A stretch of 64,000 nt of DNA from Alphaproteobacteria bacterium (GCA_028280665.1 JANQLJ010000014.1:9380-73379); one strand, 5' to 3'. Positions 1 through 64,000 are shown, counted from the first letter of the stretch. Translations and numbers: made by a program. The notes: generated from the letters alone by a model not told the origin.

Positions 1-828
1 CTTTATGCGCGAACCGCAATGCTCGGGCTTTTTGTTTTGGCCGCCGGCGCGGCGGGCGAAGCGCGCGCGCAGGAAAGTGCGCTCACACCAGAAGACCGCT
101 GGGCCATTGAAGCCGCAACCGAGCTTCACCTCGCTTACGTGATCACGGGCGATGTGACCTCCGACGACATGGCCCGCGCCGGGCTGGAAGGGCTGACCCG
201 CACGCTTTTCGCGCGGACCACCGTGGAGCCCGCGGCACCCATGGGCGTTGATCTTGAAACCAGCGAGCTCGCCTTCTTCCCCTTGCTTTACTGGCGCGTG
301 TCGCCGCAGCAGCGCGCCCTCTCGCCCGAGGCGACGGACCGGCTGGCGAGCTACATGCGCAATGGCGGGACCCTTTTGATCGACACGGCCGACGCGGACA
401 CCGTCAGCCCCTTGGGCGCCCCGCGTGAGGGCACCCAGGCGCTGCGCCGCCTTGTGGCCGAACTGGATGTGCCCCCGCTTACACCGGTTCCCGAAGATCA
501 CGTGCTAACCCGCGCATTTTACTTGATTAGTTCGTTTCCCGGCCGCTACGCGGGCGGCGAGCTTTGGGTCGAAGCGCCGGGTGAAAACGGCCTTGGCTCG
601 GCGGACCGGGACGGGGTGAGCCCGATCCTGATTGGCGCCAACGATTATGCCGCCGCCTGGGCCACCGACGAGGCAGGCCGCCCGCTTGCCGCGGTCTCCC
701 CCGGCGGCGCGCGGCAGCGGGAGTTTGCGAACCGGTTCGGCGTCAACCTGGTCATGTACACCCTCACCGGAAACTACAAGTCCGACCAGGTGCACGTACC
801 TGCCTTGCTCGAAAGGTTGGGCCAATGA
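1..828 (+). CDS. C-terminal part of a DUF4159-like protein (BatA/MoxR-cluster associated); probably continues upstream of the window
   Basis: Open in-frame from nt 1 with no upstream stop. The stop overlaps the next gene's ATG (ATGA at 825-828). Composition and motifs (LLIDTADAD, GANDYAAAW, LVMYTLTGNY) recall DUF4159 proteins found next to double-TM BatA-like proteins in alphaproteobacteria. The family call is from memory, not a search. Confidence 0.4.
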   Translation, partial: LYARTAMLGLFVLAAGAAGEARAQESALTPEDRWAIEAATELHLAYVITGDVTSDDMARAGLEGLTRTLFARTTVEPAAPMGVDLETSELAFFPLLYWRVSPQQRALSPEATDRLASYMRNGGTLLIDTADADTVSPLGAPREGTQALRRLVAELDVPPLTPVPEDHVLTRAFYLISSFPGRYAGGELWVEAPGENGLGSADRDGVSPILIGANDYAAAWATDEAGRPLAAVSPGGARQREFANRFGVNLVMYTLTGNYKSDQVHVPALLERLGQ

Positions 829-2912
829 ACTGGACTTTGGTTACAGACCCCATGGTCCCCGTCGCCCTTCTCGCGGCGCTCGCCCTTGCCGGTGCGGCGA
901 TGGTCATCTTCGCCATCGCGCGCAAGGCGCGCGGGGGCTGGCTGCGCGCGGCCTGTCTTGCGGCACTTGTCGCGATGCTATTGAACCCCTCGCTGGTTCA
1001 AGAAGAACGCGACCCCATTCCCGACATTGCCGTGCTTGCGGTGGACCGCAGCCTGAGCCAGGACATCGGCACGCGCGCGGAAGTGACCGCCGAGGCCCAG
1101 CGGCGCATTGAAAACCGTCTCGAAGCCATGGCGGGGGTCGAGCTTCGGGTCATCGACATTGCCGGTGACCGCTCGGACGGCGGCGAGCGCGGCACCCGTG
1201 CCTTTGGGGACCTGTCCCGTGCGCTCAGCGACGTGCCCCCCGAACGGCTGGCGGCGGTCATGCTGCTTACTGATGGGCAGATCCACGACGTCCCCGACCG
1301 CATCGACCGTCTGGGCTTTGAAGCGCCCATTCATACGTTTCTGACGGGTGCACGCGACGAAGGCGACCGCATTCTGACGGTCTCGCAGGCGCCTGTGTTC
1401 GGCATCGTGGGCAATGAGGTGACGCTTTCCATCCGCGTGGACGATTACGGAACGGACGTGCGCCCGGGCACGCCGGTAAGAGTGACCGTGCGCATCGACG
1501 GGGAAGCCGCCATGCCCCAGATCGCCGGCATCGGTCAGGAGCGCCCGATTACCGTACCCATTACCCATGGCGGCGAGAACGTGGTCGAAATCGAAGTCGA
1601 GCCGGGCCCCGCCGAACTTACCCTCGCCAATAATCGCGCCGTAGTGACTCCGAACGGCGTGCGCGACCGCCTGCGCGTTTTGCTGGTTACGGGCGAGCCG
1701 CACCCCGGCGAGCGCACCTGGCGCGATTTGCTCAAGTCCGATCCTTCGGTGGACCTTGTGCATTTCACCATTTTGCGCCCTCCGGAAAAGCAGGACGGCA
1801 CGCCCATTGACGAGCTGTCGCTGATTGCGTTCCCGACGCGGGAACTGTTCTCCGAACGGCTTTACGAGTTCGATCTCATCATTTTCGACCGCTACCGCCG
1901 CCGCAGCGTGCTGCACCCCAGCTATCTGGCGAACATTGCGAACTATGTGGAACGCGGCGGGGCGCTTCTTACCGCGGCGGGGCCCTCTTTCGCCAACTAC
2001 CTCAGCCTTTACCGGACGCCGCTTGCGGGGGTTTTGCCCGCCCGGCCCACGGGCGATGTCACCGAAATCCCCTACCGCGCCGAGGTGACGCCCCGGGGGG
2101 CGCGGCACCCGGTAACCGCGGCCCTGCCCGGCGCCAACCAAGAAGAGGCCCCGCCCACTTGGGGCCGGTGGTTCCGCATCGTCAATGCGGAAACCGTCAG
2201 TGGGGAAACGGTTATGAGCGATGGCGCGGGCGATCCGCTTTTGGTGCTCGACCGCGTGGGCGAGGGCCGCGTTGCGCAGCTTTTGTCCGATCACGCCTGG
2301 CTCTGGACGCGGGGCTATGAAGGCGGCGGCCCGCAGGCGGAACTCTTGCGGCGGCTTGCCCATTGGCTGATGCGCGAGCCCGAACTCGACGAGGAGGTTC
2401 TTGCTGCGGAAGTTACGGGCGAGGAGATGCGCATCACCCGGCGCACCATGGCCGAAACCGCCGGACCCGTCAGAGTCACAAGCCCCGACGGCAACGAAGA
2501 AGTCGTTGAACTTGAGATGGTCGAGCCCGGCATTTTCACGGGGCTTGCCGCGGCGGGCGAGCTTGGGCTCTACAGGCTGAGTGACGGCACCATGACATCG
2601 GTGGCGGCCTCGGGCGTCTTGAACGCCCTTGAATACAGCGACGTGCGCGTTTCGGCGGAGCCCACCGAAGATATCGTCCGCGCCTCCGGCGGCGGCACGT
2701 TCTGGCTGGGCGACCCGACCAACATGGACCTGCCCACCTTGCGCCGGACCCGGGCGGGCCGCGCCGCCACGGGCCTTAACTGGGCGGGGCTTCAGCGCAA
2801 CGATCAGTACACGGTACGCGCGGTGCGCGAGGTGCCTGTCATCCCCGTGGCGCTGGCCCTTTTATTGATTGGCGGCGCGTTGCTGGGGGCCTGGTGGCGC
2901 GAAGGCCGATAG
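825..2912 (+). CDS. Large membrane-anchored protein with an N-terminal double-TM region and a C-terminal TM (BatA-like / TIGR02226-type)
   Basis: 695 aa. Two hydrophobic helices at the N-terminus (PMVPVALLAALALAGAAMVIFAIA, LRAACLAALVAMLL) and a terminal TM (VIPVALALLLIGGALLGAWW). Translationally coupled to the preceding gene. Confidence 0.45.
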   Translation: MNWTLVTDPMVPVALLAALALAGAAMVIFAIARKARGGWLRAACLAALVAMLLNPSLVQEERDPIPDIAVLAVDRSLSQDIGTRAEVTAEAQRRIENRLEAMAGVELRVIDIAGDRSDGGERGTRAFGDLSRALSDVPPERLAAVMLLTDGQIHDVPDRIDRLGFEAPIHTFLTGARDEGDRILTVSQAPVFGIVGNEVTLSIRVDDYGTDVRPGTPVRVTVRIDGEAAMPQIAGIGQERPITVPITHGGENVVEIEVEPGPAELTLANNRAVVTPNGVRDRLRVLLVTGEPHPGERTWRDLLKSDPSVDLVHFTILRPPEKQDGTPIDELSLIAFPTRELFSERLYEFDLIIFDRYRRRSVLHPSYLANIANYVERGGALLTAAGPSFANYLSLYRTPLAGVLPARPTGDVTEIPYRAEVTPRGARHPVTAALPGANQEEAPPTWGRWFRIVNAETVSGETVMSDGAGDPLLVLDRVGEGRVAQLLSDHAWLWTRGYEGGGPQAELLRRLAHWLMREPELDEEVLAAEVTGEEMRITRRTMAETAGPVRVTSPDGNEEVVELEMVEPGIFTGLAAAGELGLYRLSDGTMTSVAASGVLNALEYSDVRVSAEPTEDIVRASGGGTFWLGDPTNMDLPTLRRTRAGRAATGLNWAGLQRNDQYTVRAVREVPVIPVALALLLIGGALLGAWWREGR

Positions 2913-3407
2913 GTTCGAGAGCTCCGGCGCTGGCATAATCAGCCCCGATGCCCCACCACCGCCCGCATGAAGCTCACGGACAAGCAGCCGCTCCGCATCG
3001 ACCGGACCCGGCATTTGAAACCGCCCGGGTGCCGCGACACTGAACCCGGCCCGTCCGTAATAGGGCTCATCCCCCACAAGCACCACAAAAGCCGCGCCCG
3101 CTTCGCCCGCGCGCGCAAGACCCGCTTGGATGAGCGCAAGCCCCATACCGTTGCGCCGCCGGCGGGGCTGCACCGCGAGCGGGCCCAGCATAAGGCCCGG
3201 CGTCGCTCCTGCCCTTACCGGCCAAAACCGCACGGATCCTGCAAGCGCACCGTCTTCTTCGGCGATAAAGCAAAGCTCGGGGATGGGCGCATTCCCCTCG
3301 CGCAGCCGCGCCGCCGTGCGGGCATGACGTCCAGGGCCGAAAGCCGCCGCATAAAGACGTTCGATCGAGGGCACGTCGGAAAGACGCTCTTGGGTCAGGG
3401 TGAACAT
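2862..3407 (-). CDS. GNAT family N-acetyltransferase
   Basis: Start trimmed to the internal ATG (MFTLTQERL). The acetyl-CoA binding region looks like Q/RxxGxG/A: VQPRRRRNGMGLALI. About 182 aa. Its 3' end overlaps the convergent upstream gene by about 50 nt. Confidence 0.55.
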   Translation of the reverse strand: MFTLTQERLSDVPSIERLYAAAFGPGRHARTAARLREGNAPIPELCFIAEEDGALAGSVRFWPVRAGATPGLMLGPLAVQPRRRRNGMGLALIQAGLARAGEAGAAFVVLVGDEPYYGRAGFSVAAPGRFQMPGPVDAERLLVRELHAGGGGASGLIMPAPELSNLSAFAPPGPQQRAANQ

Positions 3408-3698
3408 GGGGTTGGCTCGCGCTAATGGGAATTGAGAGGTGCTCGCCAGGCCGCTTAACGGGCCCGCGGGCGGGCGTCCGGGGCTTCCGGATGCGGGCGC
3501 GGTCGTCGCAAGAGCGTCATCGAGCAGGTCATAACCGTCATAGCGCTTACAAAATATTATTCGGTCTGAATGCCGAATGAACGAAGTATATACTGCAAAC
3601 TTTGCGGCAGTGCAACAGGAAAGCGCTTGGAATCCAGCCGGGCCCTCGGTTACGGTCCCGCGGCAACCGGTTAACCAGATCAAGGGGAGAAGCCTTAG

Positions 3699-4616
3699 AT
3701 GGGTGTTCTTGAGGGAAAAGTCGTGCTCGCCACCGGCGCGGCCCGCGGTATCGGCAAGGAGTGCGCGCTGCTGGCCGCGCGGGAAGGCGCTAAAGTGGTG
3801 GTCAACGATCTGGGCGGCGGCGTTGCCGGCGGCGATGAAGGCTCAGGGAGCCCCGCGCAGGAGGTGGCCGACGAGATCAAAGCAGCGGGCGGCGAGGCGG
3901 TCGCCAATTCCGACAGCGTTGCGGAGATGCAGGGCGCCAAGGCCATGATCGAACAAGCGCTCGATACTTTCGGCGGGCTCCACGGCGTGATCAGCCCCGC
4001 GGGCATTTTGCGCGACGGCATGTTTCACAAGATGGAAGACGCCGACTGGGACGCCGTGATCAATGTGCATTTGAACGGCTCTTACAATGTGACGCGCGCC
4101 GCCGTGAATCACTTCCGTGAACAAGAGCAAGGCTCGTTCGTCCTCTTTACCTCGACCTCGGGCCTCATTGGCAATGTGGGCCAAGCGAACTACGCCGCCG
4201 CCAAAATGGGCATCGTGGGGCTAAGCCGCATCATTGCCATGGAAGGCGAGCGCAAGAACGTGCGCTCGAACGTGATTGCGCCATTTGCCTGGACCCGCAT
4301 GATCGCCACCATTCCGGTCAAAGACGAAGAAAGCGCCAAGCGTGTCGAACGCATGAAAAACCTGTTGCGCGCCGATCAGGTGGCCCAACTTGCGGTCGCT
4401 CTTTGTGCGGATGATGCAAAAGATACAACCGGTCAAATCTTCGCCGTGCGCGGTAACGAAATTTTCCTTTTCAATCAGCCCCGGCCCATCCGCGCCCTGG
4501 GCAAAGTCGAGGGCTGGGATCCCACATCGGTCCTCGCCCACGCCCTTCCCGCTTTCAAACCGTCTTACGAAGACGTGGGCAATACGGGCTCGGTCTTTTC
4601 GTGGGAGCCCATCTGA
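3699..4616 (+). CDS. SDR family NAD(P)-dependent oxidoreductase
   Basis: N-terminal Rossmann motif TGAARGIGKE, catalytic YxxxK (YAAAKMG), NVHLNG-type segment. SD-like aaggggag upstream of the ATG. Confidence 0.8.
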   Translation: MGVLEGKVVLATGAARGIGKECALLAAREGAKVVVNDLGGGVAGGDEGSGSPAQEVADEIKAAGGEAVANSDSVAEMQGAKAMIEQALDTFGGLHGVISPAGILRDGMFHKMEDADWDAVINVHLNGSYNVTRAAVNHFREQEQGSFVLFTSTSGLIGNVGQANYAAAKMGIVGLSRIIAMEGERKNVRSNVIAPFAWTRMIATIPVKDEESAKRVERMKNLLRADQVAQLAVALCADDAKDTTGQIFAVRGNEIFLFNQPRPIRALGKVEGWDPTSVLAHALPAFKPSYEDVGNTGSVFSWEPI

Positions 4617-4623
4617 CGCGGGC

Positions 4624-5109
4624 TCACCAGCGCTCAGTGAAAGGTCCGGTGCCCCCGAGTTCCGCAAGGCGGCGGCGCGTCGCCGCGGTCGTATCCTCAG
4701 GCACGTCGCGGGGGTGAAAGAACGCGGCCTTGGCAATCTCCCAGTTGGTTACGATCTCGCCTTCGAATGTGGTGGCACGGAAAAGCGCGATGTGGTCGGA
4801 CTTGCCTTGGTGAGGCGCAAAATAGATGCCGACCATGGGCAGCTCGCCTGTCAGAGTGAGACCCAGCTCTTCCCGGATTTCCCGGCGCACCGCATCGCTG
4901 AGACGTTCGTCGCGGCCGACCCCGCCCCCCGGCAAGTGCCAGCCGTCGGTATAGCTATGCTTAACGAGTAGTACACGGCCCGCCTGGTCATAGATCGCCG
5001 CCTTGACCCCAAGCGTCACGGGGCGCCGGAGTTTGGTCCAGCGCGCATGCGCCAGGTGCAGCAGTCTCATTACGGCACGGTTTTTCGTGAAAGCCATTAA
5101 CCAGCCCAC
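4624..5109 (-). CDS. NUDIX hydrolase
   Basis: Nudix box GGGVGRDERLSDAVRREIREELGL (Gx5Ex7REUxEExGU). Confidence 0.75.
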   Translation of the reverse strand: MGWLMAFTKNRAVMRLLHLAHARWTKLRRPVTLGVKAAIYDQAGRVLLVKHSYTDGWHLPGGGVGRDERLSDAVRREIREELGLTLTGELPMVGIYFAPHQGKSDHIALFRATTFEGEIVTNWEIAKAAFFHPRDVPEDTTAATRRRLAELGGTGPFTERW

Positions 5110-5174
5110 TTAACGGAAAGTTCGAGGGCCCAATCTAAAGTGGTGACCAAACAATCGAAAGGGGCGCCGTTTCA

Positions 5175-5939
5175 ATGCGTATCTGGGCCGGAAACAAAGT
5201 GCTGGGCTTTTCCAAATCAAACAATCGCAAGCAGCAAGACGAGTGCGCCCGGCGCAAGAGCGACACCGATAGCGAAAGCGTCGAAGCAGAGGTGCTGAAA
5301 GCCCTAAGCGTCATGGCGCGGCGGTCCTCGCCGCATCGGGCGACCTCCCGCGCCAGCATGGCCCGGGCCATCGGCGTGATCGAAGGCTCCATGCTGGGTC
5401 TTCGCCATATCGAAGAGCTGGTCGAGGAGTGCTTCGCCCTTTGCCGCTCGGGGCTTGATGAAAAGAAGGCGGAAAATCGCTCGCGGCTTGCGGAGCGCTA
5501 CGCCGTGATCATCGACGAGCTGGACGCCATCGCCAATGGAACCGGCCATGGCAGCGTTCACCTGATCGGCGAAACCAGCAGTATCTTAGAGGTGGAATTG
5601 GGGGAACCCCGTTCCTACAAACTCAAGCTGCCGCACATCAATTTGACTGCCGGCCCTTCGGGCCTCGCCCTGCCCCAGCCCTCGCAAGCGTTCGAAAGCA
5701 CGGGCTCGCTCAAGCATTTCGAGCGCCACCTCAAGCTCGTCAAGGACCGTCTCACCCGCTCCGCGGAGATCTTTCAGGACCACGCCTCCGATCTCGCTAA
5801 GCGGCTGGCGCTTCTGCTGGAGGGCTCGTTTGCTGAAAGCCACGAGCTCGACAAAGGCCGGATCGAGCCCGCGCGCCGGCCGGGGCTCCAGGACTCAAGG
5901 CCCCAGGAACTGGACACCTCAGTCTCCACCCTCGCGTAA
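5175..5939 (+). CDS. Hypothetical protein (unknown function; start uncertain)
   Basis: 254-aa ORF with balanced composition and predicted coiled-coil/helical character. No recognisable motif. Confidence 0.3.
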   Translation: MRIWAGNKVLGFSKSNNRKQQDECARRKSDTDSESVEAEVLKALSVMARRSSPHRATSRASMARAIGVIEGSMLGLRHIEELVEECFALCRSGLDEKKAENRSRLAERYAVIIDELDAIANGTGHGSVHLIGETSSILEVELGEPRSYKLKLPHINLTAGPSGLALPQPSQAFESTGSLKHFERHLKLVKDRLTRSAEIFQDHASDLAKRLALLLEGSFAESHELDKGRIEPARRPGLQDSRPQELDTSVSTLA

Positions 5940-6042
5940 TTTTCTTTCAATCTCGCAGCCCGATTTGCATGTCCGGGACGAATTTGAGACTATGTTGACG
6001 CCTGCGTCATGATTGATGGCGGAGGCCAGAGGAGGGTTCCAC

Positions 6043-7170
6043 ATGGCAATACGCAGCGATGGCAACATAACGGTCGATACCGCTTACGAGGCCGCCGATC
6101 CGGAAGACTTTGCGTGCATGATCGAGGTGGACCGGTATGCCAAACGGTCCAGCGCCTTCGACAAGATCATTACCGCGACCCACGACCATTTCTGGGATCC
6201 GCTCGATAAGAAGTATATCGACTTCTCCCTCCCCTTCGATCTCGAGAACGAGTACCTGGTCGATCCCGACCAAGACCCGGACCTTGCCACCGCGGTGAAC
6301 GACAAGCTGGACGAGAAGAACAAGATCAAGCTCGTCAACCTCAACACCTGGTGGGGGCTTTCTTCCATTTTGCACGGCGAGCAAGGCGCACTGTCGCTTT
6401 CCGCATCGCTTGTTCACATTTTGAAGGATCAAGGCGCGCAGGAATATGCCGCCAACCAAACCCGTGAAGAAGCCCGCCATGTCACCGGCTACGCCAAATA
6501 TGTGGAAGCGCGCTGGGGCAAGCCCATCGTGTGCGGCCCCGCCCTTAAGAACCTGCTCGAAGAACTGGTCGCATCGAAGCTCGTTTGGAAAAAACTTGTA
6601 GGTATGCAGCTCATGATCGAAGGCCTTGCCATGGGCGCTTTTGCCATGAACTACAATTACGGGCGCGACCCGGTGCTCGTGAAGCTGAGCCAACTGATCA
6701 TGACCGACGAGGCCTTCCATCACAAGTTCGGAAAGATTTGGGCGGACCGCACCATCCCGAACCTGCCGGACGAGGAACGCGACAAAATCGAGGATTGGGC
6801 GTGGCAGGTCTTCGAGGTGCTGTTGTTCAACCTCGCAAGTCCCGAGCAAAAGAAAGACGTTTATGCCCAGGTGGGGCTCGATTGGCAGTGGGTGCAAGAG
6901 GCCTTCATGGAAGCCATGACCGATGCCAACATCCGCGAGCGTCTGCAGGACCGGAACAATATCTTTCGGGTCTTGATCAAAACACTCATCAAGGGCGGGA
7001 TCATTACCGACCGGACAAAGGCGAATTATGCCGCCTTTATCGACATGCAGGAACTTTATGGCGAAAGCGACCGCATGGTGGGCGATGACATTGCCGAAGA
7101 GGGCATTAAGTATCTCATGGGCCTTAATCGCACCGAAAATCCCATGCTGCCGGGGCAAGCCGCGGAGTAA
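6043..7170 (+). CDS. Ferritin-like diiron-carboxylate protein (AurF-like diiron oxygenase family candidate)
   Basis: Two ExxH-type motifs (REEARH and TDEAFHH) about 90 aa apart, plus additional conserved Glu (LMIEGLAMG). Start set at MAIRSDG, which has a gaggagg SD 8 nt upstream. Protein-like composition, unlike the fully overlapping antisense ORF. Confidence 0.5.
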   Translation: MAIRSDGNITVDTAYEAADPEDFACMIEVDRYAKRSSAFDKIITATHDHFWDPLDKKYIDFSLPFDLENEYLVDPDQDPDLATAVNDKLDEKNKIKLVNLNTWWGLSSILHGEQGALSLSASLVHILKDQGAQEYAANQTREEARHVTGYAKYVEARWGKPIVCGPALKNLLEELVASKLVWKKLVGMQLMIEGLAMGAFAMNYNYGRDPVLVKLSQLIMTDEAFHHKFGKIWADRTIPNLPDEERDKIEDWAWQVFEVLLFNLASPEQKKDVYAQVGLDWQWVQEAFMEAMTDANIRERLQDRNNIFRVLIKTLIKGGIITDRTKANYAAFIDMQELYGESDRMVGDDIAEEGIKYLMGLNRTENPMLPGQAAE

Positions 7171-7323
7171 GCAACCATTCGTCCGCCGGTTTTCATCAAG
7201 TCCGCGTGACCTAACCAAGTTGTAATGAACACGCGCCGCCTGCTTCCCTTATGATGGGGCTGTTCGGCGGAATTGCGAGTTTGGGGGTCGCAGCTTTGCA
7301 ATAAAGCTGAAGGGGCAATCAAC

Positions 7324-7995
7324 ATGAATACCTTATTCTCTCACCATTCAACCGGCCGCGCCGGTTTCTGGGCCCGCTTGTGTGGCGCGCTGGCCCTGCT
7401 GATCCTGCCGTTCAATGCGGCGGCAATGGATACGCTGGACCGGGCGGAGCTTTCCGGTTTGGAACGGGTCGACGACAGCCGCTACATGGAATTTTATCAA
7501 CACCCAGACATGGGCGGCTTCGAGTTCAAGAGCATCTATATTGAGTCTGCTCAAAACGATATGCCGTTACGGCTGATCTATGAGCAAAGGCTTCGTCCTG
7601 AGTATTTCGATAACCTGGCCGCCGATTTTCATGCACGTCTCTTAACGGCATTTGGTGCAACAGGCCTTTTGACGGACGAGCCCGATGAAGGCTCGCTGGT
7701 CATTTCGCCCTCGCTTGTTTACGCAACCGAATATGACGAACGGACCACCGGAACGCATCTAGGCGGCGTGCGCAGCCAAGACCGGATTCGCGGGCACACG
7801 ATTATGGAAATGACGTGGCGCGCGGGCCCGGACGGGATCATTGTTGCCGCCATAAGGGATGGACGCACGCCTCACATCTATGCGCCAGTCACCGACCGCG
7901 AGGACCGCTTCACCGACGCCCGCGACAGCTTCGATTATTGGGCTCTTGAGTTTTCCTCGTTCTTCTCGCCCGCATCAGCGGTTGAGATGAACTGA
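7324..7995 (+). CDS. Secreted hypothetical protein (signal peptide)
   Basis: Start at MNTLFSHH. N-terminal signal peptide ending near AAAMDTL. No recognisable catalytic motif. Confidence 0.45.
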   Translation: MNTLFSHHSTGRAGFWARLCGALALLILPFNAAAMDTLDRAELSGLERVDDSRYMEFYQHPDMGGFEFKSIYIESAQNDMPLRLIYEQRLRPEYFDNLAADFHARLLTAFGATGLLTDEPDEGSLVISPSLVYATEYDERTTGTHLGGVRSQDRIRGHTIMEMTWRAGPDGIIVAAIRDGRTPHIYAPVTDREDRFTDARDSFDYWALEFSSFFSPASAVEMN

Positions 7996-8002
7996 AGGCT
8001 TA

Positions 8003-8638
8003 TTAGGGAATGCCGATCAGCTTGTGGGTTTGCAGGCTGAGCCGCCATTGCGGATGTTCCTTGCAATAGGCGATCGCCGCAACGGTGTTTTCCGCACGGT
8101 CCGGCCCATCCATGGGCTGCAGAAAAAAGTGCGCAAAGTCGAGATGGGCAAAGTCTTTGGGCTTTGCCCGTTCTTGCGGATAGACGAGTTTCAGCTCGTT
8201 GCCTTGCACCTGCACGACTTTCGTATCGGCCTTGGGGCTTACGGTGATCCAGTCGATGCTTTCAGGCGCCAGCAATGTGCCGTTGGTTTCCACCGCGACC
8301 CTGAAGCCTTGGCGGTGAAACGCCCGCACCAGCTCACCATCAAGCTGCAAGAGCGGCTCGCCGCCTGTGCAAACCACCAACGGCGCGCCGCCCGCACCAT
8401 TGGGCCATGTTGCGGCTACCGCATCGGCAAGCGCCTCAGCGCTCTTGAACTTGCCGCCACCAGGGCCGTCCGTCCCCACAAAGTCCGTATCGCAAAACTG
8501 GCAGAACGCTTTGGCGCGGTCGTATTCGAGGCCGGACCAGAGATTGCAACCCGCAAAGCGGCAGAAGACGGCGGGCCGTCCGGTCTGCGCGCCTTCGCCT
8601 TGAAGGGTGTAGTAGATCTCTTTGACGGAATAAGTCAT
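8003..8638 (-). CDS. queE: 7-carboxy-7-deazaguanine synthase (radical SAM) QueE
   Basis: [36 protein letters not shown] shows the QueE-type CxxxCxxC-variant cluster. Start trimmed to MTYSV. ATGA overlap with queC. Confidence 0.85.
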
Positions 8639-9360
8639 CCGTCTACGGATTCTTTTGCGGACTGGTACGCGGCAAACCCCTTGGCCCGCAGATCGCAAGC
8701 AGGGCACGCGCCGCAGCCATAGCCCCAATCATGACGGTGCCCGCGGTCGCCCTCGTAGCAGGTATGCGTTTCCTCGATAATCGCTGCCACAAGCGCCGCG
8801 CCGCCAAGCCGTTCGGCTAGTATCCAGCTCGCCGCCTTGTCGATCCACATAAGCGGCGTTTCCAGTATCAAGTCGGCTTCCATGCCGAGATTGAGAACCT
8901 TCTCCATCGCCTCGACGGTTTCATCGCGGCAGTCGGGATAGCCGGAATAATCCGTCTCGCACACGCCGGACACAATATGCCGGATGCCCCGGCGGTAGGC
9001 GTAAGCGCCGGCAAGCGTAAAGAACAAGAGATTGCGCCCCGGCACGAAAGTGGTGGGAAGGCCGTTTTCCCCCATGGTGATTTCCACGTCCCCCGTAAGC
9101 GCGGTCTCGCTGATCTCACCAAGGACGCCCGCGTCGATCACCACATCATTGCCGAGCCGGGCCTGCCAGCCGGGAACGGCGGCGGCGACGGCTTCACGGG
9201 CGCGGGGGCGGATTTCCATTTCCACGTGGTGACGCTGGCCATAGGCAAACCCCACCGTTTCCACGTGCTCGAAACGGTCAAGCGCCCAAGCAAGGCAGGT
9301 GGCCGAATCCTGCCCGCCGGAAAAGAGCACCAAGGCTTTTCGGTCGTCCGTTACCATCAT
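8635..9360 (-). CDS. queC: 7-cyano-7-deazaguanine synthase QueC
   Basis: PP-loop [14 protein letters not shown] and C-terminal zinc-binding [10 protein letters not shown]. Typical QueC length. Confidence 0.9.
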
Positions 9361-9429
9361 GACCCATGATATAGCATTTCAGGCGGGCGCGTTTTAGGGC
9401 GCGTGCTCACCCCCGCCAAGGAGGCAATG

Positions 9430-9762
9430 ATGAGCGACATCCGGCTTATCTACATTACCTGCGAATCCCGGGAGCAGGCGCTCGAGCTGGGCAGGCTTTT
9501 AGTCGAGGAGCGCCTTGCTGCCTGCGCGAACGTGCTGGGGCCCATGACGTCGATCTACCGCTGGGAAGGCACCATCGAGACCACCGACGAGGCTGTCCTT
9601 ATCGCCAAAACCACGACCGAGAACGTTGCGGCCCTCACCGGCCACATAAAGGCCACTCATTCCTATTCGGTACCCTGCGTGCTTTCGATTCCCATTCAGG
9701 CCGAGGAAGGCAATGCCGATTATCTTACCTGGCTCAAAGAGAAAGCCTCGCCGTCGGATTAA
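9430..9762 (+). CDS. cutA: Divalent-cation tolerance protein CutA
   Basis: [41 protein letters not shown] matches the CutA1 family signature. Start chosen 6 nt after the aaggagg SD. Confidence 0.8.
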
Positions 9763-10535
9763 TTGTCGTTCTGCGAGCCGCCGCCGATGAGCTTGGGCAG
9801 CAAATCACCAATTCCCTCAAGCGGGAACGGGAAGACGATAGTGTTGGTCTTGTCGCTGGCGATCTCCTGAAGCGCACCCAGATAACGAAGTTGCATGGCG
9901 CCCTTTTCCGTCGCAAGCGTATTCGCGGCTTCCGCCAGTTTGGCCGCGGCCTGGAATTCCCCATCTGCCGAGATCACCTTGGCGCGCCGTTCCCGTTCGG
10001 CCTCGGCCTGTTTGGCGATAGCGCGGATCATGGAGGGGTCGAGGTCCACGTGCTTGATTTCGACATTCGAGACCTTGATGCCCCAGGCGTCGGTTTGCTG
10101 GTCGATGATCTCTTGCACGTCGTGGTTCAGCTTGTCGCGCTCCATGAGCATTTCGTCGAGGTCGTGCTTGCCGAGTACTGAGCGCAAGGTGGTTTGCGCA
10201 AGCTGGCTCGTCGCCATCATGAAGTCTTCCACCTTGTTGATGGCGTTGTTGGCGTCGACCACGCGGTAATAGATCACAGCGTTCACCTTAACCGAGACGT
10301 TGTCCTTGGAAATCACGTCCTGGGGCGGCACGTCATGCACGATGGTCCGCATGTCCACGCGCACCATCTGCTGGATGACCGGGATCAGGATGATCAGGCC
10401 CGGGCCCGACGTCGAGGTGTAGCGGCCAAGCGTATAGATCACTCCACGTTCATACTCACGCAGGATCTTGAAGATCTGAAACAAAATGCTGACTGCAAAC
10501 ACAAGAAAGATTGCAACGGAGATAAGTGTGCTCAT
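9759..10535 (-). CDS. SPFH/band-7 (stomatin-like) membrane protein
   Basis: N-terminal TM, then an SPFH core ([16 protein letters not shown]…[19 protein letters not shown]). Sits downstream of nfeD in the same orientation, the classic pairing. Confidence 0.85.
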
Positions 10536-10579
10536 GACGTGCTCCTAACTAGTAAGACCGGGGGTTGGGCAGGCTTTGA

Positions 10580-12118
10580 TCACGTTGCGCCTTGAACGAT
10601 CAGAAAGTTACCATCGCGCGACGTGGCCACAACGGATTGGCCGGGCTCAAGCGGCGCCTCGGACCGAGATTGCCAGTTTTCACCATCAAGGAAAACAATG
10701 CCCTCATTACCGCTCCATTGGACGACCTTGCCTTTCATGCCGATCAGTTCCTCGGGTCCCGAGGTAACTTTTCGGCGCAACGCCCCTAGCGCATATGTCA
10801 GTACAAGGAACAGAATGATGCCAAACACGGCAAGCGTTCCCGCAAGAACGCGCCAATCAAGCTGGAACTCGGCAATGGGAGAATCGAACAAGAAGAAGGC
10901 TCCTATGGCAAAGGATATGAACCCGCCGATGGCGAGCACACCGCTTGAGACCACAAATAACTCGGCCCCCATCATAAGCAAACCGACAAGTATGAGGGCA
11001 AGGCCCGTCGCAGAGAACGGCAGCACGCTGAGAGCATAAAGCGCAAGGATCAGGCAGATCACGCCTACGGTGCCGGGCAGGATCGAGCCGGGATTGTAAA
11101 GCTCGATCAGAATGCCCAGCATGCCGAAATTCATCAGGATGAAAGCGACGTTGGGATCGGTGATAAGCGCGATGAGGTCTTGCACCCAGTTCATGGGCAC
11201 GCGCTCCACGGCCAGCCCCTCGCTTTGAACTTCAATCTCTCCGCTTGCGACCTCCACGGTCATACCGTCGGCTTGCGCGAAAAGACCGGCAAGGTCGCTT
11301 GCCACAATCTCAATTACGCCTTGTTCCAGCGCTTCGGAATAGCTGAGGCTTTCCGCATCGCGCACCATGGCTTCGGCAAATTCCACGTCGCGCCCGCGAA
11401 TTTCTGCAAGGCCCCGCACCAGCGCCAGCGCATCATTCATGGCCTTGGCATCGAGCGGGGTGCGCGGGGCGGTGGCACTAGCGCCTTCGGGTATAGGTTC
11501 CGTTTCGCCTTCCGTGACTTCGCCTTCCGCCGCCTCACCGTCGGGAGATTGGGGTTCTTCCGCCGGCGCTGCAGGCAACGGGCTTTCGCCACCCATTTGA
11601 ACAGGCGTCGCCGCGCCCACGGCGGTCCCCGGCGCCATGGCGGCGATGTGGCTGGCATAGAGAATAAACGCGCCCGCGCTTGCCGCCCGCGCGCCCGCCG
11701 GCGAGACGTAAGTCGCGACCGGCACTTCGGAAGCGAGGATCGCCTGGATGATCTCGCGCATGGAGGTGTCGAGCCCGCCGGGCGTATCCATCTCAAGAAC
11801 GATCAGGCTCGAGTTAAGTTGCGCGTCTTCGATTCCACCGACGATGTAGTGAGCCAGCGCGGGGCCGATGGCCCCATTGAGTTCCAAAAGCACGGCGCGG
11901 TTCGATTGGGGTGTCAAAGCGGCCAGCGCGTCTGATACGGCGTCTTCGTCAATGGGCTGGACCGTCACCGGCACGGACGGGGATGCCTCAACCGGCTGCA
12001 TGTCCTCTTCTTGCGCCAGGGACCCGGTCAGAAACCCGACAAGGCCGACCGCGATCAGCGAACCTGCAATCGTGCGGCGTAAGGTCTTGAAGTCTGGCAA
12101 GCGCAAGGGATGTTGCAT
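10580..12118 (-). CDS. NfeD-family membrane-bound serine protease (stomatin operon partner)
   Basis: Start trimmed to MQHPLRL. ClpP-like periplasmic domain, multi-TM middle and a C-terminal OB-fold-like segment (GKVVQWSGNEGIVFLDGENWQSRSEAP). Lies immediately upstream of the SPFH gene. Confidence 0.75.
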   Translation of the reverse strand: MQHPLRLPDFKTLRRTIAGSLIAVGLVGFLTGSLAQEEDMQPVEASPSVPVTVQPIDEDAVSDALAALTPQSNRAVLLELNGAIGPALAHYIVGGIEDAQLNSSLIVLEMDTPGGLDTSMREIIQAILASEVPVATYVSPAGARAASAGAFILYASHIAAMAPGTAVGAATPVQMGGESPLPAAPAEEPQSPDGEAAEGEVTEGETEPIPEGASATAPRTPLDAKAMNDALALVRGLAEIRGRDVEFAEAMVRDAESLSYSEALEQGVIEIVASDLAGLFAQADGMTVEVASGEIEVQSEGLAVERVPMNWVQDLIALITDPNVAFILMNFGMLGILIELYNPGSILPGTVGVICLILALYALSVLPFSATGLALILVGLLMMGAELFVVSSGVLAIGGFISFAIGAFFLFDSPIAEFQLDWRVLAGTLAVFGIILFLVLTYALGALRRKVTSGPEELIGMKGKVVQWSGNEGIVFLDGENWQSRSEAPLEPGQSVVATSRDGNFLIVQGAT

Positions 12119-12204
12119 GCAGTCCTCCGGCAATTCGTCCTGGTTATTTATGTAGCACACAATGCGGGCGGGTTTACGGTCAAATCTCGGCACCTGTTTC
12201 GCCT

Positions 12205-14214
12205 TTAAAACCGGCGGCTCAGCCCTATCTGCACGGCGCGTGGCTCCCCCGGGAAATAGCGATCCCTCCCGAAACTGAAATCGGCGCGTTCGGCGTAGTC
12301 CGTGCCCGCCGCATTGCGCAAAGCGGCAAAGATGCCCCAGCCTGCCCCCACCTGCCAGGCAATGCGCAGATTGATCAGATCGTGGCCTGGGTAGTCGTAC
12401 AGGTTCGAAGCGTCGGTGAAGTACTCGCCCACATGGACCCACTCGGCCTCGGCGCGGATGTCTTCACGGGGCGTCCAGACGAGCCGCAGATTCCCCAGCG
12501 TGCGGGGTGCGGTATCCACATCGTCGCCGGACGAGATTGATTCGGTGGAGTTGACCGCGACCGTATTGTCAAAGCGGTAAGTGTGATGCGCGTAAGTGCC
12601 GCTTGCCGCCAAAGTGAGCCAATCGGTCAAAGGCCAAGTCACCTCCGCTTCGACGCCCACGTGCCGCGTGCGCCCATCCGGCACGTTAAAGCCGTCCGTA
12701 TCGCGAAAGAAAAAATTCTCTTTCTCCATCCAGTAAGCGGTGACTTCGAGCCAGCCGGGTTCCCCGTGGCGCCGCACGCCCACTTCAAAACTGTCGAGGG
12801 TTTCGGGGTCGATTTCGCCCACCGCTTGTTTGCTTTGCAGGCGGTAGAGATCGGCGGTTTGCGGGGCGCGGCTGCCCCGCGCGTAGTTGGCAAAGGCAGT
12901 CCAGTCATCATTTAGATCCGCCACCACGCCGAGGCGAGGGTTGAGCGTGGTGAATTCATCCGTGCGGTCCGGCGGCCTTTGGAAACGTCCCACCGTGTCG
13001 CTGGCGGTCTGGTTGTCGTAATCGTAGATGGTGTGTTCCGCCCGCGCGCCCGCAACGATGCGGAGGCGGCGGCCCACCGGCCATTCGCTGTGCACATAAG
13101 CCGCAAGCACCGTGGCACTCACTTCGTAGTCGTAGTGAACACCTTGCGGGAAGGTGCCGAAGCTGGGTAGCTCCTGCGTTTCGCGCAGATACCCGCGTGT
13201 CCATTCGCCATCCGCGCCGAAGATCACCTCCGCGCCGTTCACATCGAAGTAGAGCGCACTGAGAAGACCCGCGCTCGTGTGTCCACTTTCCTCAAGTGCC
13301 TCGGAGGGCAAAAAGTGCATGAGGAATTCCATTTCATTCGCGCGCATATAAGGCGTGAGCGACAGGCGCGCGCCGTTGCCTACATCGCGTTCCCACCTGC
13401 TTGAGAGGCGGAACGCATAAGCGTCGCGGAAAGCTTCCGGGTCGGCATTGGTGCGCGCGAGCTGGCTGTTGTCATAAGCGTTTTCGCCAAAGATAAACCC
13501 GGCCGTTTCCTGACCTAACTGCACAAAACTCGCGACCGTATCGCTGGACCAGCGCTCCCCGTCCCACAGGTGCCGGGTTGAGACTTTCAAGTGATCAAGG
13601 CTTGCGTCATCGCGGAAACCGTCTTCGTGCAAGAAGGTGCCGCCGAGGGCGAACTGGTGCACGCCGCGCGTCTCGCTGACCCAGCCGTTGCCGCGCCAGC
13701 GCCCGAAGGAGCCGCCAAGGCCTTCCAAAAAACCTTCCGAGCCCTCGCCCACGCGCGGGATCACATTGATGAGCCCATGAACCGCGTTCGATCCATAAAG
13801 AGAACTCCCCGGGCCCCGCACCACCTCGATGGCTTCGGCAAACTCCGCATGCGCTTCGAAAAGCCCGTTCACATTGGCAAAGCCCGCCGCGCGTAAAGGC
13901 ACGCCGTTTTCAAGATAAAGAAACGAGCCCGCGCCCGCACCGCCCGTAAGCACCGGCGAGCGGATGGCCGTCAGGTGCTCGGCGCCATTGCCGCGGTGAA
14001 GATTGACCCCCGGCAGGCGGTTCAGGGCCTCGGCCATATGGTCAGGGTGAATGAACGCGATCTCGCCTTTGCCGAGCCGAGCCGTGTTACCCGCATGGCC
14101 AGCGGCGGGCGCCTCGGTCCGGGTGCCGGTGATAACGAAAACCTCCGGCTCTTCCGCCGCCCACCCGCAGACGGGCACCAGCAGGGTCAATAGAAAGAAG
14201 TACTCACGCCGCAC
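12205..14214 (-). CDS. TonB-dependent outer-membrane receptor
   Basis: Plug-domain motifs (EVFVITGTR, PGVNLHRGNGAEH, IEVVRGPGSSLYGSNAVHGLINVI) and a terminal …IGLSRRF. Start placed at a GTG (VRREYFFLLTLLVPVCGWAA signal peptide) with a GGGAGG SD 7 nt upstream; the start is uncertain. Confidence 0.8.
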   Translation of the reverse strand: MRREYFFLLTLLVPVCGWAAEEPEVFVITGTRTEAPAAGHAGNTARLGKGEIAFIHPDHMAEALNRLPGVNLHRGNGAEHLTAIRSPVLTGGAGAGSFLYLENGVPLRAAGFANVNGLFEAHAEFAEAIEVVRGPGSSLYGSNAVHGLINVIPRVGEGSEGFLEGLGGSFGRWRGNGWVSETRGVHQFALGGTFLHEDGFRDDASLDHLKVSTRHLWDGERWSSDTVASFVQLGQETAGFIFGENAYDNSQLARTNADPEAFRDAYAFRLSSRWERDVGNGARLSLTPYMRANEMEFLMHFLPSEALEESGHTSAGLLSALYFDVNGAEVIFGADGEWTRGYLRETQELPSFGTFPQGVHYDYEVSATVLAAYVHSEWPVGRRLRIVAGARAEHTIYDYDNQTASDTVGRFQRPPDRTDEFTTLNPRLGVVADLNDDWTAFANYARGSRAPQTADLYRLQSKQAVGEIDPETLDSFEVGVRRHGEPGWLEVTAYWMEKENFFFRDTDGFNVPDGRTRHVGVEAEVTWPLTDWLTLAASGTYAHHTYRFDNTVAVNSTESISSGDDVDTAPRTLGNLRLVWTPREDIRAEAEWVHVGEYFTDASNLYDYPGHDLINLRIAWQVGAGWGIFAALRNAAGTDYAERADFSFGRDRYFPGEPRAVQIGLSRRF

Positions 14215-14367
14215 GAAAGGGCCTCCCTCGCCCCTGGAGACATACGCCGCCGGGCCCCCAAGTTCAAACCATCCGGGCAGCCCGAAGACGCCTAGGGCTT
14301 TGCGCCCTCCCTCCCATTTGCTATGAGCGCCCTTCGAGTGTGCTCCAGAAAGCCCAAGACCGCGCCC

Positions 14368-17300
14368 ATGTTCAAAGACGTAAACTCCAAAGTGAATTTC
14401 CCCGCCCTTGAGGAGGATATCCTCAAGCACTGGGAGGCAGACGGCATCAAGCTGAAAGCCATTGCCAAGGACGGCGGCAAGGGCGCCTGGGTCTTTTACG
14501 AAGGCCCGCCCACGGCCAACGGCAAACCCGGCATTCACCACGTCTCGTCGCGGACCGTGAAAGACGTCTATTGCCGCTTTAAAACCATGCAGGGCTATCA
14601 CGTGGACCGGCGCGGCGGGTGGGACACCCATGGCCTGCCCGTCGAGATCGAAGTCGAGAAAGAAATCCAGAGCCGCGGCAAGCAGGACATTGAAAAGTTC
14701 GGCGTCGAACAGTTCAACGCCCTCTGCAAGGAAAGCGTCTTCCGCTACATTCAGGACTGGTACAAGCTGACCGACCGCATTGCCTTTTGGGTCGATCTCG
14801 ACCGTTCCTACGTCACTTACGACAACGACTACATCGAAACCGAGTGGTGGATCCTCAAAAGCCTATGGGATCGCGGTCTTCTTTACGAAGACTACAAGAC
14901 CACCATGCATTGCCCGCGTTGCGACACATCCCTCGCCGATCACGAAGTAAGCCAGGGCATGAAGGAAGACGTGGATGACCCGGCGGTGTGGGTGAAGTTC
15001 ACGCTCGACCGCGGCATGGCCGTTGAACGCGGGCTGATTGACGCGGACGAAACCCGGCCGCTCTCGCTCATGGCCTGGACGACGACGCCCTGGACCCTCG
15101 GCGGTAACGTGGGCATGTCCATCTCGGCCAAGACCACCTATGCCCTCGTCGCCGCGCGCGGCCAGCACAAACGCGACGCCGCGCCGCAAGAGCTGATGAT
15201 CGTCGCAACGCCGCTGGTGGACGAGGTCTTCGAAGACGAAGAGGCCGAAGTCGTTCGCGAACTCAAGCCCGAGGAGCTGACCGGGCTCAGGTACGACCCG
15301 GTCCTTTGCGGTGTCGCGCCCAGCGGCAACAATATGGAGAACATCTATACGGTCTTCATCGACGAAGACGTGGAAGTGGATACGGGCACCGGTGTCATCC
15401 ACAACGCAACGGCCTATGGCGACATGGAAGTGGGTGAGCGGCACAGCCTGCCGGTGATGTTCTCGGCGGGCCAGGACGGCAACATGCTGTCGGGCCTGCG
15501 GCACCCCGACCAAAAAGACGGCGACGGGCCTTATGCAGGTGTCTTCTTCAAGGAAGCGGACAAGCTGATCATCCGTGATCTGAAGGAACGCGGGAGCCTT
15601 TACCGTTCTGCGCGCATCAAGCACGCCTATCCCCATTGCTGGCGGGACGACACGCCCTTGCTCTTTTATGCAAAGACGAGCTGGTACATCCGCACGACGG
15701 CGGTGAAAGACAAGTTGCTTTCAAACAACAACGACATCAACTGGGTCCCCGGCCATGTGCGCGAGGGACGCTTCGGGCGCTGGCTTGAAAACAATATCGA
15801 CTGGGCGATCAGCCGCGAACGCTTCTGGGGCTGCCCCTTGCCCATCTGGAAAGCCGAAGACGGTGAGTGCCTTTGCGTGGGCTCGGTGGCAGAGCTTTCC
15901 GAACTTGCGGGCAAGGACCTTTCGGGGCTCGATCTGCACCGGCCCTTTGTCGACGATGTTGTTATCGAAAAGGACGGCAAGACCTTTCGCCGCGAACAGC
16001 AGACGGTGGACGTCTGGTTCGATTCAGGGGCCATGCCCTATGCCCAATGGCACTACCCGTTTGAAGAGCCCGAGGCCTTCGCCGAACGGTTTCCAGCGGA
16101 TTTCATTGCAGAGGCCATGGACCAGACGCGCGGGTGGTTCTATTCGCTCCACGCCATTGCCACCCTGCTCACCTATGGCGGTGGGAAGACCGCGCCCGCG
16201 GGCCCGCTCGCAGGGCTTGTCAAAGACACCTCATCCTTCAAGAACGTGGTGGCGCTCGGCTTCATCAATGATGCTGAAGGCCGCAAGATGTCCAAATCGC
16301 GCGGCAACACCGTGGACCCTTGGGACGTGCTCAACAAGGAAGGGTGCGACCCCTTGCGCTGGTACATTCTCAGCGACAACCCTCCGGGTACGAACCTTTC
16401 CTTTAACCGCAAAGATATTCAGCAAACGCACCTGGGGTTCTTTCTCACATTGTGGAACGTCTATTCGTTCTTTGTGACTTACGCGAACATCGCAAAGCCC
16501 GACCTTGCCGCGAGCCAGCACGTGAGCGCACGGCCGGAGATTGACCGCTGGCTTGAATCCAAACGCCACCAACTCATTTTGGATGTGACCCACGCGCTTG
16601 AGCACTTCGGCGCCCCTGCGGCCACCAAGGCGATTTCCGTTTTCGTGGATGAGCACCTTTCCAATTGGTACGTGCGGCGGAGCCGCCGCCGCTTTTGGGA
16701 GACCGAGGACCCGCATGACGCGGGCGCCGCGTTCCGCACGCTGTACGATGCACTGTTGACTGTGGTGAAGCTCATGGCGCCGCTGGCGCCCTTCGTTTCC
16801 GAAGCCATCTATCAGAACCTCGCACCCGCCGGCGGCAACGCCAAAGAGTCGGTTCATCTCGATGAGTGGCCCGCGGCGGACGAAAGCCTTATCGATGCCT
16901 CGCTGAACGAGGCCATGGCGCTGGTGCTGCGGCTTGTTTATCTCGGCCGCGCCGCGCGTTCGGGCGCGAACATCCGCCTGCGCCAGCCCTTGCGGCAAGT
17001 CTTTCTGCGCTTGGCGAAGGACAGCGACCGGGAGATCTTGGACCGCTATGCCGACCTCATCAAAGAAGAACTGAACGTCAAGGATCTGGTCGTGCTCGAC
17101 CCCGCGGCGCTTGAACAATATGTGGACTATGCGCTCAGGCCCAACTTCCAGACCCTGGGCAAGCGGCTTGGCAAGCTTGTCCCTGCGTTCCGCAAAAAGA
17201 TCGCGGAACCCGAAGTGCTCGCCGGAACGGTGGATGCCATCCTCGGCAAAAAGCCCATCGCAATCGAAGTGGAAGGTGAGGCCCTTGCGCTGGACGCGGA

Positions 17301-17655
17301 AGATTTTCTCCTCGACGTGAAAGGCAAGGCGGGCTTCGCCACCGCCTATGGGGAAGGTTATCTGATCGCGCTCGATACGGAACTCGACGAAGGCCTTATT
17401 GAAGAAGCGCGGCTGCGCGAGTTTCTGCGCCTTGCGCAGGATGCCCGGCGGCGTGCGGACTTTAATGTTACCGACCGGGTGTCTCTCGGGATCGGTGGTG
17501 ACGGGGCCGAAGCCTTTATCGACCGTCACGGGAAGACGCTCGAGCGCGACTTGCTGGCGACGTCCATCGTCAAGGGCGTCATGACGGACGCGGAAATCAC
17601 CGACAAGGCCGATCTCGACGGCGTGACCTTGAGTTTCGGATTAAAGCGCACCTAA
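14368..17655 (+). CDS. ileS: Isoleucine--tRNA ligase, type 2 (eukaryote/archaeal-like)
   Basis: HIGH region PTANGKPGIHH and KMSKS. The segment GRFGRWLENNIDWAISRERFWGCPLPIW is of type-2 flavour. About 1095 aa with no E. coli-type C-terminal Zn finger. Start at MFKDVN. Confidence 0.95.
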   Translation: MFKDVNSKVNFPALEEDILKHWEADGIKLKAIAKDGGKGAWVFYEGPPTANGKPGIHHVSSRTVKDVYCRFKTMQGYHVDRRGGWDTHGLPVEIEVEKEIQSRGKQDIEKFGVEQFNALCKESVFRYIQDWYKLTDRIAFWVDLDRSYVTYDNDYIETEWWILKSLWDRGLLYEDYKTTMHCPRCDTSLADHEVSQGMKEDVDDPAVWVKFTLDRGMAVERGLIDADETRPLSLMAWTTTPWTLGGNVGMSISAKTTYALVAARGQHKRDAAPQELMIVATPLVDEVFEDEEAEVVRELKPEELTGLRYDPVLCGVAPSGNNMENIYTVFIDEDVEVDTGTGVIHNATAYGDMEVGERHSLPVMFSAGQDGNMLSGLRHPDQKDGDGPYAGVFFKEADKLIIRDLKERGSLYRSARIKHAYPHCWRDDTPLLFYAKTSWYIRTTAVKDKLLSNNNDINWVPGHVREGRFGRWLENNIDWAISRERFWGCPLPIWKAEDGECLCVGSVAELSELAGKDLSGLDLHRPFVDDVVIEKDGKTFRREQQTVDVWFDSGAMPYAQWHYPFEEPEAFAERFPADFIAEAMDQTRGWFYSLHAIATLLTYGGGKTAPAGPLAGLVKDTSSFKNVVALGFINDAEGRKMSKSRGNTVDPWDVLNKEGCDPLRWYILSDNPPGTNLSFNRKDIQQTHLGFFLTLWNVYSFFVTYANIAKPDLAASQHVSARPEIDRWLESKRHQLILDVTHALEHFGAPAATKAISVFVDEHLSNWYVRRSRRRFWETEDPHDAGAAFRTLYDALLTVVKLMAPLAPFVSEAIYQNLAPAGGNAKESVHLDEWPAADESLIDASLNEAMALVLRLVYLGRAARSGANIRLRQPLRQVFLRLAKDSDREILDRYADLIKEELNVKDLVVLDPAALEQYVDYALRPNFQTLGKRLGKLVPAFRKKIAEPEVLAGTVDAILGKKPIAIEVEGEALALDAEDFLLDVKGKAGFATAYGEGYLIALDTELDEGLIEEARLREFLRLAQDARRRADFNVTDRVSLGIGGDGAEAFIDRHGKTLERDLLATSIVKGVMTDAEITDKADLDGVTLSFGLKRT

Positions 17656-18077
17656 GCGATTTCTTCGATTTGCGCAGGGGTCCAATTCTTGGCGCGGCGG
17701 GCATTGCGGGTTTCGGCATCTTCGTCATCGAAGTCCATCGGCGTTGCGGTTTTCTCTGCAAGCTCTTTCAGGAGCGCGCCCGCCACATTGACGACCGAAC
17801 GCAGACCGTTTGACGTTTCCGTAACCGCACCCAGATAAACCCCGCAGCGCGCGCAGGAAACGAACTCCGCCGACTCATGCCCGAACCGGTACGTGCGCAG
17901 CGCGCCTGGTTTGTGGCGATACGTGACGAGGCCATTTGGGTCGCTGGTGTAAACGGGGCGTGTGCGCTGACAAAACGTACAGCCGCATGTCCGCACCGCA
18001 ATCCTATCGGTATCCGTATCGGTCGCGAACTCTACACGCACGTCACCGCAATGGCATCGGCCCTTGTGTACCGGCAT
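17652..18077 (-). CDS. GFA (glutathione-dependent formaldehyde-activating/CENP-V) family protein
   Basis: Cys-rich motifs CHCGDVRVE, CGCTFCQ, CARCGVYLG. Confidence 0.7.
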   Translation of the reverse strand: MPVHKGRCHCGDVRVEFATDTDTDRIAVRTCGCTFCQRTRPVYTSDPNGLVTYRHKPGALRTYRFGHESAEFVSCARCGVYLGAVTETSNGLRSVVNVAGALLKELAEKTATPMDFDDEDAETRNARRAKNWTPAQIEEIA

Positions 18078-18193
18078 CGGCTACTCCTCACTCTGGGGTG
18101 AATACGATAGTAGCGATGCCGGTTGCGCGATATGGGACACGCTGCATACCACCCATGAGCGATCGGCATGCCAATCTCGGAATACGGCAAGAC

Positions 18194-19027
18194 TTAAGTG
18201 TCTTCACGTAACAAGTCCGCTTGCGCCGTGGAGATACGGTTCAGAAAATCGCGCAGTTGTACCCAGCGGCCTTGCTCTGCCTGTGAAGCGGGCACGGCCC
18301 CGTGGGAGGAAAACCGGGGCGGTGGGCCCTCCGTCAGCAAACCAAAGGACGTTGTCGCCGGAACGTCCCCGTCCACCAGAATAACATGAGCAAGAAGCCA
18401 TTCGCCCTCGCGCGCAACGATCAGTACACGGTCAAATTCCGCAAGCATCGCAGAGGCGGTAGACGCGGAGACCGAGTTTTCCGCCTTGGCATTTTCCAAA
18501 CCCAGTTTGACCTGCGCCCGCTCCGTGTTGCGGTTCACAAAACGCACCCCGAGGGGGATTTGATCAAGCGCGTCCGCCGCCGGGGGCACCGAGAGGATTT
18601 CAAACGAGACCGTGTTGGAACGGCGCTTCTCCCCGCCCGCGGTCCGGCCAAGGGCAAACACGCCGAAACGCTTTTCCCGCCGCCGCGACATGGTGAAGCC
18701 GATTTCCGCCTGCACCTTGGGGATTCGGTAGGCGCTCGGCAATGCGCCCTCGGGCCGATCCCGATTGTAGGCAAAGGACTGCCTGTCGAGTTCGTCCTGG
18801 GCGGCAACCATGCCGTCGCCCACTTGGGTGAAAAAGTCCTCGATACGGCCCGGCGGGGTCGCGTCCGGAATAAGCCCGCCCAAGCGGTCCACGTGTTCGT
18901 CGAGCCGTTCATACAGATCGATCAGTTGGTCTTCGTCCATGGCGGCGAAGTCCGCTTGGCTTTTTGAAAGAAGCCGCCGCACATCGACAAGCGCCGCGAC
19001 GATGGCCGCACGGGTCTCGGAGGTCAT
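18194..19027 (-). CDS. Hypothetical protein (second gene of a two-gene operon)
   Basis: Start at MTSETRAAI, 6 nt downstream of the partner gene's stop. No motif recognised. Confidence 0.4.
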   Translation of the reverse strand: MTSETRAAIVAALVDVRRLLSKSQADFAAMDEDQLIDLYERLDEHVDRLGGLIPDATPPGRIEDFFTQVGDGMVAAQDELDRQSFAYNRDRPEGALPSAYRIPKVQAEIGFTMSRRREKRFGVFALGRTAGGEKRRSNTVSFEILSVPPAADALDQIPLGVRFVNRNTERAQVKLGLENAKAENSVSASTASAMLAEFDRVLIVAREGEWLLAHVILVDGDVPATTSFGLLTEGPPPRFSSHGAVPASQAEQGRWVQLRDFLNRISTAQADLLREDT

Positions 19028-19032
19028 GGCGC

Positions 19033-19590
19033 TCAACCCGACGGTTGCGCGCTTGCGGAAATGGATGTCCAAATCTCGTGCACCCTGTCATAGATGTCCT
19101 GATCGAGAGATGTGGCAAGCGGGAGTTGCGGCGCATCTTCTTCGGTGGCAATGGCGCGGTCGAGCAAGCGGCTCACCAGTTGTCCATCGGGCACGGCATG
19201 GATGGTTGCCGTGATGCGCGCCGCCGAGCGGTACTCCTGCCCGTAGCCCATGGACATTGCAGCGCTCACGTGCAGCATCTTGAACGTCGCCCCACCGCCC
19301 ACCATGGTTGAGCGCTGTTTCATCTCGGCAAGGTCCGCGGCGAACTCGACCACTGATTCCGTATACTGATAACGGTTGGGGGAAAGCGACTTGATTAAAT
19401 TCAAAAGCGCTTCGCCGCGCGCATCTCCGCCAGCACCATCCAAGTGATCCGCCGCCATGCGCATCAGCGCCTTGAGGCTTTCCACATAATCCTTGTTGAG
19501 CAGCTTCTGGGCGGCGGCAATGTTCCGGCCCAGATCACCCACTACATCGGCAACCTCCACAAGCTGGCTTGTCAGTCTGTCTTCACTCAT
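19033..19590 (-). CDS. Hypothetical protein (first gene of a two-gene operon)
   Basis: 185-aa ORF. Helical, no motif recognised. Confidence 0.4.
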   Translation of the reverse strand: MSEDRLTSQLVEVADVVGDLGRNIAAAQKLLNKDYVESLKALMRMAADHLDGAGGDARGEALLNLIKSLSPNRYQYTESVVEFAADLAEMKQRSTMVGGGATFKMLHVSAAMSMGYGQEYRSAARITATIHAVPDGQLVSRLLDRAIATEEDAPQLPLATSLDQDIYDRVHEIWTSISASAQPSG

Positions 19591-19776
19591 CGGGCTCTCC
19601 TTTCTCTCGGCATGAGACGAAAGGCTAACCGCGCAGCAAACAATGGGGATTTAGCGGGGACAACCTCTACCTTGGACAACCCGCAAGAAGGACATCGCGG
19701 CGAGAATCCCGCAGGTGCTTGCCGCTTTGCGCTGATTTTCGTATGGAACCAGTCCTGCCGGGAGCGCGGATACGCC

Positions 19777-20208
19777 ATGCATTACCAGTACACATTCGAG
19801 GTCGGACCGGACGCCATCGACGAGAACGGTCACGTCAACAACGTCGAATATGTGCGCTGGATGCAGGAAGCCGCGACCCGTCACGCCGAGGCCATGGGCT
19901 CACTCGCCGCCCTCGCCGATCTCGACGCGACCTGGGTGGTACGCGAACACGACATCAAGTATTTCCAGCCTGCCTTTGCCGGCGACCGTATCGGGGTGCA
20001 AACCTGGATCGAGAACTTCCGCAAAGTGCGGTCCTTGCGCCGCTACAGGTTCGTGAAACTTGACGGCTATGTGGTGCTTGCCGAAGGCGCCACCCACTGG
20101 ATCTTCGTGAGCACCAAAACGGGCAAGCCCATGACCGTGCCGCCGCACATTCAAGAGCTTTTCACCATCGTGCCCGACCCCGCCGCCATCCCAACGGATA
20201 CCTGGTAG
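19777..20208 (+). CDS. Acyl-CoA thioesterase, hotdog fold (YbgC/4HBT-like)
   Basis: Start trimmed to MHYQYTFEV. GHVNNVEYVRWMQEA is a typical 4HBT thioesterase segment. 143 aa. Confidence 0.65.
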   Translation: MHYQYTFEVGPDAIDENGHVNNVEYVRWMQEAATRHAEAMGSLAALADLDATWVVREHDIKYFQPAFAGDRIGVQTWIENFRKVRSLRRYRFVKLDGYVVLAEGATHWIFVSTKTGKPMTVPPHIQELFTIVPDPAAIPTDTW

Positions 20209-20309
20209 GCGCGGCAAACCCCCGCACGAATCACTTGCCCCAGTTGGCGCAAAGCCAAGTTTGGCGGCTCGATGGGTGCGCTACATCTGCGGCAAAAAGC
20301 GCTGGCCGC

Positions 20310-20323
20310 TTGACGCATGTCAA
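20310..20323. promoter_or_regulatory. FNR/FixK-type anaerobox TTGAC-N4-GTCAA upstream of ccoN
   Basis: Perfect palindrome TTGACGCATGTCAA about 77 bp upstream of the ccoN ATG. Known FixK/FnrL control of cbb3 operons is background knowledge, not shown here. Confidence 0.5.
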
Positions 20324-20399
20324 GCACCGTTCCACTAATTCGATCTAGATACCCCGTGGGGCGCGCGACGCGCCCCTTGCAGGAAAGAGGGGAACCCCT

Positions 20400-22070
20400 A
20401 TGAGCGATGCCAGCTCTTCGGGCCGCACGCCGTCCCATTCCAATATCTTGATGCGAGCCATTCTCGTTTATGCCCTCTTGGGGGCCGGTCTGGTGGTCGC
20501 GCTTTACGTTGCCAGCAACGCCGCCGATTTTGCCATGCGCGTTCACGGCGGCATCTTTGCGCTCGCTGCCCTGGCCGCCCTGATTGCGGTGACACGCCGG
20601 TATGGATCGGCCTTTCAGCAGCCCGCCCTCGCCGGTACAGGCGATGACCGCGGCTACAACTTCGCCATCGTGAAAGTGGGCACGGTGCTTTCGGTCTTCT
20701 GGGGGATCGTCGGCTTTTTGGTGGGGGTCGTGATCGCCGCCCAACTCGCCTTCCCTGAGCTTAACCTCGGCCTGCCATGGACCACCTTCGGGCGCCTCAG
20801 GCCCCTGCACACCTCGGCCGTGATCTTCGCTTTCGGCGGCACGGTGCTGATCACCACGTCGTTTTATGTGGTGCAGCGCACCTGCCAGACCCGTCTCTTT
20901 GGCGACATTCTCCCCTGGTTCGTCTTCTGGGGCTATCAGCTTGTGATCCTGATCGCCGCGACGGGATACCTTCTCGGCGCGACCCAAAGCCGCGAATACG
21001 CCGAACCCGAATGGTATACGGACATCTGGCTCACCATCGTCTGGGTGGGATACCTCGTCACCTTCCTCGGCACCATCTGGAAACGGAAAGAGCCGCATAT
21101 CTATGTGGCGAACTGGTTCTATCTCGCCTTCATCGTCACCATTGCCATGCTGCACATCGTCAACAACCTGGCGGTGCCGGTCTCGCTGATGAGCTCCAAG
21201 AGCTACTCGCTGTTCGCCGGTGTGCAAGACGCGCTGACCCAGTGGTGGTATGCCCATAACGCGGTGGGCTTCTTCCTGACCGCGGGCTTTCTTGCCATCA
21301 TGTACTACTTTATTCCAAAGCGCGCTGAGCGGCCGGTCTATTCCTACCGGCTTTCGATCGTGCACTTTTGGTCGCTCATTTTCATTTACATCTGGGCGGG
21401 CCCGCACCACCTTCACTACACCGCCCTGCCCCAATGGGCGCAAACGCTCGGCATGACTTTCTCCGTCATGTTGTGGATGCCTTCCTGGGGCGGCGCCATC
21501 AACGGGGTGATGACCCTTTCGGGCGCATGGGACAAGCTGCGTACGGACCCGGTCTTGCGCATGATGGTGGTCTCGGTCGCGTTCTACGCCATGAGCACCT
21601 TTGAAGGCCCTGTCATGTCGGTGCGTGCGGTCAATGCTCTCTCGCACTATACGGACTGGACCATCGGGCACGTGCATTCGGGCGCGCTCGGCTGGGTCGG
21701 TTTTGTCAGCTTCGGTGCGCTTTACTGCCTGGTGCCATGGCTCTGGGGCAAGAAACAGCTTTATTCGAACCGGCTCGTGGAAGTTCACTTCTGGGTCGCG
21801 ACCATCGGGATCGTGCTTTACATCACCTCCATGTGGGTCGCGGGGATCATGCAAGGGCTCATGTGGCGCGCCTATAACGAGCTTGGCTTCTTGAGCTTCT
21901 CGTTCATCGAAACCGTCGAGGCCATGGAGCCGTTCTATCTGATCAGGCTCGCGGGCGGCGTGCTCTACCTCTTGGGCGCCTTCATCATGGCCTATAATTT
22001 GTGGATGACCGCGCGGGGGCCATCGGCCGCCCCCAATCCCATGCGCGCCATCCCGCAGGCAGCGGAATAG
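20400..22070 (+). CDS. ccoN: cbb3-type cytochrome c oxidase subunit I
   Basis: 12-TM haem-copper oxidase with His ligand motifs ([17 protein letters not shown]). Confidence 0.95.
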
Positions 22071-22081
22071 GAGGGCGCGAC

Positions 22082-22801
22082 ATGAACTGGCACAAACTCC
22101 TTGAACGCCATTCCATGCTGCTGGTGGTCGGCATTCTGGCCATGGTTTCGGTCGGCGGCATTGTGGAAATCGCCCCGCTCTTTTACCTCGAAAGCACTAT
22201 CGAGGAAGTGGACGGGGTGCGCCCCTACAGCCCGCTCGAACTTGCGGGCCGCGACATCTACATCCGCGAGGGCTGCTACACCTGCCATAGCCAGATGATC
22301 CGCCCCTTGCGCGATGAGGTCGAACGCTACGGCCACTACTCACTGGCGGCGGAAAGCATGTACGACCATCCCTTCCAGTGGGGATCGCGGCGCATTGGGC
22401 CTGATCTTGCGCGCGTCGGCGGCAAGTATTCCGACGAATGGCATCGGGACCATATGCGCGATCCGCAAAGCGTGGTGCCCGAATCCATCATGCCGGCCTA
22501 TCCCTTCCTTGAGCGGCGGGAACTCAATGCGGGCGATATCGCCGCGAATCTTACCGCCCTCCGGATGACAGGCGTTCCTTATACGGACGAGATGATCGCG
22601 GCGGCGGCGGAAGACCTTGTCGCCCAAGCAGACCCCTTTGGCGGCGGCGCGGTTCAGGACCGCTATCCCGGCGCAGTGGTGCGCGATTTTGACGGCGATC
22701 CCACCCGCGTAACCGAGCTTGATGCGATGATCGCCTACTTACAAGTGCTCGGCACCATGGTCGATTTCGGCACCTACGTCCCTGAAGACAACACGCGGTG
22801 A
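22082..22801 (+). CDS. ccoO: cbb3-type cytochrome c oxidase subunit II (monohaem)
   Basis: N-terminal TM, CYTCH haem-binding motif, [12 protein letters not shown]. Confidence 0.9.
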
Positions 22802-22811
22802 GGAGGCGGAT

Positions 22812-22973
22812 ATGTCACACGAAATGATCAGCCAAGTCGTCGGCGTCTGGGGCTCCATCTACTTTTTGCTTCTGTTCATCGCGGTTCTTTTCTACGCGCT
22901 GAACCCCAAGTCCCAGGACAAATTCGATCATGCCGCGCACATCCCGCTGCGGGAGGACGACCTCGATGACTGA
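22812..22973 (+). CDS. ccoQ: cbb3 oxidase small subunit CcoQ (53 aa; absent from the ORF track)
   Basis: Hand translation gives MSHEMISQVVGVWGSIYFLLLFIAVLFYALNPKSQDKFDHAAHIPLREDDLDD. Single TM. aggagg SD 6 nt upstream. Its stop overlaps the ccoP start (ATGACTGA). Confidence 0.6.
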   Translation: MSHEMISQVVGVWGSIYFLLLFIAVLFYALNPKSQDKFDHAAHIPLREDDLDD

Positions 22974-23838
22974 CCAAAAAGAAATCGACGATCACTCCGG
23001 CGTCGAAACCACGCAGCACGTGTGGGACGGCATCAAGGAGTTGAACAATCCCCTGCCCCGCTGGTGGCTGTGGATTTTCTACGCCACTGTTATCTGGTCG
23101 GTGATCTATTGGATTTTTATGCCTGCTTGGCCCTTGGTTTCAAGTTATACGCCAGGCCTGCGCGGCCATTCGGACCGCGCCAATGTGGCGCAAGACCTTG
23201 TGGAGATGTATGCGGAGCGCGCCGCGTACGCCGTGCGCCTTAACGAGGCTTCGCTCGAACAAATCCGGTCAACGCCGGAGCTGCTTGAATTCGCAATCGC
23301 CGCGGGCGACGCAGCCTTTGGCGAGAACTGCGCGCCCTGCCACGGGCGGGGGGCGCAAGGGGCGCCGGGCTATCCCAATCTCAATGACGATATCTGGCTG
23401 TGGGGCGGCTCGCTGGACGAGATCGCCTACACCATCCGTTATGGCATTCGAAACGAAAACACCAGCTCGCACTTCAGCCAGATGCCCGCTTATGGCGCCG
23501 ACGGCATTTTGACGCAGACCGAAATCGACGACGTGACGGAATACGTGATCTCGCTTTCGGGCGGCGACGCGAATGCCGCCATGGCACGCCGGGGTGCGGG
23601 GATTTATGCCGAACAATGCGCCGCGTGCCACGGCCCCACTGGCGGCGGCGACCGCCTCTTCGGGGCGCCCAATCTCGCCGACCGCGAATGGCTCTATGGC
23701 GGCGACCGTGAGACAATTCGCGCGACGATTGCCGACAGCCGATTTGGTGTAATGCCGCCCTGGGAAGACCGGCTCGACCCGGCCACCCTGCGCGCCCTTG
23801 CGGTTTGGGTGCATGAACGGGGCGGCGGCGAAGACTAA
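22966..23838 (+). CDS. ccoP: cbb3-type cytochrome c oxidase subunit III (dihaem)
   Basis: Start at MTDQKEID. Two CxxCH motifs (CAPCHG, CAACHG) and an N-terminal TM. Confidence 0.9.
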   Translation: MTDQKEIDDHSGVETTQHVWDGIKELNNPLPRWWLWIFYATVIWSVIYWIFMPAWPLVSSYTPGLRGHSDRANVAQDLVEMYAERAAYAVRLNEASLEQIRSTPELLEFAIAAGDAAFGENCAPCHGRGAQGAPGYPNLNDDIWLWGGSLDEIAYTIRYGIRNENTSSHFSQMPAYGADGILTQTEIDDVTEYVISLSGGDANAAMARRGAGIYAEQCAACHGPTGGGDRLFGAPNLADREWLYGGDRETIRATIADSRFGVMPPWEDRLDPATLRALAVWVHERGGGED

Positions 23839-23913
23839 AGGCGAGAGCCAAGGGCAATGTGACTAAGGGCACTGGCTGAAAGCAAAGACCCTTTGGATTG
23901 AGGAAGACTGCAG

Positions 23914-25467
23914 ATGGACGCAAGCGGCGGGACACAGGGTCCATCCGCCGGGCGCCCCTCTTCCGCGGACGTTGAGATGCAAGACCAGAAGGAAGCAGCG
24001 CCGGGCATCGCGCGCCACGACGTGGAAGCCGTCAACGTTGGCGCCGCAACCAAAACCTCGCTTTACAAAGCGCGCGAGGCCGTCCACCCCAAGCGCGTTT
24101 ACGGCACGTTCCGCAATGTGAAATGGGCGGTGATGATCGTCACCCTGGGCATCTACTACCTTTTGCCCTGGGTCAGATGGGACCGTGGCCCGGGCGCGCC
24201 CGACCAAGCGGTGCTGGTCGACTTCGGCGCGCCGCGCTTTTATTTCTTCTTCATCGAGATTTGGCCGCAGGAAGTCTATTACATCACAGGCCTTTTGATC
24301 CTCGCAGCAATAGGGCTTTTCTTCGTAACCGCGCTTTTGGGGCGGGTGTGGTGCGGTTATGCCTGCCCGCAAACGGTTTGGACCGATCTCTTCATATGGG
24401 TCGAGCGCTTCGTTCAAGGCGACCGCAACGCCCGCCTTAAACTGGCCAAGGCGCCCTGGACCTTCGACAAGATACGCAAAATCGCAACGACCCACGCGAT
24501 CTGGATTTTGATTGCCATCGCCACCGGTGGGGCGTGGGTCTTTTACTTCAACGATGCCCCAACCCTTGCGCAGAACCTTCTGACCGGCACCGCGCACCCG
24601 GCCGCTTATATGTTCATTGGCGTGCTGACGTTTACAACTTATTCGCTGGGCGGGTTCATGCGCGAGCAAGTGTGCATTTACATGTGCCCGTGGCCGCGCA
24701 TTCAGGCCGCCATGATCGACGAAGACGCTCTTGCCGTCACCTACCGGACCGACAGGGGCGAGCGGCGCGGGGCCCACAAGAAAGGCGATACGTGGGAAGG
24801 CCGCGGCCACTGCATTGACTGCAAGCAATGCGTGGTGGCTTGCCCCATGGGCATCGACATCCGCGACGGGCTTCAACTCGAATGCATTCAATGCGCGCTC
24901 TGCATCGATGCCTGCGATTCCATCATGGACAAGGTGGGGCTGCCGCGCGGGCTTATCGCCTATGATACGGACATCAACATCACGCGCCGGCAGGCGGGCG
25001 AGCCCGGCCGGTTCAATTTCGTCCGTCACCGGACCGTCGCTTATGCTGCGATCCTGGCGGTGGTGGGCGCGGTGATGCTTTACGGGTTATTGAGCCGGGA
25101 TCTTTTGGAACTCAATGCCTTGCGTGACCGCATCCCCAATTATGTGATGCTTTCCGACGGTTCCATGCGCAACGGATACACATTGAAGATTCATAACATG
25201 CGCCCCACGGAAGAAGAATTCCGCGTCACGCTTGAGGGGCTCGAAGGCGCGCGCTTCCGTCTTGTAGGGGATTCGGCAGACCGCGATACGCTTCCGCTTT
25301 TCACTGCACCGCGCGACCGGGTGGACACCATCCGCTTCTACATTGCGGTGCCGCCGGACCGTCTGCCCGCCGACGACCAAACCCCCATTACCTTCCGTAT
25401 CGAGAACACCGAACGGGGCACGGTTGAAACCGCCCGCTCCGTCTTTGTTACAGGAGGCAGGCGATGA
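23914..25467 (+). CDS. ccoG: cbb3 oxidase accessory 4Fe-4S ferredoxin CcoG/FixG
   Basis: Two ferredoxin-type clusters (CIDCKQCVVACP, CIQCALCIDACD) and multi-TM N-terminal half. Confidence 0.9.
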   Translation: MDASGGTQGPSAGRPSSADVEMQDQKEAAPGIARHDVEAVNVGAATKTSLYKAREAVHPKRVYGTFRNVKWAVMIVTLGIYYLLPWVRWDRGPGAPDQAVLVDFGAPRFYFFFIEIWPQEVYYITGLLILAAIGLFFVTALLGRVWCGYACPQTVWTDLFIWVERFVQGDRNARLKLAKAPWTFDKIRKIATTHAIWILIAIATGGAWVFYFNDAPTLAQNLLTGTAHPAAYMFIGVLTFTTYSLGGFMREQVCIYMCPWPRIQAAMIDEDALAVTYRTDRGERRGAHKKGDTWEGRGHCIDCKQCVVACPMGIDIRDGLQLECIQCALCIDACDSIMDKVGLPRGLIAYDTDINITRRQAGEPGRFNFVRHRTVAYAAILAVVGAVMLYGLLSRDLLELNALRDRIPNYVMLSDGSMRNGYTLKIHNMRPTEEEFRVTLEGLEGARFRLVGDSADRDTLPLFTAPRDRVDTIRFYIAVPPDRLPADDQTPITFRIENTERGTVETARSVFVTGGRR

Positions 25468-25952
25468 GCGCGCGCAGGCGGGAGCTGACAGGACGGCATG
25501 TGCTGTTGATTTTTCTTGCGGCCTTTGCGCTGGTCCTGGCGGTTAACGTGGTTTTTATCACCCTCTCGCTCCGGACCTTTACCGGCGAAGACACGCCCGA
25601 TGCCTATAGCCGCGGGCTTACCTACAATGACGTGCTTGAGGAACGCACGGCCCAGGCCGCCCTTGGCTGGCGCGCCGCGGTGACAGTGGAAGCAGGGGAT
25701 ACCGCCACCCTTGTCCGCGTGGACCTTACCGATGCGGCGGGCGCGCCCATTTCCGGCGCCGAGGTCACCGTGCTGTTCCGGCGGCCAACCCATGAAGGCG
25801 AAGATACCGAAGCCGCCTGCACCGAGGCGCGCCCGGGCGTTTACACTGCTATGGTAGAGCTGCCGGGCGCGGGGGTGTGGGATGCGCGCGGCCGCGCGGT
25901 GCGCGGCGCGCAGGAACGGCTCGATTTCGAGGAGCGCTTATGGGTGGAGTAA
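25464..25952 (+). CDS. ccoH: FixH/CcoH family protein
   Basis: N-terminal TM (HVLLIFLAAFALVLAVNVVFITL). Position between ccoG and ccoI. ATGA overlap with ccoG. Confidence 0.75.
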   Translation: MSARRRELTGRHVLLIFLAAFALVLAVNVVFITLSLRTFTGEDTPDAYSRGLTYNDVLEERTAQAALGWRAAVTVEAGDTATLVRVDLTDAAGAPISGAEVTVLFRRPTHEGEDTEAACTEARPGVYTAMVELPGAGVWDARGRAVRGAQERLDFEERLWVE

Positions 25953-28129
25953 GCGTTGAGAGCGGAGATGGTGCTGCCGCCTTCGTCACCAAGGATGGTG
26001 AGGGGCTGAGCCACATTGATCTGATTGTAAAAGGCATTCACTGCCCCAAGTGCATCTCCGACATCGAGGGCAGCCTGCACGCCAAAGACGGTGTGCGCAA
26101 TGCGCGGGTGAATTTTTCAACTAGCCGCCTGCACGTGGCGTGGGATGCCTCCCGCATCGGATCAACTGACATCGTCAAGACGATCACCGACCTTGGGTTC
26201 GGGGCGACGCCGATTGACGCGGCGGGCGAGCGCACCCCCGACCAGGAAGAAGCGCGGCGGCTTCTTATCGCACTTGCGGTCGCAGGGTTCGCCACCGCGA
26301 ACATCATGCTGCTTTCCATCTCCGTCTGGGCCGGTTTTGAAATGGGCGAAGCCACGCGCAGTCTGCTCCACTGGATTTCGGGGCTGATCGCGCTGCCTGC
26401 TGTTGCCTTTTCCGGGCGGCCGTTCTTTTTCTCCGCCTGGCGCTCCCTCCGCGCAAGCCGCGTCAATATGGACGTACCCATTTCCCTGGCGGTGATCCTT
26501 GCTTGCGTACTCAGCGTCTTTGAAGCCCGCGCGGGCGGCGTGCATACCTATTTCGACGCCGCGGTGATGCTGCTCTTTTTCTTGCTGATTGGCCGGTATC
26601 TCGATTTGCGGATGCGCGTGCGTGCACGGTCCGCGGCCAATGACCTTATGGCCTTGCAGAAGATGGCGGCCCAAGTGATCGCGCCCGATGGCCGGACCTC
26701 GACCGTGCCCGCCGCCGCCGTGCATCCGGGCGACCTTATGCTCGTTGCCCAAGGCGAGCGCGTGCCCGTCGATGGCGTTGTCGAAAGCGGCCGCACCGAG
26801 CTGGATGTCAGCTTGCTTACCGGCGAAACCGTACCGGCGGCCGCCGAACAAGGCACCGCTGTTTTCGCGGGCGCCATCAACCTGGGGGCGCCGATCCGCG
26901 TGCGCGCGGAAAAGACCCGCGAGACCTCCTTGCTCGCGGAAATCGCCCGGCTCATGGAAATCGCCGAACAGGGCCGCGCCCGCTTCGTGCGCCTGGCGGA
27001 CAAGGCCGCGAGCGTCTATGTGCCCGTGGTTCACACCCTCGCCGCCGCGACCTTCATGGGCTGGTGGCTGCTTGGAACAGGCGGCTGGATCCCCGCCGCG
27101 ACCAACGCCATTGCGGTTCTCATCATCACCTGCCCGTGCGCGCTGGGACTGGCGGTCCCAGTGGTGCAAGTGGTGGCGACGGGATACTTGTTCCGGCGCG
27201 GTGTACTGACGAAATCGTCCGACGGGCTTGAACGGCTCGCCGAAGTGGATGCGGTGGTGCTTGACAAGACCGGCACACTCACCCGGGGCCATCCCGAGCT
27301 GATAACCCGTGACGGTGTGGCCGAAGACGACCTTGCGCTCGCAGCAACGCTGGCGCGGGCGAGCCGGCATCCGCTTTCCCGCGCCCTTGTCCGCGCGGCG
27401 GGCGATGGCCCCGCCGCAAAGGATGTAACCGAGACGCCCGGATTCGGCCTTGCTTGGGCTTCCCCTGAGGGCGAAGTGCGGCTGGGCAGCCGCGCCTGGT
27501 GCGGGATCGAGGAAGGCGCAGGTGGGACAGGCCCCGAACTATGGCTGCGTCACGGGGACGGGCGCACGGTTCACTTCGCCTTTGAAGATGCCCTGCGCAC
27601 CGATGCCGCCGAAACCGTATCAACGCTCCGTGACATGGGGCTGACCGTGACGCTTCTTTCCGGCGACCGCCCCGAGGCCGTGCGCGCCGCCGCCAAGGCC
27701 GCAGGAATTGAAGATTTCACCGCAAGCTGTTTGCCCACGGACAAAATCGCGCGGCTTGAGGCGCTCGAAAAGCAAGGCCGCAAAGTGCTGATGGTCGGCG
27801 ATGGCCTTAACGACGCGCCGAGCCTTGCCGCCGCCCATGCCTCCATCTCCCCATCGAGCGCCGCCGACATCAGCCAAACCGCGGCGGATTTTGTCTTTCA
27901 AGGCAAACGGCTGGGAGCGGTCGTCACCGCCTTGCTGGCCGCGCGCGGTGCGCGGCGCCTGGTGCTTCAGAACTTTGGGATTGCCGCCCTTTACAACACC
28001 ATCGCCGTGCCGCTTGCGGTGGCGGGGCTTGTGACGCCCCTTATTGCTGCGGTCGCCATGTCCGCCTCGTCGATTGTGGTGAGCCTCAACGCCCTACGGC
28101 TTAACCTAATGAAACCGGGGGTTCGCTGA
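25940..28129 (+). CDS. ccoI: Copper-translocating P1B-type ATPase CcoI/FixI
   Basis: Start at MGGVSV. HMA domain GIHCPKC, CPC (ITCPCALG), DKTGTLT, GDGLNDAP. Confidence 0.9.
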   Translation: MGGVSVESGDGAAAFVTKDGEGLSHIDLIVKGIHCPKCISDIEGSLHAKDGVRNARVNFSTSRLHVAWDASRIGSTDIVKTITDLGFGATPIDAAGERTPDQEEARRLLIALAVAGFATANIMLLSISVWAGFEMGEATRSLLHWISGLIALPAVAFSGRPFFFSAWRSLRASRVNMDVPISLAVILACVLSVFEARAGGVHTYFDAAVMLLFFLLIGRYLDLRMRVRARSAANDLMALQKMAAQVIAPDGRTSTVPAAAVHPGDLMLVAQGERVPVDGVVESGRTELDVSLLTGETVPAAAEQGTAVFAGAINLGAPIRVRAEKTRETSLLAEIARLMEIAEQGRARFVRLADKAASVYVPVVHTLAAATFMGWWLLGTGGWIPAATNAIAVLIITCPCALGLAVPVVQVVATGYLFRRGVLTKSSDGLERLAEVDAVVLDKTGTLTRGHPELITRDGVAEDDLALAATLARASRHPLSRALVRAAGDGPAAKDVTETPGFGLAWASPEGEVRLGSRAWCGIEEGAGGTGPELWLRHGDGRTVHFAFEDALRTDAAETVSTLRDMGLTVTLLSGDRPEAVRAAAKAAGIEDFTASCLPTDKIARLEALEKQGRKVLMVGDGLNDAPSLAAAHASISPSSAADISQTAADFVFQGKRLGAVVTALLAARGARRLVLQNFGIAALYNTIAVPLAVAGLVTPLIAAVAMSASSIVVSLNALRLNLMKPGVR

Positions 28130-28293
28130 TGGGCGTTATCGGGCTTCTTATCCCCATTGCGCTTTTCCTGGGGTTCATCGGCCTTATCGCCTTCTACTGG
28201 GCGCTCAAGTCAGGCCAGTTCGAAGACCCCGAGGGCGCCGCGCGGCGGATCCTGCTCGATGACGATCTCGACGACATGGGGCCAAAGGAGTGA
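28129..28293 (+). CDS. ccoS: cbb3 maturation protein CcoS/FixS (54 aa; absent from the ORF track)
   Basis: Hand translation gives MGVIGLLIPIALFLGFIGLIAFYWALKSGQFEDPEGAARRILLDDDLDD…. TGATG overlap with the ccoI stop. The ALKSGQF(D/E)D motif is CcoS-like. Confidence 0.65.
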   Translation: MGVIGLLIPIALFLGFIGLIAFYWALKSGQFEDPEGAARRILLDDDLDDMGPKE

Positions 28294-28399
28294 CCAGTGC
28301 CCTCCCGATTACCCCGCCGGATCAATGCTCTAGCCAATTCCCTTAACTAGCAAGTTCAGGTGATGCCCAGGTTTCAGGGCCAGATTATGGGGCTTCGCT

Positions 28400-28668
28400 T
28401 GGCGAATCGCTAATCCCTTGCATTTTCCGCCGCTCTCATTTATTGAGCGCGCTAATCCAGTATCGGAGTACGGGAATCACTGATTACTGTCCGGGTCGTT
28501 CCGGGCGGGATCTCTTGGAAGCACATCCACCCTTGTACCTTTAGTACCCCCCACATCCCCTACCCGCCCCCGGTTGCGTCAGTAAACGAATCCAACGACA
28601 ACACCATCGGTGAGCCTCCGACGGGTGTGTGCTCGTGTTGATGTGTTTTCCTTCCATGGAGGAATAAA
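28400..28668 (+). promoter_or_regulatory. Conserved leader, copy 1, upstream of paralog A
   Basis: About 230 nt shared with copies 2 and 3. Conserved blocks: TTGAGCGCGCTAA (palindromic core AGCGCGCT), GGGAATCACTGATTACTGTC, GTTTCCGGGCGG, CTTGTACC, CCCGCCCCCGGTTGCGT, GTTGATNTGTTTTCC…GGAGGAATAAAATG. CCGGGCGG and CCCGCCC are mutually complementary, which suggests structure. Confidence 0.5.
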
Positions 28669-29601
28669 ATGAAAACAAACTTGGGAAACGGTTCCCTGAT
28701 CGCCCTCGCCGCGGGCCTGCTCATCGCAAGCGCGCCCGCCGCCTATGCTGACGGCGGCACCGTCTTTGCAGTTCAGGGTGAAATTTCAGGCGGCATATCA
28801 GCGGCCGACTTCGATGGTGAAGGCAGCGGCACCAGTGATCTTGATGACGACACCTATCCGGTCCTTGAGGGCGCTGCCCGTGTCAACATTCCGGCGCCAG
28901 ACAATTTCGCCTTTCAGTTCGACATCGAGGGCCTTGCCACCTTCACCGACAGAGACAACGGCGAGGATAACCTGCAAACGGCGTTTACAGGCGGCCTTCA
29001 CGCGGCCCATCGTAAGCCCGGCCACCACGCGGTCGGCCTTTTCGGCGCCTTGGGTTCATCGAACGGCGGCGATGACGAAAATGCCATCTTCGGCATAATT
29101 GGTGCGGAAGGTCAGATGACCGCCAACAACACTACGGTCATTGGACAAGTGGGCTATTTCATCGGCGACGATGAAACTGAAGACGACGTTATGACCGATG
29201 CCTGGCTGTTGCGCGGCGTGGCCCGGTATTTCCTTAAGCCGGATCAACGGATTCAGGGCGAACTTACCTACGCATCAGGTGAAGCAAATGACAGTGCGTG
29301 CTGTGACATCGACGCCTGGGACTGGGGCCTGCGCTATGACCAGCGCTTTGAAAACACCCCCATGGGCTGGGCCATTGGCTACCGCGGCGTATATATCGAA
29401 AACAGCGACAGCCCTGCCGATGAACTCACAGAGCACACGTTCTTTGCGGCTTTAACCTTCACGTTTGGGTATGAAACCGATCTGACGCTGCAAGAAAACA
29501 ACGACCGCGGCGCCACGTGGGATCTTCCCGGTGTGGACCGGTTCACGGGCCATACGATCGAAACCGTGGATTCCGACGGCCACTTGCTTTTCATACCTTG
29601 A
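28669..29601 (+). CDS. Acidic secreted beta-rich protein, paralog A (putative outer-membrane beta-barrel/porin-like)
   Basis: Signal peptide ending AYA-DGG. Alternating amphipathic beta-strand-like stretches (FAFQFDIEGLATFTD, AVGLFGALGSS, TVIGQVGYFIGDD, RIQGELTYASGE, GWAIGYRGVYIEN, TFFAALTFTFGY). Asp/Glu-rich loops. About 80% identical to paralogs B and C. Confidence 0.55.
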   Translation: MKTNLGNGSLIALAAGLLIASAPAAYADGGTVFAVQGEISGGISAADFDGEGSGTSDLDDDTYPVLEGAARVNIPAPDNFAFQFDIEGLATFTDRDNGEDNLQTAFTGGLHAAHRKPGHHAVGLFGALGSSNGGDDENAIFGIIGAEGQMTANNTTVIGQVGYFIGDDETEDDVMTDAWLLRGVARYFLKPDQRIQGELTYASGEANDSACCDIDAWDWGLRYDQRFENTPMGWAIGYRGVYIENSDSPADELTEHTFFAALTFTFGYETDLTLQENNDRGATWDLPGVDRFTGHTIETVDSDGHLLFIP

Positions 29602-29622
29602 TCGAAACACAATCAGGTACAA

Positions 29623-29652
29623 GGAGCGGCCCCCGGGCCGCTCCTTTTTTGT
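29623..29652 (+). terminator. Intrinsic terminator after paralog A
   Basis: GGAGCGGCCCCCGGGCCGCTCC hairpin followed by TTTTTTGTTT. Confidence 0.7.
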
Positions 29653-29659
29653 TTGGGCC

Positions 29660-29916
29660 GATGCCACTGATGCCGATTTGCATCGCCGCCGCTCTCATTT
29701 GTTGAGCGCGCTAACTCAATGTCGGCGTTACGGGAATCACTGACTACCGTTTGGAAAGTTTCCGGGCGGGGCCTCGTGGATCAATATCCATCTTCGTACC
29801 CCACATCCCCTGCCCGCCCCCAGTTGCGTGCGTACACGAATCCAATGACAGCATTGCCGGTGTGCCTCCGAAGGGTGTGCTTGCGTTGATCTGTTTTCCA
29901 TTCACGGAGAAATAAA
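29660..29916 (+). promoter_or_regulatory. Conserved leader, copy 2, upstream of paralog B
   Basis: Same conserved blocks as copy 1 (TTGAGCGCGCTAA, GGGAATCACTGACTAC, GTTTCCGGGCGG, CCCGCCCCCAGTTGCGT, GTTGATCTGTTTTCC…AATAAAATG). Confidence 0.5.
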
Positions 29917-30843
29917 ATGAAAATGAACTTGGGAAGCGGTTCCCTGACCGCCTTCGCCGCGGGCCTTCTGATCGCAAGCGGACCTGCCGCCTATGCTGAC
30001 GGCGGAACCGTCTTTGCGGTTCAGGGTGAAATCTCGGGCGGCGTATCGATAACAGATTCTGAGAATACCGGCACCGGACATGACGATGGCACCTACCCGA
30101 TCCTTGAAGGCGCTGCCCGTGTCAACATCCCTGCGCCGGATAACTTCGCCTTTCAGTTCGATATAGACGGGCTCGCCACCTTTACCGATAGAGACCATGG
30201 TGAAGACAACCTGCAAACCGCATATACCACCGGCCTTCATGCGGCCTACCGCAAGCCCGGCCACCACGCGGTCGGCCTTTTCGGCGCCTTGGGATCATCG
30301 AACGGCGGCGAAGATGAAAACGCGCTCTTCGGCCTGATCGGTGCGGAGGGCCAAATGACCGCGAACAACACCACGGTCATCGGGCAGGCGGGCTATTTCG
30401 TCGCCGATGATGAAACCGAAAACGATGTCATGACCGACGCCTGGCTGTTGCGTGGCGTGGCGCGTTACTTCATGGAGCCGGATCAACGGATTCAGGGCGA
30501 ACTCACCTACGCATCAGGTGAAGCAAGTGACAGTGCGTGCTGCGACATCGATGCCTGGGACTGGGGCCTTCGCTATGACCAGCGCTTCGAGAACACCCCC
30601 ATGGGCTGGGCCATTGGCTATCGCGGCGCACATGTCGAAAACGATGATAGCCCCGCCGACGAGTTCACAGAGCACACGTTCTTTGCGGCTTTGACCTTCA
30701 CGTTTGGATATAAAAACTACCTGACGCTGCAAGAAAACAATGACCGCGGCGCCACGTGGGATCTTCCAGCCGTGGACCGGTTCACCGGGTACACAACGGA
30801 AATCGTGGATTCTGACGGTAACCTCCTCTCCCTAATAAATTAG
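29917..30843 (+). CDS. Acidic secreted beta-rich protein, paralog B
   Basis: 308 aa, same architecture as paralog A (signal peptide, FAFQFDIDGLATFTD …). Confidence 0.55.
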   Translation: MKMNLGSGSLTAFAAGLLIASGPAAYADGGTVFAVQGEISGGVSITDSENTGTGHDDGTYPILEGAARVNIPAPDNFAFQFDIDGLATFTDRDHGEDNLQTAYTTGLHAAYRKPGHHAVGLFGALGSSNGGEDENALFGLIGAEGQMTANNTTVIGQAGYFVADDETENDVMTDAWLLRGVARYFMEPDQRIQGELTYASGEASDSACCDIDAWDWGLRYDQRFENTPMGWAIGYRGAHVENDDSPADEFTEHTFFAALTFTFGYKNYLTLQENNDRGATWDLPAVDRFTGYTTEIVDSDGNLLSLIN

Positions 30844-30862
30844 ACCAAGCCAATCGGACAAA

Positions 30863-30892
30863 GGAGCGGCCCCGGGGCCGCTCCTTTCGTTT
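30863..30892 (+). terminator. Intrinsic terminator after paralog B
   Basis: GGAGCGGCCCCGGGGCCGCTCC hairpin followed by TTTCGTTT. Confidence 0.6.
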
Positions 30893-30959
30893 GCGCTTGT
30901 GCAATCAGGTGCCCTAAGCAGGCGAATCGCTGGCCTGCCCGCCTCAGGCCTGCGCAGCT

Positions 30960-31234
30960 TTGGCTGATTCGGCGCCAAACCGCTTGCATTTGGGGTCTTG
31001 CTCATCTATTTAGCGCGCTAGCTCTGTACCGGAGTAAGGGAATCACTGATTACTGTCTGGACAGTTTCCGGGCGGAATCTCTTGGATGCGCATCCACCCT
31101 TGTACCCCTGAGTACCCTCATTCCCTACCCGCCCCCCGTTGCGTCAGTACAAAAAATCGACACGGCCGCCGCACATGCATTTCCGGCGCAGGCGCGCTTT
31201 GCGTTGATCTGTTTTCCGTCCATGGAGGAATAAA
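30960..31234 (+). promoter_or_regulatory. Conserved leader, copy 3, upstream of paralog C
   Basis: Same blocks. Here the palindrome is perfect (TAGCGCGCTA), followed by GGGAATCACTGATTACTGTC, GTTTCCGGGCGG, CTTGTACC, CCCGCCCCCCGTTGCGT and GTTGATCTGTTTTCC…GGAGGAATAAAATG. Confidence 0.5.
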
Positions 31235-32134
31235 ATGAAAATAAACTTGGGAAGCGGTTCCGTGATGGCCCTCGCCACGGCCTTCCTGATCGCAAGCGTG
31301 CCCGCCGCCTATGCTGACGGCGGCACCATCTTTGCGGTTCAGGGTGAAATTGCAGGCGGCATATCGACAAACGACGTGAAGAATCTCGAAGACGAAGAGC
31401 ATGATGACGAGAGCTATCCGATCATTGAGGGTGCTGTCCGCATCAATGTTCCGGCGCCGGATAACTTCGCCTTTCAGTTCGATATTGATGGTCTTGCCAC
31501 CTTCACCGACAGGGACGAAGGCGAAGAGAACCTTCAAACGGCATTTACAGGCGGCCTTCACGTGGCCCACCGGCGACCCGGCCACAACGCGGTTGGCCTC
31601 TTCGGAGCAATAGGCTCATCGAACGGCGGCGAGGATGAAAACGCGCTCTACGGCTTGTTCGGGGTGGAAGGTCAAATGACCGCCAACAACACCACGGTCA
31701 TTGGGCAGGTGGGCTATTTCATTGCCGATGATGAAACCGAAGATGACGTCATGACCGATGCCTGGGTCTTGCGCGGTGTGGCGCGGTACTTCCTGAAGCC
31801 CGATCAACGGGTCCAGGGCGAACTCACATACGCGACAGGCGAAGAAGCCGACAGCACATGCTGTGACTACGACTTCTGGGACTGGGGCCTCCGCTATGAT
31901 CAGCGCTTCGAAAACACACCCATGGGCTGGGCCCTCGGTTATCGCGGCACATATGGCAGAAACACCGAAACCCCCTCCCAAGCAGTCACAGAGCACACGG
32001 TCTTTCTGGCTTTGTCGTTCCTGTTTGGTCATGGGAGCGATCTTACGCTCCAAGCCAACAACGACGTGGGCGCCACGTGGGATCTCCCGTCCGTGGACCG
32101 GTTCACCGGGTACACAACGGAGATCATCGACTAG
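31235..32134 (+). CDS. Acidic secreted beta-rich protein, paralog C
   Basis: 299 aa. Signal peptide. Same strand pattern as paralogs A and B. Confidence 0.55.
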   Translation: MKINLGSGSVMALATAFLIASVPAAYADGGTIFAVQGEIAGGISTNDVKNLEDEEHDDESYPIIEGAVRINVPAPDNFAFQFDIDGLATFTDRDEGEENLQTAFTGGLHVAHRRPGHNAVGLFGAIGSSNGGEDENALYGLFGVEGQMTANNTTVIGQVGYFIADDETEDDVMTDAWVLRGVARYFLKPDQRVQGELTYATGEEADSTCCDYDFWDWGLRYDQRFENTPMGWALGYRGTYGRNTETPSQAVTEHTVFLALSFLFGHGSDLTLQANNDVGATWDLPSVDRFTGYTTEIID

Positions 32135-32174
32135 CCTCACCGGCTGACCAAAGTCCGGTTCACTTAAGTTGAAT

Positions 32175-32204
32175 GGGGGCGGCCCTTGGGCCGCCCCTTT
32201 TGCT
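32175..32204 (+). terminator. Intrinsic terminator after paralog C
   Basis: GGGGGCGGCCCTTGGGCCGCCCC hairpin followed by TTTTGCTTT. Confidence 0.6.
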
Positions 32205-32318
32205 TTGGCGTGCTGATACCGCGAACGGCGCGATGTTTAGTCAATTTTAATCCAGGTGACAGAGGCTGAAAATGAAAGTGGCACCCTGTGCCACTTTAAA
32301 GAGAATTAGGCCTTTGGG

Positions 32319-34787
32319 ATGTCAACCGTAAGTAAAAACTACCTGGCGAAGCGATTCCTGGTTGCGGGGCTCGTGTGCCTTGCCGCGTTCCTTGCGACCG
32401 GCTTTGCCGGATGGCGCACGATCACGTCCGCAAACGTGGCGAACAGCTACCAGTCCGCATTCCATCATCTGATCGAGGTGACATACGGCTTTGCATTTGA
32501 GGTGCATATGGCCGGTGGTGGTTCCGGCGATCATTCGGGTACGGATCCAAGACAACTGAACGCAATGCTGTACGCGCTTGCTGACATCTATGGCACGTTG
32601 CGGCGGTTCGACCCCGATGGACTGGAAGACGAGGAGGAGGAGAGTTCATCCCTCGACGAGGGCTATGACGAGCAGCATCTGGATGAAACCATCGAACTGA
32701 TCCTCTCAAACAATCCGGCGGATTATATGCCGGCCGTCACCCTGATCGGCCGCATGCCGTCCAACCTCTATGAAGCATGGGAAGATAATCCGACCAACAC
32801 CACCGAGTCGCTCGAAACGGTGATCGGCAATGTTCTCATTTTAGGAAACCAGTTTGTCAGCCAACCGGAAACGCAATTCGGTTCCGCCTCTTCCGAGGCT
32901 ATGCGCCGCGAAATCGTGGAGCTCGTGCAAAACGACGCCGCGCCGGGCATCGAGGCGCTACGCCTGCAAATGGCCGCCGATACCGTCCGTTACACGCGGA
33001 CGGTCAGGCCTTTCATCATTGCTGGCATTCTTCTCGGGATAGGCACATTGGCATTCGTGTGGCTCGCAATCTTGAGACCCATGAGTACTGCCATCCTCAA
33101 AGCGCAAGTACAAACCGCCAAGGAGCGGGACCGCGCCGTCGCTTCCGAGCGCGCCAAGTCCGAGTTTCTGGCCGTTGTCAGCCACGAAATCCGTACACCG
33201 ATGAATGCGGTGATAGGCTTCACCGATCTCCTTAAACAAAGCAGCGTGAACGAAACACAACTTGGATACCTTGAAACCATCCGGACGTCGGGCAACGATC
33301 TGATCGGGATCGTCGATGAGATACTGGATTACTCCAGATTGGAATCGAACAAGTACGAGCTTGAATCCATTACGTTCAATCCGAAAGACCTGACCGGAAG
33401 CGTTGCCAGGTTGTTCGGCCCCCGCATCGCCGAGGCGGGCCTTGATCTGGTGACGTCGGTTGACCCGGCGCTACCCGGGGAAGTTATCGGCGACGCCGGC
33501 GCCATTCGTCAGGTTTTGTTCAATCTGGTGAGTAATGCCATCAAGTTCACCCAAGCAGGAATGGTGGCGATCGAGGCGCGGTACAGCGGCACCGATGAAG
33601 ATGGCCGGCATGTTGTAGAATTTGCCGTGACCGACACCGGCATCGGCATTCCGAAGGAAAAACTCGATTCAATCTTTCAAGCTTTCACCCAAGCCGACAG
33701 TTCCGACCGGCGGCAATATGGCGGAACGGGCCTTGGCCTTGCCATATGCCGGCGCCTGATCGGCCTGATGGGCGGTACCATCCGAGCCGAAAGCACGCCG
33801 GGGCAAGGAACCTCCATGCGCGTCGCCATTCCCCTAAACGGGCCATTGAATGAAGCGGCGCCCTCAACGGCTTCCGGTGCGCCGGAGCCGGACTTACAAG
33901 GCTTGAACATACTGATTGCCGACCCCATGAACCGGAAGCGGGAGTTGATCGCCGCTCTCCTCACATCGTGCGGAGCGGATGTTTCGTTGGTGCATAGTGT
34001 AAGCGAAGCCAAACGCGAGATCGAAACCGCGGCGCGGAAGGGCGCGCCTTTCCATGTTGCGGTCTTCAATGAAGCCGCCGCCGGGGCCCACGACCACCTG
34101 GTGTGGGAGGAACTCAAATCCGCAGGCGATGGTCCGGCCCCTCACTTGATCCTCATTACTGGCAATCATGTCGAAAGCACTTCAGGGGGCACCGGCCTGG
34201 ACGGACTAGTGAACGTGTGCCCCAAACCTCTTGCGGTTCATGATCTCGCCGCACTGATCTATCAGGCCGCTGTCAATCCTGAACATTCTGATTGCGCCGA
34301 TGACGCGGGGGGGACCGAAACGGGGGACAGGGCATCCGGGGGGCAAACCCCCCTATCTCCCCCCGGTCACAAAGGTACGATCCTTCTTGCCGAGGACAAC
34401 GTCCCCAACCAGCAACTGCTCAAGATCGGTCTGACCCAGGCGGGGTATGTGGTTCAGGCCGTCACCAATGGCAAGGACGCCGTCGAGGCCACCAAGCAAT
34501 TCGCATACGACATCATCCTGATGGACCGGAACATGCCCGTCATGGACGGCATTGCCGCCATCGAGCTTATACGCGCCGCCGGTGGCCCGAATGCAAACGT
34601 GCCCATTCTGGCCGTGACGGCAAGTGCCTTTGACAGAAATCGGGACGAATTTATCACAGCAGGCGCCGATGACTTTGTTCGCAAACCGATAGATTTGGAA
34701 TTGATCCTTACACAGATTGAGAACTGGATCGCCTCCGGGCGCAATGTGCAAGGCCGCCCTTCACCGGCAACAAAAAGCGTTGCGTAA
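32319..34787 (+). CDS. Hybrid sensor histidine kinase/response regulator
   Basis: Two TM segments flank a periplasmic sensor region. HisKA H-box SHEIRTPMNAV. HATPase N/G boxes (LVSNAIKFT, DTGIGI, GGTGLGLAI). An internal receiver-like domain and a C-terminal REC (ILLAEDN…ILMDRNMPVMDG). Confidence 0.85.
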   Translation: MSTVSKNYLAKRFLVAGLVCLAAFLATGFAGWRTITSANVANSYQSAFHHLIEVTYGFAFEVHMAGGGSGDHSGTDPRQLNAMLYALADIYGTLRRFDPDGLEDEEEESSSLDEGYDEQHLDETIELILSNNPADYMPAVTLIGRMPSNLYEAWEDNPTNTTESLETVIGNVLILGNQFVSQPETQFGSASSEAMRREIVELVQNDAAPGIEALRLQMAADTVRYTRTVRPFIIAGILLGIGTLAFVWLAILRPMSTAILKAQVQTAKERDRAVASERAKSEFLAVVSHEIRTPMNAVIGFTDLLKQSSVNETQLGYLETIRTSGNDLIGIVDEILDYSRLESNKYELESITFNPKDLTGSVARLFGPRIAEAGLDLVTSVDPALPGEVIGDAGAIRQVLFNLVSNAIKFTQAGMVAIEARYSGTDEDGRHVVEFAVTDTGIGIPKEKLDSIFQAFTQADSSDRRQYGGTGLGLAICRRLIGLMGGTIRAESTPGQGTSMRVAIPLNGPLNEAAPSTASGAPEPDLQGLNILIADPMNRKRELIAALLTSCGADVSLVHSVSEAKREIETAARKGAPFHVAVFNEAAAGAHDHLVWEELKSAGDGPAPHLILITGNHVESTSGGTGLDGLVNVCPKPLAVHDLAALIYQAAVNPEHSDCADDAGGTETGDRASGGQTPLSPPGHKGTILLAEDNVPNQQLLKIGLTQAGYVVQAVTNGKDAVEATKQFAYDIILMDRNMPVMDGIAAIELIRAAGGPNANVPILAVTASAFDRNRDEFITAGADDFVRKPIDLELILTQIENWIASGRNVQGRPSPATKSVA

Positions 34788-34831
34788 CGTCCCGCCGGGG
34801 TTTGGCGCCATCAAAGCAAAGGGGGATACTC

Positions 34832-35653
34832 ATGTTCCAGGACCGCTCAGCGTGCGGGGAACCGCTAAAGGTTGTTTTCGCAATCTGTCTGTGCGTTGCT
34901 GTCCTAAGCGGAACAGCGGCGCAGGCCACTGATGATGAGGACGAAGGTCACGACTTTCTTTTCCTAGTGGAAGAAGCCTACACCCAAGAGGACGGCGAGA
35001 TACAATTGACCGCTGCCTTGCATCGAAGCCCCCTTGATGACGGCGGGTGGATGCTCGGCTTGAGCGGCGAATATGGCATCACCGATCGCCTGCAAGCCGA
35101 GGTCGAAGTGCCCGTTTACTTGGATTCGCCCGGTGATGAGGCCGACGGCATTGGCGATCTTGAAGTCGAGCTGGCCTTCGCCGTGATTGAAGAAAGTGAC
35201 ACCCTGCCTCAAGTGACCATCTCCGCGGGCGTTCTCGTCCCCACGGGCGACGACAGCGAAGGCCTGGGCAGCGGGGGCTGGGGATACGAAGCGGGCCTTG
35301 CGGTCAGCCGGCGGCTGGGCCGCGCCGGCTTTCTTTATGGCGCAGGCAGCTTCGAGCGGGTGCCCGACGGCCAAGACGAAGACGGCGACCCGATCGAAAT
35401 CGAGGAATGGTCCTTTGCCGCGGGCGTGGCGCTCGCCGTCAACGACCGCACTACGGGTTTGATCGAGATATCATCGGAGCGCGAGCGGGAGGAAGGCGGC
35501 GGTGAGACCGAAATCGAGCGCGAGACGCTTCTTTCCCTTGGGTTTTCTTTCGAGCTCAACGACTATTTTGAGCTAGGCGCCGCCTATCAAATTGGGCTCT
35601 CCGACGACGCACCTGACGACGGCATCATCTTCAAAATCAAGGCGGAATGGTAG
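34832..35653 (+). CDS. Acidic outer-membrane beta-barrel protein (MetA-pathway/porin-2-like family candidate)
   Basis: Start at MFQDRS. Signal peptide AICLCVAVLSGTAAQA. Alternating beta-strand pattern. Terminal aromatic ending …IIFKIKAEW, as typical of OMPs. Confidence 0.5.
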   Translation: MFQDRSACGEPLKVVFAICLCVAVLSGTAAQATDDEDEGHDFLFLVEEAYTQEDGEIQLTAALHRSPLDDGGWMLGLSGEYGITDRLQAEVEVPVYLDSPGDEADGIGDLEVELAFAVIEESDTLPQVTISAGVLVPTGDDSEGLGSGGWGYEAGLAVSRRLGRAGFLYGAGSFERVPDGQDEDGDPIEIEEWSFAAGVALAVNDRTTGLIEISSEREREEGGGETEIERETLLSLGFSFELNDYFELGAAYQIGLSDDAPDDGIIFKIKAEW

Positions 35654-35828
35654 GGAACCTCCCGCGGTAAGGCCAAAGCCTTGGAGATTCCCTCTATCTC
35701 CCGGTGACAATGCCGTGATCCCCAAGGCGATCTACAGAAGGTGACGGCTTTGTAACTATGTGCCGGGACGCGCCCGTGCTTGCATCCTTCCGAATACCCA
35801 GTGCGCTTGATTTCATGCGCCGGCAGTC

Positions 35829-36629
35829 TTGCATGAGGGGCACGAGAGGATGAACCAGACAAAGCGCGTAACGCTTTACGAAGACCAGGACCTCCAATCC
35901 ACGGTGACCTGGTATGCGCCGCATCTGCGCATGAAGACCCATGCGCACGGCGTGCATCAGTTTTCCTTTCTGCTCGCGGGCGGGCTGACCGAAGAGACCG
36001 CACGCGATACGAAAACATGCGAGGTGCCGAGCCGGGGCATTAAATGCGCCGGGCAAGTTCACGCGAACCGCTACGGCCCGCACGGCGCCCTGATCCTTAC
36101 AGCTAATCTCAACCCTGAAGCCGCCGAGCCCATACACCAGCCCCCTTGGCGGTGGGAGCACATGACCGCGCCCAAGGATTGCGCCGCATTCGGCGCCCCG
36201 TTGCTCAAATCGCTTTGGCTAAGCCCGCAAGAAGAACGGCGTGACATCATTTGGGATCTGATCGCCCATCAATTCAGCGAAGAAGATCGCGCACCCGAGG
36301 ATGCCTGTCCCCGCTGGCTCAAACGGGTGCTTGAGGAACTGCATGAATCCCCCGAAAGCGCCGACCTTGGCGGGCTCGCGGTTAAACACGGCATTCATCG
36401 CGGGCACCTCTCGCGCGCCTTCAAGCGCCGGTTCGGCGTCAGTCCCAGCCAATACCGTGCGCGTATTAAGGTTATGCGCGGCATCACCCGCCTCATGCAG
36501 GGCCAACGCCCCGCGCAAGCCGCCCTTGGTGCGGGGTTCGCCGACCAAAGCCATTTCTCCCGCGTGGTTAGCCGGTATTTGGGCGTAACTCCCGGGTCTC
36601 TGAAAGGGTTTCTGCACGCGGCAAGTTAA
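35829..36629 (+). CDS. AraC family transcriptional regulator
   Basis: C-terminal AraC HTH (LAVKHGIHRGHLSRAFKRRFGVSPSQYR). Start ambiguous (35829 or 35850). Confidence 0.75.
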   Translation: MHEGHERMNQTKRVTLYEDQDLQSTVTWYAPHLRMKTHAHGVHQFSFLLAGGLTEETARDTKTCEVPSRGIKCAGQVHANRYGPHGALILTANLNPEAAEPIHQPPWRWEHMTAPKDCAAFGAPLLKSLWLSPQEERRDIIWDLIAHQFSEEDRAPEDACPRWLKRVLEELHESPESADLGGLAVKHGIHRGHLSRAFKRRFGVSPSQYRARIKVMRGITRLMQGQRPAQAALGAGFADQSHFSRVVSRYLGVTPGSLKGFLHAAS

Positions 36630-36695
36630 ATCCGTTCAAGACCGGCATGGCCTCACGGCTCACAATGAAAGCAAACTGACTGCCGGGGAAAACCA

Positions 36696-38297
36696 ATGAA
36701 CGCCAAATTTGTACTCGCCGCCGGGACTCTCACGCTTGCCCTTGGTGGTTGTGCGGGTGCGCAAGCGCCTTATACTAATCTTTATACGGATGATGAATTT
36801 ACCCGGATCGAAACGGGCATGAATGCGCTGCTTGATGCCTTCGAGGCCCATGAGGAATTCCCGCCCGGATACACCGTCACCGTTGCCACCACCGACGGCC
36901 GCGTCTGGATTCGCACCGGCGGCACGCTGCGTGAGGGGTCTGGGTTAGTCGCCGAGCCCACCTCCGCCTTCTATATCGCCTCGATGACCAAGGCCTATAT
37001 GGGTCTGCTGGCGGCCCATCTGGACAGCGAGGGGGTGCTGCCGCTCGATACAAGCCTCGCGGATTATTGGCCCGGCCTTGAGATGCCTGGTGGCTTGAGC
37101 GCATCGGAGGTCACGCTGCATGACCTCATCACCCACCAAGTCCCGATCACCGCGGGTGAGATTATCGGCACCGAGGCCTATTTCCGCGACCTCGTGCCGG
37201 AAGAATATCCCGCCTATATCGAGACTTACGCCGTACCGCGCGAGCCCGGCTTTCAATACGACAATCTGGGCTACAACATCTACGCCGCGATCCTGGAACA
37301 GGAAACGGGCAAGAACTGGCGCGACTGGCTGCAGGAGGTGATTTTCGGCCCCAACGGGATGACCGGGACATCGGGCCGCACATCGGACTTTGATCCCGCC
37401 ACCGTTGCATGGGGCCATCAGCTCGACACGGGCATCGCGCCCGTGTGGCCCGCGGCGGAGGGCTGGCACCTTATCCCGCCCAAGACCGACGGCATGATGC
37501 AGTCGGCGGGCGGGCTGATGACCACTGCCGAAGACCTCGCCACGTGGCTGCGCATGAACCTCACTCACGAAGCGAGCGGCATCGACGCAGAGACCTTCGC
37601 ACGTGCGCAAACCGAATATGCGCAACAGGAAGGCGACGGGCACGGCTTTTCTGATGTGGGCTACACCTACGGCTGGAACACCACCGTGCTAATCCATGAA
37701 CGCGCCGATGCAAGCGGCGAGATCCCCGCTAACACGCCGCTTCTGCAGCACGGCGGCGGGTATACGGGCTATGCTTCGCTGATCACCATGGCGCTGGAAG
37801 CAGGCATCGGGGTCGCGGTCACCCTCAATGCGGATGGCGCCGCCTACTTCACGGCCTTTGAAATCTCAGAGCAGTTATTCGAACTGGCCCTCGGCATCCA
37901 GGACATCGAAACCGCAACACAAAACCGGGCCAGCCTCTTTGAGCGCGTCACGACCCATTTTCGCACGACGCGCCAGGAACGCATGGTGGAAGCCCTCGCC
38001 GAAGAGCGTTGGGGGGATGGCGGCTGGACGCCTGATGCCACCACGCTCGATGCCTATGTGGGCCGTTATGAAAGCGAAGGCTGGCTGCCTTATGTGGAGA
38101 TCACCCGCGAGGGCGATATTCTCCGCGCTCGGCTCTATGACGCCCAGCGCTATGTGGTGCCGCACAGCCTGGACATTTTCCTGGGCTTTGCCGATGCCGC
38201 CTACATCCCCGAATACTTCCACTTCACGCGGGACGAGGGCGGCGCCGTCACCGGCCTCACCTGGGATGAAGATGTGTTCGTAAAGGTGAGCGACTGA
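36696..38297 (+). CDS. Serine hydrolase, class C beta-lactamase-related lipoprotein
   Basis: Lipobox LALGGCAG. SxxK active-site motif in FYIASMTKAY. YxN-like region. Extra C-terminal domain. Confidence 0.75.
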   Translation: MNAKFVLAAGTLTLALGGCAGAQAPYTNLYTDDEFTRIETGMNALLDAFEAHEEFPPGYTVTVATTDGRVWIRTGGTLREGSGLVAEPTSAFYIASMTKAYMGLLAAHLDSEGVLPLDTSLADYWPGLEMPGGLSASEVTLHDLITHQVPITAGEIIGTEAYFRDLVPEEYPAYIETYAVPREPGFQYDNLGYNIYAAILEQETGKNWRDWLQEVIFGPNGMTGTSGRTSDFDPATVAWGHQLDTGIAPVWPAAEGWHLIPPKTDGMMQSAGGLMTTAEDLATWLRMNLTHEASGIDAETFARAQTEYAQQEGDGHGFSDVGYTYGWNTTVLIHERADASGEIPANTPLLQHGGGYTGYASLITMALEAGIGVAVTLNADGAAYFTAFEISEQLFELALGIQDIETATQNRASLFERVTTHFRTTRQERMVEALAEERWGDGGWTPDATTLDAYVGRYESEGWLPYVEITREGDILRARLYDAQRYVVPHSLDIFLGFADAAYIPEYFHFTRDEGGAVTGLTWDEDVFVKVSD

Positions 38298-38323
38298 GCA
38301 CTGCAACAGCGAACAAGACTTGA

Positions 38324-38370
38324 TTGGTAGCGGAGGAGGGACTCGAACCCCCGACACGCGGATTATGATT
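38324..38370. repeat. 47-bp direct repeat (att-like) copying the 3' end of tRNA-Met
   Basis: TTGGTAGCGGAGGAGGGACTCGAACCCCCGACACGCGGATTATGATT is identical to 40838..40884. Confidence 0.75.
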
Positions 38371-40837
38371 GAGGCCGCAAACTCCAATGGGCTCCCACAC
38401 GCTCCCCGTCACTTCTAGTTGTGTGGTTTCAAACGCCTAGGTCCACATTTGGGGGTAAGGTGTTTCAGGCGAATAGCCAAACTACACCCATCGCAAGCAT
38501 TTTATCTGTCGTTAGCCATTTGCGCCTTACAGCAGTTGGTAGACGTCGTTCTGAGAGCCTCTGGCAAACAGAGTATCGCAACCAATGCTTGCAAAACAAT
38601 ATAGCGTCTACTATCTTGCCACGATGATGTATGGAATTGGGAATTGATGGCTAGATGAAAGAGGCGCTTTCAAAATCATTTCTGAATGCATGCCTTGATG
38701 GAGAACTTAAGACAGATGTGTTTTTCCGTGATTGGTTCCTGGTCAACGGCAGTTCATATGTCTTTCTCTTCAGAAAGAGCGCACGCATAACAAATCTACA
38801 GTTCGCGGAGTTCTTCTCGCTCCTGCAGATGAACTTGAAGGATAAGGCGAGTGGCTCTCCACTCACGGATCCTCAGTTTATCACGTCTCAAGATTTCAAA
38901 GTAGCACTTTCCCAAATGTGTCAGGAATTCTCCGGATTCGGTGCGGAGGAGATTAGATGCGTTACCGAACTGTTTAGTGACATGCTGGGCCGCCAAATTG
39001 TCTGCAACGGTTTTCACTGCAGCTACATAGTATACGTTCCACCGCACCTAGAGTTGGATATTCTCAATATGTGTGCGTCGTCAGGGTATATTCACTCGTG
39101 CGGTCACCTTGTCTTTGCAAGGAACATCAATAAGGTTTCCGAAGATTTCATTAAGAGTCGGCTAGAGGCACACCTAAAGCGGTATCCAGTTCAGACCGAT
39201 TCGAAAGTCCTGTTTACAGTTTATACCCATGAAGACTTCTCGAAATTTGATCGCGCTATGTCCTCCGATCTTCGGTATGGTCTCGATGGCGTGAAGATCC
39301 ATATCAACAAAGCCTTTGTTGGAAGAACGAGTCTAATAAATGCGCTCAGCAACATTAGAGATAGATTTGAAGATGAGATCGAAGTTTCCGAAGCTGGATT
39401 TTACAAAAAATCTCGAAGGGATTACACAGAAGCACACCCAGACGCTGAGCCGCGTACACTTTGGCTGATTTGCGATGCTGGGCTTGGCCCTGGCTCCAAA
39501 TACCCAAACGATGAAAAGTACTATGTTTGCTATGATCAGCTATACATAAATGAAAACCCGTTCTATTTATTCGACGAGGATAAACCAGCATGGGCGAGCC
39601 ACACAACAATTCCGCACACAATGGCCGGCGCGCTTGTAAACATTTCCCGTCCCTGGTGGAATTCCAATCGAAGAACCGAAATCGTTGACCCCTTTGGAGG
39701 ATCAGGAACGGTTTTCTTTGAGGCAATTAAGTTTCAAGAGGTTGGCGCTCAATCCTTTGATCTATCCCCTATTTCGAGCCAGTTACTTAGAGACAATTTG
39801 CGGTTATTTACAGCTACCAAAGATGAGTTAGAGGAATTGCTCAATCATATTGGGTCGCTAATTCGTGATGGCCGCTTAGTTACATCGGAACCCCATTTTG
39901 CAAAAACACAACCACCAAATGAGACCATTGAAGGCTACGAATGGGCAACTGGACTGTTGGGTAAACTGCATTGTAAACGCCGTGAAACAAATTATGACTT
40001 TTCACCTGATGATGTGGCAAATCTATGCCAAAAGTCATTTCTGACTCGAGTAATCTTCTATCTGGTCCTGAAAGCTGCAATTAGAGGATCACCAGAGATT
40101 CAGCGGCAAAACAGTGATTGGCAAGCTCTTTTCTTGGACCAACACGCCAATCTCATAGAGAGATTGGAGCTACTAATCGATGTTCGGAGAAGAGACATTG
40201 ATTCTAAATTGGAAACCCATGATGTGCTGACGTTCGCTGGATCTTACTCCCGCTCCTGTCGGCCTGCCCTCCATGCCCCACAAAAAGCTACTGATGGTAA
40301 TTGGGCAATGGATTGGGCGAAGCGTGACGTGCTTGAACTTAAGCCAAACTCATGTGACGTGATTATCACTGATCCACCATACGGCTTCAATACAGATCAA
40401 GATCACCTCGAACTGGCGACACTTTTTCAAAATGCTGTGCCCTCTATGTTAAGAGCCATACGTAGCGGCGGCCAACTGATCATTTGCTGCCCCGACCATT
40501 CATATTCTGGTCGGACACTGCCCTTCTATACTGATCCAAGGTTTCTTGTGCATCAAGTTCTTGGAATTGCGAGACAATGTGGAAAAGAGATTCTCCAACC
40601 TTCGTACTCTCTTCCGGCAGAAGTACGCAATGTAAGGCCGCCATACTACTGGGAATCAGAGAGGGCTTTGCGACGGAGAATTCTGCATTTTTGGATGAGA
40701 GACATCACTTCAATTTGAAATCGCTCCTACGAAGCCCAACGGCATATCCCAATTGACCAGACGTCCTCATAAATATTCCTAAATCAAAGCCTGACAGGGC
40801 GCGTGCTCAATTCCGCAAATGTTTATCTGATTTTTTG
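38371..40837. mobile_element. tRNA-Met-associated genomic islet, about 2.5 kb, atypically low GC, no integrase
   Basis: Bounded by the 47-bp direct repeats. Composition roughly 42-45% GC (by eye) against about 63% in the flanks. Contains a single large ORF. Confidence 0.55.
38655..40718 (+). CDS. Islet-borne 687-aa protein with a (D/N)PPY amino-methyltransferase domain and an unrecognised N-terminal domain
   Basis: Motif I IVDPFGGSGTVFFEA resembles the DPxCGSGTxxIEA of RlmL/Trm11/UPF0020 N2-G RNA methyltransferases. Motif IV is IITDPPYGFN. About 220 aa separate them. The N-terminal ~330 aa match nothing I recognise. Confidence 0.55.
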   Translation: MKEALSKSFLNACLDGELKTDVFFRDWFLVNGSSYVFLFRKSARITNLQFAEFFSLLQMNLKDKASGSPLTDPQFITSQDFKVALSQMCQEFSGFGAEEIRCVTELFSDMLGRQIVCNGFHCSYIVYVPPHLELDILNMCASSGYIHSCGHLVFARNINKVSEDFIKSRLEAHLKRYPVQTDSKVLFTVYTHEDFSKFDRAMSSDLRYGLDGVKIHINKAFVGRTSLINALSNIRDRFEDEIEVSEAGFYKKSRRDYTEAHPDAEPRTLWLICDAGLGPGSKYPNDEKYYVCYDQLYINENPFYLFDEDKPAWASHTTIPHTMAGALVNISRPWWNSNRRTEIVDPFGGSGTVFFEAIKFQEVGAQSFDLSPISSQLLRDNLRLFTATKDELEELLNHIGSLIRDGRLVTSEPHFAKTQPPNETIEGYEWATGLLGKLHCKRRETNYDFSPDDVANLCQKSFLTRVIFYLVLKAAIRGSPEIQRQNSDWQALFLDQHANLIERLELLIDVRRRDIDSKLETHDVLTFAGSYSRSCRPALHAPQKATDGNWAMDWAKRDVLELKPNSCDVIITDPPYGFNTDQDHLELATLFQNAVPSMLRAIRSGGQLIICCPDHSYSGRTLPFYTDPRFLVHQVLGIARQCGKEILQPSYSLPAEVRNVRPPYYWESERALRRRILHFWMRDITSI

Positions 40838-40838
40838 T

Positions 40839-40915
40839 TGGTAGCGGAGGAGGGACTCGAACCCCCGACACGCGGATTATGATTCCGCTGCTCTAACCAG
40901 CTGAGCTACTCCGCC
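40839..40915 (-). tRNA. tRNA-Met (anticodon CAT; elongator-type, Ile2/lysidine not excluded)
   Basis: Reverse complement GGCGGAGTAGCTCAGCTGGTTAGAGCAGCGGAATCATAATCCGCGTGTCGGGGGTTCGAGTCCCTCCTCCGCTACCA folds as a cloverleaf with anticodon loop AT-CAT-AA. Confidence 0.85.
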
Positions 40916-41091
40916 CCAAGGGGGTGCCGGCGCGGCTTGGATTATCAAGGCCCGGCAGAGTTCGCGATTTACGGGCGCCGCACGCGAGTGTCAAGGCGGG
41001 TATCAAAGCAGGTCGGCCCGGGCCGTCCGAATCCGGGCATGATGCCCGCGGCGTTATCGCCGCCCTCTTTACGCCCAAGGAGCCCCGCGCG

Positions 41092-41559
41092 ATGCCGGTC
41101 CGGCCCATGACCCCCGACGATGCCGCCGCGGTGATCGCCATCTACGCGGACGGCATCGCCAGTTTCAACGCCACCTTCGACACCGACCCCGGCACCTGGG
41201 AGGCATGGGACGCGCGGTTTCTGCCCGCCTGCCGTCTCGTCATGGAAGCGGGCGGCGCGGTGGCGGGATGGGCGGCGCTCTCGGCCGCCTCGTCCCGCCC
41301 GGTCTATCGCGGCGTTGCTGAAGTGAGCCTCTATGTCGCCGCCGCCGAAAGAGGCCACGGCCATGGCAAGGCGCTGATGGCGGCGCTTATCAAAGCATCG
41401 GAAGCGGCCGGGTTCTGGACCTTGCAGGCGCATATCTTTCCTGAAAACGAGGCGAGCCTTCGCTTGCATGAAACGCACGGGTTCCGCGTGGTCGGCCGCC
41501 GCGAGCGCATGGGGCTTATGGAGCTTGGCCCCTCAAGGGCCAGTGGCGTGATTGCGTAG
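41092..41559 (+). CDS. GNAT acetyltransferase (phosphinothricin-acetyltransferase-like)
   Basis: Start at MPVRPMTPDDAAAV. RGHGHGKALM motif. About 155 aa. Confidence 0.7.
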   Translation: MPVRPMTPDDAAAVIAIYADGIASFNATFDTDPGTWEAWDARFLPACRLVMEAGGAVAGWAALSAASSRPVYRGVAEVSLYVAAAERGHGHGKALMAALIKASEAAGFWTLQAHIFPENEASLRLHETHGFRVVGRRERMGLMELGPSRASGVIA

Positions 41560-41598
41560 TGATGGAGCGGCGCTCGGCAATCGTGGGCGCGGGCTGAC

Positions 41599-42762
41599 TT
41601 ACGACGCCCGCTTAATCCAGCCGCCCCCAAGGACGCGGCTTCCCGAAGGGTCTGGATCATAGAAGACCGCGGCCTGGCCCGGCGCCACGGCTTCTTCGGG
41701 CCGGTCAAGATGAACCGCAAGGCTATCCCCTGCCCCCTCAAGCCGTTTAAGCCGGCCTGGCACCGGCGGGCGGGTCGAGCGCACTTTCACGCGCACGTCT
41801 TGGCCGTGCGGATCGCCGTCGCCGAGCCAGTTCACCTCGCCCACATGGATCACGCTCGTGCCCAACGCCTCCCGAGGGCCCACCACGACCTCGCGGCGTT
41901 CCGCATCGAGCCGCACCACATAAAGCGGTTCGCCGCCTGCAATGCCAAGCCCGCGCCGCTGGCCCACCGTATAATGAATAATGCCCGGATGAGTGCCGAG
42001 CACGTCGCCATCGACGCTCACGATCTCGCCCGATTCCGCTGCGCCGGGGCGCAGCTTGGCGATAACGTCCGTGTACTTCCCATCGGGCACGAAACAGATG
42101 TCCTGGCTGTCGGGCTTTTGCGCCACCTTGAGCCCGAAGCGCGCGGCGATATCGCGCGTTTCCGCCTTCGGCAAGCCGCCAAGCGGAAAGCGCAAGTATT
42201 CGAGTTGCCCGCGCGTGGTGGTGAAAAGGAAATAGCTTTGGTCGCGCGCCGGGTCCGCCGCTGTGTGCAGCTCGGGCCCGCGGGCACCCTCTTCCCGCCG
42301 GACATAGTGCCCGGTGGCAAGACAATCCGCCCCCAGATCTTTTGCCGTTGCCAGAAGATCGCGGAACTTGACGCGTTCGTTGCAGCGCACGCAAGGGATC
42401 GGCGTTGCGCCCGCAAGATAGGTGTCGACGAAATCGTCCATGACCGAGCCGCGAAAGCGGCTTTCATAATCGAGCACGTAGTGGGGGAAGCCCAAATCGG
42501 CGGCCACTTTGCGGGCGTCGTGAATGTCTTGCCCCGCACAACAGGCGCCCTTGCGCCGTACCGCTTCGCCGTGGTCATAAAGCTGCAGCGTGATGCCGAC
42601 CACGTCGTAGCCTTGTTCCGCGAGGAGCGCCGCGGTCACCGAGCTGTCCACGCCCCCCGACATGGCCACGACCACGCGGGTTTCGGCCGGGGCCTTGGCA
42701 AAGCCCAGGGTGTTCAATTGAGCCGTGGCGCGGCTGCGCGCGGGTGTGGCAATTCCGGTCAT
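41599..42762 (-). CDS. mnmA: tRNA 2-thiouridine(34) synthase MnmA
   Basis: PP-loop [12 protein letters not shown] and catalytic Cys region [13 protein letters not shown]. Start trimmed to MTGIATP. Confidence 0.9.
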
Positions 42763-42847
42763 GAGGCGGCAATATAGGGGCAACGCCGCACTAAGCAATA
42801 TGAGGGGCCAGGTAAGGGATAAGACAGGGGACAAGGCGGGGAAAGAG

Positions 42848-43474
42848 ATGCGCGGATTTGTACTAGGACTGGCGGCTTTGGCGCTCGGCGGATGCATGGG
42901 CGGCTATGACCTCGCCCACCCCAATGTGCTGGGAAACGTGGACCGCACTTCGGACTGGGAGGCATTTCAGTATTGCGGCGGGTGGGGTTGCTCGGACCCT
43001 CACGAGGCCGGCTTCACGCCCGATGAATGGGCGCAAGTGATCGCCGTTATGGCGCCGCCAGCCCGCTCTGCCGAGGCCGAGCGCGCGAACATCGGCCACG
43101 CCATCGGCGTGATGGAATCCGTGATCGGCGGCAAGACCGGCTATGACCGCGACCGCGCCGGAACCGGCAGCGGCATCTTTCAGCCCGGCCAGCTCGACTG
43201 TTATTCGGAAGCGGCCAACTCCTCGACCTTTATTCACCTCCTTAACAATGCGGAGCTTTTGCACTTCCACGAGCCCGCCGACCCGATCATGCGCGGGCAG
43301 GCAACCTCGCGCTCGTGGCGGCAGACCCATGCCACCGCAGCCTTAACCGAACGTGAAAGCGGCACCCTCTACGCCATGGACAGCTGGTTCTTCCGCAACG
43401 GCCATCAGGCGGTCTCAGTGGAAGCGGAGATCTGGGCCGATGCCTGGGCCCCGCCGGGCGGCGCGGTTTTCTAA
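42848..43474 (+). CDS. Lipoprotein of unknown function
   Basis: Start at [16 protein letters not shown] (lipobox). ggggaaagag SD. Confidence 0.45.
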
Positions 43475-43653
43475 AGCCCCGCACCGCCGCACTCCGTTAA
43501 GATTCTCTTTACCCGGACGATCGCTTTTGCGCGCCGAAATGCTTTAAAATTTAGGAAATTCCAGCACGCCATTTTTACCACACAGCGAAGTCCTTCCTTA
43601 AATCCCTTCAGCTATGGTTGCGCCTTAGGTGCGGAGTAGTTGGGAGTTCGCAA

Positions 43654-43938
43654 ATGGTGGAGGAGAATAAATCCGGCCGTGCGTATGTTATTGGACCGGA
43701 TGGCAGCCCGCTGACGATAGCGGATCTGCCTCCCCCCGATACGAAGCGTTGGGTCATTCGCCGCAAGGCCGAAGTGGTTGCCGCTGTGCGCGGCGGCCTC
43801 ATCAGCCTCGAAGAGGCGTGTGAGCGCTATACGCTGACATTGGAAGAATTTCTGTCGTGGCAGCGCGCCATCGACAAACATGGCCTTGCCGGGCTGCGCG
43901 CCACGCGCGTTCAGCAATACCGCGGTAACTTCGGATAG
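43654..43938 (+). CDS. DUF1153-family small protein (SciP-like candidate)
   Basis: 95 aa. PPPDTKRWVIRRKAEVVAAVRGGLISLEEACERYTLTLEEFLSWQ resembles the alphaproteobacterial DUF1153/SciP helix-turn-helix family. The assignment is from memory. Confidence 0.5.
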   Translation: MVEENKSGRAYVIGPDGSPLTIADLPPPDTKRWVIRRKAEVVAAVRGGLISLEEACERYTLTLEEFLSWQRAIDKHGLAGLRATRVQQYRGNFG

Positions 43939-44421
43939 CCGCGCCTTGGGGCTGGTCGCTCGGGCCCCGTAAGGGGACTTTGAGATGGATCGGGCTTCGG
44001 CCCGGTCCATTCTTCTTTGGTGGCGGCTCCAGTTGCCCGCCCCCATCTACCGCAATATATACTTTTACATGTATAATTTAAAAAATGCACCCTTAAGTGC
44101 CTAAAGTTAATGCAACTACCCCTCTAGCTGCATTTTTGCACCGCAATGCCCTTTATCGGCGAAACAATTCGTCAAGTATTCGTCACAACTGTTGCAGAGA
44201 TGGCTCAGGTGTCCCGTTAAGCGACAACTGATTAAACGCGGCGCTGTATGGGCTTACCCAATTTCATTACTCTATCCGGTGAAAGGACCTGTCGGCCGGT
44301 TTTCGATCAGGGGTGGTCGCCCCGGCCGATGGCTTGTGGTTTCCGTCTCTCGACAGGGCGAGGCGGCAATCAGTCCGGTTAGTTTTGTACCCCCCGCTGG
44401 GCGGGGAAAAGGGGGATCGAT

Positions 44422-44784
44422 ATGGACTTCGGTAGCATGATGAATGACGTCATCAATGGGGTGACGGGTGTTGCCAACACCTTGACCGGCGACATGACGC
44501 TTCTGGCAATGGCAGGCATCGTGATTGTGCTTGCCGCACTCTTTATGAGCTCGCTCGAGCAGCTCATCTCGACCACCATGACGGCACTTTTCGCATACGT
44601 GGTGCTTCAGGTGGTGTGGGCCGCGTACAATTCAGAATGGGATTTCGCAGGCCCCGTGAACGGCGTATGGGATTCATTTGCGGGTGAGGCCGGGCTGACC
44701 TTCTTCGCCTTCATGATGTATTTCATCGTGTTCGCGGTGGGCATCGCCATTGTGAACATCATCAAGGGTATGGTCGCCGGCTAA
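44422..44784 (+). CDS. Small integral membrane protein (3 TM), hypothetical
   Basis: 120-aa hydrophobic ORF preceded by a long non-coding leader. Confidence 0.4.
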   Translation: MDFGSMMNDVINGVTGVANTLTGDMTLLAMAGIVIVLAALFMSSLEQLISTTMTALFAYVVLQVVWAAYNSEWDFAGPVNGVWDSFAGEAGLTFFAFMMYFIVFAVGIAIVNIIKGMVAG

Positions 44785-45002
44785 ACGCCTTTCCGGCCGA
44801 CCGTCCGGGCTGCATCGCCCGGAAGCCCAAATGGGGGGCATAGGGGCCCGTAGCGCGCACGGCGCGCCGGGCCCCTTTCCTATGCACGCATCATCCCCCT
44901 AATCCCTATGCCCTACTCCCCTGCCCCATAGGAATCTCCCGCAAAGCGCCTTAAAAAGGCGGGGCCACGTCAACGACCCAGCCCCCGGGGGAGCCCTCAC
45001 CC

Positions 45003-45557
45003 ATGCTGTCACTTCTGATCATTCTGGGCCTTTTGGTCCTTATCGCCATATATGTCATCGCCATCTACAACGGCCTTGTGGGCAAGCGCGCGCTTGTGGA
45101 GGAAGGCTGGAGCGGCATCGAAACCCAGCTCAAGCGCCGGGCAAACCTCATCCCCAATCTGGTGGAAACCGTGAAGGGCTATGCCGCGCACGAAAGCGGA
45201 ACCTTCGAGAAAGTAACGGAAATGCGCAGCCGGACCCTGGGCGCGGGCAGCGTTGCCGAGCGCGCCCAAGCCGAACAGCAACTCACGAGCGCCATCGGCA
45301 ACCTTTTTGCTGTGGCCGAGGCCTACCCGGACCTCAAGGCCAACCAGAACTTCCAGCAGCTGCAGACCGACCTCGCCGAGATCGAAAACGAGATCCAGCT
45401 TTCCCGCCGCTATTACAACGGGACCGTGCGCGATCTGAACATCATGGTGGAGACCTTCCCCAACAACCTGATCGCCGGACCGTTCGGCTTCAAAAAGGCC
45501 GAGTATTTCGAGATCGAAGACGACGCGGACCGCGCGGTGCCGGAAGTCCAGTTCTGA
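45003..45557 (+). CDS. lemA: LemA family protein
   Basis: N-terminal TM followed by GLVGKRALVEEGWSGIETQLKRRANLIPNLVETVKGYAAHE, the LemA signature. Confidence 0.8.
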   Translation: MLSLLIILGLLVLIAIYVIAIYNGLVGKRALVEEGWSGIETQLKRRANLIPNLVETVKGYAAHESGTFEKVTEMRSRTLGAGSVAERAQAEQQLTSAIGNLFAVAEAYPDLKANQNFQQLQTDLAEIENEIQLSRRYYNGTVRDLNIMVETFPNNLIAGPFGFKKAEYFEIEDDADRAVPEVQF

Positions 45558-47515
45558 TGCGCTCAAACCTGATGCGCCAAAGTCTGACGCATATAGGCCT
45601 CGGCCTCGCCGCGGCGATCGTCTTCACGCTTTCATCCCTTGCGGCATTCGCTCAGAAACCGGATAGCACATCGTTCTCGCCCGCGCGCGACGAGCGCATT
45701 CATCTTTACGCGACCGACATCGTTATTGAAGAAAGCGGCGATCTCATCGTCACTGAAACGATCACGGTGACGGCGCTGGGGCGGGACATTCGCCGCGGCA
45801 TCTACCGCGACTTCCCCACGCGCTACCGGGACCGTTATGGAAACCGCGTGCATGTCGGCTTTGAGGTTCTTGAGGTCACGCGCGACGGGCGGCCCGAGCC
45901 CTGGCATACAGAAAGCCGCGCCAACGGCGTGCGCACTTATGTGGGCGATGCAAACACCTTTCTCACCTCGGGCGTTTACACCTACGTCATCCGCTACCGC
46001 ACCACGCATCAGCTTTTCTTTGGCGACGAGTTTGATGAGCTCTATTTCACCGCCACGCCCACCGATTGGGTTTTTCCCATCGACCGGGCGGAGGTGACAG
46101 TGCACCTGCCGCAAGGCGCGTCCGCATTGACCGCCGAGGGCTACACGGGAAGTTTCGGGTTAAGGGAGCAAGCCTACACGGTTGACCGGAATGTGCCGGG
46201 GCTCGTTACGCTCTCCGCCGCCCGGCCCCTGCGTGCTCAAGAAGGCTTCACCATTGCGGTCTCATTCGAGAAGGGCCTCGTTGCCGCCCCCACGATGGCC
46301 GAGCGCACGGGCCGGGTCTTTTCAGACAACCTGCATCTGCTCATTGCGCTTCTGGGCGCGATTGCGGTCTTTGCTTACTACCATTGGGCTTGGGGGAGCG
46401 TCGGCCGCGACCCCGCCAAGGGCACGGTCGTGCCGCTGTTCGAGCCCCCCGAAGGGTTCTCCCCCGCCGCGGTGCGCTTTGTCGACCGCATGGGGTTCGA
46501 CCAAAGGGCCTTCACCGCCGCCATTATCGACATGGCGGTCAAGGGCTACCTCACCATCGAAGAGGAAGGCCGCACTTTCAAACTGGTCAAGGCGGCGGGG
46601 GATCCGAGCGTTCTTTCCCCGGGGGAGAAGAAGATCGCGGACAAGCTCCTGGGCACGCGAAGCTCGATCAAGCTGAAGCAAACCCATCACGCGACATTTT
46701 CATCCGCGATCTCTGCGCTTAAAAGCTCGCTCAAGCGCGAATACGAAGCTGCCAACTTCGTGCGCAACACCCAGTATATGATCCCGGGCGTTGCGGGAAC
46801 GCTGATCGTCCTCATCCTGATGGGGCTGACCTCGTTCGACCCCGGCGCCGCGATCATCGCCGCGCTGTGGCTGGGGGGCTGGACCGTCTTCGGCGGCGCC
46901 ATCGCCTATGTGGGCTATGAGAAGATTACCGAGGGCGGCCTTGCGAGCATATTGCTTGGCGTTTTCTTTCTGGTGCTGGCCCTCGCGCTCGTGGGTGTGG
47001 GAACGCTTTTCTACTTTACGCTTGGGGCGCCGTTCAGCGGCGTTGCGCTTGTCTTTGCCATCTTCATGGCGGCGCTCACCCCGCTTTACTTTGATCTCCT
47101 AAAAGCGCCCACCGCCAAGGGCCGCAAGATCATGGACCAGATCGAAGGCTTTCGCATGTATCTCTCCACCGCCGAACGCCACCGGCTTGAGGGGCTGCAC
47201 CCGCCCGAGAAAACGCCCGAATTGTTTGAGAAGTACCTGCCATACGCGCTGGCGCTCGAAGTGGAAAACAAATGGAGCGAGCAGTTCGACGACGTGCTGA
47301 AGGCCGCCGCGGTCGAGGGCGAGACCTACCACCCCCACTGGTATCACGGCACCCGCTGGCACAGATACGGAGCGGCCGGGTTTGGCGGCGCCATCGCCAG
47401 CTCGGTCACCAGCTCCATCGCGGCGGCTGCAACGGCGCCGGGTTCCAGCTCCGGCGTGGGCGGCGGCGGGTTTTCTGGTGGTGGAGGTGGCGGCGGAGGT
47501 GGCGGCGGCTGGTAG
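45557..47515 (+). CDS. DUF2207-type membrane protein (LemA partner) with a C-terminal poly-Gly tail
   Basis: ATGA-coupled to lemA. Signal/TM at the N-terminus, multi-TM central region, terminal GGGFSGGGGGGGGGGGW. Confidence 0.65.
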   Translation: MRSNLMRQSLTHIGLGLAAAIVFTLSSLAAFAQKPDSTSFSPARDERIHLYATDIVIEESGDLIVTETITVTALGRDIRRGIYRDFPTRYRDRYGNRVHVGFEVLEVTRDGRPEPWHTESRANGVRTYVGDANTFLTSGVYTYVIRYRTTHQLFFGDEFDELYFTATPTDWVFPIDRAEVTVHLPQGASALTAEGYTGSFGLREQAYTVDRNVPGLVTLSAARPLRAQEGFTIAVSFEKGLVAAPTMAERTGRVFSDNLHLLIALLGAIAVFAYYHWAWGSVGRDPAKGTVVPLFEPPEGFSPAAVRFVDRMGFDQRAFTAAIIDMAVKGYLTIEEEGRTFKLVKAAGDPSVLSPGEKKIADKLLGTRSSIKLKQTHHATFSSAISALKSSLKREYEAANFVRNTQYMIPGVAGTLIVLILMGLTSFDPGAAIIAALWLGGWTVFGGAIAYVGYEKITEGGLASILLGVFFLVLALALVGVGTLFYFTLGAPFSGVALVFAIFMAALTPLYFDLLKAPTAKGRKIMDQIEGFRMYLSTAERHRLEGLHPPEKTPELFEKYLPYALALEVENKWSEQFDDVLKAAAVEGETYHPHWYHGTRWHRYGAAGFGGAIASSVTSSIAAAATAPGSSSGVGGGGFSGGGGGGGGGGGW

Positions 47516-47628
47516 GGCCGCGGTCAGGATACTCGATCCCAACCATCATATCGCACAACTAAAAGCCGATGTTGAGACGATGTGCTGATTTAAGGTAGTG
47601 TCACGTTTGGTTCTACTTTGGAGCGGAA

Positions 47629-48276
47629 ATGGCGCTATCCGAGCAACTAATCAGCTTCTTACAGTTTTTGTTGCCCGGCTTTCTTGCCGCTTGGGTTTTC
47701 TATGGTTTTGTTCCCCACACTAAGCCAAACCAATTTGAAAGAATCATAGAAGCATTAGTCTTTACACTGATTATTCAGGCAATCGTTAGAATCGAAGAGC
47801 CGTTGTTTCTTTGGATTGGCCAATGGATAAGTATTGGTGAATGGACCAGGCAGTCTGAAGCATTGGCACCAAGTGCAACCGCTATTGTCATAGGAATCAC
47901 TTTTGCGTTTTGCGTGAACAAGGACTTCCCACATTGGATATTGCGATTGGTCGGCATGACACGCGAGACGACTGGTCCGAATGAGTGGTTTCGCGCTTTC
48001 TACGAAGATGTAACGTATATCGTGTTGCACCTAAAGGACGGGAGACGACTTTATGGTTGGCCCGCACGATTTCCATCTACACCGAACAGTGGGGAGTTCG
48101 TGATTAGATATCCGGCTTGGGTTCACGTAGCTGACAACGAAGATCTCAAAGATGTAACCTCAATACTAATTAGTGCGACCGAGGTTGAATGGGTTGAGTT
48201 TCTAAGAAAGGATTGGAAAGGCAATGGGAAATGGCAGAAAATCTGGAGAAGGTGGTGGAAAGCGCCATATCAATGA
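47629..48276 (+). CDS. Low-GC 215-aa membrane protein (3 N-terminal TM plus a soluble C-terminal domain), unknown function
   Basis: Sits in a ~1 kb AT-rich islet. TM helices are LISFLQFLLPGFLAAWVFYGFV, IIEALVFTLIIQAIV and SATAIVIGITFAFCV. Confidence 0.45.
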   Translation: MALSEQLISFLQFLLPGFLAAWVFYGFVPHTKPNQFERIIEALVFTLIIQAIVRIEEPLFLWIGQWISIGEWTRQSEALAPSATAIVIGITFAFCVNKDFPHWILRLVGMTRETTGPNEWFRAFYEDVTYIVLHLKDGRRLYGWPARFPSTPNSGEFVIRYPAWVHVADNEDLKDVTSILISATEVEWVEFLRKDWKGNGKWQKIWRRWWKAPYQ

Positions 48277-48403
48277 GGGGCTCAACGCACCACCACCACC
48301 AAAGACCAATGTCAAGCCACCACCACCACCACCACCACCTCCTCCTCCTCCCCCCGAAAAGGGCCCGCCAAGAGGTGGTGAAAGTACTGGTGGCGAGAAC
48401 TAG
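48224..48403 (+). CDS. Possible 59-aa poly-proline small ORF (MGNGRKSGEGGGKRHINEGLNAPPPPKTNVKPPPPPPPPPPPPEKGPPRGGESTGGEN)
   Basis: Hand translation of the +1 frame relative to the preceding gene. Encoded across (CCA)n(CCT)n(CCC) tracts. Below the ORF-track cutoff. Its 5' end overlaps the upstream gene by 53 nt. Confidence 0.25.
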   Translation: MGNGRKSGEGGGKRHINEGLNAPPPPKTNVKPPPPPPPPPPPPPEKGPPRGGESTGGEN

Positions 48404-48422
48404 GTCAGATAACTGGGAAAGG

Positions 48423-48575
48423 TATGACAATGAGTAAGGAAAGAGGCACCCCCCCTCCATCGACAGACGGTGGACAAAGCGGAGTAAACAAGGGGCAAAA
48501 TGATGGAAAACCACCCCCAACGCAGGTCAAACCGCCACCACCGCCGCCGCCGCCACCTCCTCCAAAAAAGGACTA
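48423..48575 (+). CDS. Possible 50-aa poly-proline small ORF (MTMSKERGTPPPSTDGGQSGVNKGQNDGKPPPTQVKPPPPPPPPPPPKKD)
   Basis: Hand translation. A (CCG/CCA/CCT)n tract encodes an 11-Pro run. Confidence 0.25.
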
Positions 48576-48594
48576 GTGGCAGGAGCGGACGTAA

Positions 48595-48996
48595 CTAGAC
48601 CGCGCTGCGGCGCTGGGTGCCTGTCGCCATGGCGCCGACGGCCATGGGCGCGGGCGTGCCTTTGCGCTGCTGTTCGGTGCGCTCGGAGTTTTCGAAGGTC
48701 TGCAGCTCACGGAGCGCCTGGGCGAGTTCCTCGCGCACATCGATGATCTGCTCGACGATTTCACCCGCCGAGCGCTGCAAATTGGCCTGACGGTCCCTTA
48801 CGGATTTGAGGAAGGTCGGAAAGGCAACTCGCCCGATGTGGCTGTCTTTTGAACGGACCCGCTCGCGGTCGAGGGTTTCGTCCAGTTGCTCGCGCCGCGC
48901 CAGAAGCTCGGCCCGCATGGACTCAAGACCCGCCAGCTTTTCGCGGATCTGATCGACTTTGTGTTGCTGCAGACGAGCCAGCGATTGTTTCGTCAT
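48595..48996 (-). CDS. FliJ-like coiled-coil protein (flagellar export chaperone family candidate)
   Basis: Start at MTKQSLARLQQHK. About 133 aa. Heptad-rich (REKLAGLESMRAELLARREQLDETL). Divergent from ctrA. Confidence 0.4.
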   Translation of the reverse strand: MTKQSLARLQQHKVDQIREKLAGLESMRAELLARREQLDETLDRERVRSKDSHIGRVAFPTFLKSVRDRQANLQRSAGEIVEQIIDVREELAQALRELQTFENSERTEQQRKGTPAPMAVGAMATGTQRRSAV

Positions 48997-49327
48997 CTGC
49001 AAGTCCCTTCCCTTCCACCGCCAGGCGGGAGCTAGATGCGCTCCTTGCGGGGACCCCTCCCCGTCCAAGCCCGCGGGAAACCCCCACGCCTTGGAAACCT
49101 TGGCTTTACCTAACCGTCCCTGAACCCTAACGGGCCGGGCTTAAGCGCCGGTGAACGGCAGAGCAAAAACCGCGCCGGGCCCCTTTGGCACACGGCCGAA
49201 TGGTGCGGAATCGCGCAGATTCCCTGCGATTATCACGAATCAATCCCTATAGTCGCCTCGGAAGCGTGTGCCCCGGAAGGGATCGTTAACTCTTTGTTTG
49301 CGGTCCCTCCTTAACCTTCCTTGACGA

Positions 49328-49335
49328 TTAACCAT
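49328..49335 (+). promoter_or_regulatory. CtrA-type half-site TTAACCAT upstream of ctrA
   Basis: Exact 8-mer about 55 bp upstream of the ctrA ATG. Autoregulation of ctrA is known from Caulobacter. Confidence 0.35.
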
Positions 49336-49389
49336 GAGGTCTTTCAGGGGGGCTCCTGGGACCGGGGTCACAGGGAAGCGAGGTGTCCG

Positions 49390-50082
49390 ATGCGAGTGCT
49401 ACTCATCGAGGACGATAGCGCGACGGCGCAAAGCATCGATCTGATGCTCAAGTCCGAGGGGTTCAACGTCTATGTGACGGATCTGGGTGAAGAGGGCGTA
49501 GATCTGGGGAAAATCTACGATTTCGACATCATTCTGCTGGATTTGAACCTGCCCGACATGAACGGGTTCGAGGTTCTTAAAACGCTCAGGACATCCAAGA
49601 TCGGCACGCCGATCCTCATTCTTTCCGGCCTGGCGGGCATCGAGAACAAGGTGCGGGGCCTGGGCTTCGGCGCCGACGATTATATGACCAAGCCCTTCCA
49701 CAAGGACGAGCTAATCGCGCGCATTCATGCCATCGTGCGCCGCTCGAAGGGTCATTCGGAGTCAGTCATCTCCACCGGCAAGCTCAAGGTGAATCTCGAC
49801 GCCAAGACCGTTGAGGTGGACAGCCAGCCGGTGCACCTGACGGGCAAGGAATACCAAATGTTGGAGCTACTTTCGCTCCGCAAGGGCACAACGCTCACCA
49901 AGGAAATGTTCCTCAATCATCTCTATGGCGGGATGGACGAGCCCGAACTCAAAATCATCGATGTGTTCATCTGCAAGCTACGCAAGAAACTGGCCGCGGC
50001 GACCGGCGGTGACCATTACATCGAAACCGTATGGGGCCGTGGCTACGTGCTGCGTGACCCTGTTGAGGAAGCGGCGGCGTAA
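49390..50082 (+). CDS. ctrA: Cell-cycle response regulator CtrA (OmpR family)
   Basis: [57 protein letters not shown]… is near-identical to the canonical CtrA over the receiver domain and the winged helix. Confidence 0.93.
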
Positions 50083-50110
50083 CACGTCACTCCCTGACTT
50101 CAGCACCGAA

Positions 50111-50138
50111 GGCGCCCCTGTTCGGGGCGCCTTTTTGT
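50111..50138 (+). terminator. Intrinsic terminator after ctrA
   Basis: GGCGCCCCTGTTCGGGGCGCC hairpin followed by TTTTTGTT. Confidence 0.6.
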
Positions 50139-50157
50139 TGGAGGGCAAGTTGGAGGC

Positions 50158-50619
50158 TTAAGCCTCGGCCGCGTCTTCCGCAGCGTCCGCGGCGTCCGCT
50201 TCGTCTTCTGCGGCGCTGGCTGTATCTTCGGCGTCGCTGGCTTCATCTTCCGCGATACCGAGCCCGGCGGCAGCGAGCTTTGCCTCGACCGTTTCGCGGT
50301 CAAACGGCTTCATGAGGAAATCGCGCGCGCCTTTTTCAACGGCCTCGGTAATCTGCGCCACGTCGTTCTCGGCCATCAGGAAAAAGACAGCGGGGCGGAA
50401 ACCGCCCTTGATGCGATGCAAAGCGCGCATGAAGTCGATACCGCCCAAGGACGGGATATCGCTGTCAACCAGGATGACGTCAGGCAAGGAACCGCTGCAG
50501 GCCCGCAACGCCTGTTCCGTGTCCTCGGCTTCGCTTGTTTCAAACTCAAGCTCTTCGAAGATTCGCCGCGCAACCTTGCGAACGACCTGCGAGTCGTCGA
50601 CTACGAGACAGTGCCTCAT
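50158..50619 (-). CDS. Single-domain response regulator receiver with an acidic Ala/Asp/Glu-rich tail
   Basis: CLVVDDS…ILVDSDIP…K has the receiver Asp pocket. C-terminal EDEASDAEDTASAAEDEADAADAAEDAAEA. Confidence 0.7.
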   Translation of the reverse strand: MRHCLVVDDSQVVRKVARRIFEELEFETSEAEDTEQALRACSGSLPDVILVDSDIPSLGGIDFMRALHRIKGGFRPAVFFLMAENDVAQITEAVEKGARDFLMKPFDRETVEAKLAAAGLGIAEDEASDAEDTASAAEDEADAADAAEDAAEA

Positions 50620-50773
50620 GCTCTTTCCTCAACCGGCGTGGGGGCGGGTATGGCGTTCGCCAAGAATACGCGCTCCGCGAGCAGCCCCTATTTCTTCTCG
50701 GGCATGGACACTATCGACCCAAAGGGTAAACAGCCCTTGAAGGAATCTCGCTAATCGCCGCGCATAGCCGGGA

Positions 50774-51427
50774 TCAGGAAACTGCCGGAAATCTGGCGCA
50801 AATCGCGACCTGTTCTTCGCCTTCGGACAGATTGAGCTTGAGGCCCAGGGCGCGGCTGATAAGCGCCGCATAATAGGCCTGGATGGAGCGCGGATTGAGG
50901 GGGTCCTCGACGGGCCCGTCGGTCAGAAGCGCCCGGGTGACGTCGGAAAACCTCGCCTTTTTCCCCGTGGCCGAAACAATGATCTGGAGCGCGCCGGGTT
51001 CTTCTTCGAGGGTGGCTTCGATCTTGCCGCCATACGGGATGGCGTCGAGCCCGATCATCACGAAGTTTAACAGCAACTTAACGGCGTCCTTGGGCGCGGC
51101 GATGGTGGGCGCCTTCCAGACGAGTTCCGCCTTGGTGGATTCAATATAAGCGCGGACCACCTTTTCGGCCTCGGTAGTGTCGATGGCGTCCCCGGCGGAC
51201 CCGCCCGCCCCATAGGCGAAACGTGCAAATTGCAGCTTGATCGAGGCTTGCTGCGCGCTGTTGTTGATCAGATCCATGGCGATGCCGCGCATTTCCGCAT
51301 CGGTTTCCTCGGCCAAGACCTCAAGGCCGTTGGCAAGAGCGCCGACAGGGCTGATGAGATCGTGGCACAGTCGGGACGACAAAAGCGCGGCGGTGGCGAG
51401 TTCGCGGGCGGCGGCCTCTTCAGACAT
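50774..51427 (-). CDS. chpT: Histidine phosphotransferase ChpT
   Basis: Start at MSEEAAARE. The motif LCHDLISPVGALANGLEVL matches the ChpT phosphorylatable-His signature. Confidence 0.75.
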   Translation of the reverse strand: MSEEAAARELATAALLSSRLCHDLISPVGALANGLEVLAEETDAEMRGIAMDLINNSAQQASIKLQFARFAYGAGGSAGDAIDTTEAEKVVRAYIESTKAELVWKAPTIAAPKDAVKLLLNFVMIGLDAIPYGGKIEATLEEEPGALQIIVSATGKKARFSDVTRALLTDGPVEDPLNPRSIQAYYAALISRALGLKLNLSEGEEQVAICARFPAVS

Positions 51428-51595
51428 AAAAACTCCCCGAATCAGTGAACCCGAACGATATTGCCCGGGGCTTCGCCCTATTGCCAACCGCAACGCGTTA
51501 AGAAGCTGTTAATCCTGCCACGGAGCAACGCCCCGCTTGACCCCTCAACGGGGGTGATGCTTTGTGTGCGGGTAAGCGGGGCTTGGGGACGCGCA

Positions 51596-52426
51596 ATGGC
51601 CGAAGAAAAAAACGCAATCGAAGACCGGGAGGGCCTTGCAAAGGGCCTCATCGAAGCCGCCGTGGAAGCGGCCGGCGCGATCATGTCGCACTACGAAAAC
51701 GACATTGAGGTTATGCGCAAGGACGACCGCTCGCCCGTGACCAAGGCCGATCACGAGGCGGAAGAAATTCTCTTGAACGCCCTCCACCGCCTCGCGCCGC
51801 ATATTCCGGTGGTTGCCGAGGAAGAGGTCGCAGCGGGCCGCGTTCCGGAAACCCTCGGCGCGCAGTTCTTTCTCGTGGACCCGCTTGATGGCACCAAAGA
51901 GTTTCTCAAGCGCAATGATCAGTTCACGGTCAATATCGGCTTGATCGAAGAGGGCGTGCCCACCATGGGGGTGGTTTACGCGCCCGCCATGGCGCGTCTT
52001 TTCTACGCCACGGGCCCCGGCAAGGCTTTTTCGCAAACCGTGCACCCCGAAAAAGGCGCGGGCGGCATCGGCGAGAACGCACCACAACCGATTGCCGCGC
52101 GCACCCCGCCTCCTGAAGGGCTGGTGGCGGTCTCGAGCGGATCGCACAAACACGAAGCGGTCGAGGAATTCCTGCGCGCATTCAACATCACCGCCCACAA
52201 GGAGATGGGCTCCTCGCTCAAGTTTTGCCTCATTGCCACCGGCGAGGCGGACATCTACCCGCGCCAACCCCAGAGCAGTTGCGAGTGGGACGTTGCCGCC
52301 GCTCATGCCGTGCTGCGCGCGGCGGGCGGTGAAGTGACCGGCCTGGACGGCGCGCCTTTCGATTACGGCCATGCGGAGCGGGGTTTTCTCAATCCGGGAT
52401 TTGTCGCCCGGGGGCGCAAGGCCTGA
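51596..52426 (+). CDS. cysQ: 3'(2'),5'-bisphosphate nucleotidase / inositol monophosphatase family (CysQ-like)
   Basis: Start at MAEEKN. Motifs FLVDPLDGTKEF and WDVAAAHAVLRAAGG. Confidence 0.75.
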   Translation: MAEEKNAIEDREGLAKGLIEAAVEAAGAIMSHYENDIEVMRKDDRSPVTKADHEAEEILLNALHRLAPHIPVVAEEEVAAGRVPETLGAQFFLVDPLDGTKEFLKRNDQFTVNIGLIEEGVPTMGVVYAPAMARLFYATGPGKAFSQTVHPEKGAGGIGENAPQPIAARTPPPEGLVAVSSGSHKHEAVEEFLRAFNITAHKEMGSSLKFCLIATGEADIYPRQPQSSCEWDVAAAHAVLRAAGGEVTGLDGAPFDYGHAERGFLNPGFVARGRKA

Positions 52427-52727
52427 AGCCTGTAACCTGAAGCCCACAAGAAAAGAGACCGGCGGTTAACTGTCACCCCCGCAATCAGTTAACCGGCCGG
52501 TCTCTGCCGCCGCGCCGGTTTCCCGTCGCAGTCGGTGTCCCGCAAAGCCCGCAAAGTCCCGATTTTCGCGGGTTCCCTAGCCTAGCAAGCCCCATGCCGC
52601 CCCGGACGGCACAGAATGGCCCTAATCTGATGCTGCGCTGCAGGAAGGCGGGTGACGCGGGCCCAATCTTAGGTCACTATGTGGGCCCCTGTGGCAGGCG
52701 GGAAATTGAGACGGAGGTAGCGTAACA

Positions 52728-53312
52728 ATGACTGCGCTTTATGAGTTCCTGAAACCGGCGATCGGCCTTGCCGCCGCCATTGTCCTGGCGGGTGGGCTTT
52801 CCACCTCGGTATTGGCCCAGAACGCCGAAGACACCTTGACCGAAAACGAAGTCGTCGATGCGGTGGCGGATTTCTTCGACATCACATCGGAAGCGGCCGC
52901 CGAGGTCGTGGCGCGGGTCTTTGAAGACCTTGGGGAGCCCAACGGCTACATCACCGGATCCGAAGGCTCGGGCGCCATCGGATTTGGCTTGCGCTATGGC
53001 GAGGGCAACCTGTTCACCGCCGCGGGCGAAGAACGGCGCGTCTTCTGGCAAGGCCCAAGCGTGGGCTTTGATGCGGGCGGCAACGCCAGCCAGGTCTTTA
53101 CATTGGTCTATGATCTTCAGGACCCGGACGATATCTACCGCCGGTTCCCGGGCGTGGAAGGGTCCTACTACCTCGTTGCGGGCATCGGGGTGAACTACCA
53201 ACGGGCGGAAGGCATCACGCTGGTTCCCATGCGCACGGGCGTTGGCCTGCGCGCGGGCGCCAATGTGGGCTATCTCAGCTACTCACGCAGGCGTAGCTGG
53301 CTTCCCTTCTAA
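52728..53312 (+). CDS. Secreted DUF1134-like protein
   Basis: Signal peptide (AIGLAAAIVLAGGLSTSVLAQ). Gly-rich beta-like core (EGSGAIGFGLRYGEGNL). Confidence 0.45.
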   Translation: MTALYEFLKPAIGLAAAIVLAGGLSTSVLAQNAEDTLTENEVVDAVADFFDITSEAAAEVVARVFEDLGEPNGYITGSEGSGAIGFGLRYGEGNLFTAAGEERRVFWQGPSVGFDAGGNASQVFTLVYDLQDPDDIYRRFPGVEGSYYLVAGIGVNYQRAEGITLVPMRTGVGLRAGANVGYLSYSRRRSWLPF

Positions 53313-53334
53313 GGCCAATCACGAGCTTGATGAA

Positions 53335-53366
53335 AAGGCCGCCGGTACTGGCGGCCTTTTCTTTTG
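53335..53366 (+). terminator. Intrinsic terminator
   Basis: AAAAGGCCGCCGGTACTGGCGGCCTTTTCTTTT. Confidence 0.55.
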
Positions 53367-53406
53367 CAGTTTGACGTTGATTTCACCCTACCCTAAGCCT
53401 CTCGCC

Positions 53407-54369
53407 ATGAGCGAGCATCTCAGCATTACCATTTCAGAAGGCCCGGCCCGCCTCGACAAGGCGCTGGCGGACGCATGCCCGGGGCTTTCGCGCTCGCGGC
53501 TCAAGGCGCTCATTCTTGAAGGCGGCGTCACCCGCAATGGGGAGCCCGCGACCGATCCCGCCGCAAAGGTGAACGCAGGGGACGAGATCACCGTCACCGT
53601 GCCGCCGCCCGCGCCCGCCGCGCCCGAGGGGCAAGCGATCCCCCTTAATGTGGTGTTCGAGGACGAGCACTTGATCGTTGTCGACAAGCCCGCGGGGCTT
53701 GTGGTTCATCCGGCGCCCGGCAATCCGGACAAGACGCTCGTCAACGCGCTCATCGCCCATTGCGGCGAAAGCCTCAAAGGCATTGGCGGTGTCGCGCGCC
53801 CCGGCATCGTTCACCGCCTCGACAAGGATACATCCGGGCTGATGGTGGCCGCCAAAACCGCGAAGGTGCACGAGGCCCTCTCGAAGCTCTTTGCGAGGCG
53901 CGACATCGCCCGCTCTTATCTTGCCCTTGTGCGCGGCCGTCCCAACCCCCGCAAAGGCACCGTGGACACACACATCGACCGCAGCCGTCATAACCGGAAG
54001 AAAATGGCGGTAACGAAAACGAGCGGACGTCATGCTGTCACTCACTACGAGGCACAAAAGAGCTATGGCCCCAAGTCCGATCCGTGGGCGAGCCTTGTTA
54101 AGTGCAAGCTTGAGACGGGCCGCACCCACCAGATCCGCGTTCACCTGGCGCACATCGGCCACCCGGTGGTGGGCGATCCGCTTTACGGATCCGGCATGAA
54201 ACTCAAGGGCGGAAAGGCGGCGCCCGGCGCGCTCAAGACCTTTCCCCGTCAGGCGCTTCATGCGGCGGAGCTTGGCTTTGCCCACCCTGTCACCGGCGCA
54301 ACACTGCACTTCAAATCCCTGGTGCCGGATGATTTTGCAAGCCTTATCAATGACTTAAAAGGCGGGTGA
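53407..54369 (+). CDS. rluD: 23S rRNA pseudouridine synthase RluD (RluA family)
   Basis: Start at MSEHLS. S4 domain. Catalytic motif HRLDKDTSGLMV. HQIRVHLAHIGHPVVGDPLYG. Confidence 0.85.
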   Translation: MSEHLSITISEGPARLDKALADACPGLSRSRLKALILEGGVTRNGEPATDPAAKVNAGDEITVTVPPPAPAAPEGQAIPLNVVFEDEHLIVVDKPAGLVVHPAPGNPDKTLVNALIAHCGESLKGIGGVARPGIVHRLDKDTSGLMVAAKTAKVHEALSKLFARRDIARSYLALVRGRPNPRKGTVDTHIDRSRHNRKKMAVTKTSGRHAVTHYEAQKSYGPKSDPWASLVKCKLETGRTHQIRVHLAHIGHPVVGDPLYGSGMKLKGGKAAPGALKTFPRQALHAAELGFAHPVTGATLHFKSLVPDDFASLINDLKGG

Positions 54370-54531
54370 GCGGACCGCACGGCCCTTCAAAAAACCGCAT
54401 TTCCCCGCTACATTATCCCCTTGGAAAGTCCGCCGCATGCTCGGGGAGGTGCGGCGTTGCGCCAAGGGGGCATTGCCTGATTGAGGGATGCTTCCCGCGG
54501 TTACAAAGGTAAGCGACCGAGGAAGGGACAA

Positions 54532-55443
54532 ATGGCCAATACAAATCTGCCGGCCCTCACGCCAGAGGGCGGCCTTTCAAGATATCTTTCTGAAATCCGC
54601 AAATTCCCCATGCTTGAGAAGGATGAGGAATACATGCTCGCCAAGCGCTGGAAAGAGCATGAGGATGCGGATGCGGCACATCAGCTCGTCACCAGTCACC
54701 TACGGCTCGTTGCCAAGATCGCCATGGGCTATCGCGGCTACGGCCTGCCCATGGGCGAGGTCATCTCCGAAGGCAATGTGGGCCTGATGCAAGCGGTGAA
54801 ACGCTTCGAGCCGGAGAAGGGCTTTCGCCTTGCCACCTATGCCATGTGGTGGATCCGCGCTTCGATCCAGGAATATATTTTGCGCTCCTGGAGCCTTGTG
54901 AAAATCGGCACCACCGCCGCGCAGAAAAAACTTTTCTTCAATCTGCGCAAGATCAAGGGACAGATCTCCGCCCTCGAAGAAGGCGATCTGAAACCCGACC
55001 AAGTGGAAAAGATCGCGCACCGGCTCGGTGTCACCGAAGACGAAGTGACCATGATGAACCGGCGCATGTCGGGCGGGGATACGTCCTTAAACGCCCCCAT
55101 GCGCGCCGACGGCGAAGGCGCGGAGTGGCAAGACTGGCTGGTGGACGAATCCGAAACCCAGGAAGAAGAACTGGCCCAGCGCGAAGAACTCGACGAGCGG
55201 CGCGAGCTTCTTTCGATCGCGCTTGAAGAACTCAATGAGCGCGAGCGGCATATCTTCGTCCAGCGGCGGCTTACGGACCCCGCGGTGACTCTCGAGGATT
55301 TGTCCAAGGAATATGACATTTCCCGCGAGCGCGTGCGCCAGATCGAAGTGCGATCCTTCGAGAAGGTGCAGAAGGCGATGAAGGCGGCTTTGCGCGAACG
55401 CCGCACTGAGGTGGCGGACGCCCGGACGGAGTATTTGGACTGA
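54532..55443 (+). CDS. rpoH: RNA polymerase sigma-32 factor RpoH
   Basis: RpoH box QKKLFFNLRK. Regions 2.4, 3 and 4 present. Start at MANTNL. Confidence 0.9.
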   Translation: MANTNLPALTPEGGLSRYLSEIRKFPMLEKDEEYMLAKRWKEHEDADAAHQLVTSHLRLVAKIAMGYRGYGLPMGEVISEGNVGLMQAVKRFEPEKGFRLATYAMWWIRASIQEYILRSWSLVKIGTTAAQKKLFFNLRKIKGQISALEEGDLKPDQVEKIAHRLGVTEDEVTMMNRRMSGGDTSLNAPMRADGEGAEWQDWLVDESETQEEELAQREELDERRELLSIALEELNERERHIFVQRRLTDPAVTLEDLSKEYDISRERVRQIEVRSFEKVQKAMKAALRERRTEVADARTEYLD

Positions 55444-55460
55444 GTTCCTGCCTCAAAACT

Positions 55461-56753
55461 CTATCCCTCAAACGGATCGTGCATGTGGATCATGTCTTCG
55501 CGCTCCGGTGAGGTGGAAAGCAGTGCCACGGGCACGCCAGTCAGTTCCTCCACGCGCTTGACGTATTTGACCGCGGCGGCGGGGAGATCGCCCCAGGACC
55601 GCGCGCCTTCGGTGGATTCCGTCCAGCCCGGCAGCGTCTCATAAACCGGCGTCACCGCCGCTTGCGCGCCCATGCCCGCAGGGAAAAAGTCGATCTCGTC
55701 GCCGCCCGACTTGTAGCCCGTGCAGATTTTAAGCTCCTCAAAGCCGTCGAGCACGTCGAGCTTGGTCAGCACGATCCCCGTCGCGCCGCAGGTAGTGAGT
55801 GACTGGCGCACCATCGCCGCATCGAACCAGCCGCAACGCCGCTGGCGCCCGGTCACCGTGCCGAACTCATGGCCCCGTTCGCCCAGGCGTTGGCCCACCT
55901 CGTCCAGAAGCTCGGTGGGGAACGGCCCCTCGCCCACACGGGTCGTATAGGCCTTGGTGATGGCGAGCACATAGTCCACCGCGCCCGGCCCCATGCCGGA
56001 CCCCGCCGCCGCCTGCCCCGCCACCGTGTGGGAACTCGTCACAAAAGGATAGGTGCCGTGGTCCACGTCCAGCATCACCCCTTGCGCGCCTTCAAACAAG
56101 ATGCGCTTGCCGTGACGCCGCGCATCGTCAAGCCGCCGCCAGACGCAATCGGCATAGGGCAGGACTTTGGGCGCAATGGCGCGGCACCCGGCGATCAACT
56201 CGTCCCGATCCACCTCGTTGCGGCCAAAGCCGCGCCGAAGGGCGTTGTGATGTTCAAGCAATGTGTCGATGCGCGCCGCGAGCACGTCCTCGTCCGCAAG
56301 GTCAATCAGCCGCACCGCGCGGCGGCCCACTTTGTCCTCATAAGCCGGGCCGATGCCGCGCTTGGTGGTGCCGATGCGCGTCGACACATTCGAGCTTTCG
56401 CGCAGCACGTCGATTTCCGAATGAACCGGCAGAATCAAGGGGGCGTTGTCGGCGATAACCAGATTGTCTGGTGTGATCGTCACGCCGCGCGCCGAAATCT
56501 CTTCGATCTCTTCTACAAGCGCCCAAGGGTCCACCACCACACCACCCCCGAGCACCGAGAGCTTGCCCGGTCGCACAATGCCCGAGGGAAGCAGCGACAG
56601 TTTATATGTCACCCCGTCGATGACCAGCGTATGGCCCGCATTATGGCCACCTTGGAAGCGCACCACCACGTCGGCGCGCTCCGACAGCCAGTCGACCACC
56701 TTTCCCTTGCCCTCGTCGCCCCATTGGGCGCCGACCACGGCGACATTTGCCAC
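55461..56753 (-). CDS. purA: Adenylosuccinate synthetase
   Basis: N-terminal [12 protein letters not shown]-loop and GGHNAGHT. Confidence 0.95.
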
Positions 56754-56829
56754 GGGGCCTCTCCTTTAAACGAATTGTCAGACGGTGCCGGACCCTATCC
56801 CAATCAGGCCCAGAAAGCGAAGGGAATCT

Positions 56830-58407
56830 TTAAAATTCCAAAGCCTTGGCGTAGGTTACCAACGGCAGGGCGCGCAGCTTTTCCACCACCTCGCGGGGCA
56901 CCTTGGCATCCACTTCCAAAAGCGCGATGGCTTCGCCCCCCGCGCGCTCGCGGCCCAGATGGAAGCTCGCGATATTCACGCCTTCCTCGCCCAGGAGCGT
57001 GCCCAGCGAACCGATAAACCCGGGCTTGTCTTCGTTCACGGTATAGATCATGTGCGGCGCGAGGTGCGCATCCATGTTGATGCTTTTGACCTCGATAAGC
57101 CGGATCTGATCGCCCGATTGGATGGCGCCCGCGACGTTGCGGGTGGAGCGGCCGGTCTTCACGGTCACGCGGATAAAACTTCCATAGACGCGTTGCCCCT
57201 CACGCATGGTCTCCGTAATCTTGATGCCGCGCTGTTTGGCAATGACCGGCGCGGAGACCATGTTGACCTCAAAGAGCGCGGGTTTGAGGACCCCTTCCAC
57301 CACCGCGGAGGTAAGCGCCTTGGTGTTCATTTCCGCCACATCGCCCACATATTCGATGATCACCTCATCAACGGCGCTGCGCACAAGCTGGCCCACAAAG
57401 AGGCCGAGCTTCTGGGCAAGCTCCACAAAGGGCCGCAGCTTGGGCGCTTCTTCCGCCGAAATGGACGGCATGTTCACCGCATTGCTCACCGCACCGGTGA
57501 GCAGAAAGTCCGCCATTTGCTCGGCCACTTGCAGCGCTACTTTTTCTTGGGCCTCGGTGGTGGCCGCGCCCAGGTGGGGGGTTGCGATAAGGTTCTCCGC
57601 GCCAAACAGAATGTTCTCCTTCGCGGGTTCCTCGATGAAAACGTCAAATGCCGCGCCGCCAAGATGACCGCTATCGAGGGCGGCGCGCACCGCCGCTTCG
57701 TCCACAAGACCGCCGCGCGCGCAGTTAATCAGCCTTGCGCCTTTTTTCATCTTGACGATGGCATCGGCGGAAATGATGTTCCGCGTCTGATCCGTAAGCG
57801 GCGTGTGCAGAGTGATAAAATCGGCACGCGGCAAAAGCTCATCCAACTCGACCTTTTGAACGCCCATCTCGGCCGCGCGGTCTTCCGACAAAAACGGATC
57901 GTAGGCGATGACGCGCATCTTGAGCCCTTGCGCTCGGCTTGCCACGATGGAGCCGATATTGCCGCAGCCCACAAGGCCCAGCGTCTTGCCCGTGACCTCG
58001 ACACCCATGAAGCGCGCCTTTTCCCATTTGCCGTCTTGCGTTGACGCATTCGCCGCTGGGATGTCGCGGGCAAGGCTCAGGATCAACGCAATCGCGTGCT
58101 CAGCGGTGGTCACCGAATTGCCGTGGGGCGTGTTCATCACCACAATGCCGCGCGCGCTCGCCGCCGGGATGTCCACATTATCGACACCGATCCCCGCGCG
58201 GCCTACGACCTTGAGGTTGTCCGCGCGCTCGATGAGCTTTGCCGTCACCTTGGTCGCCGAGCGGATGGCAAGCCCGTCATAGTTTGCAATGATGCTCAGA
58301 AGCTCGTCCTTTTCGAGGCCGGGCTTGAAGTCGACGTCGATCCCGCGCGCCTTAAATATGTCTGCCGCCGCGGGCGAGAGCTTGTCCGAGATAAGAACCT
58401 TCGCCAT
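56830..58407 (-). CDS. serA: D-3-phosphoglycerate dehydrogenase
   Basis: Start at MAKVLISDKL. NAD-binding GxGxIG (LGLVGCGNIGS). C-terminal ACT/ASB region. 525 aa. Confidence 0.9.
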   Translation of the reverse strand: MAKVLISDKLSPAAADIFKARGIDVDFKPGLEKDELLSIIANYDGLAIRSATKVTAKLIERADNLKVVGRAGIGVDNVDIPAASARGIVVMNTPHGNSVTTAEHAIALILSLARDIPAANASTQDGKWEKARFMGVEVTGKTLGLVGCGNIGSIVASRAQGLKMRVIAYDPFLSEDRAAEMGVQKVELDELLPRADFITLHTPLTDQTRNIISADAIVKMKKGARLINCARGGLVDEAAVRAALDSGHLGGAAFDVFIEEPAKENILFGAENLIATPHLGAATTEAQEKVALQVAEQMADFLLTGAVSNAVNMPSISAEEAPKLRPFVELAQKLGLFVGQLVRSAVDEVIIEYVGDVAEMNTKALTSAVVEGVLKPALFEVNMVSAPVIAKQRGIKITETMREGQRVYGSFIRVTVKTGRSTRNVAGAIQSGDQIRLIEVKSINMDAHLAPHMIYTVNEDKPGFIGSLGTLLGEEGVNIASFHLGRERAGGEAIALLEVDAKVPREVVEKLRALPLVTYAKALEF

Positions 58408-58411
58408 GGGG

Positions 58412-59584
58412 TCAGCCCTTGCTTTTGACTTGATCGAACGCCCAGTCGAGCCAGGGGCAAAGCGCTTCGATGTCCTGGGTTTCCACCGTCGCGCCGCACC
58501 AGATGCGGAGGCCCGGCGGTGCGCCCCGATAAGCACCGATATCAAAGGCGATGCCTTCGCCTTCCAAGAGCGCGGGCAGTTCTTTGGCAAAAGCTGCTTG
58601 ATCGCCCTTGTCAAGCGCGGTGAACCACGGATCGACGATCTGCAGACAGACGGACGTGTTCGACCGCGTGGCGGGATCGCGCGCCAGATAGTCGACCCAA
58701 GACGTGCACTCCACCCATGCGCCAAGCGCCGCGGCGCTCGCATCCGCGCGCGCCATCAGGCCCTTAAGGCCACCCACGCCCCGCGCCCACTTGAGGGTGT
58801 TCAGATAATCCTCGACCACCAGAAGCGACGGCGTGTTGAGCGTCGATCCCTCGAAGATCGCATGGTCCACCTTGCCGTCCTTCGCAAGGCGGAAGATTTT
58901 GGGCAGCGGCCAGGGGGGCGTGTAACTTTCAAGCCGCTCGATGGCGCGAGGGGACAGCACGATCATGCCGTGCGCCGCTTCGCCGCCCATCACCTTCTGC
59001 CAGGAGAACGTCGCCGCATCGAGCTTGGCCCAGTCGAGGTCTTGCGCGAAGGCCGCCGAGGTCGCATCGCAAATGGTCAATCCTTCGCGGGTCCTGGGGA
59101 TCCAGTCCGCATTGGGCACGCGCACCCCCGACGTGGTGCCGTTCCAGGTAAAGACGCAATCCCGCGCGCCATCGTACTGCGCAAGATCGGGAAGATCGCC
59201 GAAGTCCGCTTCGAAAAGGCGCACATCGTCCAGCTTAAGCTCCTTGACCGCGTCGGAAATCCAGCCCCTCCCGAAACTCTCCCAGCCAAAAAGATCCACC
59301 CCGCGCGCGCCGAGCAGGGACCACATGGCGGCCTCGACGGCGCCCGTGTCGGACGCAGGAACAATGGCAACGCGGTAGTCTTCGGGGAGTTCGAGAAGCG
59401 CCTTGGTCTCGTCGATGGCGGCCTTGAGTTTCGCCTGCCCCGGCTTTGAGCGGTGCGAGCGCCCCACCACCGCGCCCGACAGCGCGTCCGGGGTCCAGCC
59501 TGGATGCTTTGCGCATGGTCCAGACGAAAAATGCGGCCGCTGGGGCCGCACGTTCGGCATCGCTGCCGTCAACGTATCAGTCAT
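58412..59584 (-). CDS. serC: Phosphoserine aminotransferase (alphaproteobacterial-type SerC)
   Basis: 390 aa. [14 protein letters not shown]-terminus. PLP-lysine region [14 protein letters not shown]. Confidence 0.9.
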
Positions 59585-59709
59585 GACTATTCCTTCCAGA
59601 ATAGAAGCGCCTCGTTGGGGAGGCGTGGCCCACTTATGAGATGACCGGAGTCGGCGACGCAGGTCAACAGGAGAATTGTGAACTCTGCATTGCGCGCGGC
59701 GCGCCGCTC

Positions 59710-60549
59710 TTAACCAATATCGGGGATGGAAATCCGCCCTTGCAGGTAAGGCGACACCTTGCCCGAAAGCGTAACGCGGCCGCCATTCATGGCGCAGTGG
59801 ACCACACCGCCGCGCTGCGAGGCCTGATACCCCACAAGCTCACTCTTGCCCAATCGCTCGGCCCAGTAAGGCGCGAGCAGGCAATGGGCCGATCCGGTGG
59901 CGGGGTCTTCGGGAACCCCCTTGCCCGGCGCAAAGAACCGTGAGACGAAATCGTAGTCCCGCTCCTCATCCGCTGGCGCCGTGATCAAAAGCGCCCAGAA
60001 CGGCGAGCGCTCAAGCGCCGAGCCGATGGCACTGAGATCATGCACGGCGCGGAGATCCGCCTCGCTCTCAAGAACGAAAAGGCTGTAGGGCAGGCGCATG
60101 AGGGGCGCTTCGATCTTCGTGCCAATCGCTGCCTCGAACTCTACGATCAATTCCGGATTGTCGAGCCGTGCATCGGTGGTCTGCGCGGGAAAATCCATGG
60201 CGAGCGCACCGTCCGCACCCCGCTCCACATGAAGCGCGCCACTGCGCGTCTCGAAGGCCAGCTTGTCCGACTGCTCGCCCAAAAACTCAAACAGTACAAA
60301 GGCGCTTGCCAGCGTCGCGTGACCGCAGAGATCCACTTCCGCGCGCGGTGTGAACCAGCGCAAATGATAATGCCCGGGCACGCCGTCTTCATGGCGAATG
60401 AAGTAGGCTGTCTCCGAGAGATTGTTTTCAAGCGCGATCGCCTGCAGGGTTTCATCCCCTAGCCAGCATTCGAGCGGCACAATGGCGGCAGGGTTGCCCT
60501 TGAAGACCTCGTCCGCAAAAGCATCGACCTGATAAAGCGTAAGTTCCAT
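59710..60549 (-). CDS. PhzF family phenazine-biosynthesis-like isomerase
   Basis: Start at [11 protein letters not shown]. Motifs [22 protein letters not shown] and DPATGSAHC. Confidence 0.75.
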
Positions 60550-60565
60550 ACCTGATCCCTTGCCC

Positions 60566-61390
60566 TTATTCATCCGGCTCCGTAGCCGGCAATGTGTGGA
60601 CGTGGTTGAGGGGGCCATGTCCCTTGCCAAATCCCGGCGCAGTACGGATGGCCTCATACACGTAAGCCTGCGCCTGTGCCACCGCCTCGCGCAAGGATCT
60701 GCCTTGCGCAAGATGCGTGGCAATGGCGGTGGCGAGCGTGCAGCCCGTGCCGTGGGTATTTTCAGTGTCGATGCGGGGGGATGTAAACGTCTCCGCGCCC
60801 TCCTTCGTGACCAGCACATCGGTTACTTGCGCTCCCAGCAAATGACCGCCCTTGATAAGCGCCGCGCCCGCGCCCATGGCCACGATTTTTCCGCCCGCTT
60901 CCGCCTGGTGATCGGGTGTTTCGATGGTGAGACCAGTAAGAACTTCGGCTTCGGGAATGTTGGGCGTAACAAGCGCCGCGCGGGGAAGAAGCTCCGCCTT
61001 AAGGGCGTCCACGGCGGATTGCTCTAAAAGCCGCGCGCCGCCCTTGGCGACCATCACTGGATCAACGACCAAGGGCGCGCGCCCTTTGAAGGTATCGAGC
61101 GCCGCCGCGATATTTTCAATGATTTCCGCCGAATGGAGCATCCCGGTCTTCACCGCATCGGCGCCCAAGTCTTCAAGAACCGCGCGCATTTGGCCTGAAA
61201 CAATATCGGTGGGCACTTCGTGAATGCCGGAAACCCCTTGGGTGTTTTGAACCGTCACCGCCGTGACCGCGGTCATGGCAAAGCCGCCGAGTGCGGTACA
61301 GGTCTTGATGTCAGCTTGAATCCCCGCGCCGCCACCTGAGTCCGATCCCGCAACGATCAGCACACGGCCTTTTGCAACGCGTCCGCTCAT
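60566..61390 (-). CDS. thiD: Hydroxymethylpyrimidine/phosphomethylpyrimidine kinase
   Basis: VLIVAGSDSGGGAGIQADIKT. Ribokinase-like fold with a GTGC motif. Confidence 0.85.
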   Translation of the reverse strand: MSGRVAKGRVLIVAGSDSGGGAGIQADIKTCTALGGFAMTAVTAVTVQNTQGVSGIHEVPTDIVSGQMRAVLEDLGADAVKTGMLHSAEIIENIAAALDTFKGRAPLVVDPVMVAKGGARLLEQSAVDALKAELLPRAALVTPNIPEAEVLTGLTIETPDHQAEAGGKIVAMGAGAALIKGGHLLGAQVTDVLVTKEGAETFTSPRIDTENTHGTGCTLATAIATHLAQGRSLREAVAQAQAYVYEAIRTAPGFGKGHGPLNHVHTLPATEPDE

Positions 61391-61396
61391 GTTCCG

Positions 61397-62743
61397 CTAG
61401 GCCGAAGCCCGCTCGACCGCCGCAACAATGTCGCCGATCACTTGCCGCACGAGGCCGTCATCTTCGCCCTCGCCCATGACGCGGATCAGCGGCTCGGTGC
61501 CGGACTTGCGGATAACAAGACGCCCCTTGCCTTCAAGCGCTGCCTCACCGCCCGCGATCGCTTTCTTGACCTCTTGGGCCTCAAGCGGCGATGTGCCGTT
61601 GAAACGCACATTTTCAAGGTGCTGGGGATAAGGTTCGAAAAGATGGCAAATCTCGCTCACGGGCTTGCCGCCGCGCACCATCTCCGCAAGCACCTGCAGG
61701 GCCGCGATAAGGCCGTCGCCGGTGGTGGTGAAATCGCTCATGACGATGTGGCCCGATTGCTCGCCGCCCAGATTGTAACCGCCATCGCGCATGGCCTGCA
61801 CCACATAGCGGTCGCCCACATTGGTGCGGATGAGATTGATCTTTTGCGCGGTGAGAAACTTCTCAAAGCCGAGATTGGACATGGAGGTTGCCACCACGGT
61901 GTTCTTTTGAAGGCGCCCGCTCTGGCTCCAGCGCGAGGCGATCAGCGCCATCATCTGATCCCCGTCGATAAGCCGCCCCTTTTCATCGGCAATGACTACC
62001 CGGTCCGCATCGCCGTCAAGAGCAATGCCGAGGTCGGCCTTGTGCTCGCGCACCGCCTCGCACATGGCTTCGGGACTGGTGGACCCGCAGCCCTTGTTGA
62101 TGTTGAACCCGTCGGGGCCGACACCGATGGGCACCACTTCGGCGCCAAGTTCCCAAAGCACAAGCGGCGCCACTTTATACGCCGCCCCATTGGCGCAATC
62201 GAGAACGATCTTGAGGCCTTCGAGCGAGACGCTTTCCTTGATGGTCCCTTTGGCGAGCTCGACATATCGCGCCTGCGCATCGTCGATCCGTTTGGCGCGG
62301 CCGAGCCGGTCCGCAGCGGCGAGACCTTCGGAAAGCCCCGTGTCCATCAGCTTCTCAATCTCAAGTTCGGTTTCATCCGACAGCTTGTAGCCGTCAGGGC
62401 CGAACAGTTTGATGCCGTTATCCTGATAAGCGTTGTGGGAGGCCGAAATCATCACGCCCATATCGGCGCGTAGAGATTGCGTCATCATGGCGACCGCGGG
62501 CGTGGGCAAAGGCCCGAACAAAAAGACATCCATGCCCACCGACGTGAACCCGGCCACCAGTGCCGGTTCGATCATGTAACCCGAGAGCCGCGTGTCCTTG
62601 CCGATCACCACCCGGTGGCGGTGGACGCCCCTGGTAAAGACGCGCCCCGCGGCGAGGCCCACGCGCAGCGCCGTTTCGGGGTCCATGGGCGCCACGTTCG
62701 CGGTGCCCCTGATGCCGTCTGTGCCGAAGTATCTCCGCGTCAT
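61397..62743 (-). CDS. glmM: Phosphoglucosamine mutase
   Basis: [10 protein letters not shown]-terminus and active-site [13 protein letters not shown]. Confidence 0.95.
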
Positions 62744-62817
62744 GCACGCCTACCCAATTGGCTGACAAAGTGCTTTCTTAGCTTAGCAAAAGGCGGCGGG
62801 AAAAGGGACCCGTCCGC

Positions 62818-63654
62818 TCACTTTCGGTTGCGATTTATTTCATTCCAGACGGCAATGAACTGAGCGGTTTGGGAAACATCGTGAACACGGTAGAGCACCA
62901 CGCCTTGCGCAAGCCCCACCGCCACCGCGGCGAGGGAGCCGCCGAGCCGGTGGTCCGCGTCCGCCCCCTCGTCGATCTTGGCAATGAAGCTCTTGCGCGA
63001 TGCGCCGAGCAGAACCGGGCAGCCGAGCGCACTCAGCGCATCCAGTCCCGCGAGTAGATCGAGATTGTGCTGAAGCGTCTTGCCGAACCCGATGCCCGGG
63101 TCGATAACGATCTTGGCCTTGGGAATGCCCACCGCCTCGCACGCGGCGATGCGGGCCTCAAGAAAGCCGCGCACCTCGCCCACCACATCGTCATAGTGCG
63201 GCGCCTTTTGCATGGTCCTGGGATCACCTTGCGCATGCATAAGCACGATGGGCAGGCCCGTTTCCGCCGCCGCCGTCAGGGCCTTGGGATCGAAAGTCAG
63301 CGCTGAAACGTCGTTGATCAGGCCCGCGCCCGCGCGCGCCGCTTCGCGCATCACTTGGGCCTTACGGGTGTCGACGGAAACGGGGCCGAGGCCGTCCGCC
63401 ACCAACCGCTCGATAACCAGTATCACGCGGGCGAGTTCTTCTTCCACCGGCACGTCGTCCGCCCCCGGACGGGTCGACTCGCCGCCGACATCGATCAAGT
63501 CGGCGCCCGCCGCTTTCATGGCCCGCGCATGAGCGATGGCGGCGTCAAGATCGAGATACCGCCCGCCGTCGGAAAAGGAATCCGGCGTGACGTTCAAAAT
63601 GCCCATAAGGCGCGGGGCATCGAGCGTAAGCCCGCAAAGGACGGCGTCTGTCAT
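62818..63654 (-). CDS. folP: Dihydropteroate synthase
   Basis: Start at MTDAVLCG. MGILNVTPDSFSDGG and IDVGGESTRPG. Confidence 0.9.
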   Translation of the reverse strand: MTDAVLCGLTLDAPRLMGILNVTPDSFSDGGRYLDLDAAIAHARAMKAAGADLIDVGGESTRPGADDVPVEEELARVILVIERLVADGLGPVSVDTRKAQVMREAARAGAGLINDVSALTFDPKALTAAAETGLPIVLMHAQGDPRTMQKAPHYDDVVGEVRGFLEARIAACEAVGIPKAKIVIDPGIGFGKTLQHNLDLLAGLDALSALGCPVLLGASRKSFIAKIDEGADADHRLGGSLAAVAVGLAQGVVLYRVHDVSQTAQFIAVWNEINRNRK

Positions 63655-63718
63655 GGATGGCGGCCTAGCAGCCTGGACCTCTGGCAATCAAGCCCTTGTC
63701 AGGCCCCTTTAGGCCCCT

Positions 63719-64000
63719 TTAGGCCCCTTGGGGGCCGGGTTCCGGGGTACCTTTGATCTCGTCAGGCTTGCGGCCTGACTTGGGGACCGTCGATGTCGCC
63801 CCGGCCGTGGGCGGCGGGGTGTCGGCGGGCTCCTCCCGGTTGGGCTTTTCGCCCTTGAGAAGCGCGGTAATCTCATCACCCGAAAGAGTTTCGTATTCCA
63901 AGAGCCCTTGCGCGAGGGTTTCAAGATCGTCGCGGTTCTCGGTGAGGATCTTGTAAGCAGTGTCGTGAGCTTCCTCGATAAGCCGCTTTACTTCCGCATC
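63719..64000 (-). CDS. ftsH: ATP-dependent zinc metalloprotease FtsH, C-terminal fragment (gene continues beyond the window)
   Basis: The reverse-strand translation to the window edge reads AEVKRLIEEAHDTAYKILTENRDDLETLAQGLLEYETLSGDEITALL…, the FtsH C-terminal helix region. Conserved ftsH-folP-glmM order. Confidence 0.85.
   Translation of the reverse strand, partial: DAEVKRLIEEAHDTAYKILTENRDDLETLAQGLLEYETLSGDEITALLKGEKPNREEPADTPPPTAGATSTVPKSGRKPDEIKGTPEPGPQGA

Follow-up and report, generated by a model that had tools for sequence, protein, structure and literature searches.

The three tandem paralogs described here, which occupy the same strand of a 64,000-nt stretch of alphaproteobacterial DNA (hereafter the window), are probably the product of a young, lineage-specific triplication of a single monocistronic outer membrane protein (OMP) gene, together with its promoter, 5' UTR and intrinsic terminator. 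Leaders upstream of the three genes would be under ordinary purifying selection only, acting on the promoter, on whatever regulator sites are present and on the region where translation begins. The ORFs (28669-29601, 29917-30843 and 31235-32134; + strand) were recovered exactly where a sequence-only reading of this DNA had placed them, and encode proteins of 310, 308 and 299 aa, the C-terminal tail of 9-10 residues seen in copies 1 and 2 being absent from the third. Protein identities of 85% (1-2), 76% (1-3) and 75% (2-3) agree with the approximately 80% proposed in that reading. Each paralog forms a unit with homologous DNA upstream and a GC hairpin terminator downstream, consistent with the claim that leader, gene and terminator were triplicated as a whole. 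The suggested neighbours were also confirmed from Pfam domains on either side of the cassette: upstream, cbb3 oxidase subunits were recognised by COX1, FixO and FixP, and the maturation genes by FixG, FixH and an E1-E2 ATPase that also carries an HMA domain; downstream lies a hybrid histidine kinase (32319-34787) possessing HisKA, HATPase_c and Response_reg domains. An AraC-type gene (35829-36629) was also identified near the cassette.

Upstream homology opens with a shared TTGCAT (28418, 29678 and 30984) and extends ~240-255 nt to each ATG, defining leader 1 (28415-28668, +; nhmmer E = 4e-89), leader 2 (29677-29916, +), which is missing 11 nt present in leaders 1 and 3, and leader 3 (30957-31234, +), whose homology to leaders 1 and 2 was detected through alignment, BLASTN and nhmmer. 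Pairwise BLASTN identities among the leaders were 76.5%, 76.3% and 70.8% (E = 1e-47 to 3e-24), and nhmmer identified no further leader copies in the window. Coinciding with the 5' edge of this homology is a candidate sigma-70-type promoter, TTGCAT-N17-TATTGA (28418-28446, +), the sole -35/-10-like pair that all three leaders retain, with equivalents at 29678 (TTGCAT, N16/17) and 30984-31012 (TTGCAT-N17-TATTTA). The TTGCAT-N17-TATTGA/TATTTA candidates, at -251, obtained low PWM scores (5.4-6.5), and a strict sigma-70 consensus scan of the leaders found no promoter. Transcription from such a weak promoter would provide each copy with a 5' UTR of ~225 nt, followed by translation from a strong SD, with GGAGG positioned 6 nt ahead of the ATG.

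Each gene had also been thought to carry its own GC-rich hairpin and T-tract terminator, which is the case for copies 1 and 3 but only for the hairpin of copy 2. Terminator 1 (29621-29656, +) combines an 11-bp GC stem with TTTTTTGTTT and passed a hairpin and T-run scan (29621-29646), as did terminator 3 (32175-32208, +; scan match 32175-32198), in which the stem sequence differs from those of copies 1 and 2 with pairing kept. The hairpin of terminator 2 (30861-30887, within 30861-30895, +) matches that of terminator 1 at 96% identity; the T-run after it is interrupted (TTTCGTTTG), the scan did not call this site, and it is therefore a weaker candidate for Rho-independent termination.

All leader blocks quoted in the earlier reading are present, although the exact strings occur in only one or two copies, with 1-3 mismatches in the others; copy 2, for example, carries the variants GGGAATCACTGACTACCGTT and CTTCGTACC. 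Among the conserved features is a palindrome, TGAGCGCGCTAA (core AGCGCGCT; 28444-28455, 29703-29714 and 31010-31021, +), with three matches in the window, all in leaders, compared to 0.1 expected. Motif search and alignment further identified an invariant block, GGGAATCACTGAYTAC, containing the palindrome AATCAcTGATT (28472-28487, 29732-29747 and 31038-31053, +), and motif search an inverted repeat, TGGA(T)-N4-(A)TCCA (28516-28529, 29777-29790 and 31083-31096, +), the last copy of which is a perfect 14-bp palindrome. A C-rich block, TCCCCTACCCGCCCCCGGTTGCGT (28556-28579, +), follows, with 85% of its columns invariant in the three copies. The most conserved silent block (28635-28790, +) comprises GTTGAT.TGTTTTCC, the SD GGAGGAA, the ATG and the first ~40 codons, corresponding to the signal peptide; here three-way identity reaches 0.75-0.95, and the fraction of conserved residues with identical codons is 0.83, compared to 0.53 elsewhere (p = 0.007). 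Invariant runs of 9-12 nt within the leader, its excess of invariant columns over 4-fold sites (see below) and the weakness of the proposed promoter count against the triplication under ordinary constraint that we favour.

How unusual is this degree of conservation? Non-coding sequence had been described as conserved about as well as coding sequence, which holds only roughly: among paralog pairs, nucleotide identity is 71-77% for the leader, below the 80-84% of the CDS and slightly above the 64-72% of 4-fold degenerate sites. The leader JC distance of 0.23-0.39 corresponds to a dI/dS of ~0.4-0.66. Published estimates place 62-79% of bacterial intergenic sites under constraint, which is strongest close to gene starts (bioRxiv 10.1101/069708), and leader divergence, at ~0.4-0.7 of the synonymous rate, lies within or below this usual constraint. 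The earlier view that the leaders are conserved to an unusual degree, for which a riboswitch-like 5' UTR was one of two readings offered, is thus not supported: the leader rate is that of ordinary bacterial regulatory intergenic DNA.

The resemblance of the leaders may instead be explained by the copies being young and still exchanging sequence through gene conversion. With a dS of 0.56-0.62, the paralogs are young and far from saturation, whereas dS to orthologs is >1.7 or saturated; similarly, identity at 4-fold sites is 0.64-0.72 among paralogs and 0.33-0.46 to orthologs, ~0.3 being random. The dN/dS ratio is 0.14-0.28 among the paralogs themselves and 0.05-0.12 when they are compared with orthologs. 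The informative site patterns 12|3, 13|2 and 23|1 vary significantly across 11 segments of the unit (chi-square 53.2, df 20, p = 8e-5), and they differ between the leader and the 3' CDS (p = 0.004). Phylogenetic signal consequently shifts along the repeat unit, as in concerted evolution of tandem paralogs, and these mosaic patterns point to gene conversion between copies.

Taken further, the same patterns might suggest that the similarity is entirely passive, reflecting recent duplication and gene conversion of a leader that is functionless beyond its core promoter and RBS, a reading that would also accommodate leader identity near that of 4-fold sites, indels of 1, 2 and 11 nt, and the essentially complete replacement of a ~40-nt segment (28596-28634) in copy 3. 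We regard it as distinctly unlikely, given that three-way invariant columns are significantly more frequent in the leader (0.62-0.66) than at 4-fold sites (0.505; Fisher p = 0.012, for 0.66), and that invariance occurs in blocks common to all three copies as opposed to pairwise conversion tracts. Clustering of invariant leader columns into runs is marginal (p ~0.05).

Orthologs of the array proteins (62-74% aa identity) are single-copy genes in unrelated genomic contexts. Upstream of these orthologs (L001, L007, L008, L009 and L011-L015), no similarity to the leader was detected by blastn, nhmmer or shuffled local alignment, and a covariance model of the leader 5' domain matched only its three training sequences. 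The orthologs compared are all past synonymous saturation, such that these searches address deeply conserved elements and not lineage-specific ones. Judged from the relatives that could be compared, the leader is restricted to the array, the outcome that the sequence-only reading had itself named as telling against its regulatory proposals. A distant relative was found to possess an independent tandem triplet, with spacers of 37-80 nt and lacking a long leader.

Under the preferred explanation, a shared regulator might recognise the short palindromes at and just past the putative start site, and the three copies would then be co-regulated. Alternatively, the conserved blocks might represent DNA operators for at least one dedicated transcription factor, possibly tied to the neighbouring hybrid histidine kinase or to the AraC-family gene, with the real promoter located downstream and most of the 'leader' being upstream regulatory DNA and not transcript. 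We consider this arrangement possible but unlikely. Three palindromic or inverted-repeat sites (AGCGCGCT, AATCAcTGATT and TGGAT-N4-ATCCA) occur in all copies, and potential regulators are encoded nearby; however, the palindromes are short (8-11 bp), AATCAcTGATT is imperfect in copy 2, and no conserved -35/-10 pair was found downstream of them. In favour of operators, the 1-nt centre of AATCAcTGATT is incompatible with an RNA hairpin, and TGGAT-N4-ATCCA retains its arms around a variable centre in the alignment of the three leaders. Folding predicts the latter as a hairpin. None of the three motifs occurs in the window outside the leaders, thus providing no sign of a regulon, and no partner regulator was found to be conserved beside the orthologs.

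A structured cis-regulatory 5' UTR (riboswitch-like, an RNA thermometer, or a target of an sRNA or RNA-binding protein) appears very unlikely. Here, a multi-hairpin 5' domain and an SD-sequestering hairpin near the RBS would govern either how the OMP mRNA is translated or how stable it is. RNAalifold predicted a consensus domain with 94% of cells paired, in which a GGGA/UCCC stem closes around 2-3 hairpins, and the helices show 6 double-sided changes relative to 2.7 +/- 1.3 in shuffles (8/500 reach 6; three sequences only), such that a local RNA structure may exist. However, covariation among three sequences is weak, and these helices were inferred from the same sequences used for counting pairs, so that the covariation count is biased upward. 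Helix 3 contains many G-U pairs, such that its pairing would be possible only as + strand RNA, and a pyrimidine run, UUUUCC(N)UCC, could pair with either the SD or GGGAAAC at codons 6-8. Although silent-site conservation is unusually high over the first ~40 codons, low synonymous rates are a general property of gene 5' ends (PMC12725619). Relative to composition-matched shuffles, MFE z-scores were +0.27, -0.09 and +0.67 for the full leaders and -0.11, -0.04 and -0.81 for the initiation region, despite local SD-sequestering folds being predicted for the latter. The Rfam search proposed in the earlier reading returned no described cis-regulatory RNA, whether ROSE, fourU or any riboswitch (best E = 1.6): cmscan of 27000-33500 against Rfam 15 (E <= 10) produced seven chance-level matches (14.7-18.8 bits compared to gathering thresholds of 40-123), none collinear with the leaders. 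Among OMP mRNAs, those of the E. coli ompA type possess a long 5' UTR that stabilises the mRNA and is an sRNA target. The array resembles ompA in its putative long leader, local hairpins and strong SD before an OMP gene, but differs in showing no sequence or Rfam similarity and no excess folding stability. Together, these findings suggest that the array represents an ordinary lineage-specific amplification, in which the likeness of the upstream regions does not require a special RNA switch.

Structural modelling is consistent with the earlier idea of a secreted, very acidic outer membrane barrel. The high-confidence AF2 model (pLDDT 89.8, pTM 0.85) contains 12 strands in a closed antiparallel fold, indicating that the genes likely encode precursors of a 12-stranded outer membrane beta-barrel with a pI of 4.05 and a net charge of -34 to -38. 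Foldseek identified 237 matches in the PDB at E <= 0.001, and the best 50 of 237 are nearly all outer membrane barrels. At the level of sequence families, Pfam OMP_b-brl (PF13505) matched copy 1 below threshold (18.7 bits; gathering cutoff 28.7) and neither copy 2 nor copy 3, 25 of 136 family members matched it at E <= 0.01, and NCBIfam returned no match for the paralogs. A candidate signal peptide, MK.NLG..(hydrophobic)..AAYA|DGG, modelled as a low-pLDDT helix (residues 8-21), would direct Sec export of the precursor with cleavage after AYA, followed by folding into the predicted barrel. The last strand ends in FTFGY and is followed by 35-45 further residues, so that the terminal aromatic is not C-terminal; these include a conserved extension of ~35 residues (GATWDLP..DRFTGYT). 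The mature net charge of ~-35 would suit either a channel selective for cations or a surface barrel that binds them.

Among characterized structures, the model resembles the KdgM/NanC-type VhGalP (PDB 8xua), a 12-stranded monomeric outer membrane channel with a barrel of similar size (Foldseek E = 5e-6, target-normalised TM 0.63), with lower scores for OmpG (TM 0.49-0.52) and CymA (TM 0.45-0.47). This resemblance is at the level of the predicted fold only: KdgM (PF06178) matched neither the window proteins (E <= 1) nor 136 relatives (E <= 0.01), and no PDB sequence matched the array proteins. KdgM-type channels transport acidic sugars through a lining of basic residues, whereas the array protein is strongly acidic and, unlike KdgM/NanC, OmpG and CymA types, possesses a conserved C-terminal extension past the last strand.

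Tandem duplicated OMP genes are known from oprO-oprP of Pseudomonas, omp2a/omp2b of Brucella, and the p28/omp-1 and msp2 arrays of Anaplasmataceae. With these the present array shares adjacent OMP paralogs, divergent surface loops and signs of gene conversion. It differs in that its copies are three direct repeats, every one of them a complete monocistronic unit with its own terminator and a leader of ~250 nt, and in belonging to a family that is unrelated in sequence to these proteins and is without a described function. Differences among the paralogs fall mostly in surface loops L1 (2/13 positions identical in the three copies) and L6 (1/5), while periplasmic turns are identical at 15/15. 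The likely benefit of the array may be twofold, combining higher dosage with diversity in surface or specificity.

At this locus, an expression cassette encoding an acidic 12-stranded outer-membrane barrel has been copied in its entirety, giving three tandem units in a single lineage. As proposed in the sequence-only reading, the duplication encompasses whole units: three plus-strand ORFs (28669-29601, 29917-30843 and 31235-32134, encoding 310, 308 and 299 aa, respectively) share 85% (copies 1-2), 76% (1-3) and 75% (2-3) protein identity, and each ATG is preceded by ~240-255 nt of homologous DNA (BLASTN identities of 76.5%, 76.3% and 70.8%; E = 1e-47 to 3e-24). A profile built from these three leaders matched only the same three sites in the 64-kb window. 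The homologous unit starts at a common TTGCAT (28418, 29678 and 30984), spans the gene and reaches a GC-rich hairpin. Each copy had also been assigned its own terminator; the hairpin is indeed found in all three, and terminators 1 (29621-29646) and 3 (32175-32198) passed a hairpin and T-run scan, but terminator 2 (30861-30887), despite a hairpin nearly identical to that of terminator 1, has an interrupted T-run. An exact 11-mer, GGCGAATCGCT, was also identified 5' of leaders 1 and 3 (28401-28411 and 30921-30931), 16 nt and 63 nt from TTGCAT, respectively; this placement suggests that the unit-3 duplication breakpoint lay further upstream and was followed by an insertion.

Pfam searches confirmed the neighbours previously named, with cbb3 oxidase subunits (COX1, FixO, FixP) and maturation genes (FixG, FixH and an E1-E2 ATPase with HMA) located upstream of the array, and a hybrid histidine kinase (32319-34787) downstream. 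An AraC-type gene is found further on, at 35829-36629. Tandem outer-membrane protein (OMP) paralogs are an already known kind of arrangement. Given that orthologs are not adjacent to cco genes, the array may be a later insertion beside them.

Modelling with AlphaFold2, based on a 136-sequence alignment, yielded a confident structure (pLDDT 89.8, pTM 0.85) comprising 12 beta-strands and, C-terminal to them, a conserved extension of ~35 residues that includes two short helices. Foldseek searches of the PDB returned outer-membrane barrels, the highest TM-score corresponding to VhGalP (8xua; TM 0.63 on target), a KdgM-type 12-stranded barrel whose fold the modelled paralog resembles, followed by OmpG, CymA and autotransporter barrels. 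Both the predicted outer-membrane barrel and its strong acidity (mature pI about 4.05, net charge -34 to -38) are upheld. At the sequence level, no family membership was found in Pfam or NCBIfam (OMP_b-brl scored 18.7 bits against a cutoff of 28.7, and was weakly matched by 25 of the 136 family members), and neither single-protein nor profile searches of PDB sequences gave a meaningful match. A profile search recovered 936 clusters at 50% identity, 153 of them at E <= 1e-30. The acidic 12-stranded barrels are a real, fairly widespread and uncharacterised family without a Pfam or NCBIfam model; the array is of secondary, descriptive value in marking this family and its C-terminal extension, and its interest beyond family annotation is low.

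When mapped onto the model, all five periplasmic turns were identical in the three copies (15/15 residues), with paralog differences falling mostly in loops L1 (2/13 identical) and L6 (1/5), and in adjoining strand ends. dN/dS values between paralogs (0.14-0.28) exceed those to orthologs (0.05-0.12), a pattern consistent with surface loops having come under relaxed or diversifying selection once the gene was duplicated. A distant member of the family (about 29% identity) was also found to form a tandem triplet of independent origin at the metagenomic locus L020 (JGI 3300038431, 580-3970; the same region as L017-L019). The triplet members (355, 369 and 365 aa) share 62-79% mutual identity and are separated by spacers of 37-80 nt without a long leader; tandem expansion therefore recurs in the family, and the long leader does not. 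At least two independent tandem expansions have occurred in the barrel family, with variation centred on two surface loops. In L019, the barrel triplet is followed by three tandem Peptidase_S74 paralogs.

Each paralog has two neighbouring cysteines at positions 211-212 (e.g. 29299-29304), in an acidic context (DSACCDID) close to the outer end of strand 10; this Cys-Cys pair could represent a vicinal disulfide or metal site. The pair is shared by the two closest orthologs and replaced by ET in a third, P0005. The latter (locus L007, 2434-3313) was called without a signal peptide; the ATG at 2434 opens a frame encoding MIKMNKFGLTAAALALLIA..., and the mature part (start 2516) is read in another frame, which indicates a frameshift resulting from assembly error or a pseudogene.

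The sequence-only reading had considered the leaders unusually well conserved for non-coding DNA. With silent divergence within the same repeat units as the yardstick, this does not hold. Leader nucleotide identity (0.71-0.77) lies between that of the whole CDS (0.80-0.84) and that of 4-fold degenerate sites (0.64-0.72), and from Jukes-Cantor (JC) distances of 0.23-0.39 among leaders and dS (NG86) of 0.56-0.62 among paralogs, the leader evolves at ~0.4-0.7 of the silent rate. Leader columns invariant in all three copies (0.62-0.66) are in excess of invariant 4-fold sites (0.505; Fisher p = 0.012), and their clustering into runs is marginal (permutation test, p about 0.05). In several bacteria, 62-79% of intergenic sites are constrained relative to synonymous sites, with constraint peaking near gene starts (Thorpe et al., bioRxiv 10.1101/069708); the constraint on the leaders is at or below this level. 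Nor do the copies evolve independently: informative site patterns, defined by which two copies agree against the third, are heterogeneous from one part of the unit to another (chi-square 53.2, df 20, p = 8e-5), with 13|2 favoured in the 5' leader and 12|3 in the 3' half of the CDS. Shifts of this kind are characteristic of tandem copies that undergo gene conversion. A young duplication, gene conversion and ordinary regulatory constraint best account for the similarity of the leaders. Long identical non-coding blocks between tandem paralogs are to be expected if the duplication is too recent for synonymous sites to have saturated and the copies convert, and the main value of these findings is one of caution, namely that silent sites should serve as the calibration for such blocks before a riboswitch is proposed.

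Conservation of the leader outside the array, on which the sequence-only reading had made its case depend, was not detected upstream of orthologs, as far as the data allow. Close protein homologs are very rare: among 5.8 billion proteins, a word-indexed search returned seven, and a second such search with a profile added only proteins named 'hypothetical protein'. Homologs were located in marine-type metagenomes and a single alphaproteobacterial MAG, with orthologs (62-74% aa identity) present in single copy in unrelated neighbourhoods. Comparison of their upstream regions with the leaders by blastn (word size 7), nhmmer --max and shuffled Smith-Waterman local alignment revealed nothing significant, the only common strings being 8-11-mers at chance level, e.g. 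GTGCGTAC and CTTGCCATTTG; a covariance model of the 5' domain of the leader matched only the three leaders themselves, and nothing upstream of orthologs. Since the orthologs are beyond synonymous saturation (4-fold identity 0.33-0.46; dS above 1.7), this comparison excludes a deeply conserved riboswitch-class element, not a lineage-specific one.

Analyses of RNA structure likewise leave the proposed riboswitch-like leader unsupported. No Rfam match was obtained for the leaders at E <= 10 (the best hit, at E = 1.6 and 15.5 bits, being far under its gathering score), and whole-leader folds were no stabler than shuffles (MFE z = +0.27, -0.09 and +0.67). RNAalifold predicted a 5' domain in which a closing stem, GGGA/UCCC, encloses hairpins, one of them a G-U-rich stem (GAUUACUGUCYGG/CCGGGCGGRAUC), as well as a stem, GUUUUCC/GGGAARC, bracketing the SD and AUG. 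Within this structure 94% of cells pair, and double-sided changes occur in 6 pairs against 2.7 +/- 1.3 in shuffles (8/500), a hint only, because the structure was derived from the same three sequences. Silent conservation is highest in the initiation region, which spans position -36 to the ATG together with the first ~40 codons; there, codons are identical at 0.83 of conserved residues versus 0.53 elsewhere (p = 0.007). Predicted local folds of this region sequester the SD, but their stability does not exceed that of shuffles (z = -0.1 to -0.8). Lowered synonymous rates are general at the 5' ends of bacterial genes and may arise without selection (PMC12725619). A small conserved ORF or leader peptide was rejected, as the leaders differ in their uORF starts and carry indels of lengths not divisible by 3.

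All three leaders retain a core palindrome, AGCGCGCT, a second palindrome, AATCAcTGATT, and an inverted repeat, TGGAT-N4-ATCCA, none of which occurs elsewhere in the 64-kb window; these palindromes are possible operators. The sole conserved promoter-like pair, TTGCAT-N16/17-TATTGA or TATTTA at -251, scores poorly, and is favoured because in every copy it coincides with the 5' boundary of the duplicated unit, and in copies 2 and 3 lies directly 3' of the preceding terminator. A candidate promoter at this position would make the start site coincide with the first palindrome and leave the remainder as a putative ~225-nt 5' UTR. Alternatives were checked by eye on the leader alignment against consensus sequences. 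Neither a sigma-54 (GG-N10-GC) nor an EcfG promoter (GGAAC-N16-CGTT) is kept in all three leaders; the same applies to a sigma-32 promoter (CTTGAA..CCCCAT), for which an 11-nt deletion in leader 2 destroys the spacing, and to an FNR/FixK box (TTGAT-N4-ATCAA), present as a half-site only. A lineage-specific RNA or operator function for the conserved blocks is possible and unsupported.

It could be further envisaged that the ~130-nt 5' domain (28449-28579 and its two copies), with a pyrimidine-rich anti-SD segment, is a lineage-specific regulatory leader RNA switching translation of the three barrel genes together (with temperature, a cation or an sRNA as possible cues), and that the acidic 12-stranded barrels with their vicinal Cys-Cys serve as a channel for cations, perhaps copper, across the outer membrane, tied functionally to the adjacent cbb3-oxidase copper-delivery genes; we regard this combined scenario as highly improbable. 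A link to the cco genes was rejected, orthologs occupying unrelated neighbourhoods, as was a conserved association between OMP and histidine kinase genes, the 791-aa ORF following the homolog at L009 having no Pfam domains and being dissimilar to the kinase of the window.

Elsewhere in the window, a fourth very acidic outer-membrane barrel gene (34802-35653, +) lies 15 nt 3' of the hybrid histidine kinase, with which it is probably co-transcribed; its product (Pfam Phenol_MetA_deg, E = 4e-6; mature pI 4.05, net charge -46) bears no sequence relation to the triplicated family. GC content across the OMP array and kinase region (28000-35000) is 0.57-0.59, below that of the adjoining cco genes (0.64-0.67). 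A stretch of lower GC (38000-41000; 0.45-0.52 vs about 0.60 for the window) adjoins a tRNA-Met gene (40839-40915, minus strand) and is probably a horizontally acquired islet; a 687-aa ORF at 38655-40718 (GC3 0.44) encodes an RMKL-like methyltransferase domain. Low GC3 (0.47) was also observed for a DUF6338 ORF at 47629-48276.
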